From Candidatus Buchananbacteria bacterium CG10_big_fil_rev_8_21_14_0_10_33_19 (GTDB taxonomy: Bacteria > Patescibacteriota > Patescibacteriia > 2-01-FULL-39-33): a stretch of DNA of 64,000 nucleotides. Location of the stretch: the NCBI GenBank assembly GCA_002773855.1, contig PEZY01000012.1:68255-132254 (forward strand), read 5' to 3'. Shown one piece after another: positions 1 through 64,000 of the stretch. The number at the start of each line of letters is the position of its first letter. Position 1 is the stretch's first letter. A model generated the notes under the pieces. That model did not search any database. It was given only the letters and a program-made list of their open reading frames with translations, and was not told the origin of the DNA. The translations under genes were made by a program, and so were the position numbers.

Positions 1-1
1 A

Positions 2-1015
2 AAAGTTCCAACTTCGTTTGATGATTTTGCTTATGATAAATATTTAGCTCGTTATAGTATATATTCTGTTTGTGGCTTCGCGGATATTAATATAATTAAT
101 TATTCTAGTTATAATTTTTTATCTTTAATTAAATCTAAATTAGAAATTAGTTTAAATAAATCTATTGTCGAGCCCCAAGTGTCTATTATTCAGGCTATGC
201 TCTTGGGTAACCGGCGAAATATTCCTGCTAGTATATTGGCTGATATTTCTACGGTTGGGCTTAGTCATATTATTGCTATATCTGGTATGCATATTGCTAT
301 TATTGTAATGATCGTGGTGTATAGTTTGATAGCTTTGGGTATTATTCGGCAAAAAGCTTTTTGGGTGACCTTAGTTATTATTACTTTTTATGTCGCTTTG
401 ATTGGTTATCCAGCTTCGGCGGTTAGAGGTGCAGTGATGGCAATGTTAGTTTTGTATGCTAATAAAATTGGTCGTTTGAATTATTCGATTAACGCTATCT
501 TATTAGCGGCTAGTGCTATGCTTTTAATTAACCCTAGATTACTGTTAGCCGATGTGGGTTTTCAATTATCTTTTATGGCTGTCTTGGGTATAATATATTT
601 ATCACCAATTTTAAAATATAAATTTAGGCAATTGCCAGAGTTAGGTCAGTTAAAAAATATGGTAGTCGTAACTTTGTCGGCGCAAATTATGACCTTGCCA
701 CTAATTGTTTATTATTTTAATTATTTTTCATTATTGTCGATTGTTTCTAATATTTTGGTTTTACCAGTACTACCATTAATAATGATCTGGAGTATGATAG
801 TTGGAGTGGTCGGAATTTTTGCTCCGATGGTGGCAAATTTTTTTGGCTATGGTAGTTATTTTTTGATTAGTTATGTTTTGCTAGTTACTAAGTTGGTTAG
901 TAGAGCTTCAATATTTAAAATTGAATTATATTTTGATCAATTTTATTTTGGGGCTTTAGCTTATTTGGTAATTTTTATAGTGATTAGGAGATATAGATAT
1001 TTAATTAATTATTGA
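2..1015 (+). CDS. comEC: ComEC/Rec2-like competence membrane protein, 5' partial (reading frame open to the window edge)
   Basis: Frame is open from nt 2 with no stop, so the gene continues upstream. Multi-TM region with ComEC competence-domain-like motifs (GLSHIIAISGMHIAII). The listed ORF 179..1015 is only the part after an internal GTG. Confidence 0.55.
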   Translation, partial: KVPTSFDDFAYDKYLARYSIYSVCGFADINIINYSSYNFLSLIKSKLEISLNKSIVEPQVSIIQAMLLGNRRNIPASILADISTVGLSHIIAISGMHIAIIVMIVVYSLIALGIIRQKAFWVTLVIITFYVALIGYPASAVRGAVMAMLVLYANKIGRLNYSINAILLAASAMLLINPRLLLADVGFQLSFMAVLGIIYLSPILKYKFRQLPELGQLKNMVVVTLSAQIMTLPLIVYYFNYFSLLSIVSNILVLPVLPLIMIWSMIVGVVGIFAPMVANFFGYGSYFLISYVLLVTKLVSRASIFKIELYFDQFYFGALAYLVIFIVIRRYRYLINY

Positions 1016-1088
1016 CATATTCATTTATTTGTGATAAGCCTTAACGATCGTTCCTTAACAAAACAACCAACAACCAGAAAGGTGTATC

Positions 1089-2153
1089 ATGAAAGTGCTT
1101 ACCAAAGTTTTTTATCTGATTATTTTTATTAGTTTATTCTCTGGATGTCCTAGTGTAGAGAAAATAAAGTCTACTCAATCTAACGGTCAGCCGTTTAATG
1201 AAATTTGGAATGCTATTTATGATTTACAAAATCAAGTTAATAATATTCAGTTAATCCCTGGTCCAGTTGGTCCGCAAGGTGAAGTAGGCCCCAAGGGCGA
1301 TACTGGTGATAGAGGTGAACAAGGTCATAGAGGTGAAGTTGGACCACAAGGTGAGAGCGGTCAAAAAGGCGATACTGGCGATATCGGCCCACAAGGCAAT
1401 GATGGTTTGTCTAATTGGGATGAGGATAGGATATCTAGTTTAGAATCATCAGTTGCTGAATTAAGAGATATTGTTATGCCTTCTTTTGAGTCACCAGCAG
1501 TTGATAGTAATGTAGTTAATTTTGATGCTACTCAAGGACAGTATCTTGGTATTGATAACACTAATCAGTCTGGGTTGGATATTGTTGGTAGCTTAACGAT
1601 TGAGTGTTGGATTAAACTTAGGTCGTTGCCTAATAATGGCAACTATGCTATTTGTTCTAAATACATTGGTGACCCCAATAACAGTCGATCGTGGATTTTT
1701 TATTATTCTCATAGTTCTAACGGCTATCAATTAGGGATGATAATTTCTAGTAATGGCCATGATAATAATGATGTTCAAGTTAGATCATGGGATTATACTT
1801 TGGCAGTTGATCAATGGTATCATGTAGCCACGGTATTTAATCATTCGCTAGGTACTTATGAGATATTTGTAAATGGTGATAGTATTGGTAAATCATTTGG
1901 TAGTATCCATAGTATTTATAGTGGTACAGCACCATTTTTTGTTGGTAGATTATGGAATCATGGTTGGTATTTTGATGGATCGATTGATGATTTGCGAATC
2001 TGGAGTACTGCTCGCACCCAAAATGAGATTATTGGTAAAATGAATACAGAATTAACTAGTCAAGAGCCGTATTTAAATGCTTATTGGAAATTTAATGGTA
2101 ATACTTTGGACTCTTCAATTAATGGTAATAATCTAATTGGTTATAATTTTTAA
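1089..2153 (+). CDS. Lipoprotein with collagen-like G-X-Y triple-helix repeats and a C-terminal LamG/concanavalin-like domain
   Basis: Signal peptide with lipobox LFSGC. About 16 consecutive G-X-Y triplets ([46 protein letters not shown]). C-terminal [11 protein letters not shown]-type motifs typical of Laminin_G_3 jellyroll domains. Confidence 0.6.
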
Positions 2154-2164
2154 TTTTAATAATA

Positions 2165-2191
2165 GCTCCTCAACTAAGAGGAGCTTTTTTT
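2165..2191. terminator. Bidirectional rho-independent terminator between convergent genes
   Basis: gctcctc-aactaa-gaggagc hairpin followed by a T run (A run on the other strand). Confidence 0.6.
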
Positions 2192-2204
2192 GTTGTCTTT
2201 AAGT

Positions 2205-3029
2205 TTATTCTATCGTTCTAATTTTAGTTGAAAAGTCTGGATCATCAGCGTATTTGAGAGCTCGATCATTAATCAAAAACATATCCATCGCTTCTTTCAA
2301 AGTTAAATCTGTATCAATTAGTCCTAAATCAAATGCTAGTTCAGCAGCATAGCCTGGCAGTAATACTTTATAGCTAAATGGAATTTTTTTTGGTGAAATA
2401 GTATTAATATGTCGGACTATGTTTGTGGTACAAGTATTGGTTAGAGTGTTGTAGAATTCAGGCTGGTCTTTAAGTTTATTTAGTCTGTTTATCATATTTA
2501 AAAATAAAGCCTGTTTTTTTTCTTTGGTTGTTTTGGCTGGGTAGATATAAACTTTGTCATTTCGATAGTTTGATCTTAATTTCACTACATCTTTTTCGTC
2601 AGCTACGATGTACATTATTTCGTATTGATTGAATAGCCCCTTGATAATTGAATATTCTTCATCTTTTTCATTTCTGGTTTCAACTGATATAGATACGTAT
2701 TCATTATCTTCAAACCCAAAGCTCAAAAAAGTATGAGCCAATCCAGAGAATTTGGAAAATGGCTCTAAAATAAAATCCACTGATTGTAATTTATTTAAAT
2801 CAAATTTTTTATCATAATAGTTAATATCATAATCATCGTTGCTACGGTAATTAAAATTTCTAATATTATAAATGGTTATTTCATTGCCGTTAATATCGGC
2901 ATAAGCTAGTATTTCTTTTGGTGTTTTCCAATCACGATCGTTTGATGGTTTGAACAAAAATAAAAAAGCAATATAAACTATTATTGCTAATAGTAAACTT
3001 AATAATATTAATTTGAATACTTTTTTCAT
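2205..3029 (-). CDS. Hypothetical membrane-anchored protein (N-terminal TM helix, large exported domain)
   Basis: 274-aa ORF with N-terminal hydrophobic anchor and KPSNDRDW motif. A distant resemblance to DUF4105-type periplasmic domains is an unverified impression. Confidence 0.4.
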   Translation of the reverse strand: MKKVFKLILLSLLLAIIVYIAFLFLFKPSNDRDWKTPKEILAYADINGNEITIYNIRNFNYRSNDDYDINYYDKKFDLNKLQSVDFILEPFSKFSGLAHTFLSFGFEDNEYVSISVETRNEKDEEYSIIKGLFNQYEIMYIVADEKDVVKLRSNYRNDKVYIYPAKTTKEKKQALFLNMINRLNKLKDQPEFYNTLTNTCTTNIVRHINTISPKKIPFSYKVLLPGYAAELAFDLGLIDTDLTLKEAMDMFLINDRALKYADDPDFSTKIRTIE

Positions 3030-3115
3030 TTATTTATTATAGCATATGAGTAATTAATTAATATGTTTACTACTTATTGATTACCTGCTTGTTGTATTTT
3101 TGATATAATTAATTC

Positions 3116-3970
3116 ATGAATAAAAAAATTGTTATCTTAATATTATTTGTATTTTTTTCTGCTCTAACCCTTTTAAATAATAATGGTCAGATTAAAGGCG
3201 CCACTGATAATAAATTAGCAGTTTATTTTCTAGACATTGGTCAAGGTGATGCTACGCTTATTCGCACTCCGGCTGGCGACGACATTTTAATTGATGGTGG
3301 ACCTAACAATACCTTGCTCCAAAAGTTGGGGGAGTATTTACCATTTTATGACCATAAAATTGAAACGATAATCTTAACACATCCCGATAGCGATCATGTC
3401 ACTGGTTTGGTAGAAGTAATCAAGCGCTATGAAGTAGACAGAGTTTTGATGACTAGAGTTTATTCGGATTCAACTAGTTACTTGTCTTTTTTAGCTGAAG
3501 TAGAAAAAAATAATATTACTGTTGAGGTAATTGATCAGCCAGAAGTGGTGGATTTTGGTGGTGGCGTGACGTTTGATATTATTTATCCGTTAGAAAATTT
3601 AGTCGGGCAAAAAGTAGATAGTACCAACAATACTTCGATTACTGGTAAATTAATTTATGCTAGTACCACGGTTATGTTGACTGGTGATTTAGAAAATGAA
3701 GAGGAGTTAGCGGCTAGACATTTAGATTTGAAATCTGACATTTATCACGTAGGACACCATGGTTCGAGCAACGCTAATGATCTAAGTTTTGTGTCGGCTG
3801 TTGAGCCACGTTATGCTGTTATTTCGGTGGGGGCAAATAATCATTACGGTCATCCTAACTATCGAACACTTAAGAATTTAGAAAAAGTAGCAGCTGAAGT
3901 TTTTAGAACCGATCAGTTGGGTGATATAATATTTGCCAGTGATGGCAGTAGTTGGGAGATTGTGAAGTAA
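3116..3970 (+). CDS. Secreted MBL-fold metallo-hydrolase resembling the ComEC C-terminal beta-lactamase-like domain
   Basis: Signal peptide. Motifs LDIGQGDATLI, ILTHPDSDHVTGL and HVGHHGSSNAN are typical of metallo-beta-lactamase fold / ComEC C-terminal nuclease domains. Confidence 0.6.
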   Translation: MNKKIVILILFVFFSALTLLNNNGQIKGATDNKLAVYFLDIGQGDATLIRTPAGDDILIDGGPNNTLLQKLGEYLPFYDHKIETIILTHPDSDHVTGLVEVIKRYEVDRVLMTRVYSDSTSYLSFLAEVEKNNITVEVIDQPEVVDFGGGVTFDIIYPLENLVGQKVDSTNNTSITGKLIYASTTVMLTGDLENEEELAARHLDLKSDIYHVGHHGSSNANDLSFVSAVEPRYAVISVGANNHYGHPNYRTLKNLEKVAAEVFRTDQLGDIIFASDGSSWEIVK

Positions 3971-4066
3971 GTAGACTTGACTTTTTGTAATTGTTATGGC
4001 AGATTAATTATTGATTGTACCTTTACATTTTTTAGATAGAAACACAAAAAAGGAGGAGATAGTTAA

Positions 4067-4918
4067 ATGAAGTCCAGGCAAAAAATAATGGTCAGTTGTT
4101 TTGTTGGCGGATTTTTTGGCACACTAGTGGCTATTGTTTCTGGTGTTGGTTTTTGGTGGCTAGGATTGCTGGTCGGGTTTTCGACGGGCTATTTGAGCTA
4201 TGAATTTCATCAAGTGTTAGCAGCTATACCGATTTTCTGGAAAAGTACAGTAAACGTGTTCTCAAAGACAGTCTGGCCCAAGTTGGTTAGATTATACAAA
4301 TATGATGAGCCGAGGCCATTTTTATTAGTAGGCTTTAGCTCGTTTGTGTTTATAACTACTTATTTATTTAGGTTGTCACCTGATTTAATATTGGACAACC
4401 TTGTGACTATACTTGGTTTATCACTATTCTTAGCAGTATTTATAGCCATCAGTGTATGTTTTATTGCCTGTGCAGGTGCTGACATTGTTGAAAAAGTATA
4501 TTGGGAAGGGACTATGATTGTTGAATCTAGTTTACTTAAAAGTAAAAAGGTGGATTTAACATATGCCCGCACCATTCGTTGGTTCCTAGAGGGATTAATA
4601 GCATTGCCGCTGCTAGTTGTATTTTTTGTGATAGCTAGTTTTCTATTATTGTGTTCACCATTAATTTTTTTGGTTTTGGCTTTAATCATGATTAGCTGGG
4701 AAATTATAAAATACATTTATTCAGATGAACGATTGACTTGTGGTTTTAGTGGTGCTATTGGTGTGTTACTGGCCATATCATATTTATTTTATAATCCCAA
4801 TTTATCTTGGGTAGAAGCGGTTATTTTAATGGTGTCAATTGGCGTAATTAGCTGTACTATTGGTGTGATTAGTTGGAAAGTTTTTCAATCTAAAAAAACA
4901 AATATTTGTCAGGCTTAA
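4067..4918 (+). CDS. Hypothetical polytopic membrane protein
   Basis: 283-aa ORF with multiple hydrophobic helices; no recognisable catalytic motif. Confidence 0.4.
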   Translation: MKSRQKIMVSCFVGGFFGTLVAIVSGVGFWWLGLLVGFSTGYLSYEFHQVLAAIPIFWKSTVNVFSKTVWPKLVRLYKYDEPRPFLLVGFSSFVFITTYLFRLSPDLILDNLVTILGLSLFLAVFIAISVCFIACAGADIVEKVYWEGTMIVESSLLKSKKVDLTYARTIRWFLEGLIALPLLVVFFVIASFLLLCSPLIFLVLALIMISWEIIKYIYSDERLTCGFSGAIGVLLAISYLFYNPNLSWVEAVILMVSIGVISCTIGVISWKVFQSKKTNICQA

Positions 4919-4938
4919 AAAACTTGGCATTTAAATAG

Positions 4939-4964
4939 CCTCACGTTTAACGTGAGGTTTTTTA
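4939..4964 (+). terminator. Rho-independent terminator
   Basis: cctcacg-tttaa-cgtgagg hairpin followed by TTTTTT. Confidence 0.65.
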
Positions 4965-5042
4965 TTTGTATTTCTTGTCAAAGTGTATTTTTTTTGGTAG
5001 AATAACCGTGATTATTAATTGTTTATTAAAGACTATAAAGAC

Positions 5043-5420
5043 ATGTCGAAGAAAAAAATTAAAGCTTTGCTGGTTGAAGATGACCAAATGATCGTACAGA
5101 TGTATAAAATCAGAATGGAAGATGAAGGTTGGGAGGTGTTTACTACTGATCGTGGTTCCGAGGCTATGAAGTTGGCTAAAGCTGAAAAACCAGATATTAT
5201 TTTGCTAGATATTATTTTACCAGAAGTTGATGGTTTCTCTATCTTAAAAGATTTAAGATCAGACACTACAACCAAAAAAATCCCAGTGATGATGCTAACC
5301 AATCTAGGACAAGAGTCCGATCAAAACAAAGGCCAGGAAATTGGTGTTGAAGGTTATCTAATAAAATCACAACATACACCAGGAGATGTAATTACTAAAA
5401 TTGAAAGTTTGCTTAAATAA
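5043..5420 (+). CDS. Single-domain response regulator (CheY-like receiver)
   Basis: KALLVEDD, ILLDIILPEVDG and conserved Lys region. Start taken at ATG 5043 (MSKKKIK) rather than the upstream ORF-track start. No kinase gene is adjacent. Confidence 0.7.
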   Translation: MSKKKIKALLVEDDQMIVQMYKIRMEDEGWEVFTTDRGSEAMKLAKAEKPDIILLDIILPEVDGFSILKDLRSDTTTKKIPVMMLTNLGQESDQNKGQEIGVEGYLIKSQHTPGDVITKIESLLK

Positions 5421-5436
5421 ATAAATTGTTAAAAAT

Positions 5437-5922
5437 ATGAGTTTACAATTAGAAAAAACATTGGTTATTTTAAAACCAGACGCTATGCAGAGAAATCTCT
5501 TAGGAGAAATTATTACTCGCTTTGAAAAAAAGGGTTTAAAGATAGTTGGTCTAAAAATGATTGAGCTAGAAGATATACTTTTAGACGATCATTATGCTCA
5601 CCACAAGGACAAACCATTTTTTGCCGGACTTAAAAATTATATGAAGAGTTCACCAGTAGTAGTCATTGCTTTAGAAGGCATCGAAGTAGTAGAGGCTGTT
5701 AGATTGCTTGTAGGCCCTACCAAGAGCCGAATTGCCGATGCTGGTAGTATTCGTGGTGATTACTCTATGAGTGGTCAAACCAATATTATTCATTCTTCTG
5801 ATTCATCAGAAAATGCCGCCGCCGAGATTAAAAGATTTTTTAAAGCTGAAGAATTGTTTAATTATAAAAAAATTGATTTTGAATTTTTATATGGTGATGA
5901 AGAAAGGGAAGAACTGGTTTAG
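5437..5922 (+). CDS. ndk: Nucleoside diphosphate kinase with C-terminal extension
   Basis: LVILKPDAMQRNLLGEIITRFEKKGLKIVGLKM and NIIHSSDS active-site region. About 30 extra C-terminal residues relative to canonical Ndk. Confidence 0.85.
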   Translation: MSLQLEKTLVILKPDAMQRNLLGEIITRFEKKGLKIVGLKMIELEDILLDDHYAHHKDKPFFAGLKNYMKSSPVVVIALEGIEVVEAVRLLVGPTKSRIADAGSIRGDYSMSGQTNIIHSSDSSENAAAEIKRFFKAEELFNYKKIDFEFLYGDEEREELV

Positions 5923-5945
5923 TAAAAAAAATATACAAAACAAAA

Positions 5946-5970
5946 ACACCCCAGAACGGGGTGTTTTTTT
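5946..5970. terminator. Bidirectional terminator shared by ndk and convergent rpmB
   Basis: acacccc-agaac-ggggtgt hairpin followed by a T run. The rpmB stop codon overlaps the T tract. Confidence 0.65.
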
Positions 5971-6145
5971 ATTTATCGTTTTTCTTTGCAGTTTTTAGAC
6001 AGCTAGTGCAAATTTTCATTTTCTTGCCATCCATCTTTTTGCTTTGAAGATTTATTTTCATTGTTCTTTTGGTTTTGACTTGCGAGTGACTGACATTGTT
6101 TCCAGTAGTAGTGCCTCGGCCGCAAACCTCACATACTTGAGCCAT
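5969..6145 (-). CDS. rpmB: 50S ribosomal protein L28 (58 aa; absent from the ORF track because under 60 aa)
   Basis: Manual minus-strand translation gives [58 protein letters not shown], matching the L28 family signature (CxxCGK...GNNVSHS...TKR...NLQ). Confidence 0.8.
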
Positions 6146-6258
6146 ATTATTATACTTTAAATTAGTTATGCATTAACTAAAATAGTGTAACATAATTGCG
6201 AAAATTGGTCAATTATGCTACTATAAGTAACAAGTTGAATTAATAAATACAAAATATT

Positions 6259-6888
6259 ATGCCGATAAATTGGCTTTTTTCCGAACCAATATTATTCATT
6301 TCCTGGATAGTGGCTATTTTAGTCACTTTGACTATTCATGAATTTTCCCATGCGGCTACTGCTAAATATTTTGGTGATAATACCGCCGAGGATATGGGCC
6401 GAGTTAGTCTAAATCCAATAGCTCATATTGACCCAATAGGCTTTGCGATGCTGTTATTTATTGGTTTTGGTTGGGCTAAGCCGGTACCAGTTAATCCGTA
6501 TAATCTGCGGAATCATCGACTGTCCAGCGCCTTAGTGTCACTGGCTGGGCCAGCTTCTAATTTAGTAGCCGCTATTGTTTTTAGTGTAATGTTGAGTATT
6601 TTGACACCAATTTTAGGTCCTCAGAATATGTTGGTTAATTTCTTATTTTTGCTAATTTTAGTCAATGTTATTTTAATGGTCTTTAATCTTATTCCAATCC
6701 CGCCATTAGATGGTTCAAAAGTGTTATTTAGCATTTTGCCTGATAAATATAATAATTTTAAAGAAAAATTCTCGATTAATGGACCATTTATCTTGATTTC
6801 CCTGGTTTTATTGGATAGTTTGCTAAATTTAAATATTTTTTCTAAGTTGTTTGGTTATGTTTTGGATATCTTAACTAGATTTTTATAA
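6259..6888 (+). CDS. Site-2 protease family zinc metalloprotease (peptidase M50)
   Basis: HEFSH zinc-binding motif in a TM helix plus NLIPIPPLDG (LDG) motif; polytopic. Confidence 0.7.
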   Translation: MPINWLFSEPILFISWIVAILVTLTIHEFSHAATAKYFGDNTAEDMGRVSLNPIAHIDPIGFAMLLFIGFGWAKPVPVNPYNLRNHRLSSALVSLAGPASNLVAAIVFSVMLSILTPILGPQNMLVNFLFLLILVNVILMVFNLIPIPPLDGSKVLFSILPDKYNNFKEKFSINGPFILISLVLLDSLLNLNIFSKLFGYVLDILTRFL

Positions 6889-6912
6889 TTGCTAGGTAAT
6901 ATTTTTTGCCAC

Positions 6913-6941
6913 TTGACTTATTAGCCAGAATTGTTTAAAAT
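6913..6941 (+). promoter_or_regulatory. Putative sigma70-type promoter of the rpsL-rpsG-fusA operon
   Basis: TTGACT, 17-nt spacer, TAAAAT, about 220 nt upstream of rpsL. Confidence 0.4.
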
Positions 6942-7160
6942 ATTCTCATTGAATCTGGTGCTGTAAAGATCAATAACTTCCGCATTCTTCATAAACAATT
7001 ATATACAAAATTAGAGTTCTATAATTGTGGTTCCCTAGTTTTTGGGAATTTTTTTAACTAATGAAGCCGGTGTTTATCGGCAACAATAAGATTGTCATCT
7101 CAAACAAAGGCGAAGCCAAAGTTGGGTGATCTTCATAAAACATATAATTTTAGAGTTATT

Positions 7161-7586
7161 ATGCCAACAATTAATCAATTATTAAGAAAAAGTCGGACTA
7201 GTATAAAGGCTAAGTCAAAGACTCCTGATTTGCAGATTACTTTGGACAGTTTACATCGCAAGAGAAAAATTGTTTCTAAAGGTAACCAGTTCAAAAGAGG
7301 TGTTTGTCTACAAGTTAGAACTACTACTCCTAAAAAACCAAACTCAGCTCTTAGAAAAATTGCTCGGGTGAGACTTTCTAATGGCCAAGAAGTTACTGCT
7401 TACATTCCAGGTGTGGGTCACAACTTACAAGAACACTCTATCGTGTTAGTTCGCGGTGGAAGAGTTAAAGATTTACCTGGTGTTAGATACCATGTTGTTC
7501 GTGGTGTTTACGATTCTGCCGGCGTTTCAGCTAGAAAACGTGGTCGAAGCAAATATGGCGCTAAGAAAGAAAAGGCAGCCAAATAA
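7161..7586 (+). CDS. rpsL: 30S ribosomal protein S12 (C-terminal basic extension)
   Basis: [10 protein letters not shown] start; KKPNSALRK and [11 protein letters not shown] motifs. The ORF-track N-terminus (7092) is an upstream extension without homology. Confidence 0.9.
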
Positions 7587-7613
7587 TTTAATAATTGAAA
7601 CTATTAAAATACT

Positions 7614-8084
7614 ATGAGAGGAAAACAAGCGCCAAAACGACCAATTGCTCCTGATACTAAGTTTAATCGAACTGATTTAGCTAAGTTTATCAATTACATT
7701 ATGCAACGCGGTAAAAAAACTATTGCTGAAGATATTGTTTATGAAATGATGCAAATTATTTCTGATAAAACTCAATTAGATCCAGTAGAAGTTTTTGAAT
7801 CAGCTATTAGAAATGTATCGCCAACAGTAGAAATTAAGGGTCGTCGAGTTGGTGGTGCCAACTATCAAGTACCGATGGCTGTTCGATCAGAGAGAAGCTT
7901 TACTTTAGCTTGTCGTTGGTTGATTACTGCCTCAGCAGCTAAAAAGGGCAAGAAAATGTCAGAAAAATTAGCTGAAGAATTTATTGCAGCTCATAACAAT
8001 GAAGGAATTGCTGTTAAAAAGAAACAAGATACCTATAAAATGGCCGAAGCCAATAGAGCTTTTGCTCACTTTGGACGAAATTAA
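7614..8084 (+). CDS. rpsG: 30S ribosomal protein S7
   Basis: Typical S7 sequence (YIMQRGKKTIAE...VEIKGRRVGGANYQVP). Confidence 0.9.
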   Translation: MRGKQAPKRPIAPDTKFNRTDLAKFINYIMQRGKKTIAEDIVYEMMQIISDKTQLDPVEVFESAIRNVSPTVEIKGRRVGGANYQVPMAVRSERSFTLACRWLITASAAKKGKKMSEKLAEEFIAAHNNEGIAVKKKQDTYKMAEANRAFAHFGRN

Positions 8085-8182
8085 TAAATAATTTAAGTCA
8101 GTTGGTGTTTCGTGGTGGTGGCTGGTAGGAATTTATAAAATAGACCACAGCCTACAACCTACGGACTACAACCTAAACAATT
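8085..8182 (+). repeat. Bipartite intergenic element, instance a (GTGG/GTAG-rich arm, TTTATAAAAT, CTAC-rich arm ending ACCTAA then ATG)
   Basis: taaataatttaagtcagttggtg...ggtagg aatttataaaat agaccacagcctacaacctacggactacaacctaaacaattATG; see findings. Confidence 0.5.
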
Positions 8183-10327
8183 ATGCCCAGAAAACAAACA
8201 TTAGACAAAATTCGTAATATTGGGATTATTGCCCATATTGATGCCGGAAAAACCACTGTTTCCGAAAGAATTTTATTTTACACCGGAAAAAAACATAAAA
8301 TTGGTGAAGTTCATGAAGGTGAAGCTACTATGGATTGGATGGAACAAGAACAGGAAAGAGGTATTACTATTACTTCAGCGGCGACTACTTGTTTTTGGCC
8401 CAATGCCGCTTGGTTAGGCGGTGGTGATATTCAAATTAATATTATCGATACCCCTGGTCACGTAGACTTTACCGCTGAAGTAGAAAGATCACTCCGCGTT
8501 TTAGACGGTGGTGTGATTGTTTTTGATGGTGTAGCCGGTGTCGAACCTCAATCAGAAACTGTGTGGCGCCAATCAGAAAAATATCATGTGCCAAAAATTG
8601 GTTTCATCAATAAGATGGACAGAATGGGCGCTGATTTTTACTATGATTTAAAAACTATCTACGACAGATTAACGCCTCATGCTCATCCTGTTCAATTACC
8701 AGTTGGTGCGGCTGATACCTTTACCGGTATTATCGATTTGTTTGATATGAAAGCTCGAATTTATTCTGATGATATGGGTACTAAATGGGAAGATACCGAA
8801 ATTCCAGATGATGAAAAAGACAGAGCGGCTGAGTATCGAGCAAAATTAGTTGAAGCGATTGTGGAAAATGATGAAGCTTTGATGGAAAAATATTTAGCTG
8901 GTGAAGAAATCCCAGTAGCGGATTTGAAAAAAACTTTAAGAGCAGCAGTTATTGCTAATAAAATTGTGCCAATTATGTGTGGTTCAGCTTTAAAGAACAA
9001 AGGTGTTCAATTTTTGTTAGATGCTGTTTCTGAATACTTACCATCACCAATGGATATCGATCCACCAATGGCTCATGATCCAGATGACATAACAAAAGAA
9101 ATTAAAGTAGAAGTAAAAGACGAGGCGCCATTAATGGGCTTGGCATTTAAAATTGCCACCGATCCATTTGTTGGTAAATTAGTATTCTATCGAGTTTATA
9201 GTGGCGTTCTACGATCTGGTTCTTATGTTGTTAATCAAACTACTGGTGACAAAGAAAGAATCGGCCGTATTTTAAGAATGCACGCCAACTCTCGGGAAGA
9301 AGTTCAAGAGGTTTATTCCGGTGAAATTGCCGCTATCGTTGGTCTAAGAAGTACCACTACTGGTGACACTATCTCTGATCCAACTGTTAAGGTGTTGTTA
9401 GAAAACATTACTTTCCCAGATCCAGTTATTGATATTGCGGTTGAACCAAAAACTAAAGCGGATCAAGAAAAAATGGGCTTAGCTTTGTCTAAATTAGCGG
9501 AAGAAGATCCAACTTTTAGAGTAAGAACTGATGAAGAAACTATGCAGACGATTATTTCTGGTATGGGTGAACTTCATTTGGATATTATTGTGGATCGGAT
9601 GCGACGTGAATTTAAAGTGGAAGCGAATATTGGTAAACCTCAAGTAGCTTATCGTGAAACTATTAAAGGTTCAGCTCAAGCTGAAGGTAAATATATTAAA
9701 CAATCTGGTGGTCGCGGACAATACGGCCATTGTTGGATTAAATTAGAACCGACCGAAAAAGAAGCAGAAGGTGTTCAAAAAGAGTATGTGTTTGTGGACG
9801 AAATTAAAGGTGGAGCTGTACCAAAAGAATTTATTAAACCAATTGATAAAGGTATTCGTGAAGCGATGGCTAGAGGTATTATCGCTGGCTTCCCACTGAT
9901 TAATGTTAAGGCTACATTGTATGACGGATCTTTCCATGATGTTGACTCTTCTGAAGGCGCCTTTAAAATTGCTGGTTCCATGGCTTTCCAAGATGCCGCT
10001 AAAAGATCACAACCAATTTTACTAGAACCAATTATGAAAGTAGAAGTGATTACCCCAGAACAGTTTATGGGTGACGCTATCGGCGACTTAAATTCTCGTC
10101 GAGCAATTATTGGTAATATGGAAGATAGAGGTATTGGGGCTTCTGCGGTCAAAGTGATTAGTGCTGAAGTACCATTATCTGAGATGTTTGGTTATATGAC
10201 TACACTTAGGTCTCTAACTCAAGGCCGAGCTTCTTATACTATGGAATTTTTGAAATATAACGAAGTGCCAAAGAATGTAGAGGAAAAGATTAAAGAAGAA
10301 AGAGGAACTGCGAAAACTAGAATCTAA
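8183..10327 (+). CDS. fusA: Elongation factor G
   Basis: [10 protein letters not shown]-domain, full-length 714 aa, canonical position after rpsG. Confidence 0.95.
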
Positions 10328-10342
10328 ACTTTATATAAAAAA

Positions 10343-10370
10343 ACACCTCGCCGGAGCGGGGTGTTTTTAT
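10343..10370 (+). terminator. Rho-independent terminator after fusA
   Basis: acacctcgc-cgga-gcggggtgt hairpin followed by TTTTT. Confidence 0.65.
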
Positions 10371-10436
10371 TTTTTATAGATGAACATACCATGGTGTGTT
10401 CATCTATAATTATTATCTTTGTTATCTTTCATATTA

Positions 10437-11062
10437 TTGTCATTGCGAGCAGATCCTTCGTTTCACTCAAGATAAACTCCACAATACTATATTTATATCA
10501 CTAAATCACATTGGTACTTTTTTAGAAAAAGTACCACAAAAATCGCGACAGTAAAAAATTTATAGTCGAAGCTAAAACTTCGTCCCGCTAATTTTCAAAA
10601 CTCGAAACTTTTTTATTTGTATTGGTGAACAAGTTTCTCAAACATTGAAAATTTTGGGCGTAGACGACGCCCAATCACTAGGACTCCCGTTTCATCTTCT
10701 CCTTAAATTTTTAAATTGTCGCAGATTTATGAAGATATTTATTTATAAAATATATAAATAAATTCTATCATATGAAAAATTAAGTAGAAAAACTATAATA
10801 AATTAAGCGATTGTGAGTTGTCTGAGAACAAATTTTCCGCATGCCTGTCTGCCGGTAGGCAGGTTTGAACCATTTTCGATATATCCAGATAAATGAAAAT
10901 GGTGAGTTCGGAAAATAGCGTAGAGTTATTATAGTTTTTCCTTAATTTTATCGTCGCTCGTAGTTTTTGGGTTACTTTTTGCTATCAAAAAGTGACGGGA
11001 AGAAAAAAAATGACGTTTGCGAGTTTTGCGGTACTTTTGCGGTCAAAAATGCCATAGAAATA
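10437..11062. repeat. Copy 1 of a structured intergenic repeat (conserved core about 10497..10737, plus a copy-specific internal segment)
   Basis: Near-identical core to 56775..57005 (cattggtacttttttagaaaaagtaccacaaaaatcgcgacagtaaaaaatttatagtcgaag...). Shared 5' end (attgtcatt-g/t-cga) and 3' end (acgtttgcgag-y-tttg...ggtac). No ORF over 60 aa. Confidence 0.6.
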
Positions 11063-11263
11063 TTGCTAAAGAAAATGAGATTCTCATGATGACAATAAAT
11101 TAAAAAACCTCTAAATTAACCCAAATTCGAACACTTCAACCCTAGTCTGAAGTGTTCAGTAAAAACCATAAAATTAAGCCAATTATCAGTTTTAGCTAAA
11201 AAACTTGATATATTCCCAGTTTTCCATTAGAATTAACCCATATCTTATAATTTTCCTAAAAAT

Positions 11264-11659
11264 ATGGAATCTATTCAAAAAGTGATCAATTTGATCAAAA
11301 AAACTGGGGATAAAGTCGTAATTTTAGACAAATCTGGTGATTTGGACTGCGTGATTATGAATATTAGTGATTATGAGAAATTAGTCTTCGGCAAGACCGA
11401 GGTTAAGGGCTTGACAGAAGACGAATTATTAGATAAAATAAATCGTGATATTGAAATCTGGAAAGACTCTCAGGAAAATGGACATTTGCCAATTGATCAA
11501 CATGATTTTTCGCAAGAATTAGACAAAAATAGTGAACCATTAATTGATTATAATTTTAATGAAATGCCGCCGGTGGCTAGTAATCAAGATTTTTCTCTAA
11601 ATTTAGATAATTCTGAAGAAGAAGACGAGGATCGCTATTACTTTGAACCAGTGGAATAA
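11264..11659 (+). CDS. Hypothetical acidic protein; N-terminal 45 aa faintly Phd/YefM-antitoxin-like
   Basis: MESIQKVINLIKKTGDKVVILDKSGDLDCVIMNISDYEKL resembles the Phd/YefM N-terminal fold pattern, followed by an acidic tail. No toxin partner is present. Weak call. Confidence 0.3.
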   Translation: MESIQKVINLIKKTGDKVVILDKSGDLDCVIMNISDYEKLVFGKTEVKGLTEDELLDKINRDIEIWKDSQENGHLPIDQHDFSQELDKNSEPLIDYNFNEMPPVASNQDFSLNLDNSEEEDEDRYYFEPVE

Positions 11660-11678
11660 CTGTAGATAATTAGACCCC

Positions 11679-11706
11679 TTGCAAAATTTATAGTTTTTGT
11701 TATAAT
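11679..11706 (+). promoter_or_regulatory. Putative sigma70-type promoter upstream of tuf (long leader)
   Basis: TTGCAA, 16-nt spacer, TATAAT, about 295 nt upstream of tuf. Confidence 0.3.
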
Positions 11707-12000
11707 AAGTAAACATTTTTGCTAAAAAGCAAAAAGTTTCGTTTTTAAACGATTTTTTAAATTTAAATAAATAAATAAGTGTTCGAGGCCTGGGTAAAAC
11801 TCCCAGTAACGGAACCATTGTTGAATGGTTTTTGATCATAGGTTTCCACAATTTTGAGGAAAATTTTATAAAAATTTTCGAAGCTTAATAAATTAAGTAG
11901 AGATAATTTAAGAAAATTTAACCAAAATTTGGAAGCTTTGGCAAAAGAATTATTCAACTATGGTTTCGATGGTGAGGGTCTCGAGAAGGAATAAACTACA

Positions 12001-13188
12001 ATGGCAGAAAATTTCGACAGAAGTAAGCCTCACGTAAATGTGGGCACAATCGGTCACGTTGACCATGGTAAGACTACTCTTACTGCGGCTATTTTGCAGG
12101 TGCTTAGCGCAAAAGGTTTAATTGCTCAAAACAAAACAGTTGACCAAATTGACGCTGCGCCAGAAGAAAGAGAAAGAGGTATTACTATTGCAACTGCTCA
12201 CGTTGAGTACCAAACAGAGAATAGACACTATGCTCATGTTGACTGTCCTGGTCACGCTGACTATATTAAGAACATGATCACTGGTGCTGCGCAAATGGAT
12301 GGTGCTATCTTGGTAGTTTCTGCTACAGACGGCCCAATGCCTCAGACCAAAGAACACATCTTGCTTTCAAATCAAGTTGGTGTTGGTCACATTGTGGTTT
12401 TCATTAACAAAGTAGATCAAGTTGATGATCCAGGATTAGTAGACCTAGTTGAAGAAGAAATCAGAGATCTATTAAAAAAATATGATTTTGATGGTGATAA
12501 CGTTCCTGTTATTAGAGGTTCAGCTTTGAAAGCTTTACAAAACCCAAGTGGTCCAGATGGCGAACCAATTATGAAATTAATGGAAGCTTTGGACACTTAT
12601 ATTCCACAACCAGAAAGAGCAGTTGATAAACCATTCTTGATGCCTATCGAAGATATTTTCTCTATCGAAGGTCGTGGTACTGTAGTAACTGGTAGAATTG
12701 AAAGAGGTATTGTTAAATTAAATGAAGAAGTTGAAATCGTTGGTCTAGCACCGACTCAAAAAACAGTTATTACTGGTATTGAAATGTTTAACAAGAATTT
12801 AGATGAAGGTAGAGCTGGTGATAATGCTGGTATTTTGTTAAGAGGTGTTAAGAAAGATGATGTTGAAAGAGGTCAAGTTTTAGCTAAGACTGGTTCTATT
12901 ACTCCTCATTCTGAGTTCGAAGCCGAAGTATATGTTTTGAGCAAAGATGAAGGTGGAAGACACAAGCCATTTTTCAAGGGTTATAAACCACAGTTCTACA
13001 TCAGAACTACTGATGTAACTGGTGAAATTGAATTACCAGAAGGTACTGAAATGGTTATGCCTGGTGATACTGTAAGCTTAAAGATTAAATTAGGCAAAGA
13101 AGTGGCTATGGAAGACAAAATGAAATTCGCTATTCGTGAAGGTGGTCACACTGTTGGCGCTGGATCTGTAACCAAGATTATCAAATAA
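12001..13188 (+). CDS. tuf: Elongation factor Tu
   Basis: [18 protein letters not shown] and NKVD motifs; 395 aa. Confidence 0.95.
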
Positions 13189-13270
13189 AACTATTTAGGT
13201 CAGGGGTTGAGGGCAGGCTCGCAAGAGCTTGCCACTCAGCATCCCGAAAATAGATTGAAATATAAAAAAC

Positions 13271-13615
13271 ATGGCAAGTACAAATAACGCAACCAAAGAA
13301 AACGATAAGACTCATCAAAGAATCAGGATCAAGATTAAAGCCTATGATCATAAGGTTATTGATAATTCTGCAAAGAAAATTATTGAGACTTGTGATAGAA
13401 ATGGCATTAAGGTTGCTGGCCCAGTACCACTGCCGACCGAAAAAAAGAAGTATACAGTTAATCGATCGACTTTCGTACATAAGGACAGCCGTGAACAATT
13501 CGAAATGAGAATCCATAAAAGATTATTGGATATCATCGATCCAGATGCTAAAACAGTAGATGCCTTGATGAACTTAAACCTTCCTGCGGGCGTGAACATT
13601 GAGATTAAAATGTAA
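13271..13615 (+). CDS. rpsJ: 30S ribosomal protein S10
   Basis: [14 protein letters not shown]...GPVPLPTE...RLLDIIDP. Confidence 0.9.
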
Positions 13616-13924
13616 AAACGGTTTGTAGCTAGTAACTCGTAACTTGTAATTTTTAAGGGAAAGATTATAGCTTACGGTTTACTGGTTGCAAATTATAAAA
13701 ACTGACAGTCATTTTCATAAATGGAAAAAGATCCCGAGTATATTTAGATAGTAGCTTCTAGGGGAAAACCTCCATCGGTGTAATTTTGATTGACAAGGAA
13801 AATAATAATATCTTAGTAAAAATTAGATTAATTAGGCAGGCTTATCATAAGCCCTTGCTATTTTGTAATCTGGTGTGTTAAGATATTGCCAGGTTTTTTT
13901 ATTTAAAAGAAAAAAATTAAAGTA

Positions 13925-14722
13925 ATGAAATTCATATTAGGTAAAAAATTAGAAATGACTCAAATCTTCCAAGAAAATGGAAGAGTTGTTCCTGTAACTG
14001 CAGTTTTGGCTGAGCCTAATATTGTTACCCAGATAAAAACTGAAGCTAAAGATAAGTATAGTGCTGTTCAAGTTGGATTTGGTTTCAATAAGAATCTTAA
14101 AAAACCACAAGTTGGTCACCTAAAAGGTTTAACTTCTGTTAGGACTTTGAAAGAATTTAGAGTAAATTCTAGTGAAGTGGAAAAAGTTAAAACTGGTGAT
14201 CAAATTACTGTTGCTGTTTTTGCGGCTAATGATGAAGTTAGAGTAACCGGTACTTCTAAAGGCCGTGGTTACCAGGGTGTGGTTAAAAGACATGGTTTTC
14301 ATGGTAGTCCAGCTTCTCATGGTCATAAAGATCAATTGAGAAAAGGTGGTTCTATTGGTGCTACTGATCCAGCAAGAGTATTTAAAGGTAAGAAAATGGC
14401 TGGTCGTATGGGTAATGATCAAATTAGTATTTCTGGTTTGAGTATAGTTGATATTGATAAAGAAAAAAATATTTTATATATTAAGGGCGCTGTGCCGGGA
14501 GCTAGAAATAGCTTATTGGTTATTAGTGGTCCTGGTGAAATGGATTTAACTGTAGCTAAACCAGAAATAAAAACAGAAGTTGTTGCAGAAAAAGTAGAAA
14601 GCACAGCTGTTGAGTCAGAAATTGTGGACACTAAAGTTGAAGAGACACCTGCTGTAGAAACTACAGAAGCTAAACCAGAAGTAGCTGAAGTTGTAGAAAC
14701 TAAAACTGAAGAAAATAAATAA
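13925..14722 (+). CDS. rplC: 50S ribosomal protein L3 with about 55-aa acidic/repetitive C-terminal extension
   Basis: VTGTSKGRGYQGVVKRHGFHG core, then a tail (VAEKVESTAVESEIVDTKVEETPAVETTEAKPEVAEVVETKTEENK). Confidence 0.9.
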   Translation: MKFILGKKLEMTQIFQENGRVVPVTAVLAEPNIVTQIKTEAKDKYSAVQVGFGFNKNLKKPQVGHLKGLTSVRTLKEFRVNSSEVEKVKTGDQITVAVFAANDEVRVTGTSKGRGYQGVVKRHGFHGSPASHGHKDQLRKGGSIGATDPARVFKGKKMAGRMGNDQISISGLSIVDIDKEKNILYIKGAVPGARNSLLVISGPGEMDLTVAKPEIKTEVVAEKVESTAVESEIVDTKVEETPAVETTEAKPEVAEVVETKTEENK

Positions 14723-14723
14723 T

Positions 14724-15431
14724 ATGAAGATATCAGTTTACAATTCAAGTGTTGAAAAGTCTAAAGACATTGAAATCAGTCAACGAATTTTTGGGGTTAA
14801 ACCAAAGACCGAGGTGATTCATCAAGTAGTTATCGCTCAACAAGCTAATGCTAGACAAGTTTTAGCTGATACCAAGGATAAAAGTGAAGTTCGTGGTGGT
14901 GGTAAAAAGCCATGGCGACAAAAAGGTACTGGTCGGGCTAGACACGGATCTATTCGTTCTCCATTGTGGAGAGGTGGTGGTGTCACTTTTGGTCCAACTA
15001 AGAATCGAAACTTTAGCAAAGGTATTAATAAAAAGCAGAGACAATTAGCCATGGCGATGTGCTTATCTAATAAGGTTTCTGAAAATTCATTCTTGGTTTT
15101 TGAAAACATTGAATTAGCTAGTGGTAAGACTAAAGATTTGAAGGATTGGATTGCTACTATTAAATCAAAAGTTGCTGATGTTAAAGATAATAAAAAGTTT
15201 TTATTAGTACTTGATAAAAGTGATGATAAGATAAATAGAGCGGTTAATAATTTAGATAAAGTTGATGTTATTTTGGCGGATAGTTTAAATTGTGTTGACA
15301 TTCTAAACCACGATACTATGCTAGCTTCTGAGAAAGCAGTTATCAAAATCGACCAACATTATAAACAGGTTAGTATAAAAAGAAGTCAGGCTACTGTAGC
15401 AAAAGAAAAAGCAGTTAAAGCTAAAAAATAA
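14724..15431 (+). CDS. rplD: 50S ribosomal protein L4
   Basis: RGGGKKPWRQKGTGRARHGS motif; start overlaps the rplC stop. Confidence 0.9.
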   Translation: MKISVYNSSVEKSKDIEISQRIFGVKPKTEVIHQVVIAQQANARQVLADTKDKSEVRGGGKKPWRQKGTGRARHGSIRSPLWRGGGVTFGPTKNRNFSKGINKKQRQLAMAMCLSNKVSENSFLVFENIELASGKTKDLKDWIATIKSKVADVKDNKKFLLVLDKSDDKINRAVNNLDKVDVILADSLNCVDILNHDTMLASEKAVIKIDQHYKQVSIKRSQATVAKEKAVKAKK

Positions 15432-15454
15432 AATACATATTTAGATAGAAAGTT

Positions 15455-15895
15455 ATGAGCATTTTCGATAAATTTACAAAGAAAACTGATGATCAGTCTG
15501 CAATCGCAGAGGAAGTGGTTTCTAAGCCAGAAACTGCTAAGGTTGATATTGCTAAAAAAGATGCTGATAATAAGAAAGAAGTTAAAAATGATGTTACAGT
15601 TAAAATTGTTAAAAAGACTTATGGTATTTTAGTTAAGCCACTTATTACCGAAAAGGCAGCTAATTTGGCTCAACTTAATCAATATGTATTTGCAGTAGCT
15701 AATAAGGCTAACAAAATTCAGATTTCTCAGGCTATTGAAGCTAGATATGGTATTAAACCAGTTAGCGTTAATGTATTAAATAATTCAGGTAAAACTGTAA
15801 GGCGTGGTCGAGATACTGGTCGAACTAAAGATTGGCGCAAGGCTATCGTTACTTTACCTGCTGGTAAAACTATTCAGATTCACGAAGGAGTATAA
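15455..15895 (+). CDS. rplW: 50S ribosomal protein L23 with about 50-aa N-terminal extension
   Basis: L23 core (ILVKPLITEKA...YVFAV...NKIQISQAIEARYG) preceded by a lysine/acidic extension. Confidence 0.85.
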   Translation: MSIFDKFTKKTDDQSAIAEEVVSKPETAKVDIAKKDADNKKEVKNDVTVKIVKKTYGILVKPLITEKAANLAQLNQYVFAVANKANKIQISQAIEARYGIKPVSVNVLNNSGKTVRRGRDTGRTKDWRKAIVTLPAGKTIQIHEGV

Positions 15896-15906
15896 ATTAA
15901 AAAAAT

Positions 15907-16758
15907 ATGGCAATAAAAGTCTACAAACCAACTACCCCAGCTAGACGTCACACTTCTGTATTAATGAGTGACGACGTTACCACCAGCAAACCTCATAAGA
16001 GGTTGATTGTTTCTGGTAAAAATATGGCTGGTCGTAATAACCAAGGCAAGATTACTGTTAGACATCAAGGTGGTGGTAGCAGAAAGAAAGTTAGAGTTAT
16101 TGATTATAAAAGAGACAAGTTTGATATTCCAGCAACTGTAGCTACTATTGAATATGATCCAAATCGAAATTCTAGAATTGCTTTACTTAATTATGCTGAT
16201 GGTGAAAAAAGATATATTATTGCTCCAGTTGATTTAAAAGTTGGTGATAAAATACTTAGCTCTCAGAAGTTGATTGAATTAAAAGTTGGTAATACTATGC
16301 CTCTTGAGGTTGTGCCTCCTGGTATGTTTGTATATAATGTGGAGATGACCCCAGGCAAAGGCGGCCAATTAGCTAGAAGTGCTGGTAATAATATTTCTTT
16401 GATGGGTATTGATAGCGGCAACGCTCAGCTTAAAATGCCTTCTGGTGAAGTAAGACTGGTATCAGAAAAATGTTTGGCCACCATTGGTTCGGTCAGCAAT
16501 CCAGATTTTAAAAATATTAGATGGGGCAAGGCTGGTAGATTAAGAAGAAAAGGTGTTAGACCCACTGTTCGTGGTAAAGCCATGAATCCAGTAGATCATC
16601 CTCATGGTGGTGGTGAAGGTAGTAACCCAATTGGTTTGAAAAATCCAAAGACTCCATGGGGTAAGCCAGCATTAGGTGTTAAAACCAGAAAACATGGAAA
16701 GAAATCAGACGATTTGATTATTTCCAGAAGAAATACTAAAAAGAGAAAGAAAAAATAA
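15907..16758 (+). CDS. rplB: 50S ribosomal protein L2
   Basis: Canonical L2 (HPHGGGEG, GRNNQG). Confidence 0.95.
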   Translation: MAIKVYKPTTPARRHTSVLMSDDVTTSKPHKRLIVSGKNMAGRNNQGKITVRHQGGGSRKKVRVIDYKRDKFDIPATVATIEYDPNRNSRIALLNYADGEKRYIIAPVDLKVGDKILSSQKLIELKVGNTMPLEVVPPGMFVYNVEMTPGKGGQLARSAGNNISLMGIDSGNAQLKMPSGEVRLVSEKCLATIGSVSNPDFKNIRWGKAGRLRRKGVRPTVRGKAMNPVDHPHGGGEGSNPIGLKNPKTPWGKPALGVKTRKHGKKSDDLIISRRNTKKRKKK

Positions 16759-16764
16759 AAAATT

Positions 16765-17055
16765 ATGTCCAGAAGTTTAAAAAAAGGTCCTTACGTTGAT
16801 CCAAAATTATTGAAGAAAATGGCCAAAATCCAAAAAGGAGAAAAGGTTGTGATCAAGACTTGGTCTAGAAAATGTTCTATTACTCCAGAAATGGTTGGGT
16901 TTACTTTTGGTGTTCATAATGGCAAAGATCATATTCCAGTGTTAGTTGTAGAAAATATGGTTGGACATAAATTAGGTGAATTTTCACCGACTAAGAAATT
17001 TATCAAACATGGTGGTAAAATTCAGAAAACCTTAGAAGCTGGTAAAAAGAAATAA
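16765..17055 (+). CDS. rpsS: 30S ribosomal protein S19
   Basis: [12 protein letters not shown]...[10 protein letters not shown]. Confidence 0.95.
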
Positions 17056-17076
17056 GTAAAAAAGAAATAAAATAAT

Positions 17077-17592
17077 ATGGAAGTTAGAGCTAAAGCAAAA
17101 TTTATAAGAATTTCTCCAAAGAAAGTTAGATTACTGGCTGATTTAGTCCGTGGTTTAGACGTGGAAGAAGCTTTGGTTCAATTACAATTTAATAAAAAAG
17201 GTGCGTCACTACCGGTAGCTAAATTAGTAAAATCTGCAGTAGCTAATGCTGAAGAAAATGAAGATTTAAAAAGAAACAATCTTTTTGTAAAAGAAATTAG
17301 CGTAGATGGTGGCCCAAGTTTAAAACGTTGGATGCCAAAAGCGATGGGTAGAGCAACACCTTTAATTAAAAGATCTTCTCATATTACTGTAGTTTTATCA
17401 GAAAAAGTACCAACTACTAAGAAAGAAAAGAAAGAAGTTTCTAAGGATGATATTATCAATATTGAAGATTTAGGCAAGATTGGTCATGATGACAAAAAAG
17501 AAGATAAGAAGTCAGATTCTGGTAGTAAAAAAAGTGGCAGCACAAGTAAAAAAGTAACTAATAAAATTTTTAATAGAAGAACTGGTAGCTAA
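17077..17592 (+). CDS. rplV: 50S ribosomal protein L22 with C-terminal Lys/Ser-rich extension
   Basis: MEVRAKAKFIRISPKKVRLLADLVRG core. Confidence 0.9.
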   Translation: MEVRAKAKFIRISPKKVRLLADLVRGLDVEEALVQLQFNKKGASLPVAKLVKSAVANAEENEDLKRNNLFVKEISVDGGPSLKRWMPKAMGRATPLIKRSSHITVVLSEKVPTTKKEKKEVSKDDIINIEDLGKIGHDDKKEDKKSDSGSKKSGSTSKKVTNKIFNRRTGS

Positions 17593-17682
17593 TAAATAAG
17601 CAAGTAGTGAGTAGTGAGTAGTGAATAAAAGTAAAATATTTTTATTAACCACTCACTACCGACTACAAACTAATATATAGAT
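17593..17682 (+). repeat. Bipartite intergenic element, instance b
   Basis: taataaataagcaagtagtgagtagtgagtagtg aataaaagtaaaatatttttattaa ccactcactaccgactacaaactaatatatagatATG; gtagtgagtg / cactcactac arms can pair. Confidence 0.5.
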
Positions 17683-18393
17683 ATGGGACAAAAAGTTCAT
17701 CCAAAAGCATTTAGATTAAAAATCAATAAGACTTGGGATTCCAAGTGGTTTTCTGATCGAGATTTTCCAAAACTTTTGGAACATGATATAAAAATTAGAA
17801 GATTTATTGTTAAGAAATTTAAACCAGCTGGTGTTTCTAAGGTAGATATCGAAAGATCAAATAATGGCATTAGTATTAATGTTCGTTGTGCTAAGCCCGG
17901 TATTGTTATCGGTCGAGGCGGTCAAGGCGCTGAAGACTTGAAAAAGGAAATTCATAACAAATTTATGAAAGATGCTTTTTCTCGTAAGAAGGGTCTAAAG
18001 AGTATTAATATTAATATCATTGAAGTTGAAAATCCTAGTTTGGATTCCGCAGTTATCGCTCAACAGGTTATTGCTGATTTGGAAAAAAGAATTCCATTTA
18101 GACGAGCAGTTAAGCAGGCTATGAGTAGATCCGAAAAGGCTGGTGCTCAAGGTATTAAGGTTATTGTTTCTGGAAGATTAAATGGTGCAGAAATTGCTAG
18201 AAAAGAAACTTTTTCCAGCGGTAAAGTACCTCTTCACACCTTGCGGGCTGATATTGATTATAGTCGTGATGCGGCTATGACTATCTATGGAAAAATCGGC
18301 GTTAAGGTTTGGATTTATCGTGGTGAAGTGTTTAATTATGATACTAATCCAGAACCAGTTAGTAAGCCAGAAGTGGCTAAGAGATTAAAATAA
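17683..18393 (+). CDS. rpsC: 30S ribosomal protein S3
   Basis: MGQKVHPKAFRLKINKTWDSKWF; KH and S3-C domains. Confidence 0.95.
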   Translation: MGQKVHPKAFRLKINKTWDSKWFSDRDFPKLLEHDIKIRRFIVKKFKPAGVSKVDIERSNNGISINVRCAKPGIVIGRGGQGAEDLKKEIHNKFMKDAFSRKKGLKSININIIEVENPSLDSAVIAQQVIADLEKRIPFRRAVKQAMSRSEKAGAQGIKVIVSGRLNGAEIARKETFSSGKVPLHTLRADIDYSRDAAMTIYGKIGVKVWIYRGEVFNYDTNPEPVSKPEVAKRLK

Positions 18394-18402
18394 AGAAAAG
18401 TT

Positions 18403-18813
18403 ATGACTTTAGCACCAAAGAAATTAAAAATGAGAAAACCACATCGTCCAGATGTTAGAGGTGTTGCCGGCCGCAATAATGCTATTGCTTTTGGTAAGTT
18501 TGGCCTTAAAGCAACAACCGGTGGTTGGGTTAGTGCTGCTCAAATTGAAGCTTCTAGAAGAGTTATTACTAAATTTCTTAAACGTGGTGGTAAGATTTGG
18601 ATTAGAATTTTTCCACATAGACCAATTACTGAAAAAGGTACTCAAGCAACTATGGGTGGTGGTAAGGGTGCACCTGGTTATTATGTAGCAGTGGTTAAGC
18701 CAGGAACTATGATTTTTGAAATCGAAGGTATTAGTGAGGCAGATGCTAGACAAGCTATGAAATTAACTAGTTATAAATTACCAGTTAAAACAACATTTAT
18801 AGTCAAGGATTAA
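18403..18813 (+). CDS. rplP: 50S ribosomal protein L16
   Basis: Canonical L16 (RGVAGRNN...FPHRPITEKG...MGGGKG). Confidence 0.95.
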   Translation: MTLAPKKLKMRKPHRPDVRGVAGRNNAIAFGKFGLKATTGGWVSAAQIEASRRVITKFLKRGGKIWIRIFPHRPITEKGTQATMGGGKGAPGYYVAVVKPGTMIFEIEGISEADARQAMKLTSYKLPVKTTFIVKD

Positions 18814-18817
18814 TAAT

Positions 18818-19012
18818 ATGGATATTAAAGAAATTAAAAATAAACCAGCTTCTGAATTACACCATTTACTTGATGAGCTTAGAAAGAAATTGGATGAATT
18901 AAACTTCAAGGTTTCTCAAAATCAAGTAAAGAATATTAGAGAAATCAGAGTAATTAAGAAAGATATCGCCAAAGTAATGACTGTTTTAGGCGAAAATAAA
19001 AAAGTAAAATAA
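18818..19012 (+). CDS. rpmC: 50S ribosomal protein L29
   Basis: Position and sequence (ELHHLLDELRKKLDELNFK). Confidence 0.85.
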   Translation: MDIKEIKNKPASELHHLLDELRKKLDELNFKVSQNQVKNIREIRVIKKDIAKVMTVLGENKKVK

Positions 19013-19034
19013 TACATCACAATAACTGACTTAT

Positions 19035-19289
19035 ATGGATAATGAAAAGAAGACAATTAAAAGAAAGCTTAAGGGCGAGGTAGTTTCTAATAAAATGGAA
19101 AAGACTGTCGTGGTTAAGGTTGATCGATTTAAGCTTCATCCAACATATCAAAAAAGATATAGAGTTAGTAAAAAGTATAAAGCTCATGATCCTAAAAATC
19201 AATGTAAAGTTGGTGATACAGTAGAAATTATTGAATCAAAGCCAATCAGCAAGGATAAAAGATGGAAAGTGGTTTATCAGAATAATTAA
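19035..19289 (+). CDS. rpsQ: 30S ribosomal protein S17
   Basis: [18 protein letters not shown]...[18 protein letters not shown]. Confidence 0.9.
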
Positions 19290-19379
19290 ATAATCTAAGT
19301 TTGGTAGTAAGTAGGGTACAGAATATTTCTAAGGTTGAATTAAGCTGTAATCTGCCTACTACAAACTAATATAAAATAT
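19290..19379 (+). repeat. Bipartite intergenic element, instance c
   Basis: taaataatctaagtttggtagtaagtagggtacag...ctgtaatctgcctactacaaactaatataaaatatATG. Confidence 0.5.
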
Positions 19380-19751
19380 ATGGTTCAATCAGAATCAATG
19401 CTAAAATCAGCAGACAACACCGGTGCCAAGAAATTAAAGGTTATCACTGTTTTAGGTGGCTACAAAAAAAGATATGCTAGCCTAGGTGATGTAGTAACTG
19501 CAACTGTTAAAGAGGCAGCACCTCACAGTATGGTTAAAAAGAGTGATGTTGTGCATGCTGTTATAGTTAGAACTAAAAAAGAAGTTAGAAGACCTGATGG
19601 TTCTTATATTAGATTTGATGATAACGCGGTAGTGATTATTGATATGAAGAATAAAGATATGAAAGGGACTCGAGTATTTGGTCCAGTAGCTAGAGAATTA
19701 AGAAATTTAGGTTATCAGAAAATTATTAGTTTAGCACCAGAAGTATTATAA
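19380..19751 (+). CDS. rplN: 50S ribosomal protein L14
   Basis: [18 protein letters not shown]...; canonical. Confidence 0.95.
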
Positions 19752-19763
19752 AACAATAAATTT

Positions 19764-20087
19764 ATGAAAATAAAAACAGGCGACAAAGTAAAAATGATGT
19801 CCGGTAAGGACAAGGGCAAAATCGGTAAAGTTTTGCAGGTTTTTATAAATGAAGATAGAGTTGTAGTGGAAGGTCTTAATTTGATGATTAAACACCAAAA
19901 AGCTAAAAAGCAAGGTGAAAAAGGTCAACGAATTCAGTTTCCATCACCTGTTAATGCTTCTAATGTAGCTTTAATTTGTCCTAAGTGTGGTAAAGATACT
20001 AGAATCGGATCAGAGAGAATTGTATCTGCCGATAAATCTAAGACTATTAAGAATAGAGTTTGTAAAAAGTGTAAAGAAGTTATATAA
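19764..20087 (+). CDS. rplX: 50S ribosomal protein L24 (C-terminal C-x2-C...C-x2-C pattern)
   Basis: MKIKTGDKVKMMSGKDKGKIGKVLQV KOW motif; C-terminus has CPKCG...CKKC, a possible zinc-binding variant. Confidence 0.9.
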   Translation: MKIKTGDKVKMMSGKDKGKIGKVLQVFINEDRVVVEGLNLMIKHQKAKKQGEKGQRIQFPSPVNASNVALICPKCGKDTRIGSERIVSADKSKTIKNRVCKKCKEVI

Positions 20088-20094
20088 AATATTT

Positions 20095-20640
20095 ATGAAA
20101 TCAATATTATATCAAAAATATCAAACTGAATCAGTACCTGCTCTAAAGGAAAAGTTTGGTTATAAAAATATTAATGCCGTACCTAAAATTGAAAAGGTAA
20201 GTGTTAATATTGGTATAAACGCTAGAAATACTGAAAGTAACTATGTTGACAATGTTGAAAGTATTGTTACTAGAATTACCGGCCAAAAGCCAGTTAAAAC
20301 CAAAGCTAAGAAAGCGATTTCAGCTTTTAAAATTAGAGAAGGCATGGTGGTTGGTGTTAAGGCTACCTTAAGAGGCCAGATGATGTATGATTTTTTAGAT
20401 AAATTAGTGTTAGTAGCTGTGCCTAGAATCAGAGATTTTAGAGGTTTGGATATTAAGAATATTGATAATACAGGTAATTTAACCTTGGGTTTGAAAGAAT
20501 ATAATGTTTTTCCAGAAATCTTGCCTGATGAGGTTGAAAGAAATTACGGTTTGGAAATTTCTATAACCACTTCTGCTAAGAATTACGAAGAAGGTTTAGA
20601 ATTATTTAAAACATTGGGATTCCCATTTAAGAAACAATAG
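20095..20640 (+). CDS. rplE: 50S ribosomal protein L5
   Basis: Start at ATG 20095 ([10 protein letters not shown]...). The ORF-track start at 19987 would overlap rplX in the same region. Confidence 0.9.
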
Positions 20641-20650
20641 ATTTACAGAT

Positions 20651-20836
20651 ATGGCAACTAAAGCACAAATCGCAAGATCAAATAAAACACCAAAAGAGTC
20701 AACTCGATCAGTTAATCGTTGTTGGCGTTGTGGTAGAAGACATGGTTATATGAGAAAATTCAACTTATGTAGAATTTGCTTTAGAGAATTGGCTACCAAT
20801 GGTCAGATTCCGGGGATTACTAAATCATCTTGGTAA
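20651..20836 (+). CDS. rpsN: 30S ribosomal protein S14, Z-type (zinc-binding, 61 aa)
   Basis: [24 protein letters not shown]4 motif. Confidence 0.9.
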
Positions 20837-20873
20837 TTAATTATAAGATAAAAATAATTTTTAATATTGAAAT

Positions 20874-21275
20874 ATGACAGATCCAATTGCTGACATGCTA
20901 ACTAGAATCAGAAATGCCTCTGCTGTGAAAAAAAAGCAGGTATATATTCCATTTTCCAAAATAAAATTGGAAATTCTTAAGATTTTAAAATCTGAAGGAT
21001 TTATTTCTGGTTTCGAAGAAATTAAGCCAGGATCAGCCGATTTAAAATTTGGTGGAATTAATGTTGATTTAAAGTATATTGACGGTAAGTCTGCTATTGA
21101 AAATATTCAAAAAGTTTCTAAACCAGGCAGAAGAATTTATGCTACTAGTGAAAATTTACCAAATGTTTTAAATAATATTGGTATCGCTATTGTATCAACA
21201 TCTGCTGGCGTGATGACCAACAAAAAAGCTAGAAAGCTAAAGTTGGGTGGAGAAATAATTTGCGAAATTTACTAA
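20874..21275 (+). CDS. rpsH: 30S ribosomal protein S8
   Basis: MTDPIADMLTRIRNA start. Confidence 0.95.
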   Translation: MTDPIADMLTRIRNASAVKKKQVYIPFSKIKLEILKILKSEGFISGFEEIKPGSADLKFGGINVDLKYIDGKSAIENIQKVSKPGRRIYATSENLPNVLNNIGIAIVSTSAGVMTNKKARKLKLGGEIICEIY

Positions 21276-21279
21276 TACT

Positions 21280-21822
21280 ATGAGCAGAATCGGAAAAAAA
21301 CAAATTGAAATCCCAAACGGCGTTGAAGTTAAAGTTGAAAACGGAGTTATTTCTGTTAAGGGTCCAAAAGGATTATTAAATCAAGAATTACATCCAGTAG
21401 TTTCTTTAGAAATTAACGGTAATGTTGCTAATGTAAAAGTTCAAGATGAAAATAATAAATCACAGAGATCACTTTGGGGATTATTTGCTAGCTTGGTTAT
21501 TAATATGATTACTGGCGTAACTGAAGGTTTTTCTAAGAAGTTAGAGATTAATGGTGTTGGTTTTAAAGCTAATGCTACCGGCAAGAAATTGATTTTGAAT
21601 GTTGGTTTTTCTCATCCAGTAGAATATGATGCTCCAGAAGGTATTGAAATAAAAACTGAAGGTAATGCAATTACTATCTCTGGTATTGATAAACAAGCTG
21701 TTGGTGAAGTAGCTGCCCAGATTAGAAAAATAAAAAAACCAGAACCTTATAAAGGTAAGGGTATTAAATATGCTGATGAGGTTATTAGAAAGAAAGCTGG
21801 AAAAGCGGCTGGTAAAGAATAA
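21280..21822 (+). CDS. rplF: 50S ribosomal protein L6
   Basis: MSRIGKKQIEIPNGVEVKV; two L6 repeats. Confidence 0.95.
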   Translation: MSRIGKKQIEIPNGVEVKVENGVISVKGPKGLLNQELHPVVSLEINGNVANVKVQDENNKSQRSLWGLFASLVINMITGVTEGFSKKLEINGVGFKANATGKKLILNVGFSHPVEYDAPEGIEIKTEGNAITISGIDKQAVGEVAAQIRKIKKPEPYKGKGIKYADEVIRKKAGKAAGKE

Positions 21823-21846
21823 ATTAATTGAAGTTTAAGTATAAAT

Positions 21847-22203
21847 ATGAAAAAGTCACAGAAAATAAAAAATGAGGCTAGAGCAAGAAGACAAAGAAGA
21901 GTCCGGGCTAAAGTGTCTGGTACTGCTACTTGTCCAAGGCTTTCAATTTATCGAAGTTTAAACCATGTTTACGCTCAGCTTATTGATGATCAAAACGGCA
22001 AAACTATTGTTAGTGCTAGAGATTCAGAAGTTAAAGATGTCAAAACTAAGATGGAAAAGGCTACTGCTGTAGGTAAATTAATTGCTGAAAAGGCAGCTAC
22101 TAAGAAAATTGAAAAAGCTGTTTTTGATAGAGGCATGTTTAAGTATCATGGCCGCGTAAAGGCTGTGGCTGACGGTGCTAGAGAAGCCGGATTAACAATA
22201 TAA
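21847..22203 (+). CDS. rplR: 50S ribosomal protein L18
   Basis: [18 protein letters not shown]...[14 protein letters not shown]. Confidence 0.9.
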
Positions 22204-22297
22204 ATAATTTAAGTAAGTAGGGAGTAGTAAGTAGTAAGTGTGGATTATAAAAATAATTCTACAATCTACCACCTACTGCCTACCACCTAATAATAAT
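22204..22297 (+). repeat. Bipartite intergenic element, instance d
   Basis: taaataatttaagtaagtagggagtagtaagtagtaagtgtgg attataaaaataatt ctacaatctaccacctactgcctaccacctaataataatATG. Confidence 0.5.
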
Positions 22298-22888
22298 ATG
22301 GCAGAAAAAGATACCAACAAAAAAAGAATAAGACCAAAGAAAGAGCAACCTGAATTTGATCAGCAGATTGTTGATTTAGCTCGTGTTACTAGAGTTATGG
22401 CCGGCGGAAAAAGAATGCGTTTTAGAGCTTGTGTTGTAATTGGTGATAAAAAGGGCAGAGTTGGTGTTGGTCTAGCCAAAGGTAAAGATGTGTCACTAGC
22501 TGTATCAAAAGCTGTTGCTAAAGCTGAAAAGAATTTAGTTAAAGTTAATATTGTTGACGGCACTATTCCCCACGAAATTTACATTAAATTGGGTGCGGCC
22601 AAGATATTACTTAAGCCAGCGCCAGAAGGTACTGGTATTATTTCTGGTGGTGCAGTTCGAATTGTTTTAGAATTGGCTGGCATCAAGAACGTAGTTTCTA
22701 AGATTATGGGTACTAATAACAAGGTTAATAATGTTGATGCTACTATTAAAGCTTTGACTATGCTAAGAAAAGTTGATAGAAAGGCTAAAAAAGATAATGC
22801 TAAGGAAGTTATCAAACCAGAAGTTGTAAAAGCTGAAGAAACTAAAGCAGATAAAAAAGATATTAGTCAAAAAGAAAATAAAAAATAA
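22298..22888 (+). CDS. rpsE: 30S ribosomal protein S5 with Lys/Glu-rich C-terminal extension
   Basis: Start at ATG 22298 (MAEKDTNKK...). RVTRVMAGGKRMRFRACVVIGDKKGRVGVGLAKGKDV core. The upstream part of ORF-track ORF 22238 is the intergenic element. Confidence 0.9.
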   Translation: MAEKDTNKKRIRPKKEQPEFDQQIVDLARVTRVMAGGKRMRFRACVVIGDKKGRVGVGLAKGKDVSLAVSKAVAKAEKNLVKVNIVDGTIPHEIYIKLGAAKILLKPAPEGTGIISGGAVRIVLELAGIKNVVSKIMGTNNKVNNVDATIKALTMLRKVDRKAKKDNAKEVIKPEVVKAEETKADKKDISQKENKK

Positions 22889-22958
22889 TTAGTTAGATAG
22901 TAGTGAGTAGGAATTTAAAAAAAATTCTACAACCTACAACCTACAACCTAATAATAAT
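22889..22958 (+). repeat. Bipartite intergenic element, instance e (in the position where L30 is normally encoded)
   Basis: taattagttagatagtagtgagtagg aatttaaaaaaaatt ctacaacctacaacctacaacctaataataatATG. Confidence 0.5.
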
Positions 22959-23402
22959 ATGAATTTAACTTTATCAAATTTAAAACCAGCTAAAGGTTCT
23001 ACTAAAAGAAGAAAGAGAGTTGGTCGTGGTGGTAAACGTGGTACCTACTCAGGTAAGGGTTTGAAAGGCCAAAAAGCTCGAAGCGGTGTTTCTGGTTTAA
23101 AAGCCTTGGGTTTCAAGCAAACTTTACAGAGAACTCCAAAATTGCGTGGCTTTAAAAGCTTGAAAGCTAAAATGGCCATTGTTAATTTATCTGATTTAGA
23201 TAAGCTATTTAAAGATGGCGATAAAATTGCCCCAAAAGATCTAATTAAAGCCGGTTTAATTGAATCAGCTAAGAGTGGTGTAAAAGTTTTAGGCTTTGGT
23301 CAATTATCTAAAAAACTAGAGGTGACTGTTAATGCTTTCTCAAACTCAGCCAAAGAAGCCATCGAAAAAGCTGGTGGTAAAGCAGAAATTATTGTAAAAT
23401 AG
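22959..23402 (+). CDS. rplO: 50S ribosomal protein L15
   Basis: MNLTLSNLKPAKGSTKRRKRVGRGGKRGTYSGKG. Confidence 0.95.
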   Translation: MNLTLSNLKPAKGSTKRRKRVGRGGKRGTYSGKGLKGQKARSGVSGLKALGFKQTLQRTPKLRGFKSLKAKMAIVNLSDLDKLFKDGDKIAPKDLIKAGLIESAKSGVKVLGFGQLSKKLEVTVNAFSNSAKEAIEKAGGKAEIIVK

Positions 23403-23480
23403 ATTTTGCTCTCAGATTTAAAAAATAAATTTGATTTAAGTTTTAAATCTGCCTTATCTATAAACTAAACTATCTAAAAT

Positions 23481-24755
23481 ATGTGGAAAAAAATCATCCA
23501 AATTTGGAAGATTCGTGACCTGAGAAACAGCATTCTGTTTGTTATGGGAATGTTAATTATTTTTAGAATAGCTGCTCATATTCCTATTCCTGGAGTTGAT
23601 AGTGTGGCTCTTAAAAGTCTTTTTGATAGCAATCAATTGCTTGGATTAATGAATGTATTTTCCGGTGGTAGTATGGAAAATTTTTCTATAGTATTATTGG
23701 GCATTGCTCCATATATTACTGCCTCTATTATTTTTCAGTTACTGACTATGGTAGTGCCTAAGTTAGAAGAACTTTCTAAAGAGGGTGAATATGGTCGACA
23801 AAAAATTAATCAGTGGACTAGATGGCTAACAGTGCCACTAGCTTTTTTTCAATCATTTGCGACCATTAGTTTACTGCGACAATCAGCGGTTAACGTTTTG
23901 CCAAATTATAGTTCTTGGGAAGTATTTACCGCTATGATAACAATTACTGCTGGTACTGTGTTTTTGATGTGGATTGGTGAACTTATATCTGAAAAGCATA
24001 TTGGTAATGGTATTTCACTATTGATTTTTGCTGGTATCGTATCTGGTTTACCAGGTAGCGTTGGCAGTACTTTGTACACTTATGATCAGGCTCAAATTAT
24101 TAATATGGTTATTTTTGCTTTGATTTCTCTAGTGACTATTGTTGGGGTGGTTATTATTACTGAAGGTCAAAGAAATATTCCAGTTTCTTATGCTCGAAAA
24201 GTAAGAGGTAATAAAGTATATGGTGGAGTGGATACTCATTTGCCACTTCGAGTAAATCAAGCTGGGGTGATTCCAATTATTTTTGCAATTGCGATAATTA
24301 TGTTCCCGCCACTGATCGCTCAATTATTTATTCGAGTGAAAACAGTTTGGATTGCCAATGCCGCTGAATGGGTAATTCAAATTTTCCAAAATCAATTGTT
24401 CTACGGCATCTCTTATTTTGTGATGGTTGTAGCCTTTACTTATTTTTATACCGCGGTTATTTTCCACCCAGATCAAATTGCCGAAAATTTACAAAAACAA
24501 GGTGGCTTTGTACCGGGTATTAGACCAGGTAAAAATACGGCGGCTTATTTACAAAAAATCGTGACGCGTATTGTGTTTACTGGCGCTTTATTTTTAGGTA
24601 TTATTGCAGTTTTACCATTGATTACAGCGCAGATTACTAATACTCAATCATTAGTCGTGGGTGGTACTAGTCTACTGATTGTAGTATCTGTAGTGATTGA
24701 AATGTTTGGTCAAATTAATTCTCAGTTATCAATGAGAGATTACGAAGAAATATAA
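23481..24755 (+). CDS. secY: Preprotein translocase subunit SecY
   Basis: 10-TM SecY sequence (RIAAHIPIPGVD..., GQRNIPVSYARK). Confidence 0.95.
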   Translation: MWKKIIQIWKIRDLRNSILFVMGMLIIFRIAAHIPIPGVDSVALKSLFDSNQLLGLMNVFSGGSMENFSIVLLGIAPYITASIIFQLLTMVVPKLEELSKEGEYGRQKINQWTRWLTVPLAFFQSFATISLLRQSAVNVLPNYSSWEVFTAMITITAGTVFLMWIGELISEKHIGNGISLLIFAGIVSGLPGSVGSTLYTYDQAQIINMVIFALISLVTIVGVVIITEGQRNIPVSYARKVRGNKVYGGVDTHLPLRVNQAGVIPIIFAIAIIMFPPLIAQLFIRVKTVWIANAAEWVIQIFQNQLFYGISYFVMVVAFTYFYTAVIFHPDQIAENLQKQGGFVPGIRPGKNTAAYLQKIVTRIVFTGALFLGIIAVLPLITAQITNTQSLVVGGTSLLIVVSVVIEMFGQINSQLSMRDYEEI

Positions 24756-24788
24756 AATTAAGATAAGAGCATTATAACTATTTTAAAA

Positions 24789-24810
24789 ACACGGTTCTTC
24801 CGTGTTTTTA
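24789..24810 (+). terminator. Rho-independent terminator after secY
   Basis: acacgg-ttctt-ccgtgt hairpin followed by TTTT; followed by an extended -10-like tgGTATAAT. Confidence 0.55.
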
Positions 24811-24858
24811 ATTTTTGTGGTATAATAAAGTTATCAATTACTAATCATAAAATAATTT

Positions 24859-25863
24859 ATGAAGAAAAAATTATTTATTTACTCTCTAGTATCTTTTGGA
24901 GCAATTATTGCTTCTTTAGCGCTAATTTCTCAATCTGCTTTAGCTGTTTATACTCCAGCCGAAGGAGATTTAGTTAAACTATCAAATGATTCCGCTATCT
25001 ATTATGTAAACGGTAGTGGTCAAAGAAGGCTTTTTGTTAATGCTCCAACATTTTGGTCTTGGCATAGCGGTACATGGAGTGATCAAAACATTAAAACAAT
25101 CACTCAACCTGATTTTGACGGGTTATCTGCAGGGGAAAACATGGCGATTAGGCCCGGAACAAATTTAATCAAATTCCAAAACAGCGATATTATGTACGCT
25201 GTTACTCCAGGTAATAAATTATGTAAGGCCACGGCTAATTATGGTGATAATTGGCGTGATAGATTAGTTACCATACAAAATAGTTTTGAAAGTAACTATC
25301 TCAATGATGATACTTGTAGAGTAGATGTTGATACTAAATTACCAAATGCTACTATTCTTCAATATAACGGTTCTAACCAAAAGTATTATATTGAAGATGG
25401 CGTTAAAAGACTTTTAACTGATAATGGCTTTAATCTTAATAAATTTCAAGATAAATTTGTGGTTAAAAATGTCCCTCAGTCGATGACCTTCAACAGTGAT
25501 GTCTCACGACCATTAGATGATAAAGAATTTTGGATTAATGATAATATTTTAGATTTAGAAGTAGGCGATTTTTTTTACCAATCATCTGATTCATTTAATA
25601 CCCAAGCTAATTTTATTGTGGAAATAACTCAGGAAAATGATCTAAGTCAAAACATTGGGATTGATTTATACATTGATGGTAGTTTAGTAAAGAGTATTGA
25701 TAGATTAGCTCATAAAGCAGAGCAATATTCGATTATCTGGGATAACCCAACTATTGGTGAACATGTTTGTAAGGTTGTAATCGATAGTAAAGATCAAGTA
25801 GATGAATCTAACGAAAATAATAATACTAAACAGTCTAATTGCATTGTTACCAAAGGGCAATAA
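24859..25863 (+). CDS. Secreted protein, paralog A (shared about 200-aa N-terminal domain, then C-terminal CARDB-like domain)
   Basis: Signal peptide. N-terminal domain about 75 percent identical by eye to the next gene. C-terminus ends ...VCKVVIDSKDQVDESNENNN, like CARDB domains. Confidence 0.55.
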   Translation: MKKKLFIYSLVSFGAIIASLALISQSALAVYTPAEGDLVKLSNDSAIYYVNGSGQRRLFVNAPTFWSWHSGTWSDQNIKTITQPDFDGLSAGENMAIRPGTNLIKFQNSDIMYAVTPGNKLCKATANYGDNWRDRLVTIQNSFESNYLNDDTCRVDVDTKLPNATILQYNGSNQKYYIEDGVKRLLTDNGFNLNKFQDKFVVKNVPQSMTFNSDVSRPLDDKEFWINDNILDLEVGDFFYQSSDSFNTQANFIVEITQENDLSQNIGIDLYIDGSLVKSIDRLAHKAEQYSIIWDNPTIGEHVCKVVIDSKDQVDESNENNNTKQSNCIVTKGQ

Positions 25864-25885
25864 TAAAGATATAAGACTATAATTT

Positions 25886-27136
25886 ATGAAAAAAATATTG
25901 GTCATTGTTATATTATCAATCATTACTTCTTTAGTGCTAATTTCTCAATCTGCTTTAGCTGTTTATGCACCAACTGAAGGTGATTTAGTTAAATTGTCAT
26001 ATGATTCAGCTATTTATTATGTAAATAGTGCTGGCGAAAGACGCTTGTTTGTGAATGCCCCAACTTTTTGGTCTTGGTATAGTGGTTCTTGGAGTGACCA
26101 AAACATTAAAACCATTACCCAGTCCGAATTTGATGGATTGACTGTTGGTAAAAATATGGCAGTGCGACCAGGTACTAATTTGATTAAATTCCAAAATAGT
26201 AATAATTTATACGTCGTAATACCTGGTAATAAATTATGTAAAGCCACTACTGGTTATGGGGATAATTGGCGTGATAGACTAGTGACTATTCAAAATAGTT
26301 TTGAAAATAATTATACTGTTGATATTAATTGTCATGTTGACGCTGGTGATAAGCTACCAGATGGTACGGTTTTTAGAATTAGTAGTCCCGGACAGTTATT
26401 TTATGTGGAAAATGGTAAGGCTAGAATAATTCAAGACACAATTGGTGATGATGCTTTTATTAAAAATCGTTTTCAACATAAGTTTGTAGTCAAAAATGTG
26501 CCACAGTCAATGTTTGAGATAGATATTCAAAATACGGTAGCAAATAAAGAATTTTGGATTGATGATATTGACAATAATTCAGATATTTTTTCTGAAGCCT
26601 ATGGTAGTTTTAGTCTTTATTTACAGTGTTTAAAAAATTATGATAAAACTTGTTTGAGAGATTTGGCAGCTAAAGCGTCACTAGACGAATTTAATACTGA
26701 GTTAGATTCAGTAAATTTTCAACAATTAGCTGATTTTGAATATAGTGTTTTAAATGTTTATGAAAAATCAATGTTCGTTAATAATTGGTTTGATAATCAT
26801 CAATTAATAATGAATGCCGATGTTCAGAAAGACATTGCAGATGATCAGGTTACGTATAAAATGAGAAGTTTAAAATTCATAAAAGAAGATAATAAATGGA
26901 AATTAATTGGAGCTAGTGATATCATTATTGGCTGGTTTACTGATATAGAAGCTCAAGATAGAATTCGTGATACTGATAAAGACGGTTTGACTGATTTTAA
27001 TGAAAGATGTGAATCAGGATTTTCAAATTGTATAAAAACAGATCCACTGGATAGAGATAGTGATGATGATGGTTGGTGGGACGGTATTGAAAAATCTGTT
27101 CAAACTGATCCTAATAATGCTAATAGTAAACCGTAA
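25886..27136 (+). CDS. Secreted protein, paralog B (shared N-terminal domain, then C-terminal thrombospondin type-3-like Ca-binding repeats)
   Basis: Signal peptide; shared domain (FVNAPTFWSW...GNKLCKAT...DNWRDRLVTIQNSFE...FVVKNVPQSM); C-terminal DTDKDGLTDFNE...DPLDRDSDDDGWWDGIE repeats. Confidence 0.55.
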   Translation: MKKILVIVILSIITSLVLISQSALAVYAPTEGDLVKLSYDSAIYYVNSAGERRLFVNAPTFWSWYSGSWSDQNIKTITQSEFDGLTVGKNMAVRPGTNLIKFQNSNNLYVVIPGNKLCKATTGYGDNWRDRLVTIQNSFENNYTVDINCHVDAGDKLPDGTVFRISSPGQLFYVENGKARIIQDTIGDDAFIKNRFQHKFVVKNVPQSMFEIDIQNTVANKEFWIDDIDNNSDIFSEAYGSFSLYLQCLKNYDKTCLRDLAAKASLDEFNTELDSVNFQQLADFEYSVLNVYEKSMFVNNWFDNHQLIMNADVQKDIADDQVTYKMRSLKFIKEDNKWKLIGASDIIIGWFTDIEAQDRIRDTDKDGLTDFNERCESGFSNCIKTDPLDRDSDDDGWWDGIEKSVQTDPNNANSKP

Positions 27137-27150
27137 CAATCTATTCATAA

Positions 27151-27176
27151 AGCTCCAAAATTTGGGGCTTTTTTTA
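27151..27176 (+). terminator. Rho-independent terminator after paralog B
   Basis: agctcc-aaaattt-ggggct followed by TTTTTTT. Confidence 0.5.
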
Positions 27177-27216
27177 TTCTGCAAAATAGGTTAAAATTAA
27201 GCTAAAGCTAGTTATT

Positions 27217-27882
27217 ATGATGAAAAAAAATAGCAAACCATTTGAAATTATTCTGTTTGGCCCACCAGTTTCTGGTAAGGGTACTCAGGCCAAGCTGTTG
27301 GCCACAGTTTTAAATATCCCGCATATTTCGGCTGGTCATTTGTTGCGTTTAGCTGAAGAGGATAAATCAAATCCTTATCACAAACAAATTTCTGACTTAA
27401 TTGATAATGGTCAATTAGTGCCTAGTGAGATTGTTAATCAAATGGTGAAAAAGCGTCTAGCTAAGACCGATTGTGTCAAAGGTTATGTTCTAGATGGCTA
27501 TCCTCGAACATTTGATCAAGTGGCGGTTTTGGAACAGATTGCTGGCATAGATTATGTGTTTTTAATTGATGTTAGTGATAAAATAGTGAAAGCTAGAATT
27601 ACTGGTCGGCGTATTTGTCAGAATAATCATCAGTGGAATTTACAAAGCTCACCACCACGGGTTAGAGGTATTTGTGATATCTGTGGTGGAAAAATTAGCA
27701 TTAGAAAAGATGATAGTTTGGACAAAATAAAAAAGCGATTAAAAATTTATCATGAACATGTTAATCCAATTATCAAATATTATAAAAAGCAAAAAAAGCT
27801 TATTACCATAAATGGTGATCAACATATTGAGGATGTGTTTCAAGATATCGTTAAATATATAATTGGCGAAATTAGAAAATAA
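27217..27882 (+). CDS. adk: Adenylate kinase with zinc-containing lid
   Basis: GPPVSGKGTQA P-loop; lid with CQNNH...CDICGG. Confidence 0.9.
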   Translation: MMKKNSKPFEIILFGPPVSGKGTQAKLLATVLNIPHISAGHLLRLAEEDKSNPYHKQISDLIDNGQLVPSEIVNQMVKKRLAKTDCVKGYVLDGYPRTFDQVAVLEQIAGIDYVFLIDVSDKIVKARITGRRICQNNHQWNLQSSPPRVRGICDICGGKISIRKDDSLDKIKKRLKIYHEHVNPIIKYYKKQKKLITINGDQHIEDVFQDIVKYIIGEIRK

Positions 27883-27890
27883 TAATTATT

Positions 27891-28658
27891 ATGATTAGAT
27901 TAAAAACTAAAGAAGATATCGAAAAATTAAAACGTGGCGGTAAGATTTTATCAGCAGTTTTAGATGAAGTTGAAAAGGTGATTAAACCTGGTATTACCAC
28001 TCAATCACTAACAGATTTAGCTGAAAAAATTATTATAGAGGCTGGTGGCCGACCAAGTTTTAAGGGTTACAAAGCGGCTTGGGCCGATGGTGTTTATCCG
28101 GCAGCTTTGTGTGTGTCCATAAATGAAGAAGTGGTTCATGGCATACCAGCGCCTAATCGAGTGATTAAAGAAGGTGATATTGTGGGTATTGATTGTGGTT
28201 TAGAATATGAAGGCAGATATACTGATATGGCTCGAACTATTATAGTGGGCAAAGTGAAACCCGGTCTAAAAAAATTAGTTTCAGTGACCCAAGAGTCTTT
28301 AATGAAGGGCATAAAACAAGTTAAGCCAGGTAACAAGATTTCCGATATTTCACGGGCGATTGAAGAGCATGTTAAAAAACATGAGTTTTCAGTAGTCAGA
28401 CAATTGGTAGGTCATGGTGTGGGTTTTAGTGCTCATGAAGATCCACAAATTCCTAATTTTGTTGATAGAAGTTTACCAGATGTAGTTTTAAAAGCTGGTA
28501 TGGTTATAGCGATTGAACCAATGGTTAATGTCGGTGGCGCTGAAGTGGATAGTCTAGAAGATGGTTGGACAATTGTCACCCATGATAGTAGTATTTCAGC
28601 TCATTTTGAGCATACCGTAGCGGTAACCGAAGATGGTTATGAGATAATTACCAAATAA
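27891..28658 (+). CDS. map: Type I methionine aminopeptidase
   Basis: Canonical MetAP-I motifs (DIVGIDCG, GHGVG, metal ligands). Confidence 0.9.
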   Translation: MIRLKTKEDIEKLKRGGKILSAVLDEVEKVIKPGITTQSLTDLAEKIIIEAGGRPSFKGYKAAWADGVYPAALCVSINEEVVHGIPAPNRVIKEGDIVGIDCGLEYEGRYTDMARTIIVGKVKPGLKKLVSVTQESLMKGIKQVKPGNKISDISRAIEEHVKKHEFSVVRQLVGHGVGFSAHEDPQIPNFVDRSLPDVVLKAGMVIAIEPMVNVGGAEVDSLEDGWTIVTHDSSISAHFEHTVAVTEDGYEIITK

Positions 28659-28662
28659 ATTT

Positions 28663-29055
28663 ATGAAATTATTAGGCTTGGATTATGGTGAATCTAAAAT
28701 TGGCTTAGCTATTGGTGACATTGAAAGTGGTGTCGCTACTCCTTTTGGGGTGATTAAAAATTTAGGCACTAATAATGCTATAGATGAAATAAAAAAACTT
28801 TGTGATCACGAGCGAATAGAAAAAATTGTTATTGGTGTGCCAGTTAATCCTAATACTTTGGACTCCGAACCAATCAGAAGAGTAGAAGGTTTTATAGCGA
28901 AGTTAAAAGATAAAACTGGCTTAGAAATTATCGGTCGGGATGAAAGATTTTCGACTCAGGAGGCTCAAAAATTAATTAGCAAGAATAAGTCTAAAGATGA
29001 TGATATATCAGCTATGCTTATTTTACAAAATTATTTTGATTCTGCTAGTAAATAA
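28663..29055 (+). CDS. ruvX: Holliday-junction resolvase-like YqgF/RuvX
   Basis: MKLLGLDYGESKIGLAIGD N-terminus. Confidence 0.8.
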   Translation: MKLLGLDYGESKIGLAIGDIESGVATPFGVIKNLGTNNAIDEIKKLCDHERIEKIVIGVPVNPNTLDSEPIRRVEGFIAKLKDKTGLEIIGRDERFSTQEAQKLISKNKSKDDDISAMLILQNYFDSASK

Positions 29056-29622
29056 ATGTCGACCTACGTCACACACGCTGTAGTCTTAAATAAGGATAAT
29101 TACAAAGACTATGATGTAAAATTTATTGTTTACACCCCAGATTATGGCAAGATAGTAATAATTGCTAAGGGTGCTAAAAAAATAACCTCCAAACTTAATT
29201 CTCATTTGGAGTTTTTTTCTGTGACCAAGGTGATGATCGCCAAAGGGGCGGTTGTTAATCGATTAGCGGGTGCTCAGATAGTCGAAGCTCATAAAAATAT
29301 CGTTCGAGATAATCATAAAACCATTATTGCTTTGTATTTTTTGGAGGTAATAAATTTATTAGTTAAATATGATTTTGAGGATGATTTTATTTTTGAAATT
29401 ATAGTGAAGTTTTTAAGTTCAATTAATATTAATCAAAATAGACAAGAGGATTTACTCTTATTAAATAAAAGTTTGTTTGAATTATTAGATCATTTGGGCT
29501 ATCGTCCAGAAATAAAATCCAATAAACAGAAAGGGTTAATAGCTCAGTTTAATAAAGTTATTATGGAAATATCGGATAAAGAGGTAAAAAGTTATGATAT
29601 GTTGTCTAAATTGTTTGATTAG
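29056..29622 (+). CDS. recO: DNA repair protein RecO (short form)
   Basis: N-terminal OB-fold region typical of RecO (HAVVLNKDNYKDYDVKFIVYTPDYGKIVIIAKGAKKITSKL). Confidence 0.6.
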   Translation: MSTYVTHAVVLNKDNYKDYDVKFIVYTPDYGKIVIIAKGAKKITSKLNSHLEFFSVTKVMIAKGAVVNRLAGAQIVEAHKNIVRDNHKTIIALYFLEVINLLVKYDFEDDFIFEIIVKFLSSININQNRQEDLLLLNKSLFELLDHLGYRPEIKSNKQKGLIAQFNKVIMEISDKEVKSYDMLSKLFD

Positions 29623-29672
29623 CAAAAATAAAACTACTCTTGATGAGTAGTTAAAATATTTTTGTATTTTTA

Positions 29673-30344
29673 TTATTTACGGCCGTAATCCTGATAGCTA
29701 GTGCTAATTAGGAAATTACCTCCAAACGTATCGGTTACGGTAATGAGAATATTTTCATCATTGTTGGCGGCATTATAGCAATCACCAATAGCGCTTTCTG
29801 AAAAATCTCCAAAGCCATATTCTGTACAAAATTCTTCAATTATAGTTTTAAGCTGTTCCATAGAACAGCTACCATTAGAATTTAATTGAAAGTTTTCAGT
29901 ATTATAACTGCTTAAAGCCGTTTGTTCGGCATTGTGTTGAAGAACATATAAATCATTTCCATCGTATTTTGGCATGGAAATTGACTCGGTTGACGACTTG
30001 AGTTTATTGGCAATAAAAACTTCCAAACTTTGATGTACCGGTAGTAGATTGGTTAAATATTCTTCAACAGTCTTGGCTTGTTCATCAGTTAATTCATGAA
30101 ACATTAAAGCTATACCGGTAATTTCATTTAAATCACAAATTGGTTTTGGTCGATTGAAAGAATTATCCAATATGTCAAAAGCATGAATAGCCACACCAGT
30201 GCCATAGCCGCGCTCTTTTCGGAGTTTGAGAAGTGACAATAGTGTTCGGATAACTCGATATATTCTAGTATTATGTAAATTTTTACAACCACTTTCCATA
30301 CTATCTTTTAAGTGTTGGATAATATCAAATTTAGTTTCTGTCAT
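29673..30344 (-). CDS. Hypothetical protein (223 aa), downstream gene of a two-gene minus-strand operon
   Basis: No recognisable motifs; Cys-containing C-terminal third; overlaps the upstream gene by 14 nt. Confidence 0.4.
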   Translation of the reverse strand: MTETKFDIIQHLKDSMESGCKNLHNTRIYRVIRTLLSLLKLRKERGYGTGVAIHAFDILDNSFNRPKPICDLNEITGIALMFHELTDEQAKTVEEYLTNLLPVHQSLEVFIANKLKSSTESISMPKYDGNDLYVLQHNAEQTALSSYNTENFQLNSNGSCSMEQLKTIIEEFCTEYGFGDFSESAIGDCYNAANNDENILITVTDTFGGNFLISTSYQDYGRK

Positions 30345-30753
30345 GATTATTGTCTCCGTTGTTTTGTTTTTTTATTAACAAATCCAAAAGACTAAATGGT
30401 TGATAAGAGATACTAATCCAGGTATTAAACGTGTCACTAGAATTTGATTGAGAAATAGTGATCAGCATGGTCTGTCCGAATTTCTCACTTTTGTAACCAG
30501 ATGTGGTTTGGATAAAAGTTTCAAAACCTTTTAGCCAACAAAATCTTTTGATGATTAGTAGGATGGCTTCTAGGTCAATGAATTCAGCGCACCTTATTTC
30601 GAAGCTTTCTTTCCGATCATCACATCGTAGATTTGGTGTGGTCTCCTTTACTTTAAATAATTGGGTGACTATAAATTCTTGTAGTGTTAAGCTTTGAATA
30701 TTATTAAAAACTGTTTCGACAATTGTGTCAGAAACATGTTTCATACAAGACAC
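30331..30753 (-). CDS. Hypothetical protein (140 aa), upstream gene of a two-gene minus-strand operon
   Basis: No recognisable motifs; translationally coupled to the 29673..30344 gene. Confidence 0.4.
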   Translation of the reverse strand: MSCMKHVSDTIVETVFNNIQSLTLQEFIVTQLFKVKETTPNLRCDDRKESFEIRCAEFIDLEAILLIIKRFCWLKGFETFIQTTSGYKSEKFGQTMLITISQSNSSDTFNTWISISYQPFSLLDLLIKKQNNGDNNHDRN

Positions 30754-30889
30754 TAATTAATCTCCTTAGTTGGTAAAAAGAACATAAACCGTCAATGGTT
30801 AGTCATTAAATTATCATAAAATTGATAAAATGTCAAGGTTGACGTAATATGGATATTTACCTATAATTAATTTATAAAACCTATTAAAA

Positions 30890-31090
30890 CCGTTGTCAGC
30901 CTGTCTGATAAAGCTTTATTAACACTAGAGCGAGGTATGAGAAGAACGTCTTTGGACTATTAGACCTCATCGGGTAAGCCCGTTATAGCAGGCATTAAGA
31001 CAGGTTGCTTACTACAGCCTTAAACTCAAGATGGTACCGCCTGCAAGGGCTCTTGAAACCATGCTTGGGTTTTTATTTTTCAAATTAATT
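30890..31090 (+). promoter_or_regulatory. Structured leader of aspS, possibly T-box-like (tRNA-sensing antitermination)
   Basis: tggtaccgc (31032..31040) matches the core of the T-box consensus (…GGUGGUACCGCG…). Followed by hairpins and ctcaagatggt...accatgcttggg plus TTTTTATTTTT. GAC triplets lie in an upstream hairpin region. Unverified. Confidence 0.3.
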
Positions 31091-31098
31091 TTAAATAT

Positions 31099-32880
31099 AT
31101 GTTACGAACACATACTTGCGGTGAATTAACTAAAAGTGATGAGGGTAAAGAAGTTACTCTAGCTGGTTGGGTGCACAGTCGACGTGATCATGGCGGTATT
31201 ATTTTTATTGATTTACGTGATCGTTATGGTTTAACTCAGGTGACTTTTGATCCAGAAACTAGTAAAGAATCTACAGTCATAGCCGATCAGGTCAGAAGTG
31301 AATGGGTGATACAGGTGACTGGTAAAGTAATGATTAGACCAGATAAAATGATCAATGATAAAATTCCGACTGGTAGTATTGAAATTGATGCTAAAAGTGT
31401 TAAGATTTTAAATAAATCAAAAACTCCGCCATTTGAAATTAATGAAGAAAAAGGTTCTGAAGCTGGTGAAAATATTCGTTTAAAATATCGATTTATTGAT
31501 TTACGACGACCAAAGTTACAAGAGATGTTAAAGGTTAGAGATGAATTAATTATTCATATTAGAAATTATTTTCATGAGAAAAATTTTCGGGAGGTTCAAA
31601 CGCCAATTTTAGCAAACTCTTCACCAGAAGGAGCTCGTGACTGGCTGGTACCATCTCGGCTTTATCCTGGTAAATTTTACGCCCTACCTCAAGCGCCACA
31701 ACAGTTCAAGCAATTGTTAATGGTGGCTGGTGTTGATAGATATTTTCAAATTGCACCATGTTTTCGTGATGAAGATCCAAGGAGCGATAGACACTTTGGC
31801 GAATTCTATCAATTAGATATGGAAATGAGCTTTGTGGAGCAGGATGATATTTTTCAGGTAATGGAACCATTAATGATAGAATTAACCGAAAAATTTAGTC
31901 ATAAGAAAATTGTTAATCTAGCTGATAATGGTCGTTTCATTCAAATACCTTGGGCTGAGTCCATGAATAGGTTTGGTACTGATAAGCCAGATTTGAGGTT
32001 TGCTATGGAATTAAAATCTATTACTGATATAGTAACTGCGAGTGGTTTTAGTGTTTTTGATGAGGCAGTAAAAAAGGGTGGTGTAGTTAATGCCTTGAAA
32101 GTTGATGGTGGGGCTAAGTTTTCTAGAAAAGAGATTGATGACTTAACCGAAATTGCTAAGACTTACAGAGCCAAGGGTTTGGCATATATTATTATGGCTG
32201 AAGACGGTCCTAAATCACCAATTTTAAAATTTTTAACTGAAGAAAAAATTGCGGAGATTATAAAACACGTAGAAGCTAAGACTGGCGATATTATTTTCTT
32301 TTCAGCTGATAAATGGTTAGTTGCCTGCCAGTCATTAGGTGCAGTAAGAGATAAGTGTGGTGAAAAGCTAGGCTTAAAAGATAATAATTTAGCGGCTTGG
32401 GCTTGGATTACTGATTTCCCAATGTATCATGAAGAGGACGGCAAAATAGATTTTGCTCATAATCCATTTTCTATGCCTCAAGGCGGATTAGAATCTTTGG
32501 AAGCCAAAGACCCATTAGATATTTTAGCTTATCAATATGACTTTGTATTAAACGGTTTTGAATTAACTTCTGGGGCAATTCGTAATCATAGTCCAGAAAT
32601 CATGTATAAAGCTTTTGCTATTGCTGGTTATTCTAAGGAGCAAGTAGAGGCTAAATTTGGCCATATGCTTAAAGCTTTTGAATATGGAGCTCCGCCTCAT
32701 GGTGGTAATGCCCCAGGTATCGATAGGTTGTTAATGGTGCTAAATGATTGGGATTCCATTAGGGATATTTATGCCTTCCCTAAAGACGGCCAGGGTCGTG
32801 ATGCGATGCTTGATGCTCCAAGTGAGGTTGAACTAAAACAATTGGACGAATTACATCTTAAAATTGTCAAAGAAGATTAA
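31099..32880 (+). CDS. aspS: Aspartate--tRNA ligase (bacterial type)
   Basis: 593 aa; class II motifs (FRDEDPRSDRH, GGNAPGIDRL), OB anticodon-binding N-terminus. Confidence 0.9.
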   Translation: MLRTHTCGELTKSDEGKEVTLAGWVHSRRDHGGIIFIDLRDRYGLTQVTFDPETSKESTVIADQVRSEWVIQVTGKVMIRPDKMINDKIPTGSIEIDAKSVKILNKSKTPPFEINEEKGSEAGENIRLKYRFIDLRRPKLQEMLKVRDELIIHIRNYFHEKNFREVQTPILANSSPEGARDWLVPSRLYPGKFYALPQAPQQFKQLLMVAGVDRYFQIAPCFRDEDPRSDRHFGEFYQLDMEMSFVEQDDIFQVMEPLMIELTEKFSHKKIVNLADNGRFIQIPWAESMNRFGTDKPDLRFAMELKSITDIVTASGFSVFDEAVKKGGVVNALKVDGGAKFSRKEIDDLTEIAKTYRAKGLAYIIMAEDGPKSPILKFLTEEKIAEIIKHVEAKTGDIIFFSADKWLVACQSLGAVRDKCGEKLGLKDNNLAAWAWITDFPMYHEEDGKIDFAHNPFSMPQGGLESLEAKDPLDILAYQYDFVLNGFELTSGAIRNHSPEIMYKAFAIAGYSKEQVEAKFGHMLKAFEYGAPPHGGNAPGIDRLLMVLNDWDSIRDIYAFPKDGQGRDAMLDAPSEVELKQLDELHLKIVKED

Positions 32881-32902
32881 GTATACATAATATAGAACTT
32901 GC

Positions 32903-32938
32903 AACGCATAGCATTTGTAGAATTGCTATGCGTTTTGT
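32903..32938 (+). terminator. Rho-independent terminator after aspS
   Basis: aacgcatagca...tgctatgcgtt hairpin followed by TTTT. Confidence 0.65.
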
Positions 32939-33025
32939 ATTTTGATCTATATTTTGGTATAATATAAGCATTAAAATTAATAATTGCCTATTAAAATAGG
33001 CGTATAATTAAAATATTTAAAAAAT

Positions 33026-33946
33026 ATGGAAAACCAAGACAAATATCATGGTAAAGGAGCGTTGGATGCTTTTTTAAACCTTTTTAGTTTAATTACATTG
33101 GGTTGGATGTCAATTTCGATTGGCATGATTTTATTTCAAATTATTGATAAATTTTTTAGTTCAGAAAAGGTTTATATTTACAATAGTTTTTCTCAATCTG
33201 GATTAAAGTTTGGTTTGGCTTCGTCTTTGATTGTAGTGCCAATATTTTTGGTTATTATTGCCTTACTACACAAACATTATAAAAATAATGTTTTAAATCA
33301 TCAAAGTGGTGTTTATCGTTGGTTAACTTATTTAGTTTTGTTAGTAGCGGCTTTAAATATAATTGGCAGATTAATTCAATTGATTTATCAATTTCTTGAT
33401 GGTAATTATACTTTAGCTTCAGTTTTGAAAATTTTAGTTGTGCTTTTAATTGCTAGCGGTATTTTTGGCTACTATTGGTACGATTTAAAAAGAACAGATT
33501 ACAGTAGTCAAAGTTTGGTGTCCAAAATATTTTTTATTGGTATTGTGGTAATTTCATTAGTAACTATTATTGGTGGCTTTATGTTGATTGATTCGCCACA
33601 AACTACTCGAATGAAAAAGCAGGATCAATCTAGAGTAGATGCTTTAAATAATATTAGAAATATTATTATATCTGAATATATGTCGACTAAAGTACTACCA
33701 AGTGATTTATCGGCACCTAAATTTTCTAATCTTGTTGATCCAGTCACTGGTCAGCCATATGAATATCGGGTAATAGGCGAGACAGCTTATGAGTTGTGTG
33801 CAAATTTTGAATTAGCAGTTGATGATTATAATGATAAAAATAGATACATGAACGTCGGTGGTGAAAATTGGGATTTTCATCAGGGTGGTCGACAATGCTA
33901 TGAACAAGAAGTTTCTGGTTATGATAGTAAGATGTTAAATTATTAA
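33026..33946 (+). CDS. Hypothetical polytopic membrane protein
   Basis: 306 aa, several TM helices then a soluble C-terminal domain with conserved Cys (CANFELAVDDYNDKNRYMNVGGENWDFHQGGRQC). Confidence 0.4.
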   Translation: MENQDKYHGKGALDAFLNLFSLITLGWMSISIGMILFQIIDKFFSSEKVYIYNSFSQSGLKFGLASSLIVVPIFLVIIALLHKHYKNNVLNHQSGVYRWLTYLVLLVAALNIIGRLIQLIYQFLDGNYTLASVLKILVVLLIASGIFGYYWYDLKRTDYSSQSLVSKIFFIGIVVISLVTIIGGFMLIDSPQTTRMKKQDQSRVDALNNIRNIIISEYMSTKVLPSDLSAPKFSNLVDPVTGQPYEYRVIGETAYELCANFELAVDDYNDKNRYMNVGGENWDFHQGGRQCYEQEVSGYDSKMLNY

Positions 33947-33975
33947 GCTTAAGTAATTATATAAACTATAAAATT

Positions 33976-34725
33976 ATGATTGAATTTTCAAACTTGAAGA
34001 AGTTTTTCATCTTCATTCTTATTGGTTCATTGGTAGTGGCTGCGGCTGTAGCTATTATCACGGTATTAATTGGGCAGTTTAATGAGGCTACGGCCAGAGT
34101 ATTTGCGACACTAGCTATGGCAGTAATTCATTCTTTGATTAGCTTAGCGTTTATTTGGGATGATACTAAACATGATACATTTGATAGGTTGTCATTCTTT
34201 ATTAATACAATATTTATCATTATAATAATCAGTTTTGTCGCATCGTTATTTAGTATTTGGGAGATAATTTCTTTAGATACGACTGGTCATTTATATCAAA
34301 CATTATTTATCTTAGGCTTTGCGGCTTTGCATTTAGATATATTGTCTAAGGCTTTAAATATTGAAAAATATATAAATATTATTGTTTTTGTTAATTATTT
34401 GTTTATTGCTATTGTCGTTTTAATGCTACAACCTATAGTTTATTTAACAGATGCCAAAGCAATCTTAGGTGATTTTTATTATCGGTTATTGGCTGCATCG
34501 GCTATTGTAGATAGCACTCTTAGTATTTTAACCATTATTTTTTACAGACTCTACATTCATCAACACCCAGAGCTTAGAAATATTTTTCAGGGCAGTAATT
34601 CATCTGAAGCTGGTGGTAAACCTAAAAAAGGTTTGAGTGTTTGGGTGTGGATTTTGATAATCTATTTAATTTTACAAGTATTATTACCTCTTTTACAATG
34701 GGCTTTATTTCTTCCGTTTTTTTAA
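33976..34725 (+). CDS. Hypothetical polytopic membrane protein
   Basis: 249 aa, highly hydrophobic. Confidence 0.4.
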   Translation: MIEFSNLKKFFIFILIGSLVVAAAVAIITVLIGQFNEATARVFATLAMAVIHSLISLAFIWDDTKHDTFDRLSFFINTIFIIIIISFVASLFSIWEIISLDTTGHLYQTLFILGFAALHLDILSKALNIEKYINIIVFVNYLFIAIVVLMLQPIVYLTDAKAILGDFYYRLLAASAIVDSTLSILTIIFYRLYIHQHPELRNIFQGSNSSEAGGKPKKGLSVWVWILIIYLILQVLLPLLQWALFLPFF

Positions 34726-34747
34726 ATATATAAATAAATAAAACAAT

Positions 34748-35380
34748 ATGCCAATTCCTAAAAAAATAAAAACCTATTTAGATAAACAGAATATTGATTA
34801 TGAAGAAATAGCTCATAAGACTGTTTATACCGCTTATGATGCCGCTTTAACTCTAAAGAAAGAGCTAAAAGAGATTGCTAAGAACTTAATTGTCAAAGCC
34901 GATAATACTTATGCTTTGGTAATCGTACCAGCTGATAAAAGATTGGATTTAAACAAAATTAAAAAAGCTCTTAAAGCTAAAAAAATATCTATTCCTGATG
35001 AAAAAGTAATTGTCAGGGTCTTAAAAATTAAACCCGGAGCAGTATCATCTTTTGGTAAATTACATAAATTAGAAATACTAGTTGATAAAGCTATGACGGG
35101 TACTAAAAAAGCGATTTTTAGTACTGGTAGTTTAAGTGATAGTGTTTTGATAAAAGTGAAGGATTTTATTCAAATGGAAGAGGCTAAAATGGCCGATATT
35201 GCGATGAAGGGTGGTTATAAAATACCAAAAGCTACCAAAAAGAAGATGATAAAAGTTAAAAATAAAGTAGCTTCCAAAAAGAAAGTTTCTATTAAGAAAA
35301 AGCCAGTAGCAAAAAAAGTAAACAAGAAACCAGTTAAAAAAGTAGTCAAGAAAAAAGTGGCTAAAAAGAAGAAAATATAA
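34748..35380 (+). CDS. YbaK/ProX-type aminoacyl-tRNA deacylase domain fused to a lysine-rich C-terminal tail
   Basis: YbaK-like core (VKADNTYALVIVPADKRLDLNKIKKAL...GSLSDSV) plus about 50 aa of KKKxxK repeats. Confidence 0.55.
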   Translation: MPIPKKIKTYLDKQNIDYEEIAHKTVYTAYDAALTLKKELKEIAKNLIVKADNTYALVIVPADKRLDLNKIKKALKAKKISIPDEKVIVRVLKIKPGAVSSFGKLHKLEILVDKAMTGTKKAIFSTGSLSDSVLIKVKDFIQMEEAKMADIAMKGGYKIPKATKKKMIKVKNKVASKKKVSIKKKPVAKKVNKKPVKKVVKKKVAKKKKI

Positions 35381-35396
35381 ATAATATTTTAATATT

Positions 35397-35888
35397 ATGT
35401 TATTTGGCTACGTTACCTGGTTATTATCTGCTTCGATACTTGTTTTCATAGTTATCTTTGGGTTTATTAATAGAATATTTATAAGGCCATATAGGATGAA
35501 AAAATTTGCTAATTTGTTAGGCTTATCGTATAAAATAAGTGATAAGCGGTTTGCTCTTTTTGAGTTTAAAAAAAATATTATTAGCGGTAAATATAAGGGC
35601 AAGTACATTGAAATTTATGATTACTATTTAAATGCAGGATCCATGTCACAAAAAAGAACGGTTATTGAAATTAGTGGAGAGGCAATTAATATTTATCGTG
35701 GAATTACGTTTGAATATGTGCCTATTATTTCAGTTAGAACGATAAAAAAAATATTAGATGAATATTTTAATGACGGCGGCGTAAAAACAAGAGGTAAAAT
35801 AAAAAAAGAAATTTATGTGGCATTACTAGTATTAGTGGCTGTATTTTTTGTTTTTATGTGGTATTATCTTACAAGTTTAACTGTTTAA
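35397..35888 (+). CDS. Hypothetical small membrane protein
   Basis: N- and C-terminal TM segments. Confidence 0.35.
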   Translation: MLFGYVTWLLSASILVFIVIFGFINRIFIRPYRMKKFANLLGLSYKISDKRFALFEFKKNIISGKYKGKYIEIYDYYLNAGSMSQKRTVIEISGEAINIYRGITFEYVPIISVRTIKKILDEYFNDGGVKTRGKIKKEIYVALLVLVAVFFVFMWYYLTSLTV

Positions 35889-35904
35889 GAAAAAGAAAAG
35901 ATAA

Positions 35905-36603
35905 ATGGATTACAAAATAGATTTAGAAAAATTTCAAGGCCCATTGGATTTGCTTTTGCAACTAATAGAGAAGAAGGAAATGGATATCTCTCAGGTGGCT
36001 TTAGCGGAAGTTACCGATCAATATTTGGCCTATATAGATAGTCACCAAGACATCGGCGCCATTGAGCTAGCTGATTTTTTGGTCATAGCTACTAAATTAT
36101 TAGTAATAAAATCTAAAACTTTATTGCCACAGCTAGTAGACGATGAAGAGGATAGTGCCGAACAGTTAGAGGCCCAACTTAAGATGTATAAGGATTACTT
36201 AGATGCTTCTAAAAATATTGAAAAAATTATTGCTAGTGGCAAATTTTTGTTTGGTCGTGATAAGATTTCGGTTAATATGGAAGCGACCTTTTCACCGCCT
36301 AAATCTTTGGTAGTTGATAATTTAGCAAGTATTTATGCAGAAATTCTGGGACGCATAGACTATGTGGTAAATTTACCACAAAAAGTCATGCAACAAACAG
36401 TAACTTTAAAAGAAAAAGTGAATAATATTCGTGATATAATTTTAAGATTAAAAAAAATTAATTTTCGCGATGTTTTAATTGATGCTAATAATAAAACAGA
36501 TATGGTGGTTAGTTTTATGGCTTTGTTAGAATTAATAAAATCTGGAGAGATTGCCGTAAATCAGGCAGGAGTTTTTGATGATATTCATATTGAAAAAGCC
36601 TAA
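35905..36603 (+). CDS. scpA: Segregation and condensation protein A
   Basis: FQGPLDLLLQLIEKKEMDISQVALAEVTDQYL; followed by scpB. Confidence 0.85.
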   Translation: MDYKIDLEKFQGPLDLLLQLIEKKEMDISQVALAEVTDQYLAYIDSHQDIGAIELADFLVIATKLLVIKSKTLLPQLVDDEEDSAEQLEAQLKMYKDYLDASKNIEKIIASGKFLFGRDKISVNMEATFSPPKSLVVDNLASIYAEILGRIDYVVNLPQKVMQQTVTLKEKVNNIRDIILRLKKINFRDVLIDANNKTDMVVSFMALLELIKSGEIAVNQAGVFDDIHIEKA

Positions 36604-36625
36604 ATATAAATAACAAGATATAACA

Positions 36626-37228
36626 ATGAACACACAATTAAAAAATAACATTGAAAGTCTGCTGTTTATTTCGCATAAACCGTTATCCATTGGAGATTTG
36701 ACTAAAGTAACTAGTTCCACCGCTGATGAGGTTAAGAGTGTGATTTTAGAAATAGAACAAGAATACCAGACTAAGGCTGGTGGTATTGAAATGATTAGAA
36801 TTGGTGACAAACATCAATTCGTTACTAGCTCTGAATCTAGCGAAGCAGTAAAAAAGTTTATTAAAAGTGAGATTACTGGTGAATTAACCAAACCATCGTT
36901 AGAAACCCTAACTATTATTGCTTATCGTGGACCAATTTCTAAGGCCGAATTGGAATTAATTAGAGGTGTTAATTGTAGTGTTATCTTACGAAACTTATTA
37001 ATGCGTGGTTTGATTGAGGCCAAAGAAGATCCCAAAAAAATGATAGTTTTTTATAGTATCACTTTTGAATTTTTAAAATATTTAGGCTTGTCTAAAATAG
37101 AAGATTTGCCAGATTTTGAAAAATTAAATCGTAGTAATAATTTGGATAAGTTGCTAGCAGGTCCCAGTGGCGAAGCCAAAGAGGCCAATGTCAGTGAAGA
37201 AATCATTGAACAAAAAATAACCGAATAA
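36626..37228 (+). CDS. scpB: Segregation and condensation protein B
   Basis: Winged-helix ScpB pattern (IESLLFISHKPLSIGDL...LETLTIIAYRGPISKAELELIRGV). Confidence 0.85.
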   Translation: MNTQLKNNIESLLFISHKPLSIGDLTKVTSSTADEVKSVILEIEQEYQTKAGGIEMIRIGDKHQFVTSSESSEAVKKFIKSEITGELTKPSLETLTIIAYRGPISKAELELIRGVNCSVILRNLLMRGLIEAKEDPKKMIVFYSITFEFLKYLGLSKIEDLPDFEKLNRSNNLDKLLAGPSGEAKEANVSEEIIEQKITE

Positions 37229-37242
37229 TAATCTTAATTTTC

Positions 37243-38181
37243 ATGTTTGAACTCTTAGTAAATTTAATGTTAACTAGCTTATTTTTGAAATCACAAGCTA
37301 GTAGTCAAATAACTCTTGATAATTTAACTCGCCAAGAATACAGGTTACCACAAGCCGAAGTTAGAAAATTAGAATATTTAGCTCCACAAAAAGATAATGT
37401 TAGCGAAAGTTTAGGTGTTGATGTTTCGGCTCAAAGTGTTTTAGTTATCGATAATAAAACCAACAAGGTTCTATATGAAAAAAAATCTAGAGACGTAAGG
37501 TCAATTGCTAGCATCACTAAATTAATGACAGCTTTGGTTTTTTTGGATTACAATCCCGGTTGGGATAGTCAAATAACTATAGATGAGTCAGATTATCGAG
37601 ATGGTGGTATAATATATTTAATTAATGGAGAGGTGATTAGTGTGGATGATGTTTTTCATGCCTCACTTATTTCATCATCTAATGAAGCCACTGTCGCTTT
37701 AGCTAGATCTACTGGTTTAAGTTTGGATGAGTTTGTTCAAAAAATGAACGAAAAAGCTAAATCACTGGGCATGAACAGTACAATATTTACCGACGTAACT
37801 GGGTTGGATAATAGTAATAAATCAACAGCGACTGATATAGTTATTTTATCAAAAGTAGCTTTTGCTAATAAATATATTAAAAATGTTACAAGTACCGAAT
37901 CATATACTATCACGGTTATAAATAATGGTGTTACTAGAAATATTAAAAGTACAGATAAAATATTAAATCAAGAATTTGGCTTGGGCGATCAAAAATACAG
38001 AGTGGAAAATGGAAAAACTGGTTATTTGGAGATGGCGGGGTATTGCTTTACTAGTCAGGTCAGTGATGGCAGTGATCGTAAGATATCAGTAGTGGTTTTG
38101 GGTAGCTCGACCATTAATAGTCGCTTTGCTGATACTAAGAGCTTATCTTATTGGGTGTTCAATAATTATAACTGGCAATAA
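37243..38181 (+). CDS. D-alanyl-D-alanine carboxypeptidase (peptidase S11, PBP5-like)
   Basis: SxxK (ASITK), SxN (SSSN) and KTG motifs; signal peptide. Confidence 0.75.
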   Translation: MFELLVNLMLTSLFLKSQASSQITLDNLTRQEYRLPQAEVRKLEYLAPQKDNVSESLGVDVSAQSVLVIDNKTNKVLYEKKSRDVRSIASITKLMTALVFLDYNPGWDSQITIDESDYRDGGIIYLINGEVISVDDVFHASLISSSNEATVALARSTGLSLDEFVQKMNEKAKSLGMNSTIFTDVTGLDNSNKSTATDIVILSKVAFANKYIKNVTSTESYTITVINNGVTRNIKSTDKILNQEFGLGDQKYRVENGKTGYLEMAGYCFTSQVSDGSDRKISVVVLGSSTINSRFADTKSLSYWVFNNYNWQ

Positions 38182-38182
38182 A

Positions 38183-46793: not shown

Positions 46794-47516
46794 ATGAATA
46801 ATTTCACTGAAAAGGTTCTGGAGGTGATTAAACACGAAAAACCAGAATCAAAATGGAAATTTAAGTTAAAGAATTACGCTATCTGGCTGGCTGGTTCATT
46901 GTTTATTTTATTTGGCAGTTTGTCGACAGCGGTGGTTATTTATATGATTGCCAATAATGATTGGGCAGTTAGTAGTCAAATCGCCACAAATAAGTGGCAA
47001 TTTATTTTGTTAGCTGTACCAATTTATTGGGTAGCCACAATTATTATTTTACTTTTAGTGGCTTATTATAATTTTCGTCATACTAGTGTCGGTTATCGTT
47101 ACAAGATATTAACTATTATTATGTCTAGTATTGTAGCTAGTATAATATTTGGTGGTTTATTTTATTATCTTGGCCTAGGTCATATTATAGATAAAACATT
47201 TGCTGAAAGAATACCAATTTATGAAAGATTTGCTAGTCCCAGAAGAGCAATGTGGGTTAATCCGGACGATGGTAGGCTAGCTGGTAAAGTAATTTTTATT
47301 CGATCTTCAAATTTTGATTTAATTGATTTTTATAATAAACGTTGGCTAGTTGAACCAATAATGACAGATGAATTTTTACAAGAAGGTCAAATTATTAAAA
47401 TTATTGGTCAAAAAATTGATGATGATAGATTCAGGGCCGAAAGAATATTACCATTTGATATTCGTGGTCAATTTCCAGGTCTCTTTGGTTCCATGGGTAT
47501 GCATCGGTCATTTTAA
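46794..47516 (+). CDS. Membrane protein co-transcribed with the ECF sigma factor (possible anti-sigma factor)
   Basis: Start 2 nt after the sigma gene stop; 4-5 TM helices. Anti-sigma role is inferred from position only. Confidence 0.35.
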   Translation: MNNFTEKVLEVIKHEKPESKWKFKLKNYAIWLAGSLFILFGSLSTAVVIYMIANNDWAVSSQIATNKWQFILLAVPIYWVATIIILLLVAYYNFRHTSVGYRYKILTIIMSSIVASIIFGGLFYYLGLGHIIDKTFAERIPIYERFASPRRAMWVNPDDGRLAGKVIFIRSSNFDLIDFYNKRWLVEPIMTDEFLQEGQIIKIIGQKIDDDRFRAERILPFDIRGQFPGLFGSMGMHRSF

Positions 47517-47595
47517 ATATTTGCAATAAAAATTACCGTAGGGCGTAGTAATAAGTAAGGGAGCCCCTAGATAATAAATAACTTTAAAAAACAAT

Positions 47596-48042
47596 ATGGA
47601 TTATAAAAAACTTGGAGCTGGGTTGGCAGTATTTGCAGTAGTAGCTCTGGCCGGTAATATGCTAGTCAATGCGGCTGGACCAGAAAATAGTGGTGCTACT
47701 AGAAACTTCGGTAATGGTAGTGGTAACAAGGGAAATAATGAACAACATCGTTTGGATGTAGACACAGCTATAGAGAGTGGTGATTATCAAACTTTTAAAT
47801 CATTGGTTGGCGATAATGGTCCAATGTTTAAAGCGATAACCGAAGAAAATTTCAATCAATTTGTGGAAATGCATAATTTAATGAAATCAGGTGACCTAGA
47901 TGGCGCTAAAGTAATTAGTCAGGAACTGGGCTTAGGCGTTGGCCGTGGTATGTTTGGCGAGAGAGGCATGCATAACGGCAATGGACCAGGTTTCGTGGAT
48001 AGTAATGGCGATGGTTTATGCGATAATCTAGATCAAAAATAA
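47596..48042 (+). CDS. Hypothetical secreted Gly/Asn-rich protein
   Basis: Signal peptide; low-complexity Gly-rich regions; C-terminal DSNGDGLCDNLD Ca-binding-like motif. Confidence 0.4.
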   Translation: MDYKKLGAGLAVFAVVALAGNMLVNAAGPENSGATRNFGNGSGNKGNNEQHRLDVDTAIESGDYQTFKSLVGDNGPMFKAITEENFNQFVEMHNLMKSGDLDGAKVISQELGLGVGRGMFGERGMHNGNGPGFVDSNGDGLCDNLDQK

Positions 48043-48055
48043 AATTAGTAACGCA

Positions 48056-48082
48056 AAAAACAGCTAAGTGGCTGTTTTTTGT
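48056..48082 (+). terminator. Rho-independent terminator
   Basis: acagc-taagtg-gctgt followed by TTTTTT. Confidence 0.6.
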
Positions 48083-48241
48083 TTTCTGTTTGTAGCTTGA
48101 CATATTAAATTTGATGTTAATCTGTCAAAAGTCTTAAAAATGATAAATTTGCGTTTTCCCTTGTTTTTCCTATTATATTGGTATATAATCTAAACATGTG
48201 GAAAACTAATTCCATAATTATTAACTAACTAATAGAGTACT

Positions 48242-48523
48242 ATGGCTAAGATGACCAAATCTCAAATATTGGCTACTTTGGCAGAAAAGACCAATATCAG
48301 TAAGAAAGACGTTACCATGTTAATGGATACCCTTACTGAAATGGCTTATTCAGAAGTTAAGGGCAGTGGTGAGTTTACCATTCCAGGTATTGGAAAATTG
48401 GTAAAAGTTGACAGAAAAGCAAGAATGGGTCGAAACCCAGCTACTGGTGAAGAAATTAAAATTCCTGCTAAAACTGTTGTTAAATTTAGAGTTGCTAAAG
48501 CAGCTAAAGACGCATTATTATAA
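48242..48523 (+). CDS. hup: DNA-binding protein HU/IHF family
   Basis: Canonical HU sequence (GFGKF-equivalent GIGKLVKVDRKARMGRNPATGEEIKIPA). Confidence 0.9.
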   Translation: MAKMTKSQILATLAEKTNISKKDVTMLMDTLTEMAYSEVKGSGEFTIPGIGKLVKVDRKARMGRNPATGEEIKIPAKTVVKFRVAKAAKDALL

Positions 48524-48545
48524 TTCGTCATTAGTTAACTCAAAG

Positions 48546-48575
48546 ATCCTCCAAAGTTTATTTGGAGGATTTTTT
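48546..48575 (+). terminator. Rho-independent terminator after hup
   Basis: atcctccaaa-gttta-tttggaggat followed by TTTTT. Confidence 0.7.
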
Positions 48576-48613
48576 GTGTTATAATATATTAGTAAATATA
48601 AAACTAAATTCTC

Positions 48614-49963
48614 ATGCCGATTAAAAAAATAAAAAACATGCCAAATAAGGCATGGGTGGTTACTGTAGATATGGGCTATGGTCATCAAAGAGCTGCTCAC
48701 CCATTAAGCGATATAGCTGAAGATGGCATTATTACGGCTAATAATTATAAAGGTATCCCAAAAAAAGATAAAGACATTTGGGTTAATAGTAAGGGCATTT
48801 ATGAATTTATTTCTCGGTTTAAAAAAGTACCATTTTTAGGAGATAAGATTTTTGAAATTTACGATAAATTTCAGGCTATTCCAAAATTTTATCCTAAACG
48901 AGATTTATCAAAACCTAATATTCAATTAAAACAGATATACCGTTTGTTTGAAGAGTCTTGTTGGGGACAAGATTTAATTACTAGATTATCTGAAAAACCT
49001 TTACCACTAGTGACAACTTTTTTTGTGACGGCTTTTATGGCTGAACATTATGGCTATCCAGGGGAGATTTATTGTGTGGCCACTGACACTGATGTCAGTC
49101 GAACTTGGGTGCCACTAGACCCTAAAAATAGTCGAATTAATTATTTCGCGCCTAATCGACGGGTGGTGGATAGGTTAAAACTTTACGGCGTAAAAGAGGA
49201 TAAAATATTTTTAACGGGTTTTCCATTGCCGACAGAGAATGTTGGTAAGAATTTAGAAATTGTTAAAAAAGATTTAGGACAACGCTTGATTAATCTAGAT
49301 CCAGATAAATTTTATATTTCTCAATATGAAAAAACCCTGCGTCATCATTTAGGCGCTAAACTAATTAAAAAATCGGTTAGACCGCTGACTATTACTTTTG
49401 CCGTTGGTGGAGCTGGCGCTCAAAGAGAATTAGGGGCGACAATTATGAAAAGTTTAAAAAAGAAAATTATCAGTGGCGAAATTATTCTTAATTTAGTGGC
49501 CGGCACTCATTTAGTGGTAAATCAATATTTTAAGGATCAAGTGAAGGAATTAGAGTTGAGTTTATACTTAAATAAAGGAGTTAATGTTTTATTTGATCGA
49601 AATAAATATAAATTCTTTAGTCGCTTTAATAAAATTTTAAGAAAAACTGATATTTTGTGGACTAAACCTAGTGAGCTATCTTTTTACTGTGCTTTAGGTA
49701 TTCCTATTATTACAGCTCCGCCGATTGGTTCTCAAGAAGTTTTTAATCAGAGATGGTTAAGAACAATTGGTGGTGGTATTAAAGAAGAAGAACCACAATA
49801 TGTTAATGAATGGTTATCTGATTGGCTGGAGTCTGGTTGGTTGGCAGAGGCCGCTATGCAAGGGTTCTTGGAAGCACCAAAATTTGGCACTCATAATATA
49901 GAGAAGATTATTTTCCATCAATATGATAAGACTAAAAAAGTAGAAACTGTATTGCAGTATTAA
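48614..49963 (+). CDS. Glycosyltransferase, MGDG-synthase/UgtP-like (GT28 family)
   Basis: N-terminal DMGYGHQRAAHPL resembles the MGDG-synthase GxGHxxAA motif; GT-B C-terminal half. Confidence 0.5.
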   Translation: MPIKKIKNMPNKAWVVTVDMGYGHQRAAHPLSDIAEDGIITANNYKGIPKKDKDIWVNSKGIYEFISRFKKVPFLGDKIFEIYDKFQAIPKFYPKRDLSKPNIQLKQIYRLFEESCWGQDLITRLSEKPLPLVTTFFVTAFMAEHYGYPGEIYCVATDTDVSRTWVPLDPKNSRINYFAPNRRVVDRLKLYGVKEDKIFLTGFPLPTENVGKNLEIVKKDLGQRLINLDPDKFYISQYEKTLRHHLGAKLIKKSVRPLTITFAVGGAGAQRELGATIMKSLKKKIISGEIILNLVAGTHLVVNQYFKDQVKELELSLYLNKGVNVLFDRNKYKFFSRFNKILRKTDILWTKPSELSFYCALGIPIITAPPIGSQEVFNQRWLRTIGGGIKEEEPQYVNEWLSDWLESGWLAEAAMQGFLEAPKFGTHNIEKIIFHQYDKTKKVETVLQY

Positions 49964-49980
49964 ATTGGTAATTTATTGAA

Positions 49981-50010
49981 AATAGCCCGCCAAAAGTGGG
50001 CTATTTATTT
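49981..50010 (+). terminator. Rho-independent terminator
   Basis: aatagccc-gccaaaagt-gggctatt followed by a T-rich tract. Confidence 0.55.
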
Positions 50011-50032
50011 TAATTTAATATTTTCATATTAC

Positions 50033-50060
50033 TTGACATCTAAGATATTTATAGTATAAT
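50033..50060 (+). promoter_or_regulatory. Near-consensus sigma70 promoter upstream of the iscR-like/suf operon
   Basis: TTGACA, 16-nt spacer, TATAAT. Confidence 0.5.
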
Positions 50061-50088
50061 TAAAATACTAGTAAATAAGTAGGATATT

Positions 50089-50514
50089 ATGTCATTTTTT
50101 GGTACAATATCCTCTAAAAAGCATAATAGTTTGAGATTAATTATTCAATTAGCTCAGAGTTATACCGACAAAAAACCAGTTTCTTTGTCGGAAATTAGTT
50201 CAGAAGAGGGTATTTCTATTAAATATTTAGAACAATTAATCATGCCCTTTAAAAGGGCTGATATTATTAAAAGTCAACGCGGTCGTAGCGGTGGCTATAT
50301 TATGATTAAGGATCCTAAAAAAATATCGCTCAAGGAAATAATTTGGCTGATAAATGATAGTCCAAGTTTAGCAATTTGCTTAGATAAGGATTACGACAAA
50401 TCGTGCAATTATGATCATAATTGCATCTCCAAAAATATTTGGGGAAAAATTCAAAAATCAATGGAAGGCTTTTTGGATAAAATATATTTATCTGAAATAT
50501 TGGAAAATAAATAA
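50089..50514 (+). CDS. Rrf2-family transcriptional regulator, IscR-like with Fe-S cysteine triad
   Basis: Rrf2 winged HTH; C-x8-C-x5-C (CLDKDYDKSCNYDHNC); heads the suf operon. Confidence 0.75.
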   Translation: MSFFGTISSKKHNSLRLIIQLAQSYTDKKPVSLSEISSEEGISIKYLEQLIMPFKRADIIKSQRGRSGGYIMIKDPKKISLKEIIWLINDSPSLAICLDKDYDKSCNYDHNCISKNIWGKIQKSMEGFLDKIYLSEILENK

Positions 50515-50591
50515 TTTAAGTAAGTGGCTGGTAATAAGTAGAAATTTTAAAAAATAATTCTACAATCTACAACCTATAACCTAATAAAAGT
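50515..50591 (+). repeat. Bipartite intergenic element, instance f (outside the ribosomal cluster)
   Basis: taatttaagtaagtggctggtaataagtag aaattttaaaaaataatt ctacaatctacaacctataacctaataaaagtATG. Confidence 0.5.
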
Positions 50592-51338
50592 ATGGCTAAA
50601 ACAGTATCTAATGAAATGTCAGTTGAAAATCTTTTCGCCAGTATTGGCGACAAGCAAATTTTAAAAGGCATTGATCTAAAAATTAAACCGGGTAAAATAA
50701 TTGCTTTGATGGGACCAAATGGTTCTGGTAAATCCACTTTATCCCAGATAATTACCGGTCACCCCAATTATCAGGTTGATAAGGGTAAAGTGGTGTGGCA
50801 AGGAAAAAATATTTTAAAACTTGATCCAGATGTTCGGGCTAAAATGGGCTTATTTTTATCTTTCCAGTATCCTAACGAATTGCCTGGGGTCAATATGTAT
50901 GATTTCCTTTCAACTTGTTTTCAAAGTATTTATGGTGACAAAAAACATAAAAAAGATTTTGATAAAATATTAAATGAATCGCTAAAGTCATTAAAATTAT
51001 CTAGTAATTTTTTAGATCGCTCAGTTAATGAAGGTTTCTCTGGTGGTGAAAAGAAAAAATCTGAAATATTACAGATGAAAGTTTTGGCTCCTAAAATTGC
51101 GATTTTAGATGAAACTGATTCTGGTTTGGATATTGATGCACTAAAATTAATTGCTAAAAATATTTCTGATTTAAAATCACCAAAGATTGGCTTTTTAGTG
51201 ATTACTCATTATAAACGTTTACTTAAATATATTAAGCCTGATGAAGTGCATATTATGTTAGATGGTAAAATTGTTAAATCTGGTAAATATGATCTAGTTG
51301 ATAAACTAGAAAAACAAGGTTACGGTTGGCTTAAATAA
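50592..51338 (+). CDS. sufC: Fe-S cluster assembly ATPase SufC
   Basis: Walker A GPNGSGKST, signature FSGGEKKK, Walker B ILDETDSG. Confidence 0.9.
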   Translation: MAKTVSNEMSVENLFASIGDKQILKGIDLKIKPGKIIALMGPNGSGKSTLSQIITGHPNYQVDKGKVVWQGKNILKLDPDVRAKMGLFLSFQYPNELPGVNMYDFLSTCFQSIYGDKKHKKDFDKILNESLKSLKLSSNFLDRSVNEGFSGGEKKKSEILQMKVLAPKIAILDETDSGLDIDALKLIAKNISDLKSPKIGFLVITHYKRLLKYIKPDEVHIMLDGKIVKSGKYDLVDKLEKQGYGWLK

Positions 51339-51353
51339 TAAACCTTTTTATCT

Positions 51354-52748
51354 ATGACTCAAAATATTAAAATAGATCATAAAAAATACGATTTTAGAGA
51401 TGATATTGATTATATTTTTAAGGCCGAAAAAGGTTTATCTCAAAAACTCTTAAAAGAAATATCTGACAAGAAGGATGAGCCAAAATGGATGTTGGACTAT
51501 CGGACTAAAGCTTTAAAATCTTTTGTAGAAAAGCCGTTGCCTGCTTGGGGTGCTGATTTAACTAAGATAGATTTTACCAATATTAGTTATTATCTTAAAC
51601 CTAGTGAAAAAAGTTCGACGAAGTGGAAAGATGTACCCAAAAAAATTAAAAAAACTTTTGATCGCTTAGGCATCCCTCAAGCGGAGCGAAAATTTTTAGC
51701 TGGTGTGGGAGCTCAATATGAATCAGAAGTTATTTATCATAGTCTAAAAAAGCAGTGGACTGATTTGGGTGTAGTTTTTTGTGATATGTCCGAGGCGCCA
51801 AAACTTTACCCAGATTTGGTTAAAAAATATTTTGGTAGTGCTATTTCTTATAATGATAATAAATTTTCGGCACTAAATAGTGCTATGTGGTCTGGCGGGT
51901 CTTTTATTTATGTGCCAAAAGGCGTGACTGTGGATATGCCACTGCAAGCCTATTTTAGAATTAATGCACCATCAATGGGCCAGTTTGAAAGAACTTTAAT
52001 TATTGTCGATGAAGATGCTTCCATGCATTATATCGAAGGTTGCACCGCTCCCGTTTATTCCAAGGATTCGCTACATGCGGCAGTAGTTGAGGTGATTGCT
52101 TTGCCAAGATCAAAAGTACGTTATACTACTATTCAAAATTGGTCGTCCAATGTTTATAATTTGGTGACCAAACGAGCCGTCGCTTATGAAGGGGCGTTGG
52201 TAGAATGGGTAGATGGTAATTTAGGCTCAAAGACGACTATGAAATACCCATCAGTGGTTTTGCGTGGTGAAGGTGCGAAGGCGGATATTTTATCGATTGC
52301 TTTTGCTGGTCGTAATCAACATCAGGATACCGGTGCTAAAGTTATTCATTTGGCTAGTAACACCTCATCTAAAATTGTTTCCAAATCAATCTCCAAAGAT
52401 GGTGGCTGTGCTTCTTATCGTGGTTTGGTATCGGTGGCTAAAAACGCTAATAATTGTCAGATCAAAGTTAACTGTGATGCCTTGTTGTTGGATCAAAAAT
52501 CTCGATCAGATACTTATCCAACTATGAATATCGGTAATAAACATTCTGTTATTGAACATGAAGCTAGTGTATCAAAGGTGAGTGAAGATCAATTATTCTA
52601 TTTAATGTCTCGTGGCCTGTCCAGAGAAGAAGCTGAAAGAATGATTGTGGCTGGCTTTTTGGAAGTATTTGCCAAGGAATTACCACTGGAATATGCGGTT
52701 GAATTAAATCGCCTGATTAAAATGGAGATGGAAGGCAGTGTTGGTTAA
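51354..52748 (+). CDS. sufB: Fe-S cluster assembly protein SufB
   Basis: 464 aa; SufB/SufD beta-helix family; first of two such paralogs. Confidence 0.85.
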
Positions 52749-52763
52749 ATAAATATATTTACT

Positions 52764-53858
52764 ATGACAAATAAATTTAAAGACATCTTAAGTGAAATTA
52801 CTGCCTTAGAAAAAGCTACGCCTTTTAATAAAGAAACTATTGGCTGGTCTTGGGCAGAATTAATTAATGCCAAAAATGACTTAAAGAGTATCAGGCTAGC
52901 GGATTTTATAGCCGGTCTTACTGATTATGATTATTTAAAATACCAAGGCGTTGACATTAGGTTGGCTACCGACAACGATTATCAAAAAATTAATAAAGTT
53001 TTGGCTATAATTTATCCAATACTTAGTAAGATTGAATTGATTCAATTACTAGCTTCCAAATCAGACATTGTGATCAATATACCAGATGGTTCTAAAATAG
53101 ATATTTCATACCAAAATCCTATTTTTAATTTTTGGGGTAATGTTTATTTTTTGATTGGTAAGAATTCACAAGTGACAATTACCGATCAACATTTACCGGT
53201 TAAAGATTTTAGTTCAGGCTCGGTTTATTTAATATCTGGTGATAATTCGACAGTTGAATATTTATCAGTAGCTGGTAAAAATTCATATAATTTTAATTTA
53301 CATTCTTATCCTGGAAAATTTTCTAAACATAATGTTTATGCTATAGGCAAAATGACAGAAAAATATTATTATTATAATATGACTTCATACTTGAAGAATG
53401 ATCATTCTGAAAATTATATTTTAGCTTCTTTGAATTTTTTAAATAATTCTAAGTCACTAATTAGATTGCATAATAATCACATTGGTAAAAAAACTACTGG
53501 TGATATTAAATTCAAAGGCATCGGTTGGGACAAATCACAATCTAAAGTAGACGGGATGATTGAAATTGGTAAACGAGCTTATGACACAAATTCGTATTTA
53601 AAAGAAGATATTATTTTAGCTTCTGAAGATAGCTATATTAAAGCTGAGCCTAATTTAGAAATTTTAAACAACGATGTCAAGGCTTCACATGGAGCGACTA
53701 TTGGTTATATGGATCAAAACGCTTTATTTTATTTAATGTCTAGAGGTTTGTCTAAGGTTAAAGCAGAAAAGTTAATCGCTGACGGCTTTTTAAAAAGTTT
53801 GTCTCTTAATGTTATTACTAAAAGTTTAAAAAATACTTTTGAAGATTATTGGTTATAA
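52764..53858 (+). CDS. sufD: Fe-S cluster assembly protein SufD
   Basis: SufB/D-family C-terminal region ([10 protein letters not shown] motif shared with SufB). Confidence 0.75.
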   Translation: MTNKFKDILSEITALEKATPFNKETIGWSWAELINAKNDLKSIRLADFIAGLTDYDYLKYQGVDIRLATDNDYQKINKVLAIIYPILSKIELIQLLASKSDIVINIPDGSKIDISYQNPIFNFWGNVYFLIGKNSQVTITDQHLPVKDFSSGSVYLISGDNSTVEYLSVAGKNSYNFNLHSYPGKFSKHNVYAIGKMTEKYYYYNMTSYLKNDHSENYILASLNFLNNSKSLIRLHNNHIGKKTTGDIKFKGIGWDKSQSKVDGMIEIGKRAYDTNSYLKEDIILASEDSYIKAEPNLEILNNDVKASHGATIGYMDQNALFYLMSRGLSKVKAEKLIADGFLKSLSLNVITKSLKNTFEDYWL

Positions 53859-53861
53859 ATT

Positions 53862-55070
53862 ATGAAAAATTTAGTGAGCAAAAACAATTTCCCGATTTTT
53901 TCGGGTCGTTATAAAAAAATGGTTTATTTAGATAGTGCGGCCACTAGTCAAAAACCCCAAGTAGTGATTAAAGCGGAAACTGATTGGTACACTAAATATA
54001 ATGCCAATATTCATCGGGGGGCTTATAAATTAGCCGAAGAAGCGACCGAATTATTTGAAACCACACGTCAAAGAGTGGCTAGTTTTATTGGTGCTAAAAA
54101 TTATAAATCCATTGTTTTTACTAAAGGCACCACTGAAGGTATAAATTTAGTAGTCTCAGCTTTTGCTCGTCATAATTTAAAATCTGGTGATACTATTTTG
54201 TTAACAGAAATGGAGCACCATGCCAATATTGTACCTTGGCAACTCTTAGCTCAAGAAATTGGTTTGAAAATTAAATATTGGCCAGTGACAATTACTGGCG
54301 AATTGGATATGGCTAATTTAGATGAATTATTGACTGGGGTAAAATTTTTATCACTAGTGCATATTTCTAATGTTTTAGGAACTGTTAATCCGGTGGAAAA
54401 AATTATTACTCAAGTCAAGAAAAAAAATGTTTTTGTTTTGGTGGATGCGGCTCAAAGTGTTGGGCATTTGCCGGTTAATGTGTCTAAAATTAAGCCTGAT
54501 TTTTTGGTTTTTTCCTCTCATAAAATGCTGGGACCAACTGGGTTGGGAGTTTTGTATGTTAACCCAGAACTATTTGCTGATATGCGACCCTATCAGGCGG
54601 GTGGGGAAATGATTGCTGAAGTGGGTTTTGAATTTACCACTTTTAAAAAAATGCCTTGGTTACTGGAGGCCGGCACTCAACCCCTAGCTCAGGTCTATGC
54701 TTTGGGAGCGACAATTGATTATATTAATACATTAGGCCTAAAAAATATTTATTTACATTCTAAGTCTTTGACTGCTTATGCCTATGAAGAGCTATCAAAA
54801 ATTAATGGTTTAAAAATTTATGGTCCCAATGCTAATAAGCGCTTAGGTTTGATTAGCTTTTCTATAGGTAAATTACATGCTCATGATTTGGCGACATTAC
54901 TAGATCGTCAAAATATTTTTATTCGGGCTGGTCATCATTGTGCGATGCCACTGCACACCAAATTAAAAGTAGCGGCGACAGCTAGAATTAGTTTTGGTGT
55001 TTATAACACTAAAGCGGATATTGATAGTGTAGTATCTGCCCTTAAATCTATCTTAAAGACATGGAATTAA
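53862..55070 (+). CDS. sufS: Cysteine desulfurase SufS (class II aminotransferase V)
   Basis: PLP-Lys region SSHKMLGPTGLGVLY; active-site Cys loop RAGHHCA. Confidence 0.9.
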   Translation: MKNLVSKNNFPIFSGRYKKMVYLDSAATSQKPQVVIKAETDWYTKYNANIHRGAYKLAEEATELFETTRQRVASFIGAKNYKSIVFTKGTTEGINLVVSAFARHNLKSGDTILLTEMEHHANIVPWQLLAQEIGLKIKYWPVTITGELDMANLDELLTGVKFLSLVHISNVLGTVNPVEKIITQVKKKNVFVLVDAAQSVGHLPVNVSKIKPDFLVFSSHKMLGPTGLGVLYVNPELFADMRPYQAGGEMIAEVGFEFTTFKKMPWLLEAGTQPLAQVYALGATIDYINTLGLKNIYLHSKSLTAYAYEELSKINGLKIYGPNANKRLGLISFSIGKLHAHDLATLLDRQNIFIRAGHHCAMPLHTKLKVAATARISFGVYNTKADIDSVVSALKSILKTWN

Positions 55071-55432
55071 CTTATAAAAAAACAATTTTACGGCATTATA
55101 ATAATCCGTCAAACAAAATTGATATAAAGACACCAACAGAAGTTTTTGTGGGGGCTAATCCTTTTTGTGGTGATAAAATTGAAATAAAAGTTAAATTAGA
55201 CGCCAAGAAAAAAATTACCGATATTTCTTGGTCAGGTAATGGCTGTGTAATTTCTCAGGCTTCAGCCTCGATTTTTACAGATATGATTCGTGGCAAAACC
55301 TTAGCTCAGGCACAAAAAATGACCAGTGATAAATTGCTTCAAGAGTTAAACATTGAATTGTCACCATCTCGCAGAAAATGTGCACTTTTGCCGCTTTATA
55401 CAATTAAAGAAATTACTGATGAAGAGGATTAA
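55061..55432 (+). CDS. sufU: SUF-system Fe-S scaffold, SufU/NifU-like N-terminal domain
   Basis: GANPFCGDKIEI...WSGNGCVISQASASIFTD...CALLPL, three conserved Cys. Confidence 0.8.
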   Translation: MELTYKKTILRHYNNPSNKIDIKTPTEVFVGANPFCGDKIEIKVKLDAKKKITDISWSGNGCVISQASASIFTDMIRGKTLAQAQKMTSDKLLQELNIELSPSRRKCALLPLYTIKEITDEED

Positions 55433-55883
55433 AGAAGTGTATATAATTTGTGATCATATTCGGAGCCTCTATAATGTAGGTTCTATTTTTCGTACGGCTG
55501 ATGCTATGGGTGTGACTAAAATATATTTATGTGGTATTACCGGTACACCACTGCAATCCGGTTTACAAAAGGTATCATTAGGAGCGGAAAATTTTGTGGC
55601 TTGGGAATATAAAAAAAGTGCCAGTTTACTGATAAATTCTTTAAAGAAACAGGGGGTAAAAATTGTCGCTTTAGAGCTTTTAGCTGGTCAAAGTATTGAT
55701 CTTAAAAAATTTAAACCACAATTTCCACTAGCTTTAATTGTTGGTAATGAAGTGGAAGGGGTGTCTAAAAATTTATTAAAAAAGGCTGATGATATAGTGC
55801 ATATTCCAATGTCTGGCCAAAAAGAGTCTTTAAATGTAGCTGTGGCTTTTGGTATTGCTGGTTATTCTATTATGTCTAGCTAA
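55419..55883 (+). CDS. SpoU/TrmH-family RNA 2'-O-methyltransferase (TrmL-sized)
   Basis: Start ATG 55419 overlapping the sufU stop; SPOUT motifs (IALIVGNEVEGVS; HIPMSGQKESLNVAVAFGIAGY). Confidence 0.75.
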   Translation: MKRIKEVYIICDHIRSLYNVGSIFRTADAMGVTKIYLCGITGTPLQSGLQKVSLGAENFVAWEYKKSASLLINSLKKQGVKIVALELLAGQSIDLKKFKPQFPLALIVGNEVEGVSKNLLKKADDIVHIPMSGQKESLNVAVAFGIAGYSIMSS

Positions 55884-55969
55884 AAATTAGTATATTGTTT
55901 AATTTGGTTGACTAAAAGAGCTAAAAAAGTTACTATGTTAATTAGTGTTTTTATCTCTAAATTAACCAC

Positions 55970-56653
55970 ATGGAACAAATAAAACATATAGCTTTTATCA
56001 TGGATGGCAATCGTCGTTGGGCTAAAGATCAAGGCCTGCCCTCTTTAGAGGGGCATAAAGCTGGTTATGATAAAATGAAAGATGTCGGTGATTGGTGTAT
56101 TGATCGTGGCATTAAACATATTACGGTTTACGCTTTTTCCACCGAAAATTGGAAGAGAAGTCAGACGGAAGTTGATTATTTAATGAGACTATTAGAAAAT
56201 GCTTTAACCAAAGAACTATATGAGTTCAATAAACGAGGTATTAGATTAAAGGTGATTGGTAGTCGTGATAGATTGCCTAAATCAGTGGTCAAAGCCATTG
56301 ATAATGCCGAAGCTGAAACTGCTAATAATAACAAAGGAATTTTAAACATGGCGATTAATTATGGTGGTAGGTTAGAAATTGTGGAAGCCGTTAAAAAAAT
56401 TATTGATCAAAAAAAATCTTCAATTGAAGTAACTGAAGATTTGGTGTCTAATAATATTTGGACAGTTGGTCAGCCGGATCCGGATATTCTAGTGCGAACT
56501 TCTGGTGAACAGCGATTGTCTAATTTTTTAACTTGGCAAGTGGTTTATAGTGAGTTATTTTTTATTGAACCGCATTGGCCAGCTTTTAGTGAAGAGGATT
56601 TAGATAAAATTATAGAGGATTATCATAATCGGAATAGACGGTTTGGTAAATAA
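55970..56653 (+). CDS. uppS: Undecaprenyl diphosphate synthase
   Basis: IAFIMDGNRRWAK and FSTENWKR motifs. Confidence 0.9.
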   Translation: MEQIKHIAFIMDGNRRWAKDQGLPSLEGHKAGYDKMKDVGDWCIDRGIKHITVYAFSTENWKRSQTEVDYLMRLLENALTKELYEFNKRGIRLKVIGSRDRLPKSVVKAIDNAEAETANNNKGILNMAINYGGRLEIVEAVKKIIDQKKSSIEVTEDLVSNNIWTVGQPDPDILVRTSGEQRLSNFLTWQVVYSELFFIEPHWPAFSEEDLDKIIEDYHNRNRRFGK

Positions 56654-56658
56654 AATAA

Positions 56659-56681
56659 AAGGCGCGAAAGCGCTTTTTTTT
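56659..56681 (+). terminator. Rho-independent terminator after uppS
   Basis: ggcgc-gaaa-gcgc followed by TTTTTTTT. Confidence 0.6.
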
Positions 56682-56721
56682 ATTTTATTATATTTAGTTA
56701 TTGCCATGGGATTCCTTTGAT

Positions 56722-57177
56722 TGTCATTTCGACCGTAGCGAAGCGTAGTGAAGGAATTCTTTTTATTCTAAGTCATATTGGTACTTTTTTAGAAAAAGTA
56801 CCACAAAAATCGCGACAGTAAAAAATTTATAGTCGAAGATAAAACTTCGCTCCGCTAATTTTCAAAACTCAAAACTTTTTTATTTATAATAGTCGAAAGT
56901 TTTTCAAACATTGAAAATTTTGGGCATAGACAATGCCCAAACGCTAGAGCTCTCGTTTTATCTTCTTTTTAAATTTTTTAATTGTCGCAGTCTTATTAAG
57001 ATATTTATAATAATAAAATGCAAACATTAAAAAATATTGTGTCAATTTTATATAAAGCGAGCGCTAGAGACAATTATTCTGTCGCTATTTTGATTAATTG
57101 GCTCTAGTGAGTGTGTATAAAATTGGCCATGATTTTTTACGTTTGCGAGCTTTTGGTTACTTTTGGCGGTACAAAAG
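56722..57177. repeat. Copy 2 of the structured intergenic repeat (core about 56775..57005), directly abutting GC-rich island 1
   Basis: Core near-identical to copy 1. Three hairpins carry compensatory substitutions between the copies (gggcGt..aCgccc vs gggcAt..aTgccc; Gaaact..agtttC vs Aaaact..agtttT). Confidence 0.6.
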
Positions 57178-57195
57178 TAATAGAAGACTATTTTA

Positions 57196-57240
57196 AAATA
57201 AAAAAAGAAGCCGTCCGATCGCATGGTGCGATTGGACGGC
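57196..57240 (-). terminator. Rho-independent terminator of the minus-strand island operon
   Basis: 14-bp stem gccgtccgatcgca-tgg-tgcgattggacggc; on the minus strand it is followed by TTCTTTTTTTATTTT. Confidence 0.6.
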
Positions 57241-57251
57241 TTGGTTGGTGG

Positions 57252-57617
57252 TTAGAAGGTGTGGCAGCACTTGTAACAGTACCACTCACAACCCTCACCT
57301 CCTAGACTGGAGGAGGCGACACGACCAAGTGATCCACAATTGGGACACTCGGGCGTTTCGGTATCTTCCCAGGCCTTATCGCAGACTTGGGAGATAGCGG
57401 CTTCAACTTTGGCTTCGACATCGGCCAGAGGAGTCTCGCGAATCCACTGGGCAACATAGCCTCTGGTGATGTCGAAACTGAGTGTTTCGCTACCAAAGGA
57501 ATTCCGAACTTCTTGTGGCCAGTAGGGAATCTGGAGATTGAAGGCGAGGAACTGGTAGAGCTCGTATTGCCTGTCATTCAACCCATCGGGCCGTTGGTCG
57601 CGACTGAGACTTTTCAT
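57252..57617 (-). CDS. Hypothetical 121-aa protein with Gly-Gly followed by a Cys-rich C-terminal tail (GC-rich island 1, gene 3)
   Basis: ATG overlaps the upstream stop (ATGA). C-terminus CPNCGSLGRVASSSLGGEGCEWYCYKCCHTF. Foreign-looking GC content. Confidence 0.5.
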   Translation of the reverse strand: MKSLSRDQRPDGLNDRQYELYQFLAFNLQIPYWPQEVRNSFGSETLSFDITRGYVAQWIRETPLADVEAKVEAAISQVCDKAWEDTETPECPNCGSLGRVASSSLGGEGCEWYCYKCCHTF

Positions 57618-57727
57618 GGCCTGTCTCCGTGCATGCTACAGTCGCACTGGTGAATGGACAGTCCGGTCTTGGGACAGGCGCAGTCACAGTGATCGGTTGG
57701 TAGCCCACACAATTTACATTTATCCAT
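57614..57727 (-). CDS. 37-aa Cys/His-rich micropeptide (island 1, gene 2)
   Basis: MDKCKLCGLPTDHCDCACPKTGLSIHQCDCSMHGDRP; AGGAGG 8 nt upstream of the ATG; start overlaps the gene-1 stop (ATGgaTAA). The longer ORF-track version (57614..57874) would overlap gene 1 by 155 nt. Confidence 0.5.
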   Translation of the reverse strand: MDKCKLCGLPTDHCDCACPKTGLSIHQCDCSMHGDRP

Positions 57728-58019
57728 TATTGATTTCCTCCTGTTGTTTTGCCCACCGATGATTGGATTCCTCAATCTTGAAGACCCAACGACGTAGGGT
57801 GATTCTGGTGCCAACTGCCAAATTATGACAGAGTTTGGAAATACGATCGGGAATGGTGATGTTTTTTGCCACACCTAGAGTGGCGATCACTAAACCCAAC
57901 AAGACCAATATCAGATCGAACCAAATGTTGATAAAGGGCAAGAAATCACCCGTGACCAACATCACAAGACCAAGGCCAAAAAACATCACGCCCCATTTTT
58001 TTGCAATGCTTACAAACAT
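57720..58019 (-). CDS. Small two-TM membrane protein, 99 aa (island 1, gene 1)
   Basis: AAGGAG 8 nt upstream of the ATG; two hydrophobic helices; GC-rich codon usage unlike the host. Confidence 0.55.
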   Translation of the reverse strand: MFVSIAKKWGVMFFGLGLVMLVTGDFLPFINIWFDLILVLLGLVIATLGVAKNITIPDRISKLCHNLAVGTRITLRRWVFKIEESNHRWAKQQEEINNG

Positions 58020-58140
58020 GGCTATTTCTCCTTAGTTTTCCGCATTTCAGTTAAAAACGAACTATTACCATTATAGCATACTTTAGTATTATTGTCAAGT
58101 GTATTGAGCTTATTTTAGTATCAAGGTAGAATTAAGCCAT

Positions 58141-59394
58141 ATGGACTTATTTGATCAAAATTTAGACCAAAAAATGGCCTCAGAAGCGCCTTTGGCCGAA
58201 AGAATGCGCCCAACTACTTTGGAGCACTTTTTTGGTCAAAATGAGGTTATCGGCTCTGGTAAAATGTTACGTCAGTTAATTGAGAAAGACGATATTCCGT
58301 CTTTGATATTTTGGGGTCCACCTGGATCTGGTAAAACCACTTTGGCCAGAATTATTGCTAACATGACTAACGCTGATTTTATCTCTTTTTCGGCGGTGAG
58401 CTCTGGGGTTAAAGATTTAAAAGAGATTATTTTAATCGCCCGTGATAAGCGTAAGTTTAATAATCGGCCAACTATTTTATTTATTGATGAAATTCATCGT
58501 TGGAATAAATCGCAACAAGATGCTCTGTTGCCATATGTAGAAAATGGCATTGTGACTTTGATTGGCGCGACGACAGAGAACCCGAGCTTTGAAGTGAATT
58601 CGGCTTTACTATCTAGAACTAAGATTTTTGTTTTAAATCAATTAAGTGAAACTGATTTATTAAATATTTTAAACAGGGCTTTGGCAAATAAAGAACAGGG
58701 TTTAGGTATTTATAAATCTAAAGTCGACGATGAAACACTTTTGTATTTAGCTAAATTAAGTAATGGTGATGCTCGGGCCTCGCTTAATGCTTTGGAGTTT
58801 GCGATAAAAGCGACTAAGTCAAATAAAAATGGTATAATAAAATTAGATACTAAAATTATCAAGGAGGCGCTCCAGAAATCGCATATTTATGATAAATCTG
58901 GTGAGCAGCATTACAATATAATTTCGGCTTTACACAAATCACTGCGGGGTTCTGATGCCGATGCCGCCTTGTACTGGTTAGCCAGAATGTTAGAAGCGGG
59001 GGAAAATCCACTGTATGTGGCTCGGCGCTTGGTACGCTTTGCTAGCGAGGATGTGGGTTTGGCTAATTCACGGGCCCTAGAACAGGCTGTGGCTGGATAT
59101 CAGGCCACTCACTTTATGGGTCTGCCAGAGTGCAATATTGTCTTGGCGCAAGTAGTCGTGTATTTGGCTAAATGTCCTAAAAGCAACCAGATTTATCGAG
59201 CTTATCTGGATGTTCAAAAAGATGTTAAAGAGACTATGGATGAACCAGTACCACTACATTTGCGGAATGCGCCGACCAAATTAATGAAAGATTTAAATTA
59301 CGGTAAAGATTATAAGTACAGCCCAGATTTTAATTATGAGGAAGATCAAGACTATTTGCCAGAGTCTTTAAGGGGCAAGAAATATTTAAAATAA
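58141..59394 (+). CDS. rarA: Recombination factor RarA/MgsA (AAA+ ATPase)
   Basis: Walker A GPPGSGKTT, Walker B ILFIDEIHR, MgsA C-terminal helical domain. Confidence 0.9.
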   Translation: MDLFDQNLDQKMASEAPLAERMRPTTLEHFFGQNEVIGSGKMLRQLIEKDDIPSLIFWGPPGSGKTTLARIIANMTNADFISFSAVSSGVKDLKEIILIARDKRKFNNRPTILFIDEIHRWNKSQQDALLPYVENGIVTLIGATTENPSFEVNSALLSRTKIFVLNQLSETDLLNILNRALANKEQGLGIYKSKVDDETLLYLAKLSNGDARASLNALEFAIKATKSNKNGIIKLDTKIIKEALQKSHIYDKSGEQHYNIISALHKSLRGSDADAALYWLARMLEAGENPLYVARRLVRFASEDVGLANSRALEQAVAGYQATHFMGLPECNIVLAQVVVYLAKCPKSNQIYRAYLDVQKDVKETMDEPVPLHLRNAPTKLMKDLNYGKDYKYSPDFNYEEDQDYLPESLRGKKYLK

Positions 59395-59398
59395 TAAT

Positions 59399-59881
59399 AT
59401 GATCAGAGAAAAATCAGTCGGTATAATTTTATTCCGTTACAATAATCGCGACAAAGAGATTCAATATTTAGTTTTGTATCATCGGGGGACTTATTGGAAT
59501 TTCCCCAAAGGTAAAGTGGAGACTGGCGAATCCGAAATAGAAACCGCTAAGCGAGAATTAATGGAAGAAACCGGCATTTCTAATATTCAGCCAGTTAAAG
59601 GCTGGCGGCAACAAACTAATTTCTTTTTCAAAGAGGATCGAGGTGGCAAGCAAGAATTAATTAAAAAAGATTTTATTTTGTATTTAGCTAAAATGCCCAA
59701 AGACGCCGAGGTAAAAATATCCGGCGAGCATAATGGCTTTGCTTGGTTTAATTATAAGGTGGCCGGTAAATACTTGAAATTCAAGAGTTTGAAAGAAATT
59801 ATGCAAGAAGCCGATTCCTATGTGAGTAAACAAATAGAAGAGTATCGAAAACGAAAAAGTAATCAAAGAAAAAAGAAATAA
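59399..59881 (+). CDS. NUDIX hydrolase
   Basis: Nudix box GKVETGESEIETAKRELMEETG. Confidence 0.8.
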   Translation: MIREKSVGIILFRYNNRDKEIQYLVLYHRGTYWNFPKGKVETGESEIETAKRELMEETGISNIQPVKGWRQQTNFFFKEDRGGKQELIKKDFILYLAKMPKDAEVKISGEHNGFAWFNYKVAGKYLKFKSLKEIMQEADSYVSKQIEEYRKRKSNQRKKK

Positions 59882-59892
59882 TTTTTATAAAA

Positions 59893-59920
59893 AAATAGCC
59901 CCGTGAACGTCATTGTTCAC
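59893..59920. terminator. Bidirectional terminator (strong for the minus-strand island-2 gene, weaker for the NUDIX gene)
   Basis: ccccgtgaac-gtcattg-ttcacgtgg; AAAAAAT upstream on plus, which reads as a T run on minus. Confidence 0.55.
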
Positions 59921-59944
59921 GTGGTTTGTGTTTGTGGCGGTTAC

Positions 59945-60187
59945 CTACCGGAAGTGTCCGCCGACTTCGATTTGACGGAAGCTCCGCCGGGGGATTTTGA
60001 AGGCATTGCCATCACCATCCTCGTTTTGCTCCCAGAGCGTACTGGAACAGTACGACCATCTGCCATTAATGCGGTAAATGTGCTTGGTGCACTTCCGACC
60101 GGCGATATTGGCGATGACCTCGGCCTTGTTCGGGCCACTCATGCTGATGACGCGGACGACTCGGGGAGCATTCTTCGTGGTTGCCAT
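59945..60187 (-). CDS. Hypothetical 80-aa basic protein in GC-rich island 2
   Basis: GGAGGAAGAAGG directly upstream of ATG 60187; the ORF-track start at 60202 lacks an SD. Followed on the minus strand by hairpin plus T-run terminator. GC-rich unlike the flanks. Confidence 0.45.
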   Translation of the reverse strand: MATTKNAPRVVRVISMSGPNKAEVIANIAGRKCTKHIYRINGRWSYCSSTLWEQNEDGDGNAFKIPRRSFRQIEVGGHFR

Positions 60188-60294
60188 TCCTTCTTCCTCC
60201 ATTTTTTTGTTGGAGTTTACGGTTTAGTTGCTCACATTGAGCTAACTTTGAAAATAACTTTTTAATGGTTTACAATTTGGTTAATATTAAATTT

Positions 60295-60852
60295 ATGACT
60301 AATAGTCTAAAACCAAAATTATTATTTCATAGTTGTTGTGCGCCTTGTAGTGGTTATTTGGTGTCGGAATTGGTGAAAAATTTTGAGGTAGCAGTTTATT
60401 ATAATAACCCTAATATTTATCCGGCCAGTGAATATCAGATTAGAAAAAATGAAGCGCAGAAATTTTTTACTGATTATGGAGTTAAATTTATTGAAATTGA
60501 TTATGATCATAATAAATGGCTAGAGTTAGTCAAGGGTTTAGAGCACGAACCAGAAAGAGGTCGGCGGTGTATTTTGTGTTATCATTTTCGATTAGAGAGT
60601 GCGGCCAAATATGCCAAAGCTCATGATTATGATTTTTTTGCTTCGAGTTTGGCAATTAGTCCCTATAAAAAATCTCAGGTTTTAAACAATCTCGGTCGGG
60701 CTATTGCCAAGAAAATTGGTGTTGATTTTATTGCTGAGGATTGGAAGAAAAAAGATGGTTATAAAAAAGCCACAGCTTTTGCTAAGGACTTTGATTTTTA
60801 TCGGCAAGATTATTGTGGTTGTGAATTTTCTAGACGTAGCACAAATATATAA
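60295..60852 (+). CDS. queH: Epoxyqueuosine reductase QueH (DUF208 family)
   Basis: LLFHSCCAPCSGY Fe-S cysteine motif, then conserved C..C..H and CGCEFS; start ATG 60295. Confidence 0.75.
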   Translation: MTNSLKPKLLFHSCCAPCSGYLVSELVKNFEVAVYYNNPNIYPASEYQIRKNEAQKFFTDYGVKFIEIDYDHNKWLELVKGLEHEPERGRRCILCYHFRLESAAKYAKAHDYDFFASSLAISPYKKSQVLNNLGRAIAKKIGVDFIAEDWKKKDGYKKATAFAKDFDFYRQDYCGCEFSRRSTNI

Positions 60853-60945
60853 GGTGTTATGCGTGGTGTGCTATATGTTACACGCAGTTGATTTATTAGT
60901 CATAAATATTGTATAATTAATTCAATAGTTACCAATTATAGACTT

Positions 60946-61281
60946 ATGCTACCAGATAAATGGGAACAAACTAAAGGACATATCTTGGATACTTTTTCTA
61001 ATGTAGAAATTAGTGCAATGGAATTACCAGATCCCGAAGTCGGCAAAAAAGAAATTGTCTTGTTTAGTGGTCCACTTGGTCAAATGAAATTAGAATATTA
61101 CACTAAGCCAGTTATTTTAAATCGAAATACTCATGGCTCTAGGCGGATTGGTTCACATACAGCGGTTGAATATGTTTATTCAAATAGTGACTTTACTCAT
61201 TATTTGAAAGTTTATAAGCTTGATCTAGATAGTGATGAGTGGCAAGAAATGGCTATAGAAAAAGGCTCTTTTAATTTATAA
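60946..61281 (+). CDS. Hypothetical protein
   Basis: 111 aa, no motifs recognised. Confidence 0.35.
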   Translation: MLPDKWEQTKGHILDTFSNVEISAMELPDPEVGKKEIVLFSGPLGQMKLEYYTKPVILNRNTHGSRRIGSHTAVEYVYSNSDFTHYLKVYKLDLDSDEWQEMAIEKGSFNL

Positions 61282-61305
61282 TTTAAATTTAATTTAAAAA
61301 AATCT

Positions 61306-61668
61306 ATGTTATTAAAAAAACTTTTTAAGCAATTGGGTCATAGTCAGTCGGTTTCTACTACTGAGTTATTTAAATTTGGGGCTATCGCTGGATTAGTTGA
61401 AGTAGTTTATATAGTTTTGGTGGCCACTTTTATGTTATTAGCTCAATCATTATTTCCAGATACTCCATCTGGGGTTATTGTGGGTATAGTTTCATTTTTA
61501 ACTGTTTTTGTTTTTAGTGCCACTGTTTCTGGGGTTATTATGTTGGGTTTGCCGCTTTATTTTGCTATTGAAAAGAAATATAAAGAAGCTTTAATTATAT
61601 TGTTGTCATCTGGCTTCTCTTTGATGGCTATTTTGATTATTATGATGTTGGGTAAATTTTTTATTTAG
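61306..61668 (+). CDS. Hypothetical membrane protein
   Basis: Three predicted TM helices. Confidence 0.35.
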   Translation: MLLKKLFKQLGHSQSVSTTELFKFGAIAGLVEVVYIVLVATFMLLAQSLFPDTPSGVIVGIVSFLTVFVFSATVSGVIMLGLPLYFAIEKKYKEALIILLSSGFSLMAILIIMMLGKFFI

Positions 61669-61688
61669 TAATTATCTAAAATAATATT

Positions 61689-62432
61689 ATGTATTATGTA
61701 ATTGGGATTATTGTATTCTTAATAGTTATTAGTTTAAGACAGATTAATGAATACGAAAGAGGTATTAGATTTCAATTTGGTAAATTTAATAGCGTGATGA
61801 TGCCAGGTTGGCGTATTATCTGGCCGATTATTCAAACTATGCAAAAAGTGGATATTCGAGTTAAAGCGGTAGATGTGCCAGATCAAGAGGCTATTACCAA
61901 GGATAATATTTCCGTCAGAATTAATGCGGTTATTTATTATAAAGTTAGTGATGCGGCTAAAGCAATTATCGAAGTGGAAAATTTTACCTACGCTATTTCT
62001 CAATTAGCGCAAACCACTATGCGCAATGCTAGTGGTGAGGTGAGCTTGGATGAATTATTGAGTAATCGTGATCAAATTTCTTCTAGAATTCAAAAAATCG
62101 TTGATGAGGCTTCTGATCCCTGGGGTATTAAGGTAATCAATGTGGAATTAAAAGATGTCCAATTGCCAGAGGAAATGAAACGAACTATTGCTAAACAAGC
62201 AGAGGCGGAGCGTGAAAAACGAGCGGTTATTATTAAAGCTGAAGGTGAAGTAGCGGCGGCTGAAAATATGGCCAAAGCGGCTGGCGTGTTGGCTGGTTCG
62301 CCTGGTGCCCTACATCTAAGAACCTTGCAATCTATTAATGATTTATCTTCAGATCAGTCCAATACCGTTGTTTTCGCTTTACCACTAGAGGTTTTACGAG
62401 CCTTTGAAGGTATGACTAGAAATAAATTTTAA
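61689..62432 (+). CDS. SPFH/band-7 family protein (stomatin/HflK-C-like)
   Basis: N-terminal TM, then SPFH core (WRIIWPIIQTMQKVDIRVKAVDVPDQEAITKDNISVRINAVIYYKV) and a coiled-coil. Confidence 0.8.
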   Translation: MYYVIGIIVFLIVISLRQINEYERGIRFQFGKFNSVMMPGWRIIWPIIQTMQKVDIRVKAVDVPDQEAITKDNISVRINAVIYYKVSDAAKAIIEVENFTYAISQLAQTTMRNASGEVSLDELLSNRDQISSRIQKIVDEASDPWGIKVINVELKDVQLPEEMKRTIAKQAEAEREKRAVIIKAEGEVAAAENMAKAAGVLAGSPGALHLRTLQSINDLSSDQSNTVVFALPLEVLRAFEGMTRNKF

Positions 62433-62436
62433 AATA

Positions 62437-62871
62437 ATGACAACGTTAACAGACAGAACTCCATCACCACAAGTCATTACCGCTTTTGTAATTGTTTTTG
62501 TAGTTATTTCTAGTATTATAATTTCTTTGGGTAATTATTATGGTCAAAATACTAACCATCAAGTGGCGGGAGCGATAGATACAGCTGATCAAATTAAATT
62601 AACCAATGAATATAAAACAGCTTTTCTGTCCGAGTTTGATGATTATTTAATTTTAGATACAGATAGTGATTGGATGAATAGTGACATATTATCTAGTACG
62701 GTAACTATTAAGAATAATTTGTTGGCTTTAAAAGTGCCAAGTGAGTTTAAGCAGATTCATCTAAATGCAGTTGTAGCTTTATCGGAAATTGAAAAAGGCA
62801 TTAATGTTAAAGATTTAGATTTAGTGTTGCCTAATGTGTACAAGCTGCGCGATATAATAGCTAATTTTTAG
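62437..62871 (+). CDS. Hypothetical membrane-anchored protein
   Basis: N-terminal TM; follows the SPFH gene (a NfeD-like partner role is possible but unsupported). Confidence 0.35.
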   Translation: MTTLTDRTPSPQVITAFVIVFVVISSIIISLGNYYGQNTNHQVAGAIDTADQIKLTNEYKTAFLSEFDDYLILDTDSDWMNSDILSSTVTIKNNLLALKVPSEFKQIHLNAVVALSEIEKGINVKDLDLVLPNVYKLRDIIANF

Positions 62872-62878
62872 TTGATCA

Positions 62879-63646
62879 ATGATATTTATTTTAATTAGAA
62901 TATTTCCTTTCGTTTTTCCAATTGTTTATTTTATTTTTTTGAAATTGATGTTTGTTTTTTATAATAATGTGCCTTGGTTGGTGACAACAGCACTATTTAT
63001 AAATTTTTGGTACTTTTTATTTATCTATTCAAAAACTAAAAATAAAGAAGTTTTTGTTTTTCTGATTCATTCGTTTATTTTTGTGATAACTGGTTTCTTT
63101 TATGTGTTAATTTTAGGTAGTCAGACATTTATTAATTTATTTTTAGTAATTTGGTCATTATTGTATTTTTTATATTTAGAATCAATTTTTCATTATTTTT
63201 ATGACACTAAAAAAGTTGTAGTTTTAAATTTAAAAAATATTGTAGCTTATATTAATTTGATCACACTTTTCTTTTTAGTAGCTTTCCTGATTAATATTCA
63301 TATATTTATTAACTTTTCTATTGGACTGGTTTATTTTGGTGTGTTTATTGCTAGTTTTTTATTAGTTTTTAGTCGGTTTAAAATTAATGGAGTTAGTTGG
63401 CAAAAAAACTTGCTCTATTCGTTTTTATTATCGATAATGATTATCGAGGTCTTGGTAGCAGTTTTATTCTTACCAGTTAGTTTTTATGTGTCAGCAGTTA
63501 TTATTGCCATTGTTTATTATGTTTTAAGTTCCATACTAGCTATTAGTACCAAAAAAGCTTTAAATAAAATGGTAATTTGGCAGTATATCATCTTTACTTT
63601 GATTTCCATATTTATCATTGCTATAACTTCACAATGGGGACTTTAA
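62879..63646 (+). CDS. Hypothetical polytopic membrane protein
   Basis: 255 aa, about 8 hydrophobic helices. Confidence 0.35.
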   Translation: MIFILIRIFPFVFPIVYFIFLKLMFVFYNNVPWLVTTALFINFWYFLFIYSKTKNKEVFVFLIHSFIFVITGFFYVLILGSQTFINLFLVIWSLLYFLYLESIFHYFYDTKKVVVLNLKNIVAYINLITLFFLVAFLINIHIFINFSIGLVYFGVFIASFLLVFSRFKINGVSWQKNLLYSFLLSIMIIEVLVAVLFLPVSFYVSAVIIAIVYYVLSSILAISTKKALNKMVIWQYIIFTLISIFIIAITSQWGL

Positions 63647-63664
63647 TAAATTAGATTTAAAAAA

Positions 63665-64000
63665 ATGAAAACAATCAGGACTGAATTATTATTAATTATT
63701 GGTTTAACTATTATTGTGGGGTTTGTGTCTGGTGTTTTAGGCTATGTATTTATTGCTTTGGGTGGTAATCGTATACCACTTTTTGGACAAATTAATATCA
63801 GTGATACTGGTTGGAATAATCAAATAGTTATCGATCAGCCTCGCAGTGTGGTAGTAGAACAAGATATTCAGGTTCAGCAAGTAGAAAATAATGTGTTACC
63901 AACTCTGATTAATATTTATACTGCTAAAAAATCTTCTAATCCAATTAATCAAGTTTATTTGCCAGCTGAAATTTTGGCTAACGGAGTGGTAATCACAGCC
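63665..64000 (+). CDS. Hypothetical membrane-anchored protein, 3' partial (runs off the window)
   Basis: ATG 63665, N-terminal TM, open to the window end. Confidence 0.35.
   Translation, partial: MKTIRTELLLIIGLTIIVGFVSGVLGYVFIALGGNRIPLFGQINISDTGWNNQIVIDQPRSVVVEQDIQVQQVENNVLPTLINIYTAKKSSNPINQVYLPAEILANGVVITA

Follow-up and report, generated by a model that had tools for sequence, protein, structure and literature searches.

Two intergenic loci in a stretch of 64,000 nucleotides from a Candidatus Buchananbacteria bacterium (the window) resemble each other closely, which raises the question of whether a secondary structure is selected there and what kind of element would carry it. A preliminary description had proposed a two-copy structured intergenic repeat and named a non-coding RNA family, a MITE-like non-autonomous mobile element and an attachment or recombination site as candidates.

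Extent and fold of the repeat

A repeat search of the window aligns positions 10501-10742 with 56768-57008 as a direct repeat of 85-86% identity. The 223-nt core (10508-10730 in copy 1, 56775-56996 in copy 2) has 26 differences between the copies, corresponding to 88% identity, and the similarity persists for ~30 nt on the 3' side of the closing stem. Beyond this the flanks are unalignable, with the exception of two short motifs. The unit of copy 1 that is shared with copy 2 spans 10501..10760 on the + strand and consists of a conserved leader of ~11 nt, the 223-nt core and a conserved 3' tail of ~30 nt; its covariance-model score is 272 bits. Homology with copy 1, the covariance model and the fold place the unit of copy 2 at 56768..57025, also on the + strand. 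The proposed two-copy repeat is thus borne out. Upstream of copy 1, a TATATT hexamer ends at a distance of 7 nt from the homology limit. The window contains two full copies and three diverged or partial inverted copies; covariance-model and nhmmer scans of it and of 19 kb on its flanks reveal no further ones. Identical loci of the same strain recur across many metagenome assemblies.

Both full copies form very stable folds, with energies of -65.5 kcal/mol (z = -7.1) for copy 1 and -68.4 kcal/mol (z = -8.8) for copy 2, and none of 200 shuffles folds as well. The consensus fold begins with a hairpin (P1) and the linker CAAAAAUC; an irregular closing helix of ~40 bp (P2-P5) then leads to a three-way junction with P6/P7 and P8. 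In copy 1, on the + strand throughout, P1 is found at 10512..10536 as the hairpin TGGTACTTTTT-TAG-AAAAAGTACCA with a 3-nt UAG loop. The hairpin GGTACTTTTT-TAG-AAAAAGTACC described earlier with 10 bp is present here and has 11 bp. P1 is followed by the linker CAAAAATC (10537-10544), for which the family consensus is R-CAAAAAUCGC, and P1 together with the linker forms the best conserved module of the family. The 5' arm of the closing helix (10545..10585, P2 to P5) pairs with the 3' arm (10681..10722, P5 to P2), and the long-range pairing previously proposed between CGCGACAG and TTGTCGC is confirmed in the consensus fold. P6 (10590..10653; AATTTTCAA / TTGAAAATT) encloses a conserved internal loop, AACTC ... 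TCAAACA, as well as the variable hairpin P7 (10604-10637). The hairpin P8, TTGGGCGTAGACGACGCCCAA (10654..10674), is optional; between copies 1 and 2, both partners of one of its pairs are altered from G-C to A-U. In copy 2 the corresponding + strand positions are 56779-56803 for P1, 56812-56852 and 56947-56988 for the closing-helix arms, 56857-56919 for P6/P7 and 56920-56940 for P8.

The shape of the repeat is preserved rather than its sequence

A comparison of copies 1 and 2 shows that none of the 70 consensus pairs is broken, while four pairs (76:176, 77:175, 97:130 and 153:161) are changed on both sides and three are changed on one side to G-U. The minimum-energy fold of copy 1 itself was used as a reference to avoid circularity. 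In copy 2, 74 of its 77 pairs survive, compared with 68.2 ± 1.7 of 77 after random substitutions of the same kind (permutation test, P = 0.0011), so the changes are paired more often than expected by chance. Compensatory changes had been reported for three hairpins, of which two hold: GGGCG..CGCCC versus GGGCA..TGCCC changes from G-C to A-U on both sides at pair 153:161, and GAAAC..GTTTC versus AAAAC..GTTTT does the same at pair 97:130. The third hairpin, tcgaag-ctaaaa-cttcg, can be read in the sequence, but the native pairing is probably another one: long-range helices displace it, and in these GAAG, AAAC and GUCC find their partners in distant CUUC, GUUU and GGAC. A double compensatory change that had been overlooked, with UC turned into CU and GA into AG (76:176 and 77:175), is located in this long-range pairing.

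A covariance model was built from copies 1 and 2 and run on CPR loci fetched via EF-G. It finds one full-length match with 62 bits (model R1, E ~1e-14), which rises to 139 bits with model R2. The match lies at 9732-9937 of L104 (the same copy as L023 123-328), in a genome whose EF-G is just 61% identical to that of the window. No other new copy is found in the ~480 kb of CPR loci scanned by the covariance model, which included the fusA neighbourhoods of the relatives with 94, 89 and 84% EF-G identity and 19 kb more of the host genome. Full copies number only two in ~83 kb of the host genome and one in ~42 kb of the L104 genome, and the family so far comprises three full and two to three degenerate sequences. 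With the L104 homolog and the inverted copies described below, the family is not confined to the two copies first noticed. The model also scores 38 bits on a giant-virus MAG (L118), where it hits a long AT-rich palindrome on both strands; this match was set aside as chance. GTDB species genomes and IMG/VR contain no exact match to the 21-mer of the P1-P2 junction, and BLAST of the locus against phage and plasmid collections finds nothing similar. Scanning JGI metagenome contigs with a 19-mer yielded 11 matches, and all of them are chance matches of ~20 nt according to BLAST and the covariance model.

In the L104 homolog, the inner P1 stem, the loop and the linker are identical to those of copies 1 and 2. 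The outer P1 stem is changed from GGTAC/GTACC to GCCAC/GTGGC, and P2, P3, P4, P5 and P6 likewise differ by paired changes. P8 is missing, and P7 is a different, G+C-rich hairpin with a UUC triloop; an earlier reading of this loop as a UUCG tetraloop was dropped. The minimum-energy fold of L104 has the same architecture (z = -7.6). In a three-sequence alignment of L104 with copies 1 and 2, which was fitted to the structure and is biased in this respect, and on which the inner helices rest, 22 pairs are changed on both sides and 99.5% of the cells are paired. Both-side changes occur in each of P2, P3, P4 and P5. When the partners are slid by 1-3 columns as a control, only 1-3 both-side pairs result, and none of 500 shuffles reaches the observed values. 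Two checks are free of the bias of this alignment: a MAFFT alignment based on sequence only recovers the covariation in P1 and P2, and the minimum-energy fold of L104 agrees in architecture, as noted above. The AACUC/UCAAACA loop is kept in copy 1, copy 2, the inverted copy 1b and the L104 homolog, whereas the P6 and P7 stems around it differ. The proposal that covariation reflects a selected secondary structure is thus borne out, with P ~0.001 between the copies and agreement of a third, distant homolog: the base pairing of the family is under selection, and its shape is preserved rather than its sequence. For so few sequences this covariation evidence is solid; the host clade is poorly explored.

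The fold is almost strand-symmetric. The - strand is as stable or better in absolute energy with similar z-scores; over the union of pairs from both senses, G-U cells number 4 in the + sense and 9 in the - sense, and the alignment-fold energies are -49.1 and -54.1 kcal/mol, respectively. The + sense is favoured by the promoter located just upstream in L104 and by the common orientation of all three full copies with their flanking genes; no terminator is found after the + sense RNA. The - sense is favoured by the linker, which becomes a terminator-like U-tract right after the G+C-rich base of the closing helix, and by the conserved loop, which reads GUUUGA/GAGUU with tandem G-A. Speculatively, the loop in the - sense could be a non-canonical K-turn-like motif.

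Inverted copies and genomic setting

Three further members lie on the - strand of the window. Copy 1b (10756..11001) is a diverged copy arranged tail-to-tail with copy 1, with a covariance-model score of 21-27 bits (E = 2e-5, whole window, filters off), and is also found by nhmmer from sequence only (E = 1e-6). It keeps P1 (at ~10971-10996), P2/P3 and P6 with both-side changes as well as the AACUC...UCAAAC loop, while P8 is decayed and a longer insert with a G+C-rich hairpin replaces P7. Next to it, copy 1c (11004..11058) is a partial copy that consists of the 5' module P1-linker-P2 alone (11.7 bits, local search). At the other locus, copy 2b (57012..57186; 25.6-28.4 bits, E = 1e-5, whole window) is shortened and diverged: P1, the linker and P2/P3 are present, with P2 and P3 kept through both-side changes, and 63 nt replace the junction. 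Copies 1b and 2b are also stable in their own folds (z = -4.7 and -5.2, respectively). In the inverted copies the stem sequences differ from those of the cores, with complementarity retained.

These copies account for one of the motifs that had been taken as ends of the element. The supposed right end, ACGTTTGCGAG with its hairpin, lies at 11013-11023 within copy 1c and at 57139-57149 within copy 2b. It is the reverse complement of P1-linker-P2 in these diverged inverted copies, and for this reason it is not a terminus. The left motif ATTGTCATT(G/T)CGA, taken as the start of the element, fares no better: it is spaced differently from the core at the two loci, and L104 lacks it. The motif ATTGTCATTGCGA, 60-75 nt upstream of the core at 10436..10448 (+ strand) with a twin at 56720-56732, has 4 matches at <=2 mismatches where 2.06 are expected, which is barely above chance. 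The left motif is probably a separate short repeat and not a terminus of the element.

The three full copies are located after fusA, after uppS and before a pilin-like gene. The claim that the two copies of the window lie downstream of terminators is correct, with intrinsic terminators at 10339-10368 (after fusA) and 56657-56678 (after uppS). The neighbours of the copies comprise fusA, a Phd-like ORF, uppS, the ORFs of a GC-rich island and the pilin-like gene. Copy 2 abuts this island (57205-58035), which has its own consensus promoter and terminator. In Pfam, PHROGs and PADLOC, the island ORFs give weak zinc-ribbon matches only and ORF131 a weak Phd/YefM match only. The L104 element sits between a strong promoter, TTGTTA-N16-TGCTATAAT, and the pilin-like gene, and begins ~7-12 nt after the promoter. 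In its sister species L109, an identical promoter and the same gene are separated by an unrelated insert of ~205 nt.

At syntenic loci, to which the comparison refers, the relatives L098-L103 (EF-G 94, 89 and 84% identical) have no copy within 10 kb of fusA. Positions 10373-11198 of the window have no counterpart in them, and their fusA-tuf spacers hold other variable DNA. The fusA terminator is common to these relatives, and homology with the window resumes near 11199, upstream of a conserved Phd/YefM-like ORF. The corresponding sites without the element hold other DNA and are not clean empty sites. Intact and decayed members of the family occur in lineage-specific intergenic DNA with a patchy phylogenetic distribution, and the fusA-tuf and uppS-rarA spacers are marked as hot spots of genome plasticity.

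Neither consistent target-site duplications nor integrase or TnpB-like genes, both suggested for inspection, were found in the DNA analysed. The window contains no transposase, integrase or reverse transcriptase, and neither tnpA nor tnpB is present in the DNA examined. Under three boundary definitions no target-site duplication is consistent across the copies, with isolated AT-rich 5-8-mers only, and the outer ends of the unit have no terminal inverted repeats. The arms of the closing helix are inverted repeats, with P1 and the 3' tail of ~30 nt lying outside. Each unit has one P1-type hairpin, and the nearby P1-like hairpins are inverted.

Candidate explanations and known systems

Among the candidates named at the outset, the MITE-like element is the one we retain, at somewhat less than even confidence. 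The repeat would represent an undescribed CPR family of MITE-like, non-autonomous structured repeats of ~220-260 nt, which are gained, duplicated and lost in intergenic hot spots. The selected feature would be the single-strand fold, as a transcript or as ssDNA, and propagation or retention would be limited to copies that keep the fold. A factor encoded elsewhere in the genome, or by a virus, may recognise P1-linker and the closing helix. New copies would insert between genes, directly behind terminators or promoters and beside older copies, which would give rise to tail-to-tail pairs of one intact and one decayed member. After insertion they could be co-transcribed with their neighbours, and in L104 the element would be the 5' UTR of the pilin-like gene.

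The strongest competing explanation is a family of host non-coding RNA genes, a trans small RNA or a cis leader, which would be maintained because it benefits the organism and would have spread by duplication and occasional horizontal transfer, with decaying paralogs as its inverted neighbours; we give it a modest chance. It would explain the strong covariation over deep divergence and the conserved loop flanked by covarying helices, although these two features fit a mobile repeat equally well. The position of the L104 element just after a strong promoter and before the pilin-like gene, the co-orientation of the three full copies with flanking genes, the TATATT before copy 1 and the low copy number also speak for a host RNA. 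However, the three full copies stand in three unrelated contexts, L109 has unrelated sequence at this place, the + sense lacks a following terminator and the transcribed strand is not assignable from sequence. A mobile repeat is preferred over a host RNA gene because decayed copies adjoin the intact ones and close relatives lack the element at the syntenic sites. A riboswitch or cis-regulatory leader in particular was rejected on the three unrelated contexts and on L109, where the same promoter and gene occur without the element. If the mobile repeat were instead a classical MITE, moved as dsDNA by cut and paste, the long stem would arise only incidentally, from terminal inverted repeats that a transposase recognises. 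This is quite unlikely. The closing helix does form an inverted repeat, imperfect and ~40 bp long, inverted P1-linker modules of ~70% identity bound the composite loci 10508..11058 and 56775..57186, and MITEs typically have such a size and such a stable fold and no ORF (PMC3184786). On the other hand, target-site duplications are missing under any boundary choice, the L104 copy has no inverted P1 partner, both-side changes also occur in P6, P7 and P8, which are not terminal repeats, and the best conserved part, P1, is a hairpin outside the palindrome.

An attachment or recombination site, or a border of the neighbouring GC island, is very improbable. It was suggested by the apparent link to acquired cargo, of which the abutment of copy 2 on the island stands, and the contigs of relatives break just upstream of rarA. 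The link itself fails: the island is not tied to the element because a relative (L114, RarA 95% identical) has a variant of the island and a homologous terminator with different DNA at the position of the element. In addition, no cargo accompanies copy 1 or the L104 copy, and no integrase is present. Hardly credible is a small protein or type I toxin whose mRNA would be the fold. Long pairing between 5' and 3' regions is typical of type I toxin mRNAs, and an ORF of 38/39 aa (10645 and 56911) is open in both copies. However, 16 of its 18 codon differences between the copies are non-synonymous and 2 synonymous, it starts with TTG without a Shine-Dalgarno sequence, L104 has ATA in place of this start codon, copies 1b and 2b do not contain the ORF, and it has no Pfam match. 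The region thus bears no sign of a conserved ORF, and as judged from these sequence features the element is non-coding. A type I toxin-antitoxin system was rejected, as no conserved small hydrophobic ORF exists and L104, copy 1b and copy 2b all lack the ORF.

No known RNA family fits the element in the Rfam search that the preliminary description had proposed. At the gathering threshold, Rfam 15 identifies only 4 tRNAs in the whole window and does not match the element. Scans of both loci and L104 with permissive E-values give only sub-threshold chance matches outside the core. 6S RNA has a rod-like fold with a large central bubble, and its model (RF00013) gives no match even at E <= 10; in the element the 5' side of the three-way junction has just 4 nt, and a 6S RNA was rejected. 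Group IIC introns insert after terminators and are characterised by domain V/VI and a 5' GUGYG consensus; no group II intron model in Rfam matches, and the unit has only ~260 nt. The literature on CPR structured RNAs or MITEs and on the GTCATTGCGAG motif yielded nothing relevant.

Single-strand folds matter in IS200/IS605 PATEs and in the TnpB omega RNA. Their hallmarks are a pair of similar subterminal hairpins, one at each end and both in direct orientation, together with a conserved tetranucleotide at the flank and tnpA/tnpB in the genome. The element resembles them in its asymmetric ends, in the lack of terminal inverted repeats and target-site duplication, in a subterminal hairpin ~12-16 nt from one boundary and in a covarying structure of 150-200 nt. 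It differs in that the DNA examined has no tnpA/tnpB, Rfam gives no IS605-orfB match, the other end has no second direct P1-like hairpin and no flanking tetranucleotide is definable. The IS110 bridge RNA is a non-coding RNA of ~180-220 nt that is encoded by a mobile element and starts with a 5' stem-loop. The element shares the size class and the 5' stem-loop start. Its single nested long helix with a junction contrasts with the consecutive stem-loops and two programmable internal loops of bridge RNA, and a bridge RNA was rejected, as no ORF follows any copy and no DEDD recombinase gene adjoins. ERIC (127 bp), Correia, RUP and bcr1 of the Bacillus cereus group are bacterial MITE-like intergenic repeats that fold as RNA (PMC3184786). 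Like them, the element is short and intergenic, has no ORF, often lies just 3' of genes, where it would be co-transcribed, forms a very stable imperfect palindrome and is patchy among related genomes in plastic regions. Unlike them, it is about twice as long and branched, with a three-way junction and a separate 5' hairpin, has no target-site duplications or terminal repeats, occurs in very low copy number, shows no sequence similarity and resides in a CPR host. In behaviour the element is therefore nearest to repeats of the ERIC/Correia/bcr1 type (PMC3184786) and in anatomy nearest to ends of the IS200/IS605 type, and in the DNA examined it does not show the defining features of either.

There is a small but real chance that the family is either a new structure-dependent mobile class that spreads by way of a single-stranded RNA or DNA fold, without terminal repeats or target duplications and with P1-linker shared with the viral arrays described below, or a new regulatory RNA of pilus or translation-factor operons in these episymbionts. 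If the former is true, it would imply a host- or virus-encoded machinery acting on the fold in CPR bacteria. CPR bacteria (Patescibacteria) have tiny, gene-dense genomes, and to our knowledge almost nothing is known of their non-coding RNAs and small mobile elements. Here a branched fold of ~220 nt is kept through >20 paired substitutions between genomes sharing 61% EF-G identity. The covariance model and the P1-linker motif provide a searchable model for a clade-wide census, which could reveal a new RNA gene or a new mode of spreading for small elements; if it yields just a few more silent copies, the family would be an ordinary orphan repeat.

The P1-linker module also occurs on viral contigs. 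A relaxed pattern, TTTTTTAGAAAAAGT-N4-CAAAAA, matches 15 IMG/VR contigs; some matches in giant-virus MAGs look like low-complexity chance, and the gene neighbourhoods of the arrays are uninformative. In four of these contigs (L119, L123, L125 and L129), P1-linker is repeated in tandem units of 53-60 nt, each consisting of NNAC-T6-AG-A5-GTNN followed by AGCAAAAA and a short second hairpin. The tandem units share with the element the module NNACTTTTTTAGAAAAAGTNN and R-CAAAAA, followed by a second hairpin that varies in its stem. They differ from it in their array arrangement and in that the second hairpin has 5-8 bp, whereas the body of the element is branched and comprises 180 nt. The stem of the second hairpin varies between tandem units by paired changes. 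The P1-linker module could serve as a palindrome for protein binding, as a hairpin promoter or as a terminator pair.

Variable DNA around fusA

A comparison of the spacer between fusA and tuf was made in the window (10328-12000), in three relatives (L098, 12146-13931; L100, 12146-14437; L103, 12146-13308), in the distant CPR genome locus L104 (17692-19423) and in its sister species L109 (17721-20619). Among these CPR lineages, it forms a hot spot for variable DNA. Its cargo across the lineages includes an AAA-type kinase, pilin-like genes and small Cys-rich ORFs, and a Phd/YefM-like ORF is found immediately upstream of tuf in every contig that reaches this gene (the contigs of L098 and L099 lack tuf). 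In the window, a palindrome with a perfect 16-bp stem, TTATAGATGAACA..TGTTCATCTATAA, follows directly after the fusA terminator (10374-10409). It holds a promoter-like site, TGAACA-18-TATAAT, and is part of a lineage-specific segment.

On the other side of the gene, in the rpsG-fusA spacer, a long hairpin of ~140 nt is conserved in the L104 clade (L104, 15234-15371; L109, 15308-15442). The covariance model of the CPR element matches it weakly, with 17-20 bits; the hairpin is probably a structured leader in its own right. In two further CPR genomes, the EF-G match is stretched over ~3 kb for a protein of 714 aa (L018, 1759-4939; L019, 6001-9021). This span suggests that an insertion of ~1 kb, either an intron or an intein, interrupts fusA there.

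The surroundings of copy 2 and the uppS-rarA spacer

A GC-rich island lies beside copy 2 of the CPR element (window 57205-58100), with a GC content of 0.43-0.48 vs ~0.32 elsewhere. Three small ORFs are found on its minus strand, a membrane-like one of 99 aa, a Cys-rich one of 86 aa and one of 121 aa that weakly matches a zinc ribbon; none of them has a match in PHROGs or PADLOC. They are accompanied by a perfect TTGACA-17-TATAAT promoter on the minus strand (58098-58070) and by a terminator (57209-57243). A variant of this island is carried by the relative L114. The contigs of two close relatives start just upstream of rarA (1458 nt upstream in L114, 35 nt in L115). The uppS-rarA spacer is thus a place where assemblies tend to break off, as expected of a repeat or a strain-variable site.

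Tandem hairpin units and the L109 insert

The modular layout of the CPR element matches that of tandem units of 53-60 nt on four IMG/VR contigs (L123, 183-400, L119, 4787-4875, and L125, 731-857, all on the minus strand; L129, 1599-1725, plus strand). Each unit consists of a perfect hairpin NNACTTTTTTAGAAAAAGTNN resembling P1, the 11-bp hairpin of the CPR element, then AGCAAAAA and a short second hairpin, which differs through paired changes. In L123 the units are followed by 14-nt iterons, ACTGTCGGAATCAT.

In L109, the exact position held by the CPR element in L104 is occupied by an unrelated insert of ~205 nt (9780-9985), between the prfA-side promoter and a pilin-like gene. It contains five TCATTAGGA-like tandem repeats and a hairpin, GTCATCCCAGCG...GGGATCC. 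This hairpin resembles the motifs GTCATTGCGAG / GTCATTTCGACC at window positions 10439 and 56723.

Other repeats in the window

A repeated leader motif is found just upstream of start codons at 8083-8180, 17590-17635, 22197-22300, 22879-22961 and 50504-50594. It starts with AATAAATAATTTAAGT; a stretch rich in purines comes next (GTAGTGAGTAG / GGTGGTGG), and a pyrimidine-rich stretch complementary to it (CTACAACCTACAACC) closes the motif a few bases ahead of the ATG. The motif may form a conserved 5' UTR hairpin. At tRNA-Trp (43228-43299), a perfect 49-bp direct repeat (43283-43331 and 43491-43539) comprises the last 17 nt of the tRNA and its terminator. The two copies enclose a G+C-richer filler of 159 bp, and the pair looks like an attL/attR scar of an element once integrated there.

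Follow-up and report, generated by a model that had tools for sequence, protein, structure and literature searches.

A hairpin-shaped dispersed repeat of 7-base units occupies six gene junctions of an uncultured CPR bacterium and probably does not serve as a translation start signal

Six intergenic spacers in a 64-kb window (the whole stretch of DNA that was analysed) of a Candidatus Buchananbacteria genome are copies of a hairpin-shaped dispersed repeat built of 7-base units, an unusual genome architecture in this uncultured CPR bacterium; the repeat probably does not signal where protein synthesis begins. In our favoured reading, to which we assign a probability of roughly 0.58, each spacer is a copy of a “GTAG-heptad palindrome”, a REP- or MITE-like insertional repeat that is co-transcribed and tolerated. 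Comparison of orthologous junctions indicates that copies were added to intercistronic spacers that once measured 1–37 nt, directly behind the stop codon, and that from one close relative to the next a junction may gain an element, lose it or exchange it for another. As ribosomal-protein operons are highly compact and conserved and CPR genomes are streamlined, palindromes of 65–125 nt at between 4 and 12 of the 18 junctions are unexpected.

Each of the six spacers extends exactly from one named gene to the next, reads as an earlier note on this DNA had described it, and holds a single quasi-palindrome of 65–85 nt. The stop codon is followed by (T)AAATAATTTAAGTAAG, a GTAG arm, an AT loop, a CTAC arm and a final CCTAA or AACTAA. 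The 5′ arm comprises 3–5 tandem heptads of the form G-TAG-TRA, with GTAG at 7-nt steps and no C; owing to this unit, it presents TAG plus TGA or TAA stops in all three frames. The loop is the conserved AT sequence TAGAAATTTWAAAAATAATTCTAC. The 3′ arm comprises 3–5 inverted heptads (CTAC-MAM), contains no G and ends in a half-unit, CTAA, that mirrors the TTAG or TAAG adjoining the upstream stop codon. Because the 5′ arm is free of C and the 3′ arm is free of G, no stem can form from one arm, and a hairpin needs both. The three spacer bases of the units are alike within an arm and non-complementary between arms (TGA vs. AAC), which suggests that pairing is not the sole constraint. In the window copies the terminal CTAA is followed by 6–10 nt of A/T and then by ATG, and the polarity relative to the genes is identical throughout, nearly all window genes lying on one strand; each window copy has co-directional genes on its two sides.

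The motif is far from random. GTAGNNNGTAG (GTAG-N3-GTAG) has 16 matches in the window vs. 0.76 ± 0.98 expected from dinucleotide shuffles, all of them in the six spacers or in a partial site at 47538, and CTACNNNCTAM has 23 vs. 2.5 expected; outside the six spacers, the only two matches to the GTAG/CTAC motifs are those at 13744 and 47538. An independent repeat finder groups the window copies as families D4, D5, D10 and D13 (76–89% identity), and model R1 scores the six at 52.7 to 96.6 bits. Six copies were counted in 84 kb of this genome (the window plus 10-kb flanks), with no further copy in the 10 kb on either side of the window. The motif does recur beyond this genome, the point on which the earlier note had made its own claim depend: the relatives L006, L007 and L118 carry it, as do at least 119 metagenome contigs, and ten aligned copies from the window and these three relatives give the consensus ...GTAGTGAGTAGTGAnTAGAAnTTTTAAAAATAATTCTACAAnCTACnCACTAC...AACTAATAAATAT, in which the loop is shared too.

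The copies, all on the + strand, differ in preservation. Copy b (L22/S3 spacer, 17593..17682; R1 80.8 bits) forms the strongest hairpin of the six (−28 kcal/mol, z = −7.1) and consists of GTAGTGA three times (17604, 17611 and 17618), an AT loop, and CCACTCACTAC-CGA-CTAC-AAA-CTAA. Copy d (L18/S5 spacer, 22204..22297; R1 96.6 bits, fold z = −3.65) divides into a tail at 22204–22216, a 5′ arm at 22217–22243 with GTAG at 22217, 22224 and 22231, a loop at 22244–22258, a 3′ arm at 22259–22290 with four CTAC units plus CTAA, and an A/T tail at 22291–22297 that leads to the ATG. Copy e (S5/L15 spacer, 22889..22958; R1 64.4 bits, fold z = −1.9) reads TTAG-TTAGATAGTAGTGAGTAGG, loop AATTTAAAAAAAATT, and CTACAAC three times plus CTAA; the repeat finder gives 89% identity between it and the 3′ arm of copy d, and TAA stands on either side of it, as the stop codon before TTAG and again after CTAA. 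Copy c (S17/L14 spacer, 19290..19379; R1 52.7 bits, z = −4.1) is degenerate, GGTAGTAAGTAGGGTACAG ... CTGTAATCTGCCTACTACAAACTAA. The genes flanking these four copies were confirmed by the Pfam annotation of an identical contig, and those flanking the remaining two by Pfam directly. Copy a (S7/EF-G, i.e. the rpsG-fusA spacer, 8085..8182; R1 67 bits, fold z = −1.35) has a degenerate 5′ arm (GTTGGTG/CGTGGTG/GTGGCTG/GTAGG, TAG having become TGG), the loop GAATTTATAAAATAGA, CTAC at 8152, 8159 and 8166, and CTAA at 8173. Copy f (spacer between an Rrf2 (IscR-like) gene and SufC, 50515..50591; R1 67.5 bits, z = +0.2), the sole window copy outside the ribosomal-protein cluster, has a decayed 5′ arm (GTGG, CTGG, GTAA, GTAG) and the 3′ arm CTACAAT-CTACAAC-CTATAAC-CTAA.

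Two further + strand sites are related. The stretch 47530..47570 (GTAGGGCGTAGTAATAAGTAAGGGAG), formerly listed as a seventh instance with a 5′ arm only, does contain one GTAGGGCGTAG (GTAG-N3-GTAG); it has no CTAC arm, forms no hairpin (fold z = +1.1) and gives no match to model R1 at E ≤ 1, and could represent either half of a decayed copy or a coincidence. At 13632..13689, right behind the S10 stop codon, lies an element with the same architecture built from another unit family (GTAACTC/GTAACTT/GTAATTT ... CTTACGG/TTTACTG/GTTGC), a sister copy of which occupies the L3/L4 junction of relative L005 (3643–3730), where the window spacer is 1 nt. Other unit families were found with a periodic 4-mer screen; the window copies escape a strict tandem-array detector, and AT-only words dominated a screen for repeated 5-mers.

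Orthologous junctions in 22 relatives point to insertion and turnover. Their lengths are bimodal, 1–37 nt vs. 64–126 nt (element-free junctions had earlier been put at 4–25 nt, too narrow a range), and enlarged junctions make up 4 of 18 in the window, 5 of 18 in L005, 7 of 13 in L006 and 12 of 18 in L007; most relatives have junctions of 1–30 nt and no element. At L3/L4, L005 has a spacer of 88 nt where the window and L006 each have a single nucleotide. At L18/S5 the window has a GTAG-type copy, L005 an empty spacer of 14 nt, and L007 an AGCT-type copy that is a near-duplicate of the L22/S3 copy of the same genome; at least one recent copying event within a genome is visible. One junction can hold different repeat families in close relatives, several unit families of one architecture stand side by side within single genomes, and copies of one genome resemble each other even in loop sequence. 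The same architecture is found at other ribosomal-protein junctions in close relatives, with at least four unit families in the clade. Bimodal spacers, family swaps at one junction and loop-sharing copies bear out the earlier proposal that the element was inserted or has proliferated.

In L007 the L24 stop codon is supplied by the element, and half-elements with only the 3′ arm stand upstream of starts at L3/L4 of L007 and in L011 and L018. The S3/L16 copies of L005 and L006 are 82% identical; as orthologous copies are kept across species, some copies must be old and have not been purged. Four further contigs of the window species are 99.97–100% identical to the window. TAA flanks the L007 S3/L16 copy on both sides, as it does about half of the copies, and in 5 of 10 copies of the alignment it comes right behind the terminal CTAA; with the left TAA being the stop codon and the context AT-rich, this is weak evidence for a target-site duplication. 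Within the 84 kb, 5 of ~24 junctions of the ribosomal-protein cluster carry a copy vs. 1 of ~75 elsewhere (Fisher p = 0.003). A purely selfish element would not predict such a concentration; a function in highly expressed, coupled operons might. The elements match no Rfam family, ribosomal-protein autoregulatory leaders included: there is no match at gathering scores, relaxing the limit to E ≤ 1 adds nothing but sub-threshold look-alikes of miRNA and Y-RNA on copy b, and the element is missing from most relatives' junctions. The S5/L15 copy had also been associated with the place of rpmD (L30), the loss of which is a general CPR trait (PMC9297842); the idea of a relic of that gene was rejected, because the S5/L15 spacer of L30-less relatives can measure as little as −4 to 33 nt.

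The palindromy is genuine yet unlinked to the sense RNA. Hairpin strength is uneven: three window copies (17593, 19290 and 22204) and most relatives' copies fold far better than shuffles (z −3.65 to −7.1; −25 to −42 kcal/mol), and the hairpins at 8085, 22889 and 50515 are weak. Mirrored variable bases are Watson–Crick in 53% of cases vs. 43% ± 1% when shuffled. Sense and antisense fold energies show no difference across 25 spacers (p = 0.94), G·U shows no excess over A·C at mirrored positions (37 vs. 55), and the covariation check that had been suggested for the hairpin yields an RNAalifold term of −0.13 kcal/mol in ten copies, the pairs being mainly those of the invariant GTAG/CTAC cores and hence uninformative. 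With equal energies and no G·U bias, selection for a hairpin in the sense transcript was dropped as an explanation. In co-directional copies, purine·purine mismatches outnumber pyrimidine·pyrimidine ones by 155 to 71 (per-element sign test p = 0.0014), whereas convergent copies have 15 vs. 15, with 68% Watson–Crick pairs. These data suggest that within operons the palindrome is eroding to a purine/A-rich sense strand rather than being maintained, which would make the hairpin tolerated, perhaps as a mild 3′ stabiliser, rather than required.

GTAG-heptad palindromes in metagenomes extend this picture to contigs of 32–68% GC, phage contigs among them. The 125 metagenome elements include 52 with co-directional neighbours, 13 at convergent and 2 at divergent gene pairs, and 2 within ORFs; ~10 of 119 matches fall in ribosomal-protein operons. 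Across taxa of this GC range the arms keep to 4–5 units, the GTAG core and the period of 7 are conserved and the neighbouring bases vary. Loop length spans 1–40 nt, and the unit numbers of the two arms are uncorrelated (rho = 0.04) because both stay within the narrow 4–5 range. GTAG...CTAC stands against CTAC...GTAG at 128 to 0 in a metagenome set that was pre-selected for one arrangement and is thus no fair test; two viral scans give 3 array-type matches to 0, too few for a conclusion. Inspection by eye revealed no Y1-transposase-like ORF beside multi-copy metagenome loci, where the neighbours were housekeeping genes only (MraZ/RsmH, GyrA, pilus genes, S13/S11); Pfam domains adjoining elements included nothing relevant, and a literature search by heptad sequence returned primers only.

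How would such repeats spread and persist? One route would be a trans-acting enzyme reading the reiterated GTAG, as RAYT transposases read GTAG-tagged REPs; another would combine replication slippage, intra-strand template switching and short-homology conversion. Copies would be read through in the operon mRNA, where they would form an interrupted hairpin of 4–5 bp GUAG/CUAC helices, and the only survivors would be copies in which a short stretch of single-stranded A/U separates the hairpin from the AUG. The CTAA at 6–10 nt before the start, which had been taken as positionally fixed, can be explained by this survival filter together with a short original spacer: across 64 co-directional metagenome copies the distance from CTAA to the start varies from 2 to 125 nt, and the “fixed” CTAA is best read as simply the element's end.

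These observations bear on readings in which the element carries a signal for starting translation or transcription. The genes behind the six spacers do lack a Shine–Dalgarno (SD) sequence, as had been remarked; the lack is not specific to them, since the genome is SD-poor as a whole and an SD-like motif (GGAG, GAGG or AGGA at −20..−4) precedes only 6 of 71 window genes. In the SD-using L085 and L210, moreover, the element stands upstream of an ordinary GGAGG, which argues against a special signal in place of the SD. A more elaborate proposal, that the G-free, C/A-rich 3′ arm with its CTAA is an initiation enhancer or standby site in an SD-less host and the 5′ arm its regulatory mask, would suit the SD poverty, the drift of operon 3′ arms to A-rich, unpaired sequence and the 3′-arm-only half-elements before starts; TAACTGA repeats have been proposed as translational regulator sites (PMC4679880). 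CTAA is also enriched at −25..−5 of element-free genes (13 of 65 vs. 6.7 expected, P ~0.02), a weak excess confounded by upstream TAA stops. We nevertheless hold this proposal very improbable, given that 13 of the 125 metagenome elements lie at convergent gene pairs and others precede a normal SD, that their distance to the ATG is unconserved across taxa, that other unit families share no 3′-arm sequence beyond CTAA, and that most ribosomal-protein genes here and in relatives do without the element. Least credible of all is a role as internal promoters, which had been suggested for the TATAAAAT loop, or as intrinsic terminators or attenuators. AT-rich loops and the hairpin shape invite the idea, but no sigma-70-like site (−35/−10, 16–18 nt spacing) lies on the + strand of any of the six spacers, and a total of 69 such sites in the region vs. 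64.1 ± 8.9 expected is no enrichment. Nor does any element contain a terminator-like GC-rich stem plus T-run on the + strand, the 3′ flank being CTAATAATAAT, and the genome uses canonical terminators elsewhere in the window (10339–10368 and 24783–24811).

A role of the RNA is a more serious contender, which we regard as possible though not favoured: whatever their origin, the elements would be functional intercistronic hairpins that serve RNase III-type processing, 3′ stabilisation or translational coupling. A role in mRNA processing or coupling may exist, and the geometry would allow both processing and re-initiation, as the earlier note had proposed. In the coupling version, a terminating ribosome would melt the basal GUAG/CUAC helix 0–16 nt downstream of the stop and thereby free the outer units of the 3′ arm, at positions −6 to −20 relative to the following AUG. 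The folding of three window copies and most relatives' copies far beyond shuffles is consistent with this, as are the hairpins' constant placement, with 5–21 nt of unpaired A/U tail before the AUG and the 5′ base within the ribosome footprint of the stop, the enrichment in ribosomal-protein operons and the partial retention of orthologous copies. In E. coli, REPs within ~15 nt of stop codons reportedly affect translation of the upstream gene, an effect attributed to work by Liang, Rudd and Deutscher in 2015. Against it stand the missing sense-strand signature (equal energies, G·U not above A·C, covariation near zero), the three of six window copies that barely fold, the eroded pairing in operons, and the many relatives that manage with junctions of 1–30 nt. 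We find it improbable that the arrays are binding sites of an oligomeric protein, whether on duplex DNA with one dimer per heptad (cf. ribbon-helix-helix omega/ParG, or IHF/HU-type proteins) or on RNA with a HutP-like ring protein. The conserved core and period, the uniform arms across 32–68% GC, the non-complementary spacer bases of the two arms and the likeness to HutP and omega site patterns all speak for such binding, and the paired sites of Geobacter have been interpreted so (PMC2700814). However, no candidate protein appears by Pfam beside the elements and no obvious partner ORF near multi-copy loci, the loops range from 1 to 40 nt, roadblock-type binding is implausible in the most highly expressed operon, and at least four unrelated unit sequences per genome would need as many binding proteins. 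Finally, and on the whole rather unlikely, the GTAG-heptad palindromes and sister families of 7–9 nt units could together be unnamed mobile prokaryotic “gene-end cassettes”: symmetric, they would face ribosomes arriving from either side with three-frame stops and then a hairpin; they would be spread across phyla and phages by GTAG-reading machinery; they would settle by preference between the genes of operons with high expression and translational coupling; and they would have remodelled two-thirds of the ribosomal-protein operon junctions of some CPR bacteria, where SD-less cistrons would now rely on them in part for termination and restart.

The finding shows that small repeats are able to thrive in streamlined CPR genomes, in several families and with rapid turnover. 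Natural insertions between coupled cistrons of a near-SD-less organism offer a test bed for SD-free termination and re-initiation. Heptad spacers can also mislead gene callers, as the upstream ORF terminates within the array in 25 of 64 cases, and they are possible strain markers.

Several known systems resemble the element in part. Like bacterial MITEs (Correia/CREE, RUP, Nezha; PMC2229807, PMC10969869), it is small, non-coding and hairpin-forming, and its inverted arrays, with outermost TTAG/TAAG ... CTAA and a length of 65–85 nt, amount to terminal inverted repeats; dispersed near-identical copies (including near-identical paralogues), presence or absence at orthologous sites between relatives and co-transcription with neighbours are common to both. 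It departs from them in having heptad arrays instead of a unique terminal inverted repeat, only a candidate target-site duplication, and a size at the small extreme for MITEs. Among protein-binding sites, those of the omega repressor of pSM19035 are heptads (WATCACW, containing TCAC) in direct and inverted runs, and HutP recognises UAG-N4-UAG-N4-UAG. The former share the period of 7 and resemble ACTCACT, and the latter match the 5′-arm pattern exactly, in both cases as a resemblance only; these are single regulatory sites with a known protein, not dispersed repeats, and no homologue was identified here. Long heptanucleotide simple repeats, reportedly described by Mrazek in 2007, and the cyanobacterial STRR, reportedly described by Mazel in 1990, also come to mind; the narrow 4–5-unit arms and conserved loops fit a discrete element better than free slippage. 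TAACTGA heptamer direct repeats occur in marine Beggiatoaceae, cyanobacteria and Bacteroidetes immediately upstream of starts without an RBS, including those of fusA and rplC inside ribosomal-protein operons, and were proposed as sites of a translational regulator (MacGregor 2015, PMC4679880). They too are tandem 7-nt units with stop codons, a few nucleotides before RBS-less starts, over-represented in translation genes, and their patchy spread across phyla suggests horizontal transfer; they are direct arrays (1 of 170 inverted) with no loop or partner arm, whereas the heptad element has inverted arrays around a conserved loop in discrete units of 65–85 nt.

Further likenesses are to REPs and to the Geobacter sites. 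A GTAG-tagged REP is a stem-loop unit of 20–40 bp with a 6–13 bp stem and one terminal GTAG (Di Nocera et al. 2013, PMC3733652; Nunvar et al. 2010, PMC2817692). REPs, BIMEs and their RAYT (TnpA-REP) share with our element the GTAG/CTAC tetranucleotide, inverted pairs folding into larger hairpins, a location between unidirectional and convergent and rarely divergent genes or within genes, several families per genome, turnover from species to species and wide phyletic spread. The differences are that the heptad element repeats GTAG every 7 nt, whereas the REP unit is itself a palindrome, and that by eye no RAYT gene was seen with the heptad element at multi-copy loci. REPs number tens to hundreds per genome and come with a RAYT gene; for the heptad element, the 84 kb covered contain 6 copies. 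In G. metallireducens, paired tandem-repeat sites (classes 1–3: 4x GTTGCTYN, 3x TCTCCGTS[Y], 5x MTYCTGA) lie on opposite strands (Aklujkar et al. 2009, PMC2700814) and were read, untried by experiment, as IHF/HU-type “global regulator sites” (PMC2700814); their architecture was noted without explanation. Their units are unrelated to ours, the phylum is another, GC is high and no link to ribosomal-protein operons is reported. Yet they, too, are two opposite-strand arrays of 3–5 tandem 7–9 nt units at a variable distance, of several classes per genome, missing from the sister species, and intergenic, including the intercistronic proB/proA position. Given this likeness, the contigs of 32–68% GC and the phages among them, a general, unnamed class of repeats may be involved.

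The window has a GC content of 33% and comes from Candidatus Buchananbacteria (Parcubacteria, CPR): its S3 protein shares 91% identity with the S3 of a Buchananbacteria MAG, Buchananbacteria or their neighbors account for the 20 best loci, and the + strand carries nearly all of its genes. Six spacers hold the element: copies a (8085..8182, S7|EF-G), b (17593..17682, L22|S3), c (19290..19379, S17|L14), d (22204..22297, L18|S5), e (22889..22958, S5|L15) and f (50515..50591, Rrf2|SufC). With the flanks of a and f assigned by Pfam and those of the other four by the Pfam annotation of the identical contig, all six are true intergenic gaps between the genes that the earlier note had named, and they read as it described: a stop codon followed by A/T sequence similar to (T)AAATAATTTAAGTAAG; a first arm that lacks C and repeats GTAG with a 7-nt period; an AT loop; a second arm that lacks G, repeats CTAC with a 7-nt period and closes with CCTAA or AACTAA; and 6-10 nt of A/T between the CTAA end and the ATG. 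The recurrence also holds: the window has 16 matches of GTAGNNNGTAG vs. 0.76 expected and 23 of CTACNNNCTAM vs. 2.5 expected; the six spacers contain all of these but two (13744 and 47538, the latter in the doubtful fragment 47530..47570); and a generic repeat finder recovered the copies independently.

Ten copies aligned as a family (the window's six, three from loci L006 and L007 of relatives, and one from metagenome contig L118) yield a consensus that takes in the loop (...TAAGTAAGTAGTGGGTAGTGAGTAGTGAnTAGAAnTTTTAAAAATAATTCTACAAnCTACnCACTACnnACTACnAACTAATAAATAT-ATG); the element is therefore a discrete unit of 65-85 nt, not a mere compositional pattern. No Rfam family matches the elements. 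As RNA, the element folds as a hairpin interrupted by 3-nt internal loops, which separate GUAG/CUAC helices of 4-5 bp. Fold z-scores are −7.1 for copy b, −4.1 for c and −3.65 for d, and weak for a (−1.35), e (−1.9) and f (+0.2), copies in which the spacer triplets (TGA vs. AAC) are unpaired. The terminal CTAA mirrors the TTAG or TAAG adjoining the stop codon and is thus the outer end of the palindrome. Each unit of the 5′ arm, G-TAG-TGA or G-TAG-TAA, has a pair of in-frame stops; with a 7-nt period, every frame is stopped within three units, and by symmetry the same is true of the other strand.

We located 23 operon junctions by tblastn in 22 related loci; the spacers show a bimodal length distribution, most of them measuring 1-37 nt or 64-126 nt. 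Between L3|L4 and S5|L15, enlarged junctions number 4 of 18 in the window (plus S7|EF-G), 5 of 18 in L005, 7 of 13 in L006 (whose contig ends early), 12 of 18 in L007 and 0-4 in more distant Buchananbacteria. The enlarged spacers have the window's architecture built from several unit families: GTAGTGA / TCACTAC (window, L006, L007, L118); TTAGCTT / AAGCTAA with a period of 8 (L005, L006, L007, L015); ATAAAGTT / AACTTTAT (L007, L013, L014); GTAACTC / TTACGGA (window 13632-13689, L005); and further units, among them CCACGAAT in L018 and GGAATTT in L026. Of L007's 12 enlarged junctions, 8 or more hold recognisable inverted arrays, and the L24 stop codon there comes from the element. The L007 locus (MHIM01000006.1, Buchananbacteria RIFCSPLOWO2_01_FULL_39_33, 5300-16400) has long junctions of 80-126 nt filled by at least four different inverted-array families, and its L3|L4 junction has the 3′ arm alone (CTAC x4).

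At a given junction, close relatives can differ in family: S3|L16 has no element in the window, an AGCT-type one in L005 and L006, and a GTAG-type one in L007; L18|S5 has a GTAG-type element in the window and an AGCT-type one in L007, and is 14 nt long in L005. L3|L4 measures 88 nt in L005 vs. a single nucleotide in L006 and the window. The L18|S5 and L22|S3 copies of L007 have an unusual loop in common, a sign of recent duplication within that genome; other copies are old, such as those at S3|L16 in L005 and L006, which are 82% identical. Bimodal spacers, family swaps, the L007 duplication and old copies together show discrete units that are gained, lost and replaced, i.e. insertional behavior, and bear out the suggestion that the element was inserted or proliferated.

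Other features of the region are set down here as observations. The 78-nt L15|SecY spacer of the window (23403-23480) is not of the array type; it has a simple AT hairpin, CAGATTTAAAA...TTTTAAATCTG, ending AAACTAAACTATCTAAAAT-ATG, and this junction has AAAGTT/AACTTT arrays in L013, L014 and L021. The 309-nt rpsJ (S10)-rplC (L3) spacer (13616-13924) contains a conserved structured leader with motifs at 13721-13734, 13761-13775 and 13870-13900 (ATGGAAAAAGATCC...GGGGAAAACCTCCAT, then a terminator-like CTGG...CCAGG hairpin and T-run) that recur at the equivalent spacer in relatives L008-L023; the leader has no Rfam match and is a putative S10-operon (L4-type) attenuator sited after S10 rather than before it. 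A dispersed repeat of ~240 nt, 85% identical between 10501-10742 and 56768-57008, sits in long gene-poor gaps (10328-11263 and 56654-58140) and is found in part 5′ of the orthologous 131-aa gene in L005. An exact 49-nt duplication (43283-43331 and 43491-43539, 208 nt apart) spans the tRNA-Trp 3′ end and a terminator-like hairpin. Directly 3′ of secY, adjacent paralogous genes (24859-25863, with a CARDB domain, and 25886-27136) have a 300-nt stretch in common at 78-80% identity; it is unusual for such a pair to be inserted between secY and adk.

In metagenomes, the pattern GTAGTRAGTAG-N(10-40)-CTACNNNCTACNNNCTA matches at least 119 contigs, with an estimated ~30 expected by chance; the matches run on as long periodic arrays well past the pattern, on contigs of 32-68% GC. 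Among the matches listed, arms typically have 4-5 units; TGAGTAG, TTTGTAG, TAAGTAG and TTGGTAG units are intermixed without positional order; the flanking genes are co-directional at 52 elements, convergent at 13 and divergent at 2, with 2 further elements inside ORFs; at 25 of the 64 co-directional sites the upstream ORF terminates at one of the array's own TAGs (offsets −3, −10, −17); and about 10 contigs carry the ribosomal-protein operon of another lineage. Arrays in metagenome loci L085-L203 can supply or replace stop codons, shifting predicted C-termini. The end that had been called positionally fixed is not so in general: the CTAA-ATG tail is 6-10 nt in the window, but the last unit lies 2 to 125 nt from the next ATG among the metagenome matches listed. 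Phage contigs of 63% GC also carry array-type copies; these IMG/VR contigs have GTAG-heptad palindromes at 6386-6430 (L209) and at 5999-6029 and 8057-8095 (L210), one of them just 5′ of an SD and ATG. Among 58 non-Buchananbacteria ribosomal-protein operons in the genome collection, inverted arrays of whatever unit turned up just three times, and the dense colonization is thus specific to the Buchananbacteria clade.

We favor, with a probability of about 0.58, the reading that the element is a REP/MITE-like insertional palindrome of GTAG heptads. The comparisons show that the copies form a family, that junctions gain, lose and swap copies, and that the context and phyletic spread of the element are REP-like. 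Copying may involve a GTAG-reading enzyme working in trans, or else slippage, template switching and short-homology conversion, and TAA is a candidate target-site duplication; the copies would be transcribed through as mRNA. The near-constant CTAA-ATG distance could arise because the original spacers were short (element tails sum to ~20 nt, similar to empty junctions) and because only copies leaving a free A/U leader would be tolerated. The main rival, compatible with the insertional reading and possible though considerably less probable, is that the hairpins gained a role in operon mRNA (processing, 3′ stabilization, or coupling in which the ribosome melts the basal helix). Two results speak for this rival: the geometry fits, with the 5′ base 0-16 nt past the stop codon and a tail of 5-21 nt before the AUG, and copies are concentrated in the ribosomal-protein cluster (5 of ~24 junctions vs. 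1 of ~75 elsewhere; 84 kb; Fisher p = 0.003). Mirrored variable bases are complementary at 715 of 1338 positions vs. 575 ± 15 when shuffled (metagenome matches listed), so the palindromy is genuine. In 25 Buchananbacteria spacers, sense and antisense folds do not differ in stability (p = 0.94), elements oriented by gene direction have no excess of G·U over A·C (37 vs. 55), and covariation is almost nil in the consensus fold. Co-directional copies have 155 purine·purine vs. 71 pyrimidine·pyrimidine mismatches (36 vs. 13 elements, p = 0.0014), whereas convergent copies are symmetric (15 vs. 15), and the Watson-Crick share is 68% in convergent vs. 51% in co-directional copies. The palindrome therefore looks like a property of the element's making that, inside mRNAs, is worn towards purine/A-rich sense strands rather than kept.

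The remaining readings are improbable to different degrees. Heptads serving as protein-binding arrays are unlikely, and a translation enhancer in the CTAA/C-A-rich 3′ arm slightly more so. SD-like motifs (GGAG, GAGG or AGGA at −20..−4) precede only 6 of 71 window starts, leaders are A/T-rich, and the genome hardly has SDs at all; the absence of an SD at element-bearing genes is thus true but not special to them. SD-using organisms have a normal GGAGG 3′ of the element (L085, L210). CTAA occurs at −25..−5 of 13 of 65 element-free genes vs. 6.7 expected (~2x, P ~0.02), a count confounded by upstream TAA stops. Elements acting as promoters or terminators have the slimmest chance: the internal promoters once suggested find no counterpart, as no + strand sigma-70-like site lies inside any element and the region total is 69 vs. 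64 expected; and no element has a GC stem with a T-run, the canonical terminators used elsewhere in the genome being at 10339 and 24783. Copy e as an rpmD remnant was rejected: relatives also without L30 have junctions there that can be as short as −4 to 33 nt, and L30 loss is a general CPR trait (PMC9297842).

Our literature search turned up no account of elements of this kind from CPR genomes; three known systems resemble them. GTAG-tagged REPs have the tag, context and inverted pairing in common with the element, but every REP forms a stem-loop by itself, and the arms here are unable to do so (PMC3733652). The TAACTGA repeats of Beggiatoaceae share the heptad and the stop codons, and likewise lie just 5′ of RBS-less starts with a bias to translation genes, but are direct arrays rather than inverted pairs (PMC4679880). 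The architecture matches that of the “paired sites” of Geobacter metallireducens: these fall into three classes and consist of 3-5 tandem repeats of 7-9 nt placed on opposite strands, and one lies between proB and proA (PMC2700814).

Follow-up and report, generated by a model that had tools for sequence, protein, structure and literature searches.

One of the closest known systems to the proteins described here is EccB of the mycobacterial ESX (type VII) secretion apparatus, whose periplasmic repeats are represented by PDB entries 7NPS, 7NP7, 3X3N, 4KK7 and 5CYU. The repeats of EccB have been reported to be similar to PlyCB, a phage subunit that binds the cell wall, and on the strength of this likeness a wall-binding role was proposed for them, their function being unproven (PMC4769845). 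Through EccB, the domain considered here is linked to PlyCB of the streptococcal phage C1.

A precedent of another kind is the SLH domain of Gram-positive bacteria, which comprises three tandem repeats of ~55-60 aa and is found in two placements: N-terminally in surface proteins of very large size, and C-terminally in secreted enzymes such as proteases and glycoside hydrolases.

Here we describe two adjacent genes, A and B, located between secY and adk in a 64-kb stretch of DNA from a groundwater Candidatus Buchananbacteria genome (the window, i.e. the whole stretch analysed), and the N-terminal domain (N-domain) common to their products. Like EccB, the N-domain is predicted to be built of tandem beta-beta-beta-alpha modules of ~50-60 aa that lie outside the membrane. 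In contrast to EccB it has three repeats, it lacks the central domain and the N-terminal transmembrane/cytoplasmic part, no ESX genes are found near A and B, and it is a mobile module, joined to the N- or the C-terminus of a wide variety of secreted proteins that are otherwise unrelated.

Organization of the secY-adk region

In the ORF list of the window secY (23481..24755) is followed by A, B and adk (27217..27882). The features of the region are as follows.

24783..24811, forward strand: secY terminator hairpin, 12-bp stem followed by a T-run (terminator scan; -14.2 kcal/mol, z=-6.0)
24818..24826, forward strand: extended -10-like element TGGTATAAT, putative cassette promoter (match to the TGnTATAAT consensus, no clear -35)
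24859..25863, forward strand: gene A, 334 aa; signal peptide aa 1-29, triple-repeat N-domain aa 30-213, CARDB aa 232-324
24946..25497, forward strand: triple-repeat domain of A, beta-beta-beta-alpha three times (AlphaFold2, hhalign, three repeat-profile matches)
25552..25830, forward strand: CARDB, Ig-like beta-sandwich of A, aa 232-324 (Pfam PF07705)
25886..27136, forward strand: gene B, 416 aa; signal peptide aa 1-25, triple-repeat N-domain aa 26-210, middle region aa ~230-355 without family match, TSP3-like Asp-rich repeats aa ~356-413
25961..26515, forward strand: triple-repeat domain of B, third repeat diverged (profile matches)
26951..27124, forward strand: TSP3-like repeats of B, presumed calcium-binding, DTDKDGLTDFNE...C...C...DRDSDDDGWWDG (Pfam and NCBIfam comparison)
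27149..27171, forward strand: cassette terminator hairpin followed by a T-run (terminator scan; -11.3 kcal/mol, z=-2.9)
27172..27216, forward strand: conserved adk-upstream motif TTTTTTATTCTGCAAAATAGGTTAAAAT... (intergenic comparison)

The tandem secreted paralogs with flanking terminators that an initial annotation had placed between secY and adk are present, the peptide motifs it quoted were all found in A and B, and the arrangement recurs in independent assemblies. Contigs L063 (100% identical to the window) and L068, L069 and L070 (fetched; 99.98-100% identical) share the order secY-A-B-adk, and so does L062, where the sole difference is a 10-N scaffold gap; this gap alone makes B look split in L062, and the split was dismissed. 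Among the 24 contigs read that carry the exact A protein, the neighbouring genes were the same in 22, and so was the gene order in the other two. Since the ORFs are intact and under purifying selection (see below), and the arrangement is replicated across many assemblies, we rejected the reading of A and B as pseudogenes or assembly artefacts. In public records A is PIS05744.1 (UniRef A0A2H0W328, named 'CARDB domain-containing protein') and B is PIS05745.1 (A0A2H0W315, named 'uncharacterized').

Intergenic sequences were compared between the window and L001, L006, L007, L008, L013 and L017. Hairpins homologous to the secY terminator follow secY in L001, L006 and L007, and in relatives that lack the cassette the adk-upstream motif stands directly 3' of the secY hairpin. 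The cassette is positioned exactly between these two elements, and therefore occupies a gap between transcription units. The view that it is embedded in the most conserved operon of the genome was thus overstated, as secY already ends in a terminator in this clade.

A promoter and terminators of its own had also been ascribed to the cassette. Both hairpins were recovered by scan and by folding, and the counterpart of the cassette terminator in L001 folds at -17 kcal/mol. The element TGGTATAAT is present as a consensus match with no recognisable -35, and TGTTATAAT occupies the matching position in L001. Promoter-like sites in the region were not enriched over shuffled sequence (35 versus 27.9 +/- 4.9 expected). 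The promoter and terminator calls are matches to a consensus, made in a phylum with uncharacterised promoters. Folding revealed no hairpin in the 22-bp gap between A and B, and an Rfam scan of positions 22000-30000 revealed no RNA family. A and B are probably co-transcribed, and TGGTATAAT may serve as their promoter.

The insertion is lineage-specific, as a survey of the secY-adk junction made clear. In the nearest relatives L006, L007 and L008 (84-90% SecY identity) secY and adk are separated by only 110-200 bp and the cassette is missing, while L001, from another lineage, has A alone at this site, B being absent with ORF-precise boundaries. Against the initial interpretation, proteins of the same architectures occur elsewhere in relatives, with N-domain plus CARDB in a conserved comEC slot and a B-type protein between rpmG and lexA. 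The comEC-slot proteins P0155, P0156, P0157 and P0162 of other Buchananbacteria resemble A in having a leader, the triple-repeat domain and CARDB (354-356 aa; 45-50% N-domain identity to A; NCBI name 'CARDB domain-containing protein'). They differ from A in their conserved locus within a split comEC and in forming a separate clade, and their CARDB parts gave no BLASTP alignment with that of A. A metagenome DNA scan with A returned two loci only, both short and distant. Taken on its own, the cassette is an unremarkable accessory insertion.

Export and architecture of the products

Signal peptides had been claimed for both products, and inspection agrees. The leaders, MKKK-LFIYSLVSFGAIIASLALI-SQSALA|VY in A and MKK-ILVIVILSIITSLVLI-SQSALA|VY in B, have the positive N-region (KK), the hydrophobic core and the AxA at -3/-1 of Sec (SPase I) substrates, with no lipobox cysteine. 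Of 51 homologs, 28 have both members of a cysteine pair (residues 122 and 153 of A), 23 have neither, and none has just one. This all-or-none pattern fits a disulfide and an extracytoplasmic location, and supports export of A and B.

The homology of the N-domains and the divergence of the C-termini were confirmed, with BLASTP giving 67% identity (143/215, E=5e-103) in place of the ~75% first estimated. Identity is 81% (96/118) over repeats 1 and 2 and falls to 33% (13/40) where repeat 3 begins; in B this third repeat was detected weakly by the repeat profile (i-E only 4e-4). The profile of the whole domain matched A aa 30-213 at E=3e-79 and B at E=2e-74. A and B are adjacent and on the same strand, and their N-domains resemble each other more than they do most of the family members sampled, as expected for tandem paralogs. 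A neighbour-joining tree of N-domains gave (P0004,(B,(A,A'))), where A' is the ortholog in L001. A profile search of the 64-kb window found no further copies of the domain; a weak match at 52749-53855 was spurious and belongs to a SufBD protein.

The CARDB-like end proposed for A is a Pfam CARDB domain, scoring 39 bits against a gathering score of 22.7 bits (E=1e-9, model positions 3-99 of 101). The thrombospondin-type-3-like end proposed for B held up as a likeness and not as formal membership. The score against TSP3_bac (Pfam PF18884) is 13 bits, below the 25-bit cut-off (E=0.095), and the TSP3-like part of the NCBIfam model CglD (NF033765) gave a local match at E=2e-5, which together with the DxDxDG motifs makes 'TSP3-like' a reasonable label. 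Like the bacterial TSP3 repeats of these two models, B has Asp-rich repeats of the DxDxDGxxDxxE type. In contrast to them, B has only ~2 repeats, scores below the Pfam gathering score and carries its repeats inside a conserved C-terminal module that also contains two cysteines and a GWWDG motif and recurs in P0207, P0265, P0266 and P0267.

Fold of the N-domain and its distribution

An AlphaFold2 model of the N-domain built from a 51-sequence alignment (pLDDT 93.5, pTM 0.88) has three beta-beta-beta-alpha repeats, and the three internal repeats were also detected by hhalign (probability 86-95%). An earlier run with a 4-sequence alignment (pLDDT 51.6) was discarded. When the model was compared with the PDB by Foldseek, periplasmic domains of EccB took all of the top ten places (best E=1e-3, probability 0.93), and EccB chains were the sole coherent matches among those listed. 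The fold match is weak, with a TM of only 0.24-0.26. Independently of Foldseek, a single-repeat sequence profile placed EccB1 chains at E=0.14-0.25, which is not significant; the top matches of this search, designed beta-propellers, were rejected as repeat-motif artefacts. The N-domain does not belong to the EccB family by sequence, no Pfam EccB match being found in A, B or the 51 homologs, and the context is also different: the neighbours are secY and adk, the leaders are of the cleavable type, and no ESX genes were present among the ORFs examined.

No Pfam, NCBIfam or PDB sequence match was obtained for the shared domain. Pfam gave no family for the N-domain in A and B and only scattered noise at E<=10 in the 51 homologs, NCBIfam has no model for it, and PDB sequence searches returned nothing significant, whether the query was A, B, the domain profile or the repeat profile. 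Literature searches for the domain in Patescibacteria yielded nothing relevant.

A word-indexed search with the N-domain of A found only three relatives, and the impression of a rare family was overturned by an exhaustive HMMER profile search, which gave 3,489 relatives at E<=1e-3 and at least 1,482 at E<=1e-10, counted as representatives of 50%-identity clusters. All matches with a source name are from Patescibacteria. In the top 152 relatives the domain is N-terminal in 105, all but three of these (102/105) with a hydrophobic leader, and at the extreme C-terminus in 43. Many surface proteins of 1,100-1,550 aa are found in the N-terminal class. The C-terminal class, with subtilases, a GH9 cellulase and Ig/PKD proteins, has extracellular partners only (Peptidase_S8 in 9 of 43, also GH9, PKD, fn3, Big, PG_binding_1 and Laminin_G_3). 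In Patescibacteria the N-domain represents a large family of extracellular domains that has gone unannotated.

Possible roles of A and B

We consider the chances somewhat better than even that A and B form an accessory transcription unit of exported proteins in which the N-domain is a wall-binding anchor and the C-termini are displayed. The two genes lie downstream of the secY terminator and ahead of the adk upstream element, and both products have Sec-type leaders. The N-module of ~185 aa, with its three predicted beta-beta-beta-alpha repeats stabilised by a disulfide, would bind a cell-wall polymer and thereby hold the protein at the cell surface. Its role would be like that of the SLH triple repeat, on an unrelated and distantly EccB-like fold. 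Of the variable C-terminal parts, A would display the CARDB Ig-like sandwich, and B the middle region without family match together with the presumed calcium-binding TSP3-like repeats. With SLH the N-domain shares the number and size of the repeats and the placement at the start of huge surface proteins or at the end of enzymes. The analogy is one of role only, since the N-domain is predicted to be rich in beta structure whereas SLH is helical, and SLH (Pfam PF00395) gave no match at E<=1 in A and B and none at E<=10 in the 51 homologs. On this pattern of usage the N-domain is probably a wall- or glycan-binding anchor, and the wall bound may be that of the producer or that of a host.

The initial annotation had described A and B as rapidly diversifying, and they might accordingly form a fast-evolving contingency locus, where recombination and divergence of the tandem copies would vary the cell surface. 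The tandem arrangement with a 31-nt identical stretch in the leader regions, the unrelated C-termini and the ORF-precise absence of B from L001 would agree with this, as would a 1,156-bp contig (L005, sample ERZ27293380) that reads as the leader of B fused to the body of A, in a loop with a unit equal to the A-B repeat spacing. L005 may, however, be a loop that multi-k assembly formed at the shared stretch. The substitution rates point the other way. The dN/dS is 0.14 between A and B and 0.10-0.12 between A and A', comparable to the 0.08 of the neighbouring map gene, and the highest value in windows along the alignment was 0.32. A dS of ~1.6 between A and B implies that the duplication is old. 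The near-identity of the three fetched contigs and the constant surroundings of A (22 of 24 contigs, with like gene order in the other two) also speak against a contingency locus. A and B are conserved and under purifying selection; with dN/dS far below 1 and no notable variation in L068-L070 they do not resemble positively selected surface antigens, and we regard a contingency locus as quite improbable. A role in DNA uptake or pilus biology, with A and B as displaced copies of a competence-locus gene, is suggested by the four comEC-slot proteins, which have the Competence part of comEC on one side and its metallo-beta-lactamase part on the other, and in three of the four contigs follow a T2SSF-like gene. 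In the window, the comEC slot is instead occupied by genes for a collagen/LamG protein and an Lnb_N protein; the comEC-slot proteins fall outside the clade made up of A, B, A' and P0004, other family members are found at unrelated loci, and the domain partners are exoenzymes and Ig repeats. We therefore judge an origin in competence highly improbable.

Instead of anchoring its own cell's proteins the N-domain could be an adhesin or carbohydrate-binding module directed at the surface of another cell (a host) or at a polymeric substrate, so that A and B would serve an episymbiont in attachment. PlyCB, to which the EccB repeats are reported to be structurally similar, binds its target cell wall from the outside (PMC4769845); the N-domain occurs in fusions with GH9 and S8 proteases, an arrangement often seen in carbohydrate-binding modules; CARDB and TSP3-like repeats are common in adhesins; and the presence of the cassette varies among related species. 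The distribution of architectures would also fit such a targeting module, and an anchor further has against it the weakness of the EccB fold match, the unproven function of the EccB repeats and the absence of PlyCB among the 50 Foldseek matches listed. On the other hand, the N-domain systematically follows the leader in surface proteins of 1,100-1,550 aa, a position more usual for an anchor than for a distal binding tip; its strong conservation (dN/dS 0.10-0.14) is unlike the variability common in host-recognition tips; and no host is known for Buchananbacteria. We hold host attachment to be unlikely, and favour anchoring at the wall. A link of A and B to an episymbiotic lifestyle is plausible.

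The value of the cassette is that it exposes a large unannotated domain family with a confident fold model and an anchoring type of usage. We put forward tentatively, and with some doubt, that the triple-repeat module is a general surface anchor of Patescibacteria, the counterpart of SLH on a fold like that of the EccB repeats. If so, giant S-layer-like proteins would be tethered to the wall through it, as would secreted proteases and glycosidases; one profile would then suffice to define much of the anchored surface proteome in an uncultured radiation, and the mycobacterial EccB repeats would be tied to a wall-binding function. Cell-surface biology is central to these ultrasmall and probably host-dependent bacteria, and a candidate anchor module would aid both the prediction and the purification of their surface proteins. 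The still unexplained EccB repeats of type VII secretion systems might likewise become easier to understand through the N-domain.

Organization of the secY-adk cassette

The interval between secY and adk (24756-27216) contains two open reading frames on the forward strand, here called A and B, and the following elements.

23481..24755, secY, 5' flank of A-B
24783-24811, hairpin with T-run 3' of secY (-14.2 kcal/mol, z=-6.0)
24818-24826, TGGTATAAT element, from sequence reading
24859..25863, + strand, gene A (334 aa)
25886..27136, + strand, gene B (416 aa)
27149-27171, second hairpin, 3' of B (-11.3 kcal/mol, z=-2.9)
27217..27882, adk, 3' flank of A-B, followed by map, ruvX and recO

Folding of the 22-bp gap between A and B revealed no structure. 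Both products carry a leader with a basic and then a hydrophobic stretch, ending in SQSALA|VY. The initial annotation had described an inserted cassette of secreted paralogs; this was confirmed, and every peptide string quoted there was found in the sequence. The public records PIS05744.1 and PIS05745.1 (UniRef A0A2H0W328 and A0A2H0W315) name A 'CARDB domain-containing' and B 'uncharacterized'.

An assembly accident as the origin of the A-B arrangement was ruled out by other assemblies. The same secY-A-B-adk order was found in the contigs L062 and L063, and 22 of the 24 contigs read that encode the exact A protein were flanked by the same genes, with gene order unchanged in the remaining two. 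Three fetched sequences of such contigs were 99.98-100% identical to the window over 5.2 kb. A loop-like contig from another sample, L005 (1-1156, ENA ERZ27293380; 1,156 bp, 4 mismatches), matches 24902-25949 and 25809-25916 in the order A 3' end, B leader, A body, A 3' end, B leader, and encodes a chimera of B leader and A body (P0001). Its period of 1,015 bp is the distance between homologous positions of the two genes, and the join lies inside a 31-nt stretch that A and B share without a mismatch. L005 may stem from duplication of A in tandem, from an excised circle or from a loop formed in (multi-k) assembly.

History of the secY-adk site

The window SecY is 84-90% identical to that of Candidatus Buchananbacteria MAGs. 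The L30 gene (rpmD) is absent between S5 and L15 (22888-22959), as is typical in the Candidate Phyla Radiation.

The distance from secY to adk is 100-200 bp in the genomes closest to the window (L006, L007 and L008) and in most other relatives. L001-L003, from one Rifle groundwater lineage, have just one gene of the A type, A' (77.5% identity to A), between secY and adk, with hairpins homologous to those in the window plus a TGTTATAAT element, and lack B; the indel separating window and L001 runs exactly from the ATG of B through the codon preceding its stop. The genome nearest to L001 is L008, and those nearest to the window are L007 and L006. Since all three are devoid of the cassette, its distribution is patchy, which implies repeated loss or lateral exchange.

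Immediately 3' of the secY hairpin and upstream of adk, the cassette-free L006 and L007 share a conserved TTTTTTTATTCTnnAAAATAnGTTAAAAT motif. The window cassette, with its own second hairpin, lies precisely between hairpin 1 and this motif, and the insertion thus occupies a gap between transcription units. The A/T-rich TTTTTTTATTCTnnAAAATAnGTTAAAAT recurs upstream of adk, directly past the secY hairpin, across Buchananbacteria (window 27172-27216; L006 ~7320-7350; L007, L008, L013 and L017). This conserved motif suggests a separate adk promoter in these bacteria.

Unrelated genes occupy the secY-adk or adk-map gaps in more distant Patescibacteria, so insertion at the junctions within this conserved row of genes has happened repeatedly. 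Such genes were seen in L010, L014, L017, L018, L029, L030 and L032; by sequence inspection alone one is amidase_3-type-like and another has an HExxH zinc-metalloprotease-like motif, and the rest encode several uncharacterized proteins.

Other probable variable sites

The window comEC is split (region 179-3970) and encloses genes for two other proteins.

179..1015, Competence-domain gene
1089..2153, collagen-repeat + Laminin_G_3 protein (354 aa)
2205..3029, - strand, Lnb_N protein
3116..3970, metallo-beta-lactamase gene

In other Buchananbacteria the conserved slot between the same two comEC parts holds P0155, P0156, P0157 and P0162, which belong to the second clade of the N-domain tree (below). 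Given this differing content, the slot appears to be a second location at which secreted proteins can be exchanged. On the four slot contigs (L053, L055, L057 and L066) the N-domain + CARDB protein has 354-356 aa, and a T2SSF-like gene precedes it in three of four.

Past recO, two adjacent ORFs (29673-30753, - strand; 223 and 140 aa) gave no Pfam matches. L001 has aspS in their place, and L006 and L007 align only at both sides; this is probably another small variable island. A 283-aa ORF without Pfam match (4067-4918) lies between the metallo-beta-lactamase and response-regulator genes; in the relatives examined, the response-regulator gene comes directly after the metallo-beta-lactamase gene.

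Selection and relationships

Over 215 aligned residues A and B are 67% identical (E=5e-103). In the mature part the first 118 residues are 81% identical and the following 40 residues 33%.

Nei-Gojobori estimates of dN, dS and dN/dS
A vs B, shared domain: 0.23, 1.6, 0.14
A vs A', shared domain: 0.12, 1.16, 0.10
A vs A', full length: 0.12, 1.0, 0.12
A vs A', CARDB domain: 0.08, 1.0, 0.08
map, window vs L001: 0.16, 2.0, 0.08

These values show ordinary purifying selection on the genes and an old A-B duplication, contradicting the earlier description of the paralogs as rapidly diversifying. A neighbour-joining tree of the N-domains gave (P0004,(B,(A,A'))), apart from a second clade made up of N-domain + CARDB proteins 354-357 aa long. 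The P0004 gene adjoins one for a glycosyltransferase-like product, another genome encodes the B-type P0207 (N-domain plus the C-terminal module of B) between rpmG and lexA, and P0265-P0267 have the C-terminal module of B without the N-domain. These scattered loci and module combinations indicate that the family evolves through the shuffling of domains and through relocation rather than through rapid change in sequence.

A triple-repeat domain shared by A and B

The CARDB domain of A (residues 232-324) scored 39 bits, exceeding the gathering score. The C-terminus of B is TSP3-like, yet scored 13 bits against a Pfam cut-off of 25 bits; the label is supported by the CglD model, which matches locally (E=2e-5).

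The shared N-terminal domain (A residues 30-213) matched nothing in Pfam, NCBIfam or PDB sequences. A word-indexed search retrieved three relatives only; an exhaustive profile search retrieved 3,489 cluster representatives (E<=1e-3), 1,482 of them with E<=1e-10, and all matches with a named source were from Patescibacteria. Among the best 152 matches the domain was N-terminal in 105, with a hydrophobic leader in 102 of these and many proteins of 1,100-1,550 aa. In 43 it was at the extreme C-terminus, with Peptidase_S8 (9/43), GH9, PKD, fn3, Big domains, PG_binding_1 and LamG as partners. Many members (P0012-P0017, P0023, P0025 and P0028) have tandem Cys-rich repeats of about 40 aa (C-x-x-W-x-C-x-x-W-S-x-C, 'CTPNWSCGAWSAC...C..D.N.CGT') that separate the enzyme part from the triple-repeat domain and for which the scans run gave no Pfam match. 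SLH repeats are placed alike, N-terminally in giant surface proteins and C-terminally in exoenzymes; although the shared domain is not an SLH domain, this likeness supports the view that it works like an anchor.

Three internal repeats were detected by profile-profile comparison (probabilities of 86-95%), and AlphaFold2 (51 homologs) modeled three beta-beta-beta-alpha units (pLDDT 93.5, pTM 0.88). The top ten Foldseek matches in the PDB were all EccB periplasmic domains (best E=1e-3, probability 0.93; TM about 0.25), and a single-repeat sequence profile independently matched EccB1 chains (E=0.14-0.25). By sequence the domain is not an EccB family member. Similarity of the EccB repeats to the phage wall-binding subunit PlyCB has been noted, the function of these repeats being unproven (PMC4769845). 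Cysteines corresponding to A residues 122 and 153 occurred only as a pair: 28 homologs had the two and 23 had neither, which points to a disulfide and, with it, to an extracytoplasmic location of the domain.

It is possible that the module is instead an outward-facing adhesin or CBM. A competence-related role of the family is also suggested, the sole pointer being synteny in some relatives. On the best-supported reading, A and B form a small accessory operon whose two exported products are held at the envelope by the conserved triple-repeat module. This module would hold A and B there most likely through wall-polymer binding, and the two proteins would display different C-terminal domains.

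Follow-up and report, generated by a model that had tools for sequence, protein, structure and literature searches.

A GC-rich block next to rarA, in the 64,000 nucleotides of DNA analysed here (the window), is a real and self-contained operon of three small minus-strand genes, g1, g2 and g3 (Table 1). We give an even chance to the reading that this block is a foreign or exchangeable, moron-like accessory cassette in the hypervariable uppS-rarA slot. Such a cassette would be self-contained in that it brings its own consensus promoter, coupled genes led by SD sequences and its own terminator. Its products would be a 2-TM protein (g1), a Cys/His peptide (g2) and a protein that joins a helical domain to a zinc ribbon (g3). 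We infer that these three coupled products would be synthesized at a constant ratio and would work jointly at the membrane.

Table 1. Features of the GC-rich block and its operon, in positions of the window.
Feature	Positions	Strand	Description
GC-rich block	57121..57900	none	240-nt windows ≥0.46, peak 0.554
Operon promoter (predicted)	58070..58098	-	TTGACA, 17-nt spacer, TATAAT, extended -10 TG; 12/12 consensus match
g1	57720-58019	-	ORF, 99 aa
g2	57614-57727	-	ORF, 37 aa
g3	57252-57617	-	ORF, 121 aa
Intrinsic terminator (predicted)	57200..57242 (hairpin 57208-57242)	-	15-pair stem (9 + 6, split by a 1x1 mismatch), then T-run

The composition of the block, which the initial annotation had judged by eye, differs clearly from that of its surroundings. 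In 300-nt windows, G+C ranges from 0.47 to 0.54 across 57100-57850 and from 0.27 to 0.36 in the flanks; between 57200 and 57900 it is 0.47-0.55, compared with a window mean of 0.33. Computed in 240-nt windows, the profile is non-uniform (mean 0.332, sd 0.053) and peaks in the island at 0.554; values of at least 0.46 are reached in just five segments of the 64 kb. GC3 is 0.50 in g1 and 0.57 in both g2 and g3, compared with a host mean of 0.25 (sd 0.05, maximum 0.35, 16 genes). The first, second and third codon positions of g1 have G+C of 0.45, 0.33 and 0.50.

Promoter and terminator were assigned as consensus matches and by fold prediction from sequence. The promoter is the sole 12/12 sigma-70-type site within 56600-58250, and its equivalent is kept in the related locus L094, where the stretch corresponding to 58067-58143 is 81% identical. 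The stop of g1 and the start of g2 overlap by 8 nt (ATGGATAA) and those of g2 and g3 by 4 nt (ATGA), as had been described for a translationally coupled operon. The SD sequence of g1, AAGGAG, is placed 8 nt before its ATG; AGGAGG precedes g2, and the SD of g3 is a weaker GGAG. The earlier impression that strong SD sequences are atypical of the host is confirmed by the 68 host plus-strand ORFs, five of which have any 4-mer SD core and one a strong SD. The terminator hairpin folds at -24.4 kcal/mol (z = -8.2), with none of 200 shuffles equally stable, and its stem is close enough in length to the 14 bp first reported. A comparable hairpin lies 3' of the g3 homologue in L094. The operon is among very few minus-strand units in the 64 kb and runs head-on to an otherwise co-directional array of housekeeping genes.

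The block is surrounded by housekeeping genes. Within 10 kb on either side lie genes for the DNA polymerase III alpha subunit, a PDZ-domain protein, Band_7, QueH, NUDIX, RarA, UppS, SpoU, NifU, SufS/B/D/C, Rrf2 and HU. No phage or mobility genes flank the island, and its flanks hold no recombinase or integrase, no tRNA and no convincing direct or inverted (att-like) repeats. The block does lie between an AT-rich repeat (56768-57019) and rarA, as noted initially. The repeat was rejected as part of the island because its other copy (10501-10751) is embedded in unremarkable AT-rich DNA, between fusA and tuf; for the same reason it has no specific association with GC-rich islands.

The content of the uppS-rarA slot changes far more rapidly than the DNA on either side. 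It is empty in L012, L022, L025 and L028, where 15-150 bp separate the two genes, and it is filled by other GC-rich membrane-protein genes in L011, L013, L014, L015 and L017 (GC3 0.47-0.71). Seven related genomes with RarA 68-89% identical have the slot occupied at the same position and in the same orientation, and the arrangement in L094 and L098 is homologous. In the nearest relative, L094, RarA is 88.7% identical (pS 0.54) and g3 is 55% identical (pS 0.80, saturated), and unrelated genes of 152 and 76 aa stand in place of g1 and g2. DNA identity to this locus is 81-93% in the flanks and undetectable over 57367-58067.

Proteins related to g3 are few and scattered. An exhaustive HMMER search of 1.84 billion representative proteins found about 10, and a word-based protein search returned only g3 itself. 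One entry among them, the 835-aa P0006, was rejected as a repeat-driven false match. The relatives adjoin rpsU/SprT-like genes (L091-93, L097) or trmD (L095), or lie on other AT-rich contigs (L096, L099). Those with a full ribbon (L091, L096, L097, L099) have G+C of 0.53-0.63 against 0.19-0.41 in their flanks, and the L095 cluster is mildly enriched (0.40-0.52 against 0.35-0.41). The relatives whose upstream regions were inspected bear SD sequences and TTGACA-type promoters. Genes of the g3 type are GC-rich insertions across at least three genomic contexts.

The horizontal acquisition proposed in the initial annotation gains from the foreign SD usage and composition (G+C of 0.53 against 0.33), but a recent single acquisition is too simple, because the rarA slot holds GC-rich cassettes across a whole clade. 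This lasting, clade-wide GC-richness could reflect a local force instead of repeated import. The locus might be native, vertically inherited and very fast-evolving, the place upstream of rarA having housed a small membrane-protein operon throughout. A local process would then keep GC and divergence high with no horizontal exchange involved; examples are a very strong promoter firing head-on into replication and selection at the level of the mRNA. The shared position and orientation in the seven genomes, the promoter and terminator flanks kept between the window and L094, the absence of mobility genes and the head-on orientation of the unit all speak for such a history. We nevertheless consider it unlikely, as this GC and SD signature is shared by genes of the g3 type in three or more unrelated contexts, the use of SD sequences is foreign to the host, and the slot is empty in some close relatives. 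Moreover, g1 and the membrane protein of L094 have no detectable homology, and transcription-associated mutation is not known to raise GC.

No donor lineage of the putative cassette was found, and collections of phages, plasmids and viral contigs yielded no relative. When ribbon and full-length alignments were scanned against viral and metagenome contigs, patterns matched but none of the matches was confirmed. A tblastn search of a phage collection had no match, and one of a plasmid collection gave solely ribbon-only similarity to a Ralstonia DUF746 protein. In L095, a homologue of the N-terminal domain of g3 is part of a cluster with PHROG matches at 7e-7 and 1e-4. Because the slot turns over rapidly and this relative is linked to phage-like genes, a foreign cassette might serve a conflict-type role, either in excluding phages and other foreign DNA or at the symbiont-host interface, rather than housekeeping; we view this as a possibility on the doubtful side. 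PADLOC profiles matched neither g1-g3 nor five proteins of related cassettes, save for a CorA-like match at E 0.034.

The g3 protein consists of an N-terminal four-helix domain (about residues 15-85) and a predicted C-terminal zinc ribbon. Its AF2 model (pLDDT 79.8) has helices at 15-27, 35-39, 48-61 and 64-85 and strands at 100-102 and 112-114. The two CxxC knuckles expected of a zinc ribbon are present as C91-P-N-C94 and C114-Y-K-C117, with 19 residues between them and the AF2 strands alongside, and there are two extra cysteines, C110 and C118. The C-terminus resembles several zinc-ribbon profiles, all at scores below the curated cut-offs: Zn_ribbon_4/5 and IS1595 at E 5e-3 to 9e-3, MJ0042_CXXC at 6e-4 and the eL43/L37Ae ribbon at 0.0095. 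In bits, the scores are 17.3 for Zn_ribbon_4 (cut-off 30.3), 16.5 for Zn_ribbon_IS1595 (25.4) and 19.4 for TIGR02098 (20.9). The ribbon aligns residue by residue to that of eL43, and hhalign relates it to the ribbon of the Ralstonia DUF746 protein at 2e-4. These comparisons support the zinc-ribbon fold class for the tail but place it in none of the named families.

Conservation in the family is highest over the C-terminal 34 residues, where 14 positions are invariant in six proteins and the distinctive signature GPSTLGGxGCxWYCYECC is found. The same C-terminal module occurs on proteins with unrelated N-termini. Between the window and L094, indels in g3 are whole codons, and a pN of 0.28 against a pS of 0.80 indicates that the protein is under purifying selection. 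We conclude that g3 is a constrained protein-coding gene.

The second gene encodes a peptide (MDKCKLCGLPTDHCDCACPKTGLSIHQCDCSMHGDRP) with seven Cys and three His among its 37 residues and is without annotation in GCA_009991525.1. Its knuckle, CxxCGLPxxxCxC, recurs in a syntenic peptide of L011 (CSGCGLPAEICMC; pairwise E 3e-4) and in no other locus among the 95 searched by six-frame translation. Conservation between the two peptides is limited to this N-terminal four-Cys knuckle. The only Pfam match at E <= 10 was zf-Mss51, at 0.17, and a single-sequence AF2 model was of low confidence (pLDDT 61) and uninformative. In P0008, P0009 and P0011, Cys/His-rich N-terminal segments (e.g. CTCGLSPRD and CECVHH...CHHD) are fused to a g3-type ribbon. 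These fusions, together with the knuckle kept in L011, suggest that g2 and g3 are linked, and each may bind zinc via Cys4-type sites.

The first gene is annotated as hypothetical protein GW933_00745. Two hydrophobic segments (about residues 9-30 and 30-52) precede a charged C-terminal tail in its hydropathy profile, in keeping with the 2-TM protein described before. A word-based protein search returned only g1 itself, and profile searches gave no match in Pfam, PHROG, NCBIfam or PADLOC; for g1-g3 together, these libraries yielded nothing beyond zinc-ribbon matches of sub-threshold score. Against the membrane proteins in the slots of relatives there was no profile match, and hhalign gave a probability of 0.2%. 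With no detectable relative, g1 is a probable coding gene on the sole basis of its signals and hydropathy.

The cysteine content of the operon had also raised the idea of a metallothionein-like or zinc-ribbon pair. The zinc-ribbon pair fits best. None of the three proteins matched a metallothionein family in Pfam at E <= 10. A role in metal buffering or tolerance would make g2 a metallothionein-like binder of Zn, Cu or Cd, g3 a partner that senses or binds metal, and g1 part of an uptake or efflux system in the membrane. The peptide is short like the bacterial metallothioneins SmtA/BmtA (PF02069), and Cys and His make up 10 of its 37 residues, CxC motifs among them. The suf operon for Fe-S assembly is encoded just upstream, and His-rich stretches occur in membrane proteins of slot or family relatives, namely a 203-aa protein of L017 (HPNHSHRFGPHH) and a 75-aa protein of L095 (HHRHWHNH). 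Yet we rate metal handling as unlikely, slightly more so than native descent. No bacterial metallothionein or metal-transport family was matched; PF02069 proteins have nine Cys and two His, and g2 differs further in its coupling to a membrane-protein gene. Only the four-Cys knuckle of g2 is kept in L011, which suggests a structural zinc site and not a multi-metal cluster. Furthermore, g1 is too small for a transporter, and the slot is replaced between close relatives, unlike housekeeping metal systems, which are usually conserved.

A membrane-tethered regulatory module appears improbable. Here g3 would bind nucleic acid or RNA polymerase, g1 would retain it or set it free, and g2 would serve as a zinc-knuckle adaptor, a scheme likened to anti-sigma factors or small phage transcription factors. 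The ribbon of g3 does resemble the N-termini of IS1595-type transposases and other nucleic-acid-binding ribbons, and translational coupling implies fixed stoichiometry. However, no regulator gave a significant structural or sequence match, the HxxxCxxC ZAS motif is absent and no cognate sigma factor is encoded nearby. The g3 protein is also acidic overall (18 D+E against 11 K+R), which is unusual for a DNA binder.

The proposal that g3 is a long-leader RiPP precursor of the NHLP/Nif11 type, cut at its Gly-Gly, with g2 as a second precursor and g1 as an immunity or export partner, now has very little left to recommend it. By eye, g3 does show an N-terminal region of about 100 residues, a Gly-Gly and a Cys-rich C-terminus, and the operon includes a small membrane protein; the likeness is superficial. 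The leader models TIGR03793 and TIGR03798 found no match among g1-g3 at E <= 10, nor did SCIFF or other precursor models, and the only NCBIfam matches at this threshold were MJ0042_CXXC and a spurious IlvD fragment. The Gly-Gly lies in the loop between the two CxxC knuckles of a ribbon that aligns with eL43 and IS1595-type ribbons. The family keeps its C-terminus and varies or replaces its N-termini, the reverse of a conserved leader with a variable core, and nothing in g2 resembles a leader. Within 10 kb on either side there is no gene for an rSAM enzyme, a lanthipeptide synthetase, a cyclodehydratase or another maturase, nor for a peptidase-containing ABC exporter.

That the block is an artefact, whether a chimera of assembly or a GC-rich structured RNA that codes for nothing and holds ORFs by chance, is scarcely credible and for g3 already contradicted: GC-rich DNA does yield long chance ORFs in several frames (e.g. 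overlapping ones of 91 and 88 aa), and a GC-rich patch in an AT-rich genome often proves to be a structured RNA, but the selection on g3, the homologous loci L094 and L098 and the coherent promoter, SD, coupling and terminator signals all argue against it. Ten loci in assemblies from NCBI, JGI and ENA carry the same 1.6-kb sequence in an unchanged context; nine copies are 100% identical, and the other differs by a single SNP. The junctions are thus identical in at least 10 independent assemblies, which excludes a chimera; all recovered copies, inspected for population polymorphism, are clonal. Rfam matched nothing in the whole window, nor in the island even at E <= 5, and the structured-RNA explanation was rejected on this ground.

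Returning to the accessory cassette, we speculate that the block could belong to an undescribed class of small, GC-rich, SD-bearing and self-promoted cassettes that pass between AT-rich CPR genomes with few SD sequences, although so broad a generalization is more probably wrong than right by a wide measure. The hallmark of the class would be a modular protein family whose conserved six-Cys ribbon, CPxC...GPSTLGGxGCxWYCYECCxT[FY], stands at the C-terminus and is combined with interchangeable N-terminal domains or Cys/His micropeptide partners. Members of the class would settle in a small number of favoured intergenic slots, with no recombinase of their own, and their lasting compositional signature would mark a GC-richer reservoir such as CPR phages or episymbiont hosts. 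If the pattern is wider, it would offer a handle on accessory-gene exchange in reduced episymbiont genomes and on gene origins. The analysis removes a false RiPP lead and adds an unannotated 37-aa gene and a tiny, previously unnamed family of predicted zinc-ribbon proteins.

Compared with known rubredoxin-like zinc ribbons of the CPxCG...[YF]xCxxC...F type (eL43/L37Ae, PF12760, TIGR02098, Zn_ribbon_4/5), g3 shares the spacing of the CxxC knuckles, an aromatic residue before the second knuckle, a terminal F/Y and two short predicted strands. It differs in its sub-cut-off scores, in the conserved additional cysteines and signature, and in the position of the ribbon, C-terminal to a novel helical domain. 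As a unit, the block resembles phage morons and genomic islets. Like these, it encodes small proteins under its own promoter and terminator, has deviant composition and translation signals, and lies between conserved syntenic genes, being present, absent or replaced in close relatives. Unlike a moron, it is located in a CPR housekeeping stretch, outside any recognisable prophage or other mobile element, and its link to phages is the distant relative of the g3 N-terminal domain among phage-like genes. On present evidence, the block is an orphan accessory islet, of a kind common in bacterial genomes.

We conclude that the block of about 0.8 kb between uppS and rarA is an orphan accessory islet carrying a predicted new small zinc-ribbon family. 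Scanned at 300 nt, GC climbs from 0.27-0.32 over 56800-57249 to 0.47-0.54 over 57100-57849 and drops to 0.36-0.37 beyond. In 240-nt windows the island peaks at 0.554 against a 64-kb mean of 0.332 (sd 0.053), and only five segments of the window reach 0.46: a collagen-like repeat of Gly codons, a pair of tRNAs, the island itself, a stretch of rarA and a second islet. Third-position GC (GC3) is 0.50, 0.57 and 0.57 in the island genes g1, g2 and g3 versus 0.25 ± 0.05 (maximum 0.35) in 16 host genes, tuf and fusA among them. As GC3 is raised in all three genes, the shift is not due to amino-acid composition. The GC-rich rarA tract may reflect mosaicism or recombination adjoining the island, or else a codon effect where the protein is most conserved.

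The island is an autonomous, translationally coupled operon with foreign composition and translation signals. Consecutive ORFs overlap by ATGGATAA and ATGA, and Shine-Dalgarno (SD) motifs (AAGGAG, AGGAGG and GGAG) precede g1, g2 and g3, respectively. Of the 68 plus-strand host ORFs that reach 120 aa, five have any 4-mer SD core and one a strong SD; the 23 well-defined host starts inspected have A/T-rich leaders without SD. The operon is probably strongly transcribed. The initial annotation had described a GC-rich island, coupled genes, SDs that host genes mostly lack and a dedicated terminator, all of which were borne out. Elsewhere in the window, tandem CTACAAC-like heptads (9 matches vs 0.1 expected), often preceded by complementary GTAGT-rich repeats, may represent a leader hairpin or alternative ribosome-recruitment signal in this SD-poor genome.

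Features of the island and of other parts of the window
Feature	Position	Strand	Details
g1	57720-58019	minus	99-aa ORF
g2	57614-57727	minus	37-aa ORF
g3	57252-57617	minus	121-aa ORF
Sigma-70 promoter	58098-58070	minus	upstream of g1; 12/12 consensus, extended -10 TG
Terminator			downstream of g3; 15-pair hairpin + T-run; -24.4 kcal/mol, z = -8.2
rarA tract	58891-59190		300 nt; GC 0.48-0.50; GC3 0.46-0.48 vs host 0.25
Second islet	59861-60280		between NUDIX and queH genes; peak GC 0.56
Islet ORF	59945-60202	minus	85 aa; GC1/2/3 0.51/0.47/0.70; GGAGG directly ahead of second Met
Annotated islet ORF	59903-60265	plus	apparently spurious product
Islet hairpin + T-run	~59896-59925
AT-rich repeat, 253 nt	56768-57019; 10501-10751		downstream of uppS; of fusA; 88% identical
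Secondary repeat match	57139-57185; 11013-11059
Stretch just past core repeat	57126-57197		includes 57139-57185; 93% conserved in L094
CTACAAC-like heptads	8145-8168; 22259-22289; 22927-22950; 50560-50583		directly 5' of starts of fusA, two genes near 22.3 and 22.9 kb, sufC
Exact 49-nt duplication	43283-43331; 43491-43539		copies 208 nt apart; spans tRNA-Trp 3' end and following hairpin
Collagen-like GGT-rich triplets	1260-1400		within ORF 1089-2153

In the second islet, the minus-strand ORF looks more like the real gene than the annotated plus-strand one does; it has no Pfam or PHROG match and no relative among the fetched loci. The AT-rich repeat may be a structured RNA or a MITE: RNAalifold predicts a long hairpin of 77 pairs in both copies, with five pairs preserved by two-sided changes and several G-U pairs on the plus strand. 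It matches no Rfam family.

No curated family (Pfam, NCBIfam, PHROGs, PADLOC) claims g1, g2 or g3. Residues 90-121 of g3 give below-threshold matches to Zn_ribbon_4/5, the IS1595 transposase ribbon and MJ0042_CXXC. The g3-family profile aligns CPYCKTTGKVVRIASGIWYCRKC against CPNCGSLGRVASSSLGGEGCEWYCYKC of the ribosomal protein L37Ae/eL43 ribbon (E 0.0095), and hhalign pairs the C-terminal stretch with the ribbon in a DUF746 protein from Ralstonia (E 2e-4). These alignments identify the Gly-Gly and Cys-rich tail as the inter-knuckle loop and second knuckle (a CxxC-type Cys pair) of a zinc ribbon. An exhaustive HMMER search of 1.84 billion representatives returned eight proteins at E ≤1e-3, one a repeat artefact, and a profile search extended the family by three further proteins. 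P0002 (53% identity as matched by HMMER, 55% across 116 aligned codons), P0003 and P0004 are related over the full length or the N-terminal part, and P0007 shares the N-domain only. Six others (P0005, P0008, P0009, P0010, P0011 and P0012) have only the C-terminal module CPxC..GRxGPSTLGGxGCxWYCYECCxT[FY] in common, with unrelated N-termini. AF2, run from the family alignment, predicts a four-helix region and, after it, two short strands (pLDDT 79.8). Comparison with the homologue in L094, the closest relative, gives pN 0.28 and pS 0.80 with whole-codon gaps and shows a protein-coding gene under purifying selection. By fold class g3 is a zinc ribbon; it lies outside every named family and would define a new one.

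The gene g2 encodes a Cys/His micropeptide (seven Cys, three His) in which a four-Cys knuckle is conserved. In L011 the first knuckle, CKLCGLPTDHCDC, reappears as CSGCGLPAEICMC (pairwise E 3e-4), in a syntenic 54-aa ORF downstream of the membrane gene on the same strand; six-frame translations of 95 loci held no other occurrence. P0008, P0009 and P0011 fuse Cys/His-rich N-terminal segments to a g3-type ribbon, and these Rosetta-stone fusions are a weak hint that g2-like and g3-like parts function together. The product of g1, with two adjacent hydrophobic segments, is a predicted 2-TM protein for which no relative was detected. The two soluble products, g2 and g3, would bind zinc structurally at predicted sites and act as one unit with g1.

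Turnover of the slot far outpaces that of its flanks. In 80 related loci fetched with RarA as handle, uppS-rarA adjacency is kept, with a gap of just 15-150 bp in L012, L022, L025 and L028. Five loci with RarA 68-78% identical (L011, L013, L014, L015, L017) each carry a GC-rich multi-TM membrane-protein gene divergent from rarA (GC 0.45-0.56 vs locus 0.37-0.46; GC3 0.47-0.71), accompanied by the g2-like peptide in L011 and two extra membrane-protein genes in L017. In L094, a 2-kb Logan contig (RarA 88.7% identical), the order is rarA, the promoter, a membrane protein of 152 aa, a Cys-poor 76-aa protein (one Cys), the g3 homologue and the terminator. Aligned to the window, L094 shows DNA identity of 82.6% in rarA, 81% in the promoter, 69% at the g3 C-terminus and 93% past the terminator, and none detectable over 57367-58067. 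Synonymous divergence is 0.80 (saturated) in g3 versus 0.54 in rarA, so the cassette alleles appear either to predate the divergence of their hosts or to mutate more quickly.

Genes of the g3 type also occupy the interval from rpsU to a SprT-like gene (L091-93, L097), a site beside trmD (L095) and two further AT-rich contigs (L096, L099). Full-ribbon relatives in L091, L096, L097 and L099 form GC-rich patches (0.53-0.63 vs 0.19-0.41); enrichment is slight in the L095 cluster (0.40-0.52 vs 0.35-0.41 over trmD), which combines a g3 N-domain homologue with two phage-family matches (7e-7, 1e-4). SDs and TTGACA-type promoters are present in the relatives whose upstream regions were examined. The related GC-rich cassettes L017:267-1374 and L095:209-2345 encode several small membrane proteins containing stretches rich in His (HPNHSHRFGPHH and HHRHWHNH). 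Neither integrase, tRNA nor flanking repeats were found beside the window island, and phage, plasmid and viral-contig searches found no relative. The simplest putative account of cassette exchange is DNA uptake, after which the conserved flanks would recombine homologously. GC3 is high in the slot throughout the clade despite saturated synonymous sites; the signature of one ancient transfer would since have been lost to amelioration. Recurrent import from a GC-richer pool or a local GC-keeping force could explain this.

Rapid replacement, small size and phage-linked relatives tentatively suggest a conflict-type accessory role, in exclusion or defence or at the episymbiont-host interface, although we regard this as rather doubtful. 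One rival is metal buffering, which the Cys/His content would suit; identity with a known metallothionein was rejected. Another is a native, fast-evolving locus, to which faster mutation or a local GC-keeping force would be congenial; GC3, host-alien SDs and fast slot turnover carry the signature of horizontal acquisition that had been proposed. The predicted zinc-binding products might instead form a regulatory module. The initial annotation likened g3 to a RiPP precursor, citing the Gly-Gly and the Cys-rich segment, and gave a metallothionein-like or zinc-ribbon metal-binding pair as equally possible. In g3 the C-terminus is conserved and the N-termini are interchangeable, the opposite of a RiPP precursor; the Gly-Gly sits inside the ribbon loop, and all three defining features of NHLP/Nif11 precursors were sought and none found. 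The island, operon, horizontal signature and zinc ribbon of that annotation thus stand and its RiPP reading falls. An artefact in the form of an assembly chimera is excluded, since the same 1.6 kb recurs in the same context at ten loci drawn from assemblies in NCBI, JGI and ENA; of the copies, nine are 100% identical and one has a single SNP. In GCA_009991525.1 (Candidatus Falkowbacteria) g3 and g1 are annotated as GW933_00740 and GW933_00745, and g2 is absent from the GenBank annotation.

That a class of GC-rich, SD-bearing mini-cassettes shuttles among CPR genomes is speculative and, in our estimate, improbable. In design the island resembles a phage moron or genomic islet; it differs from a moron in not lying inside a prophage.
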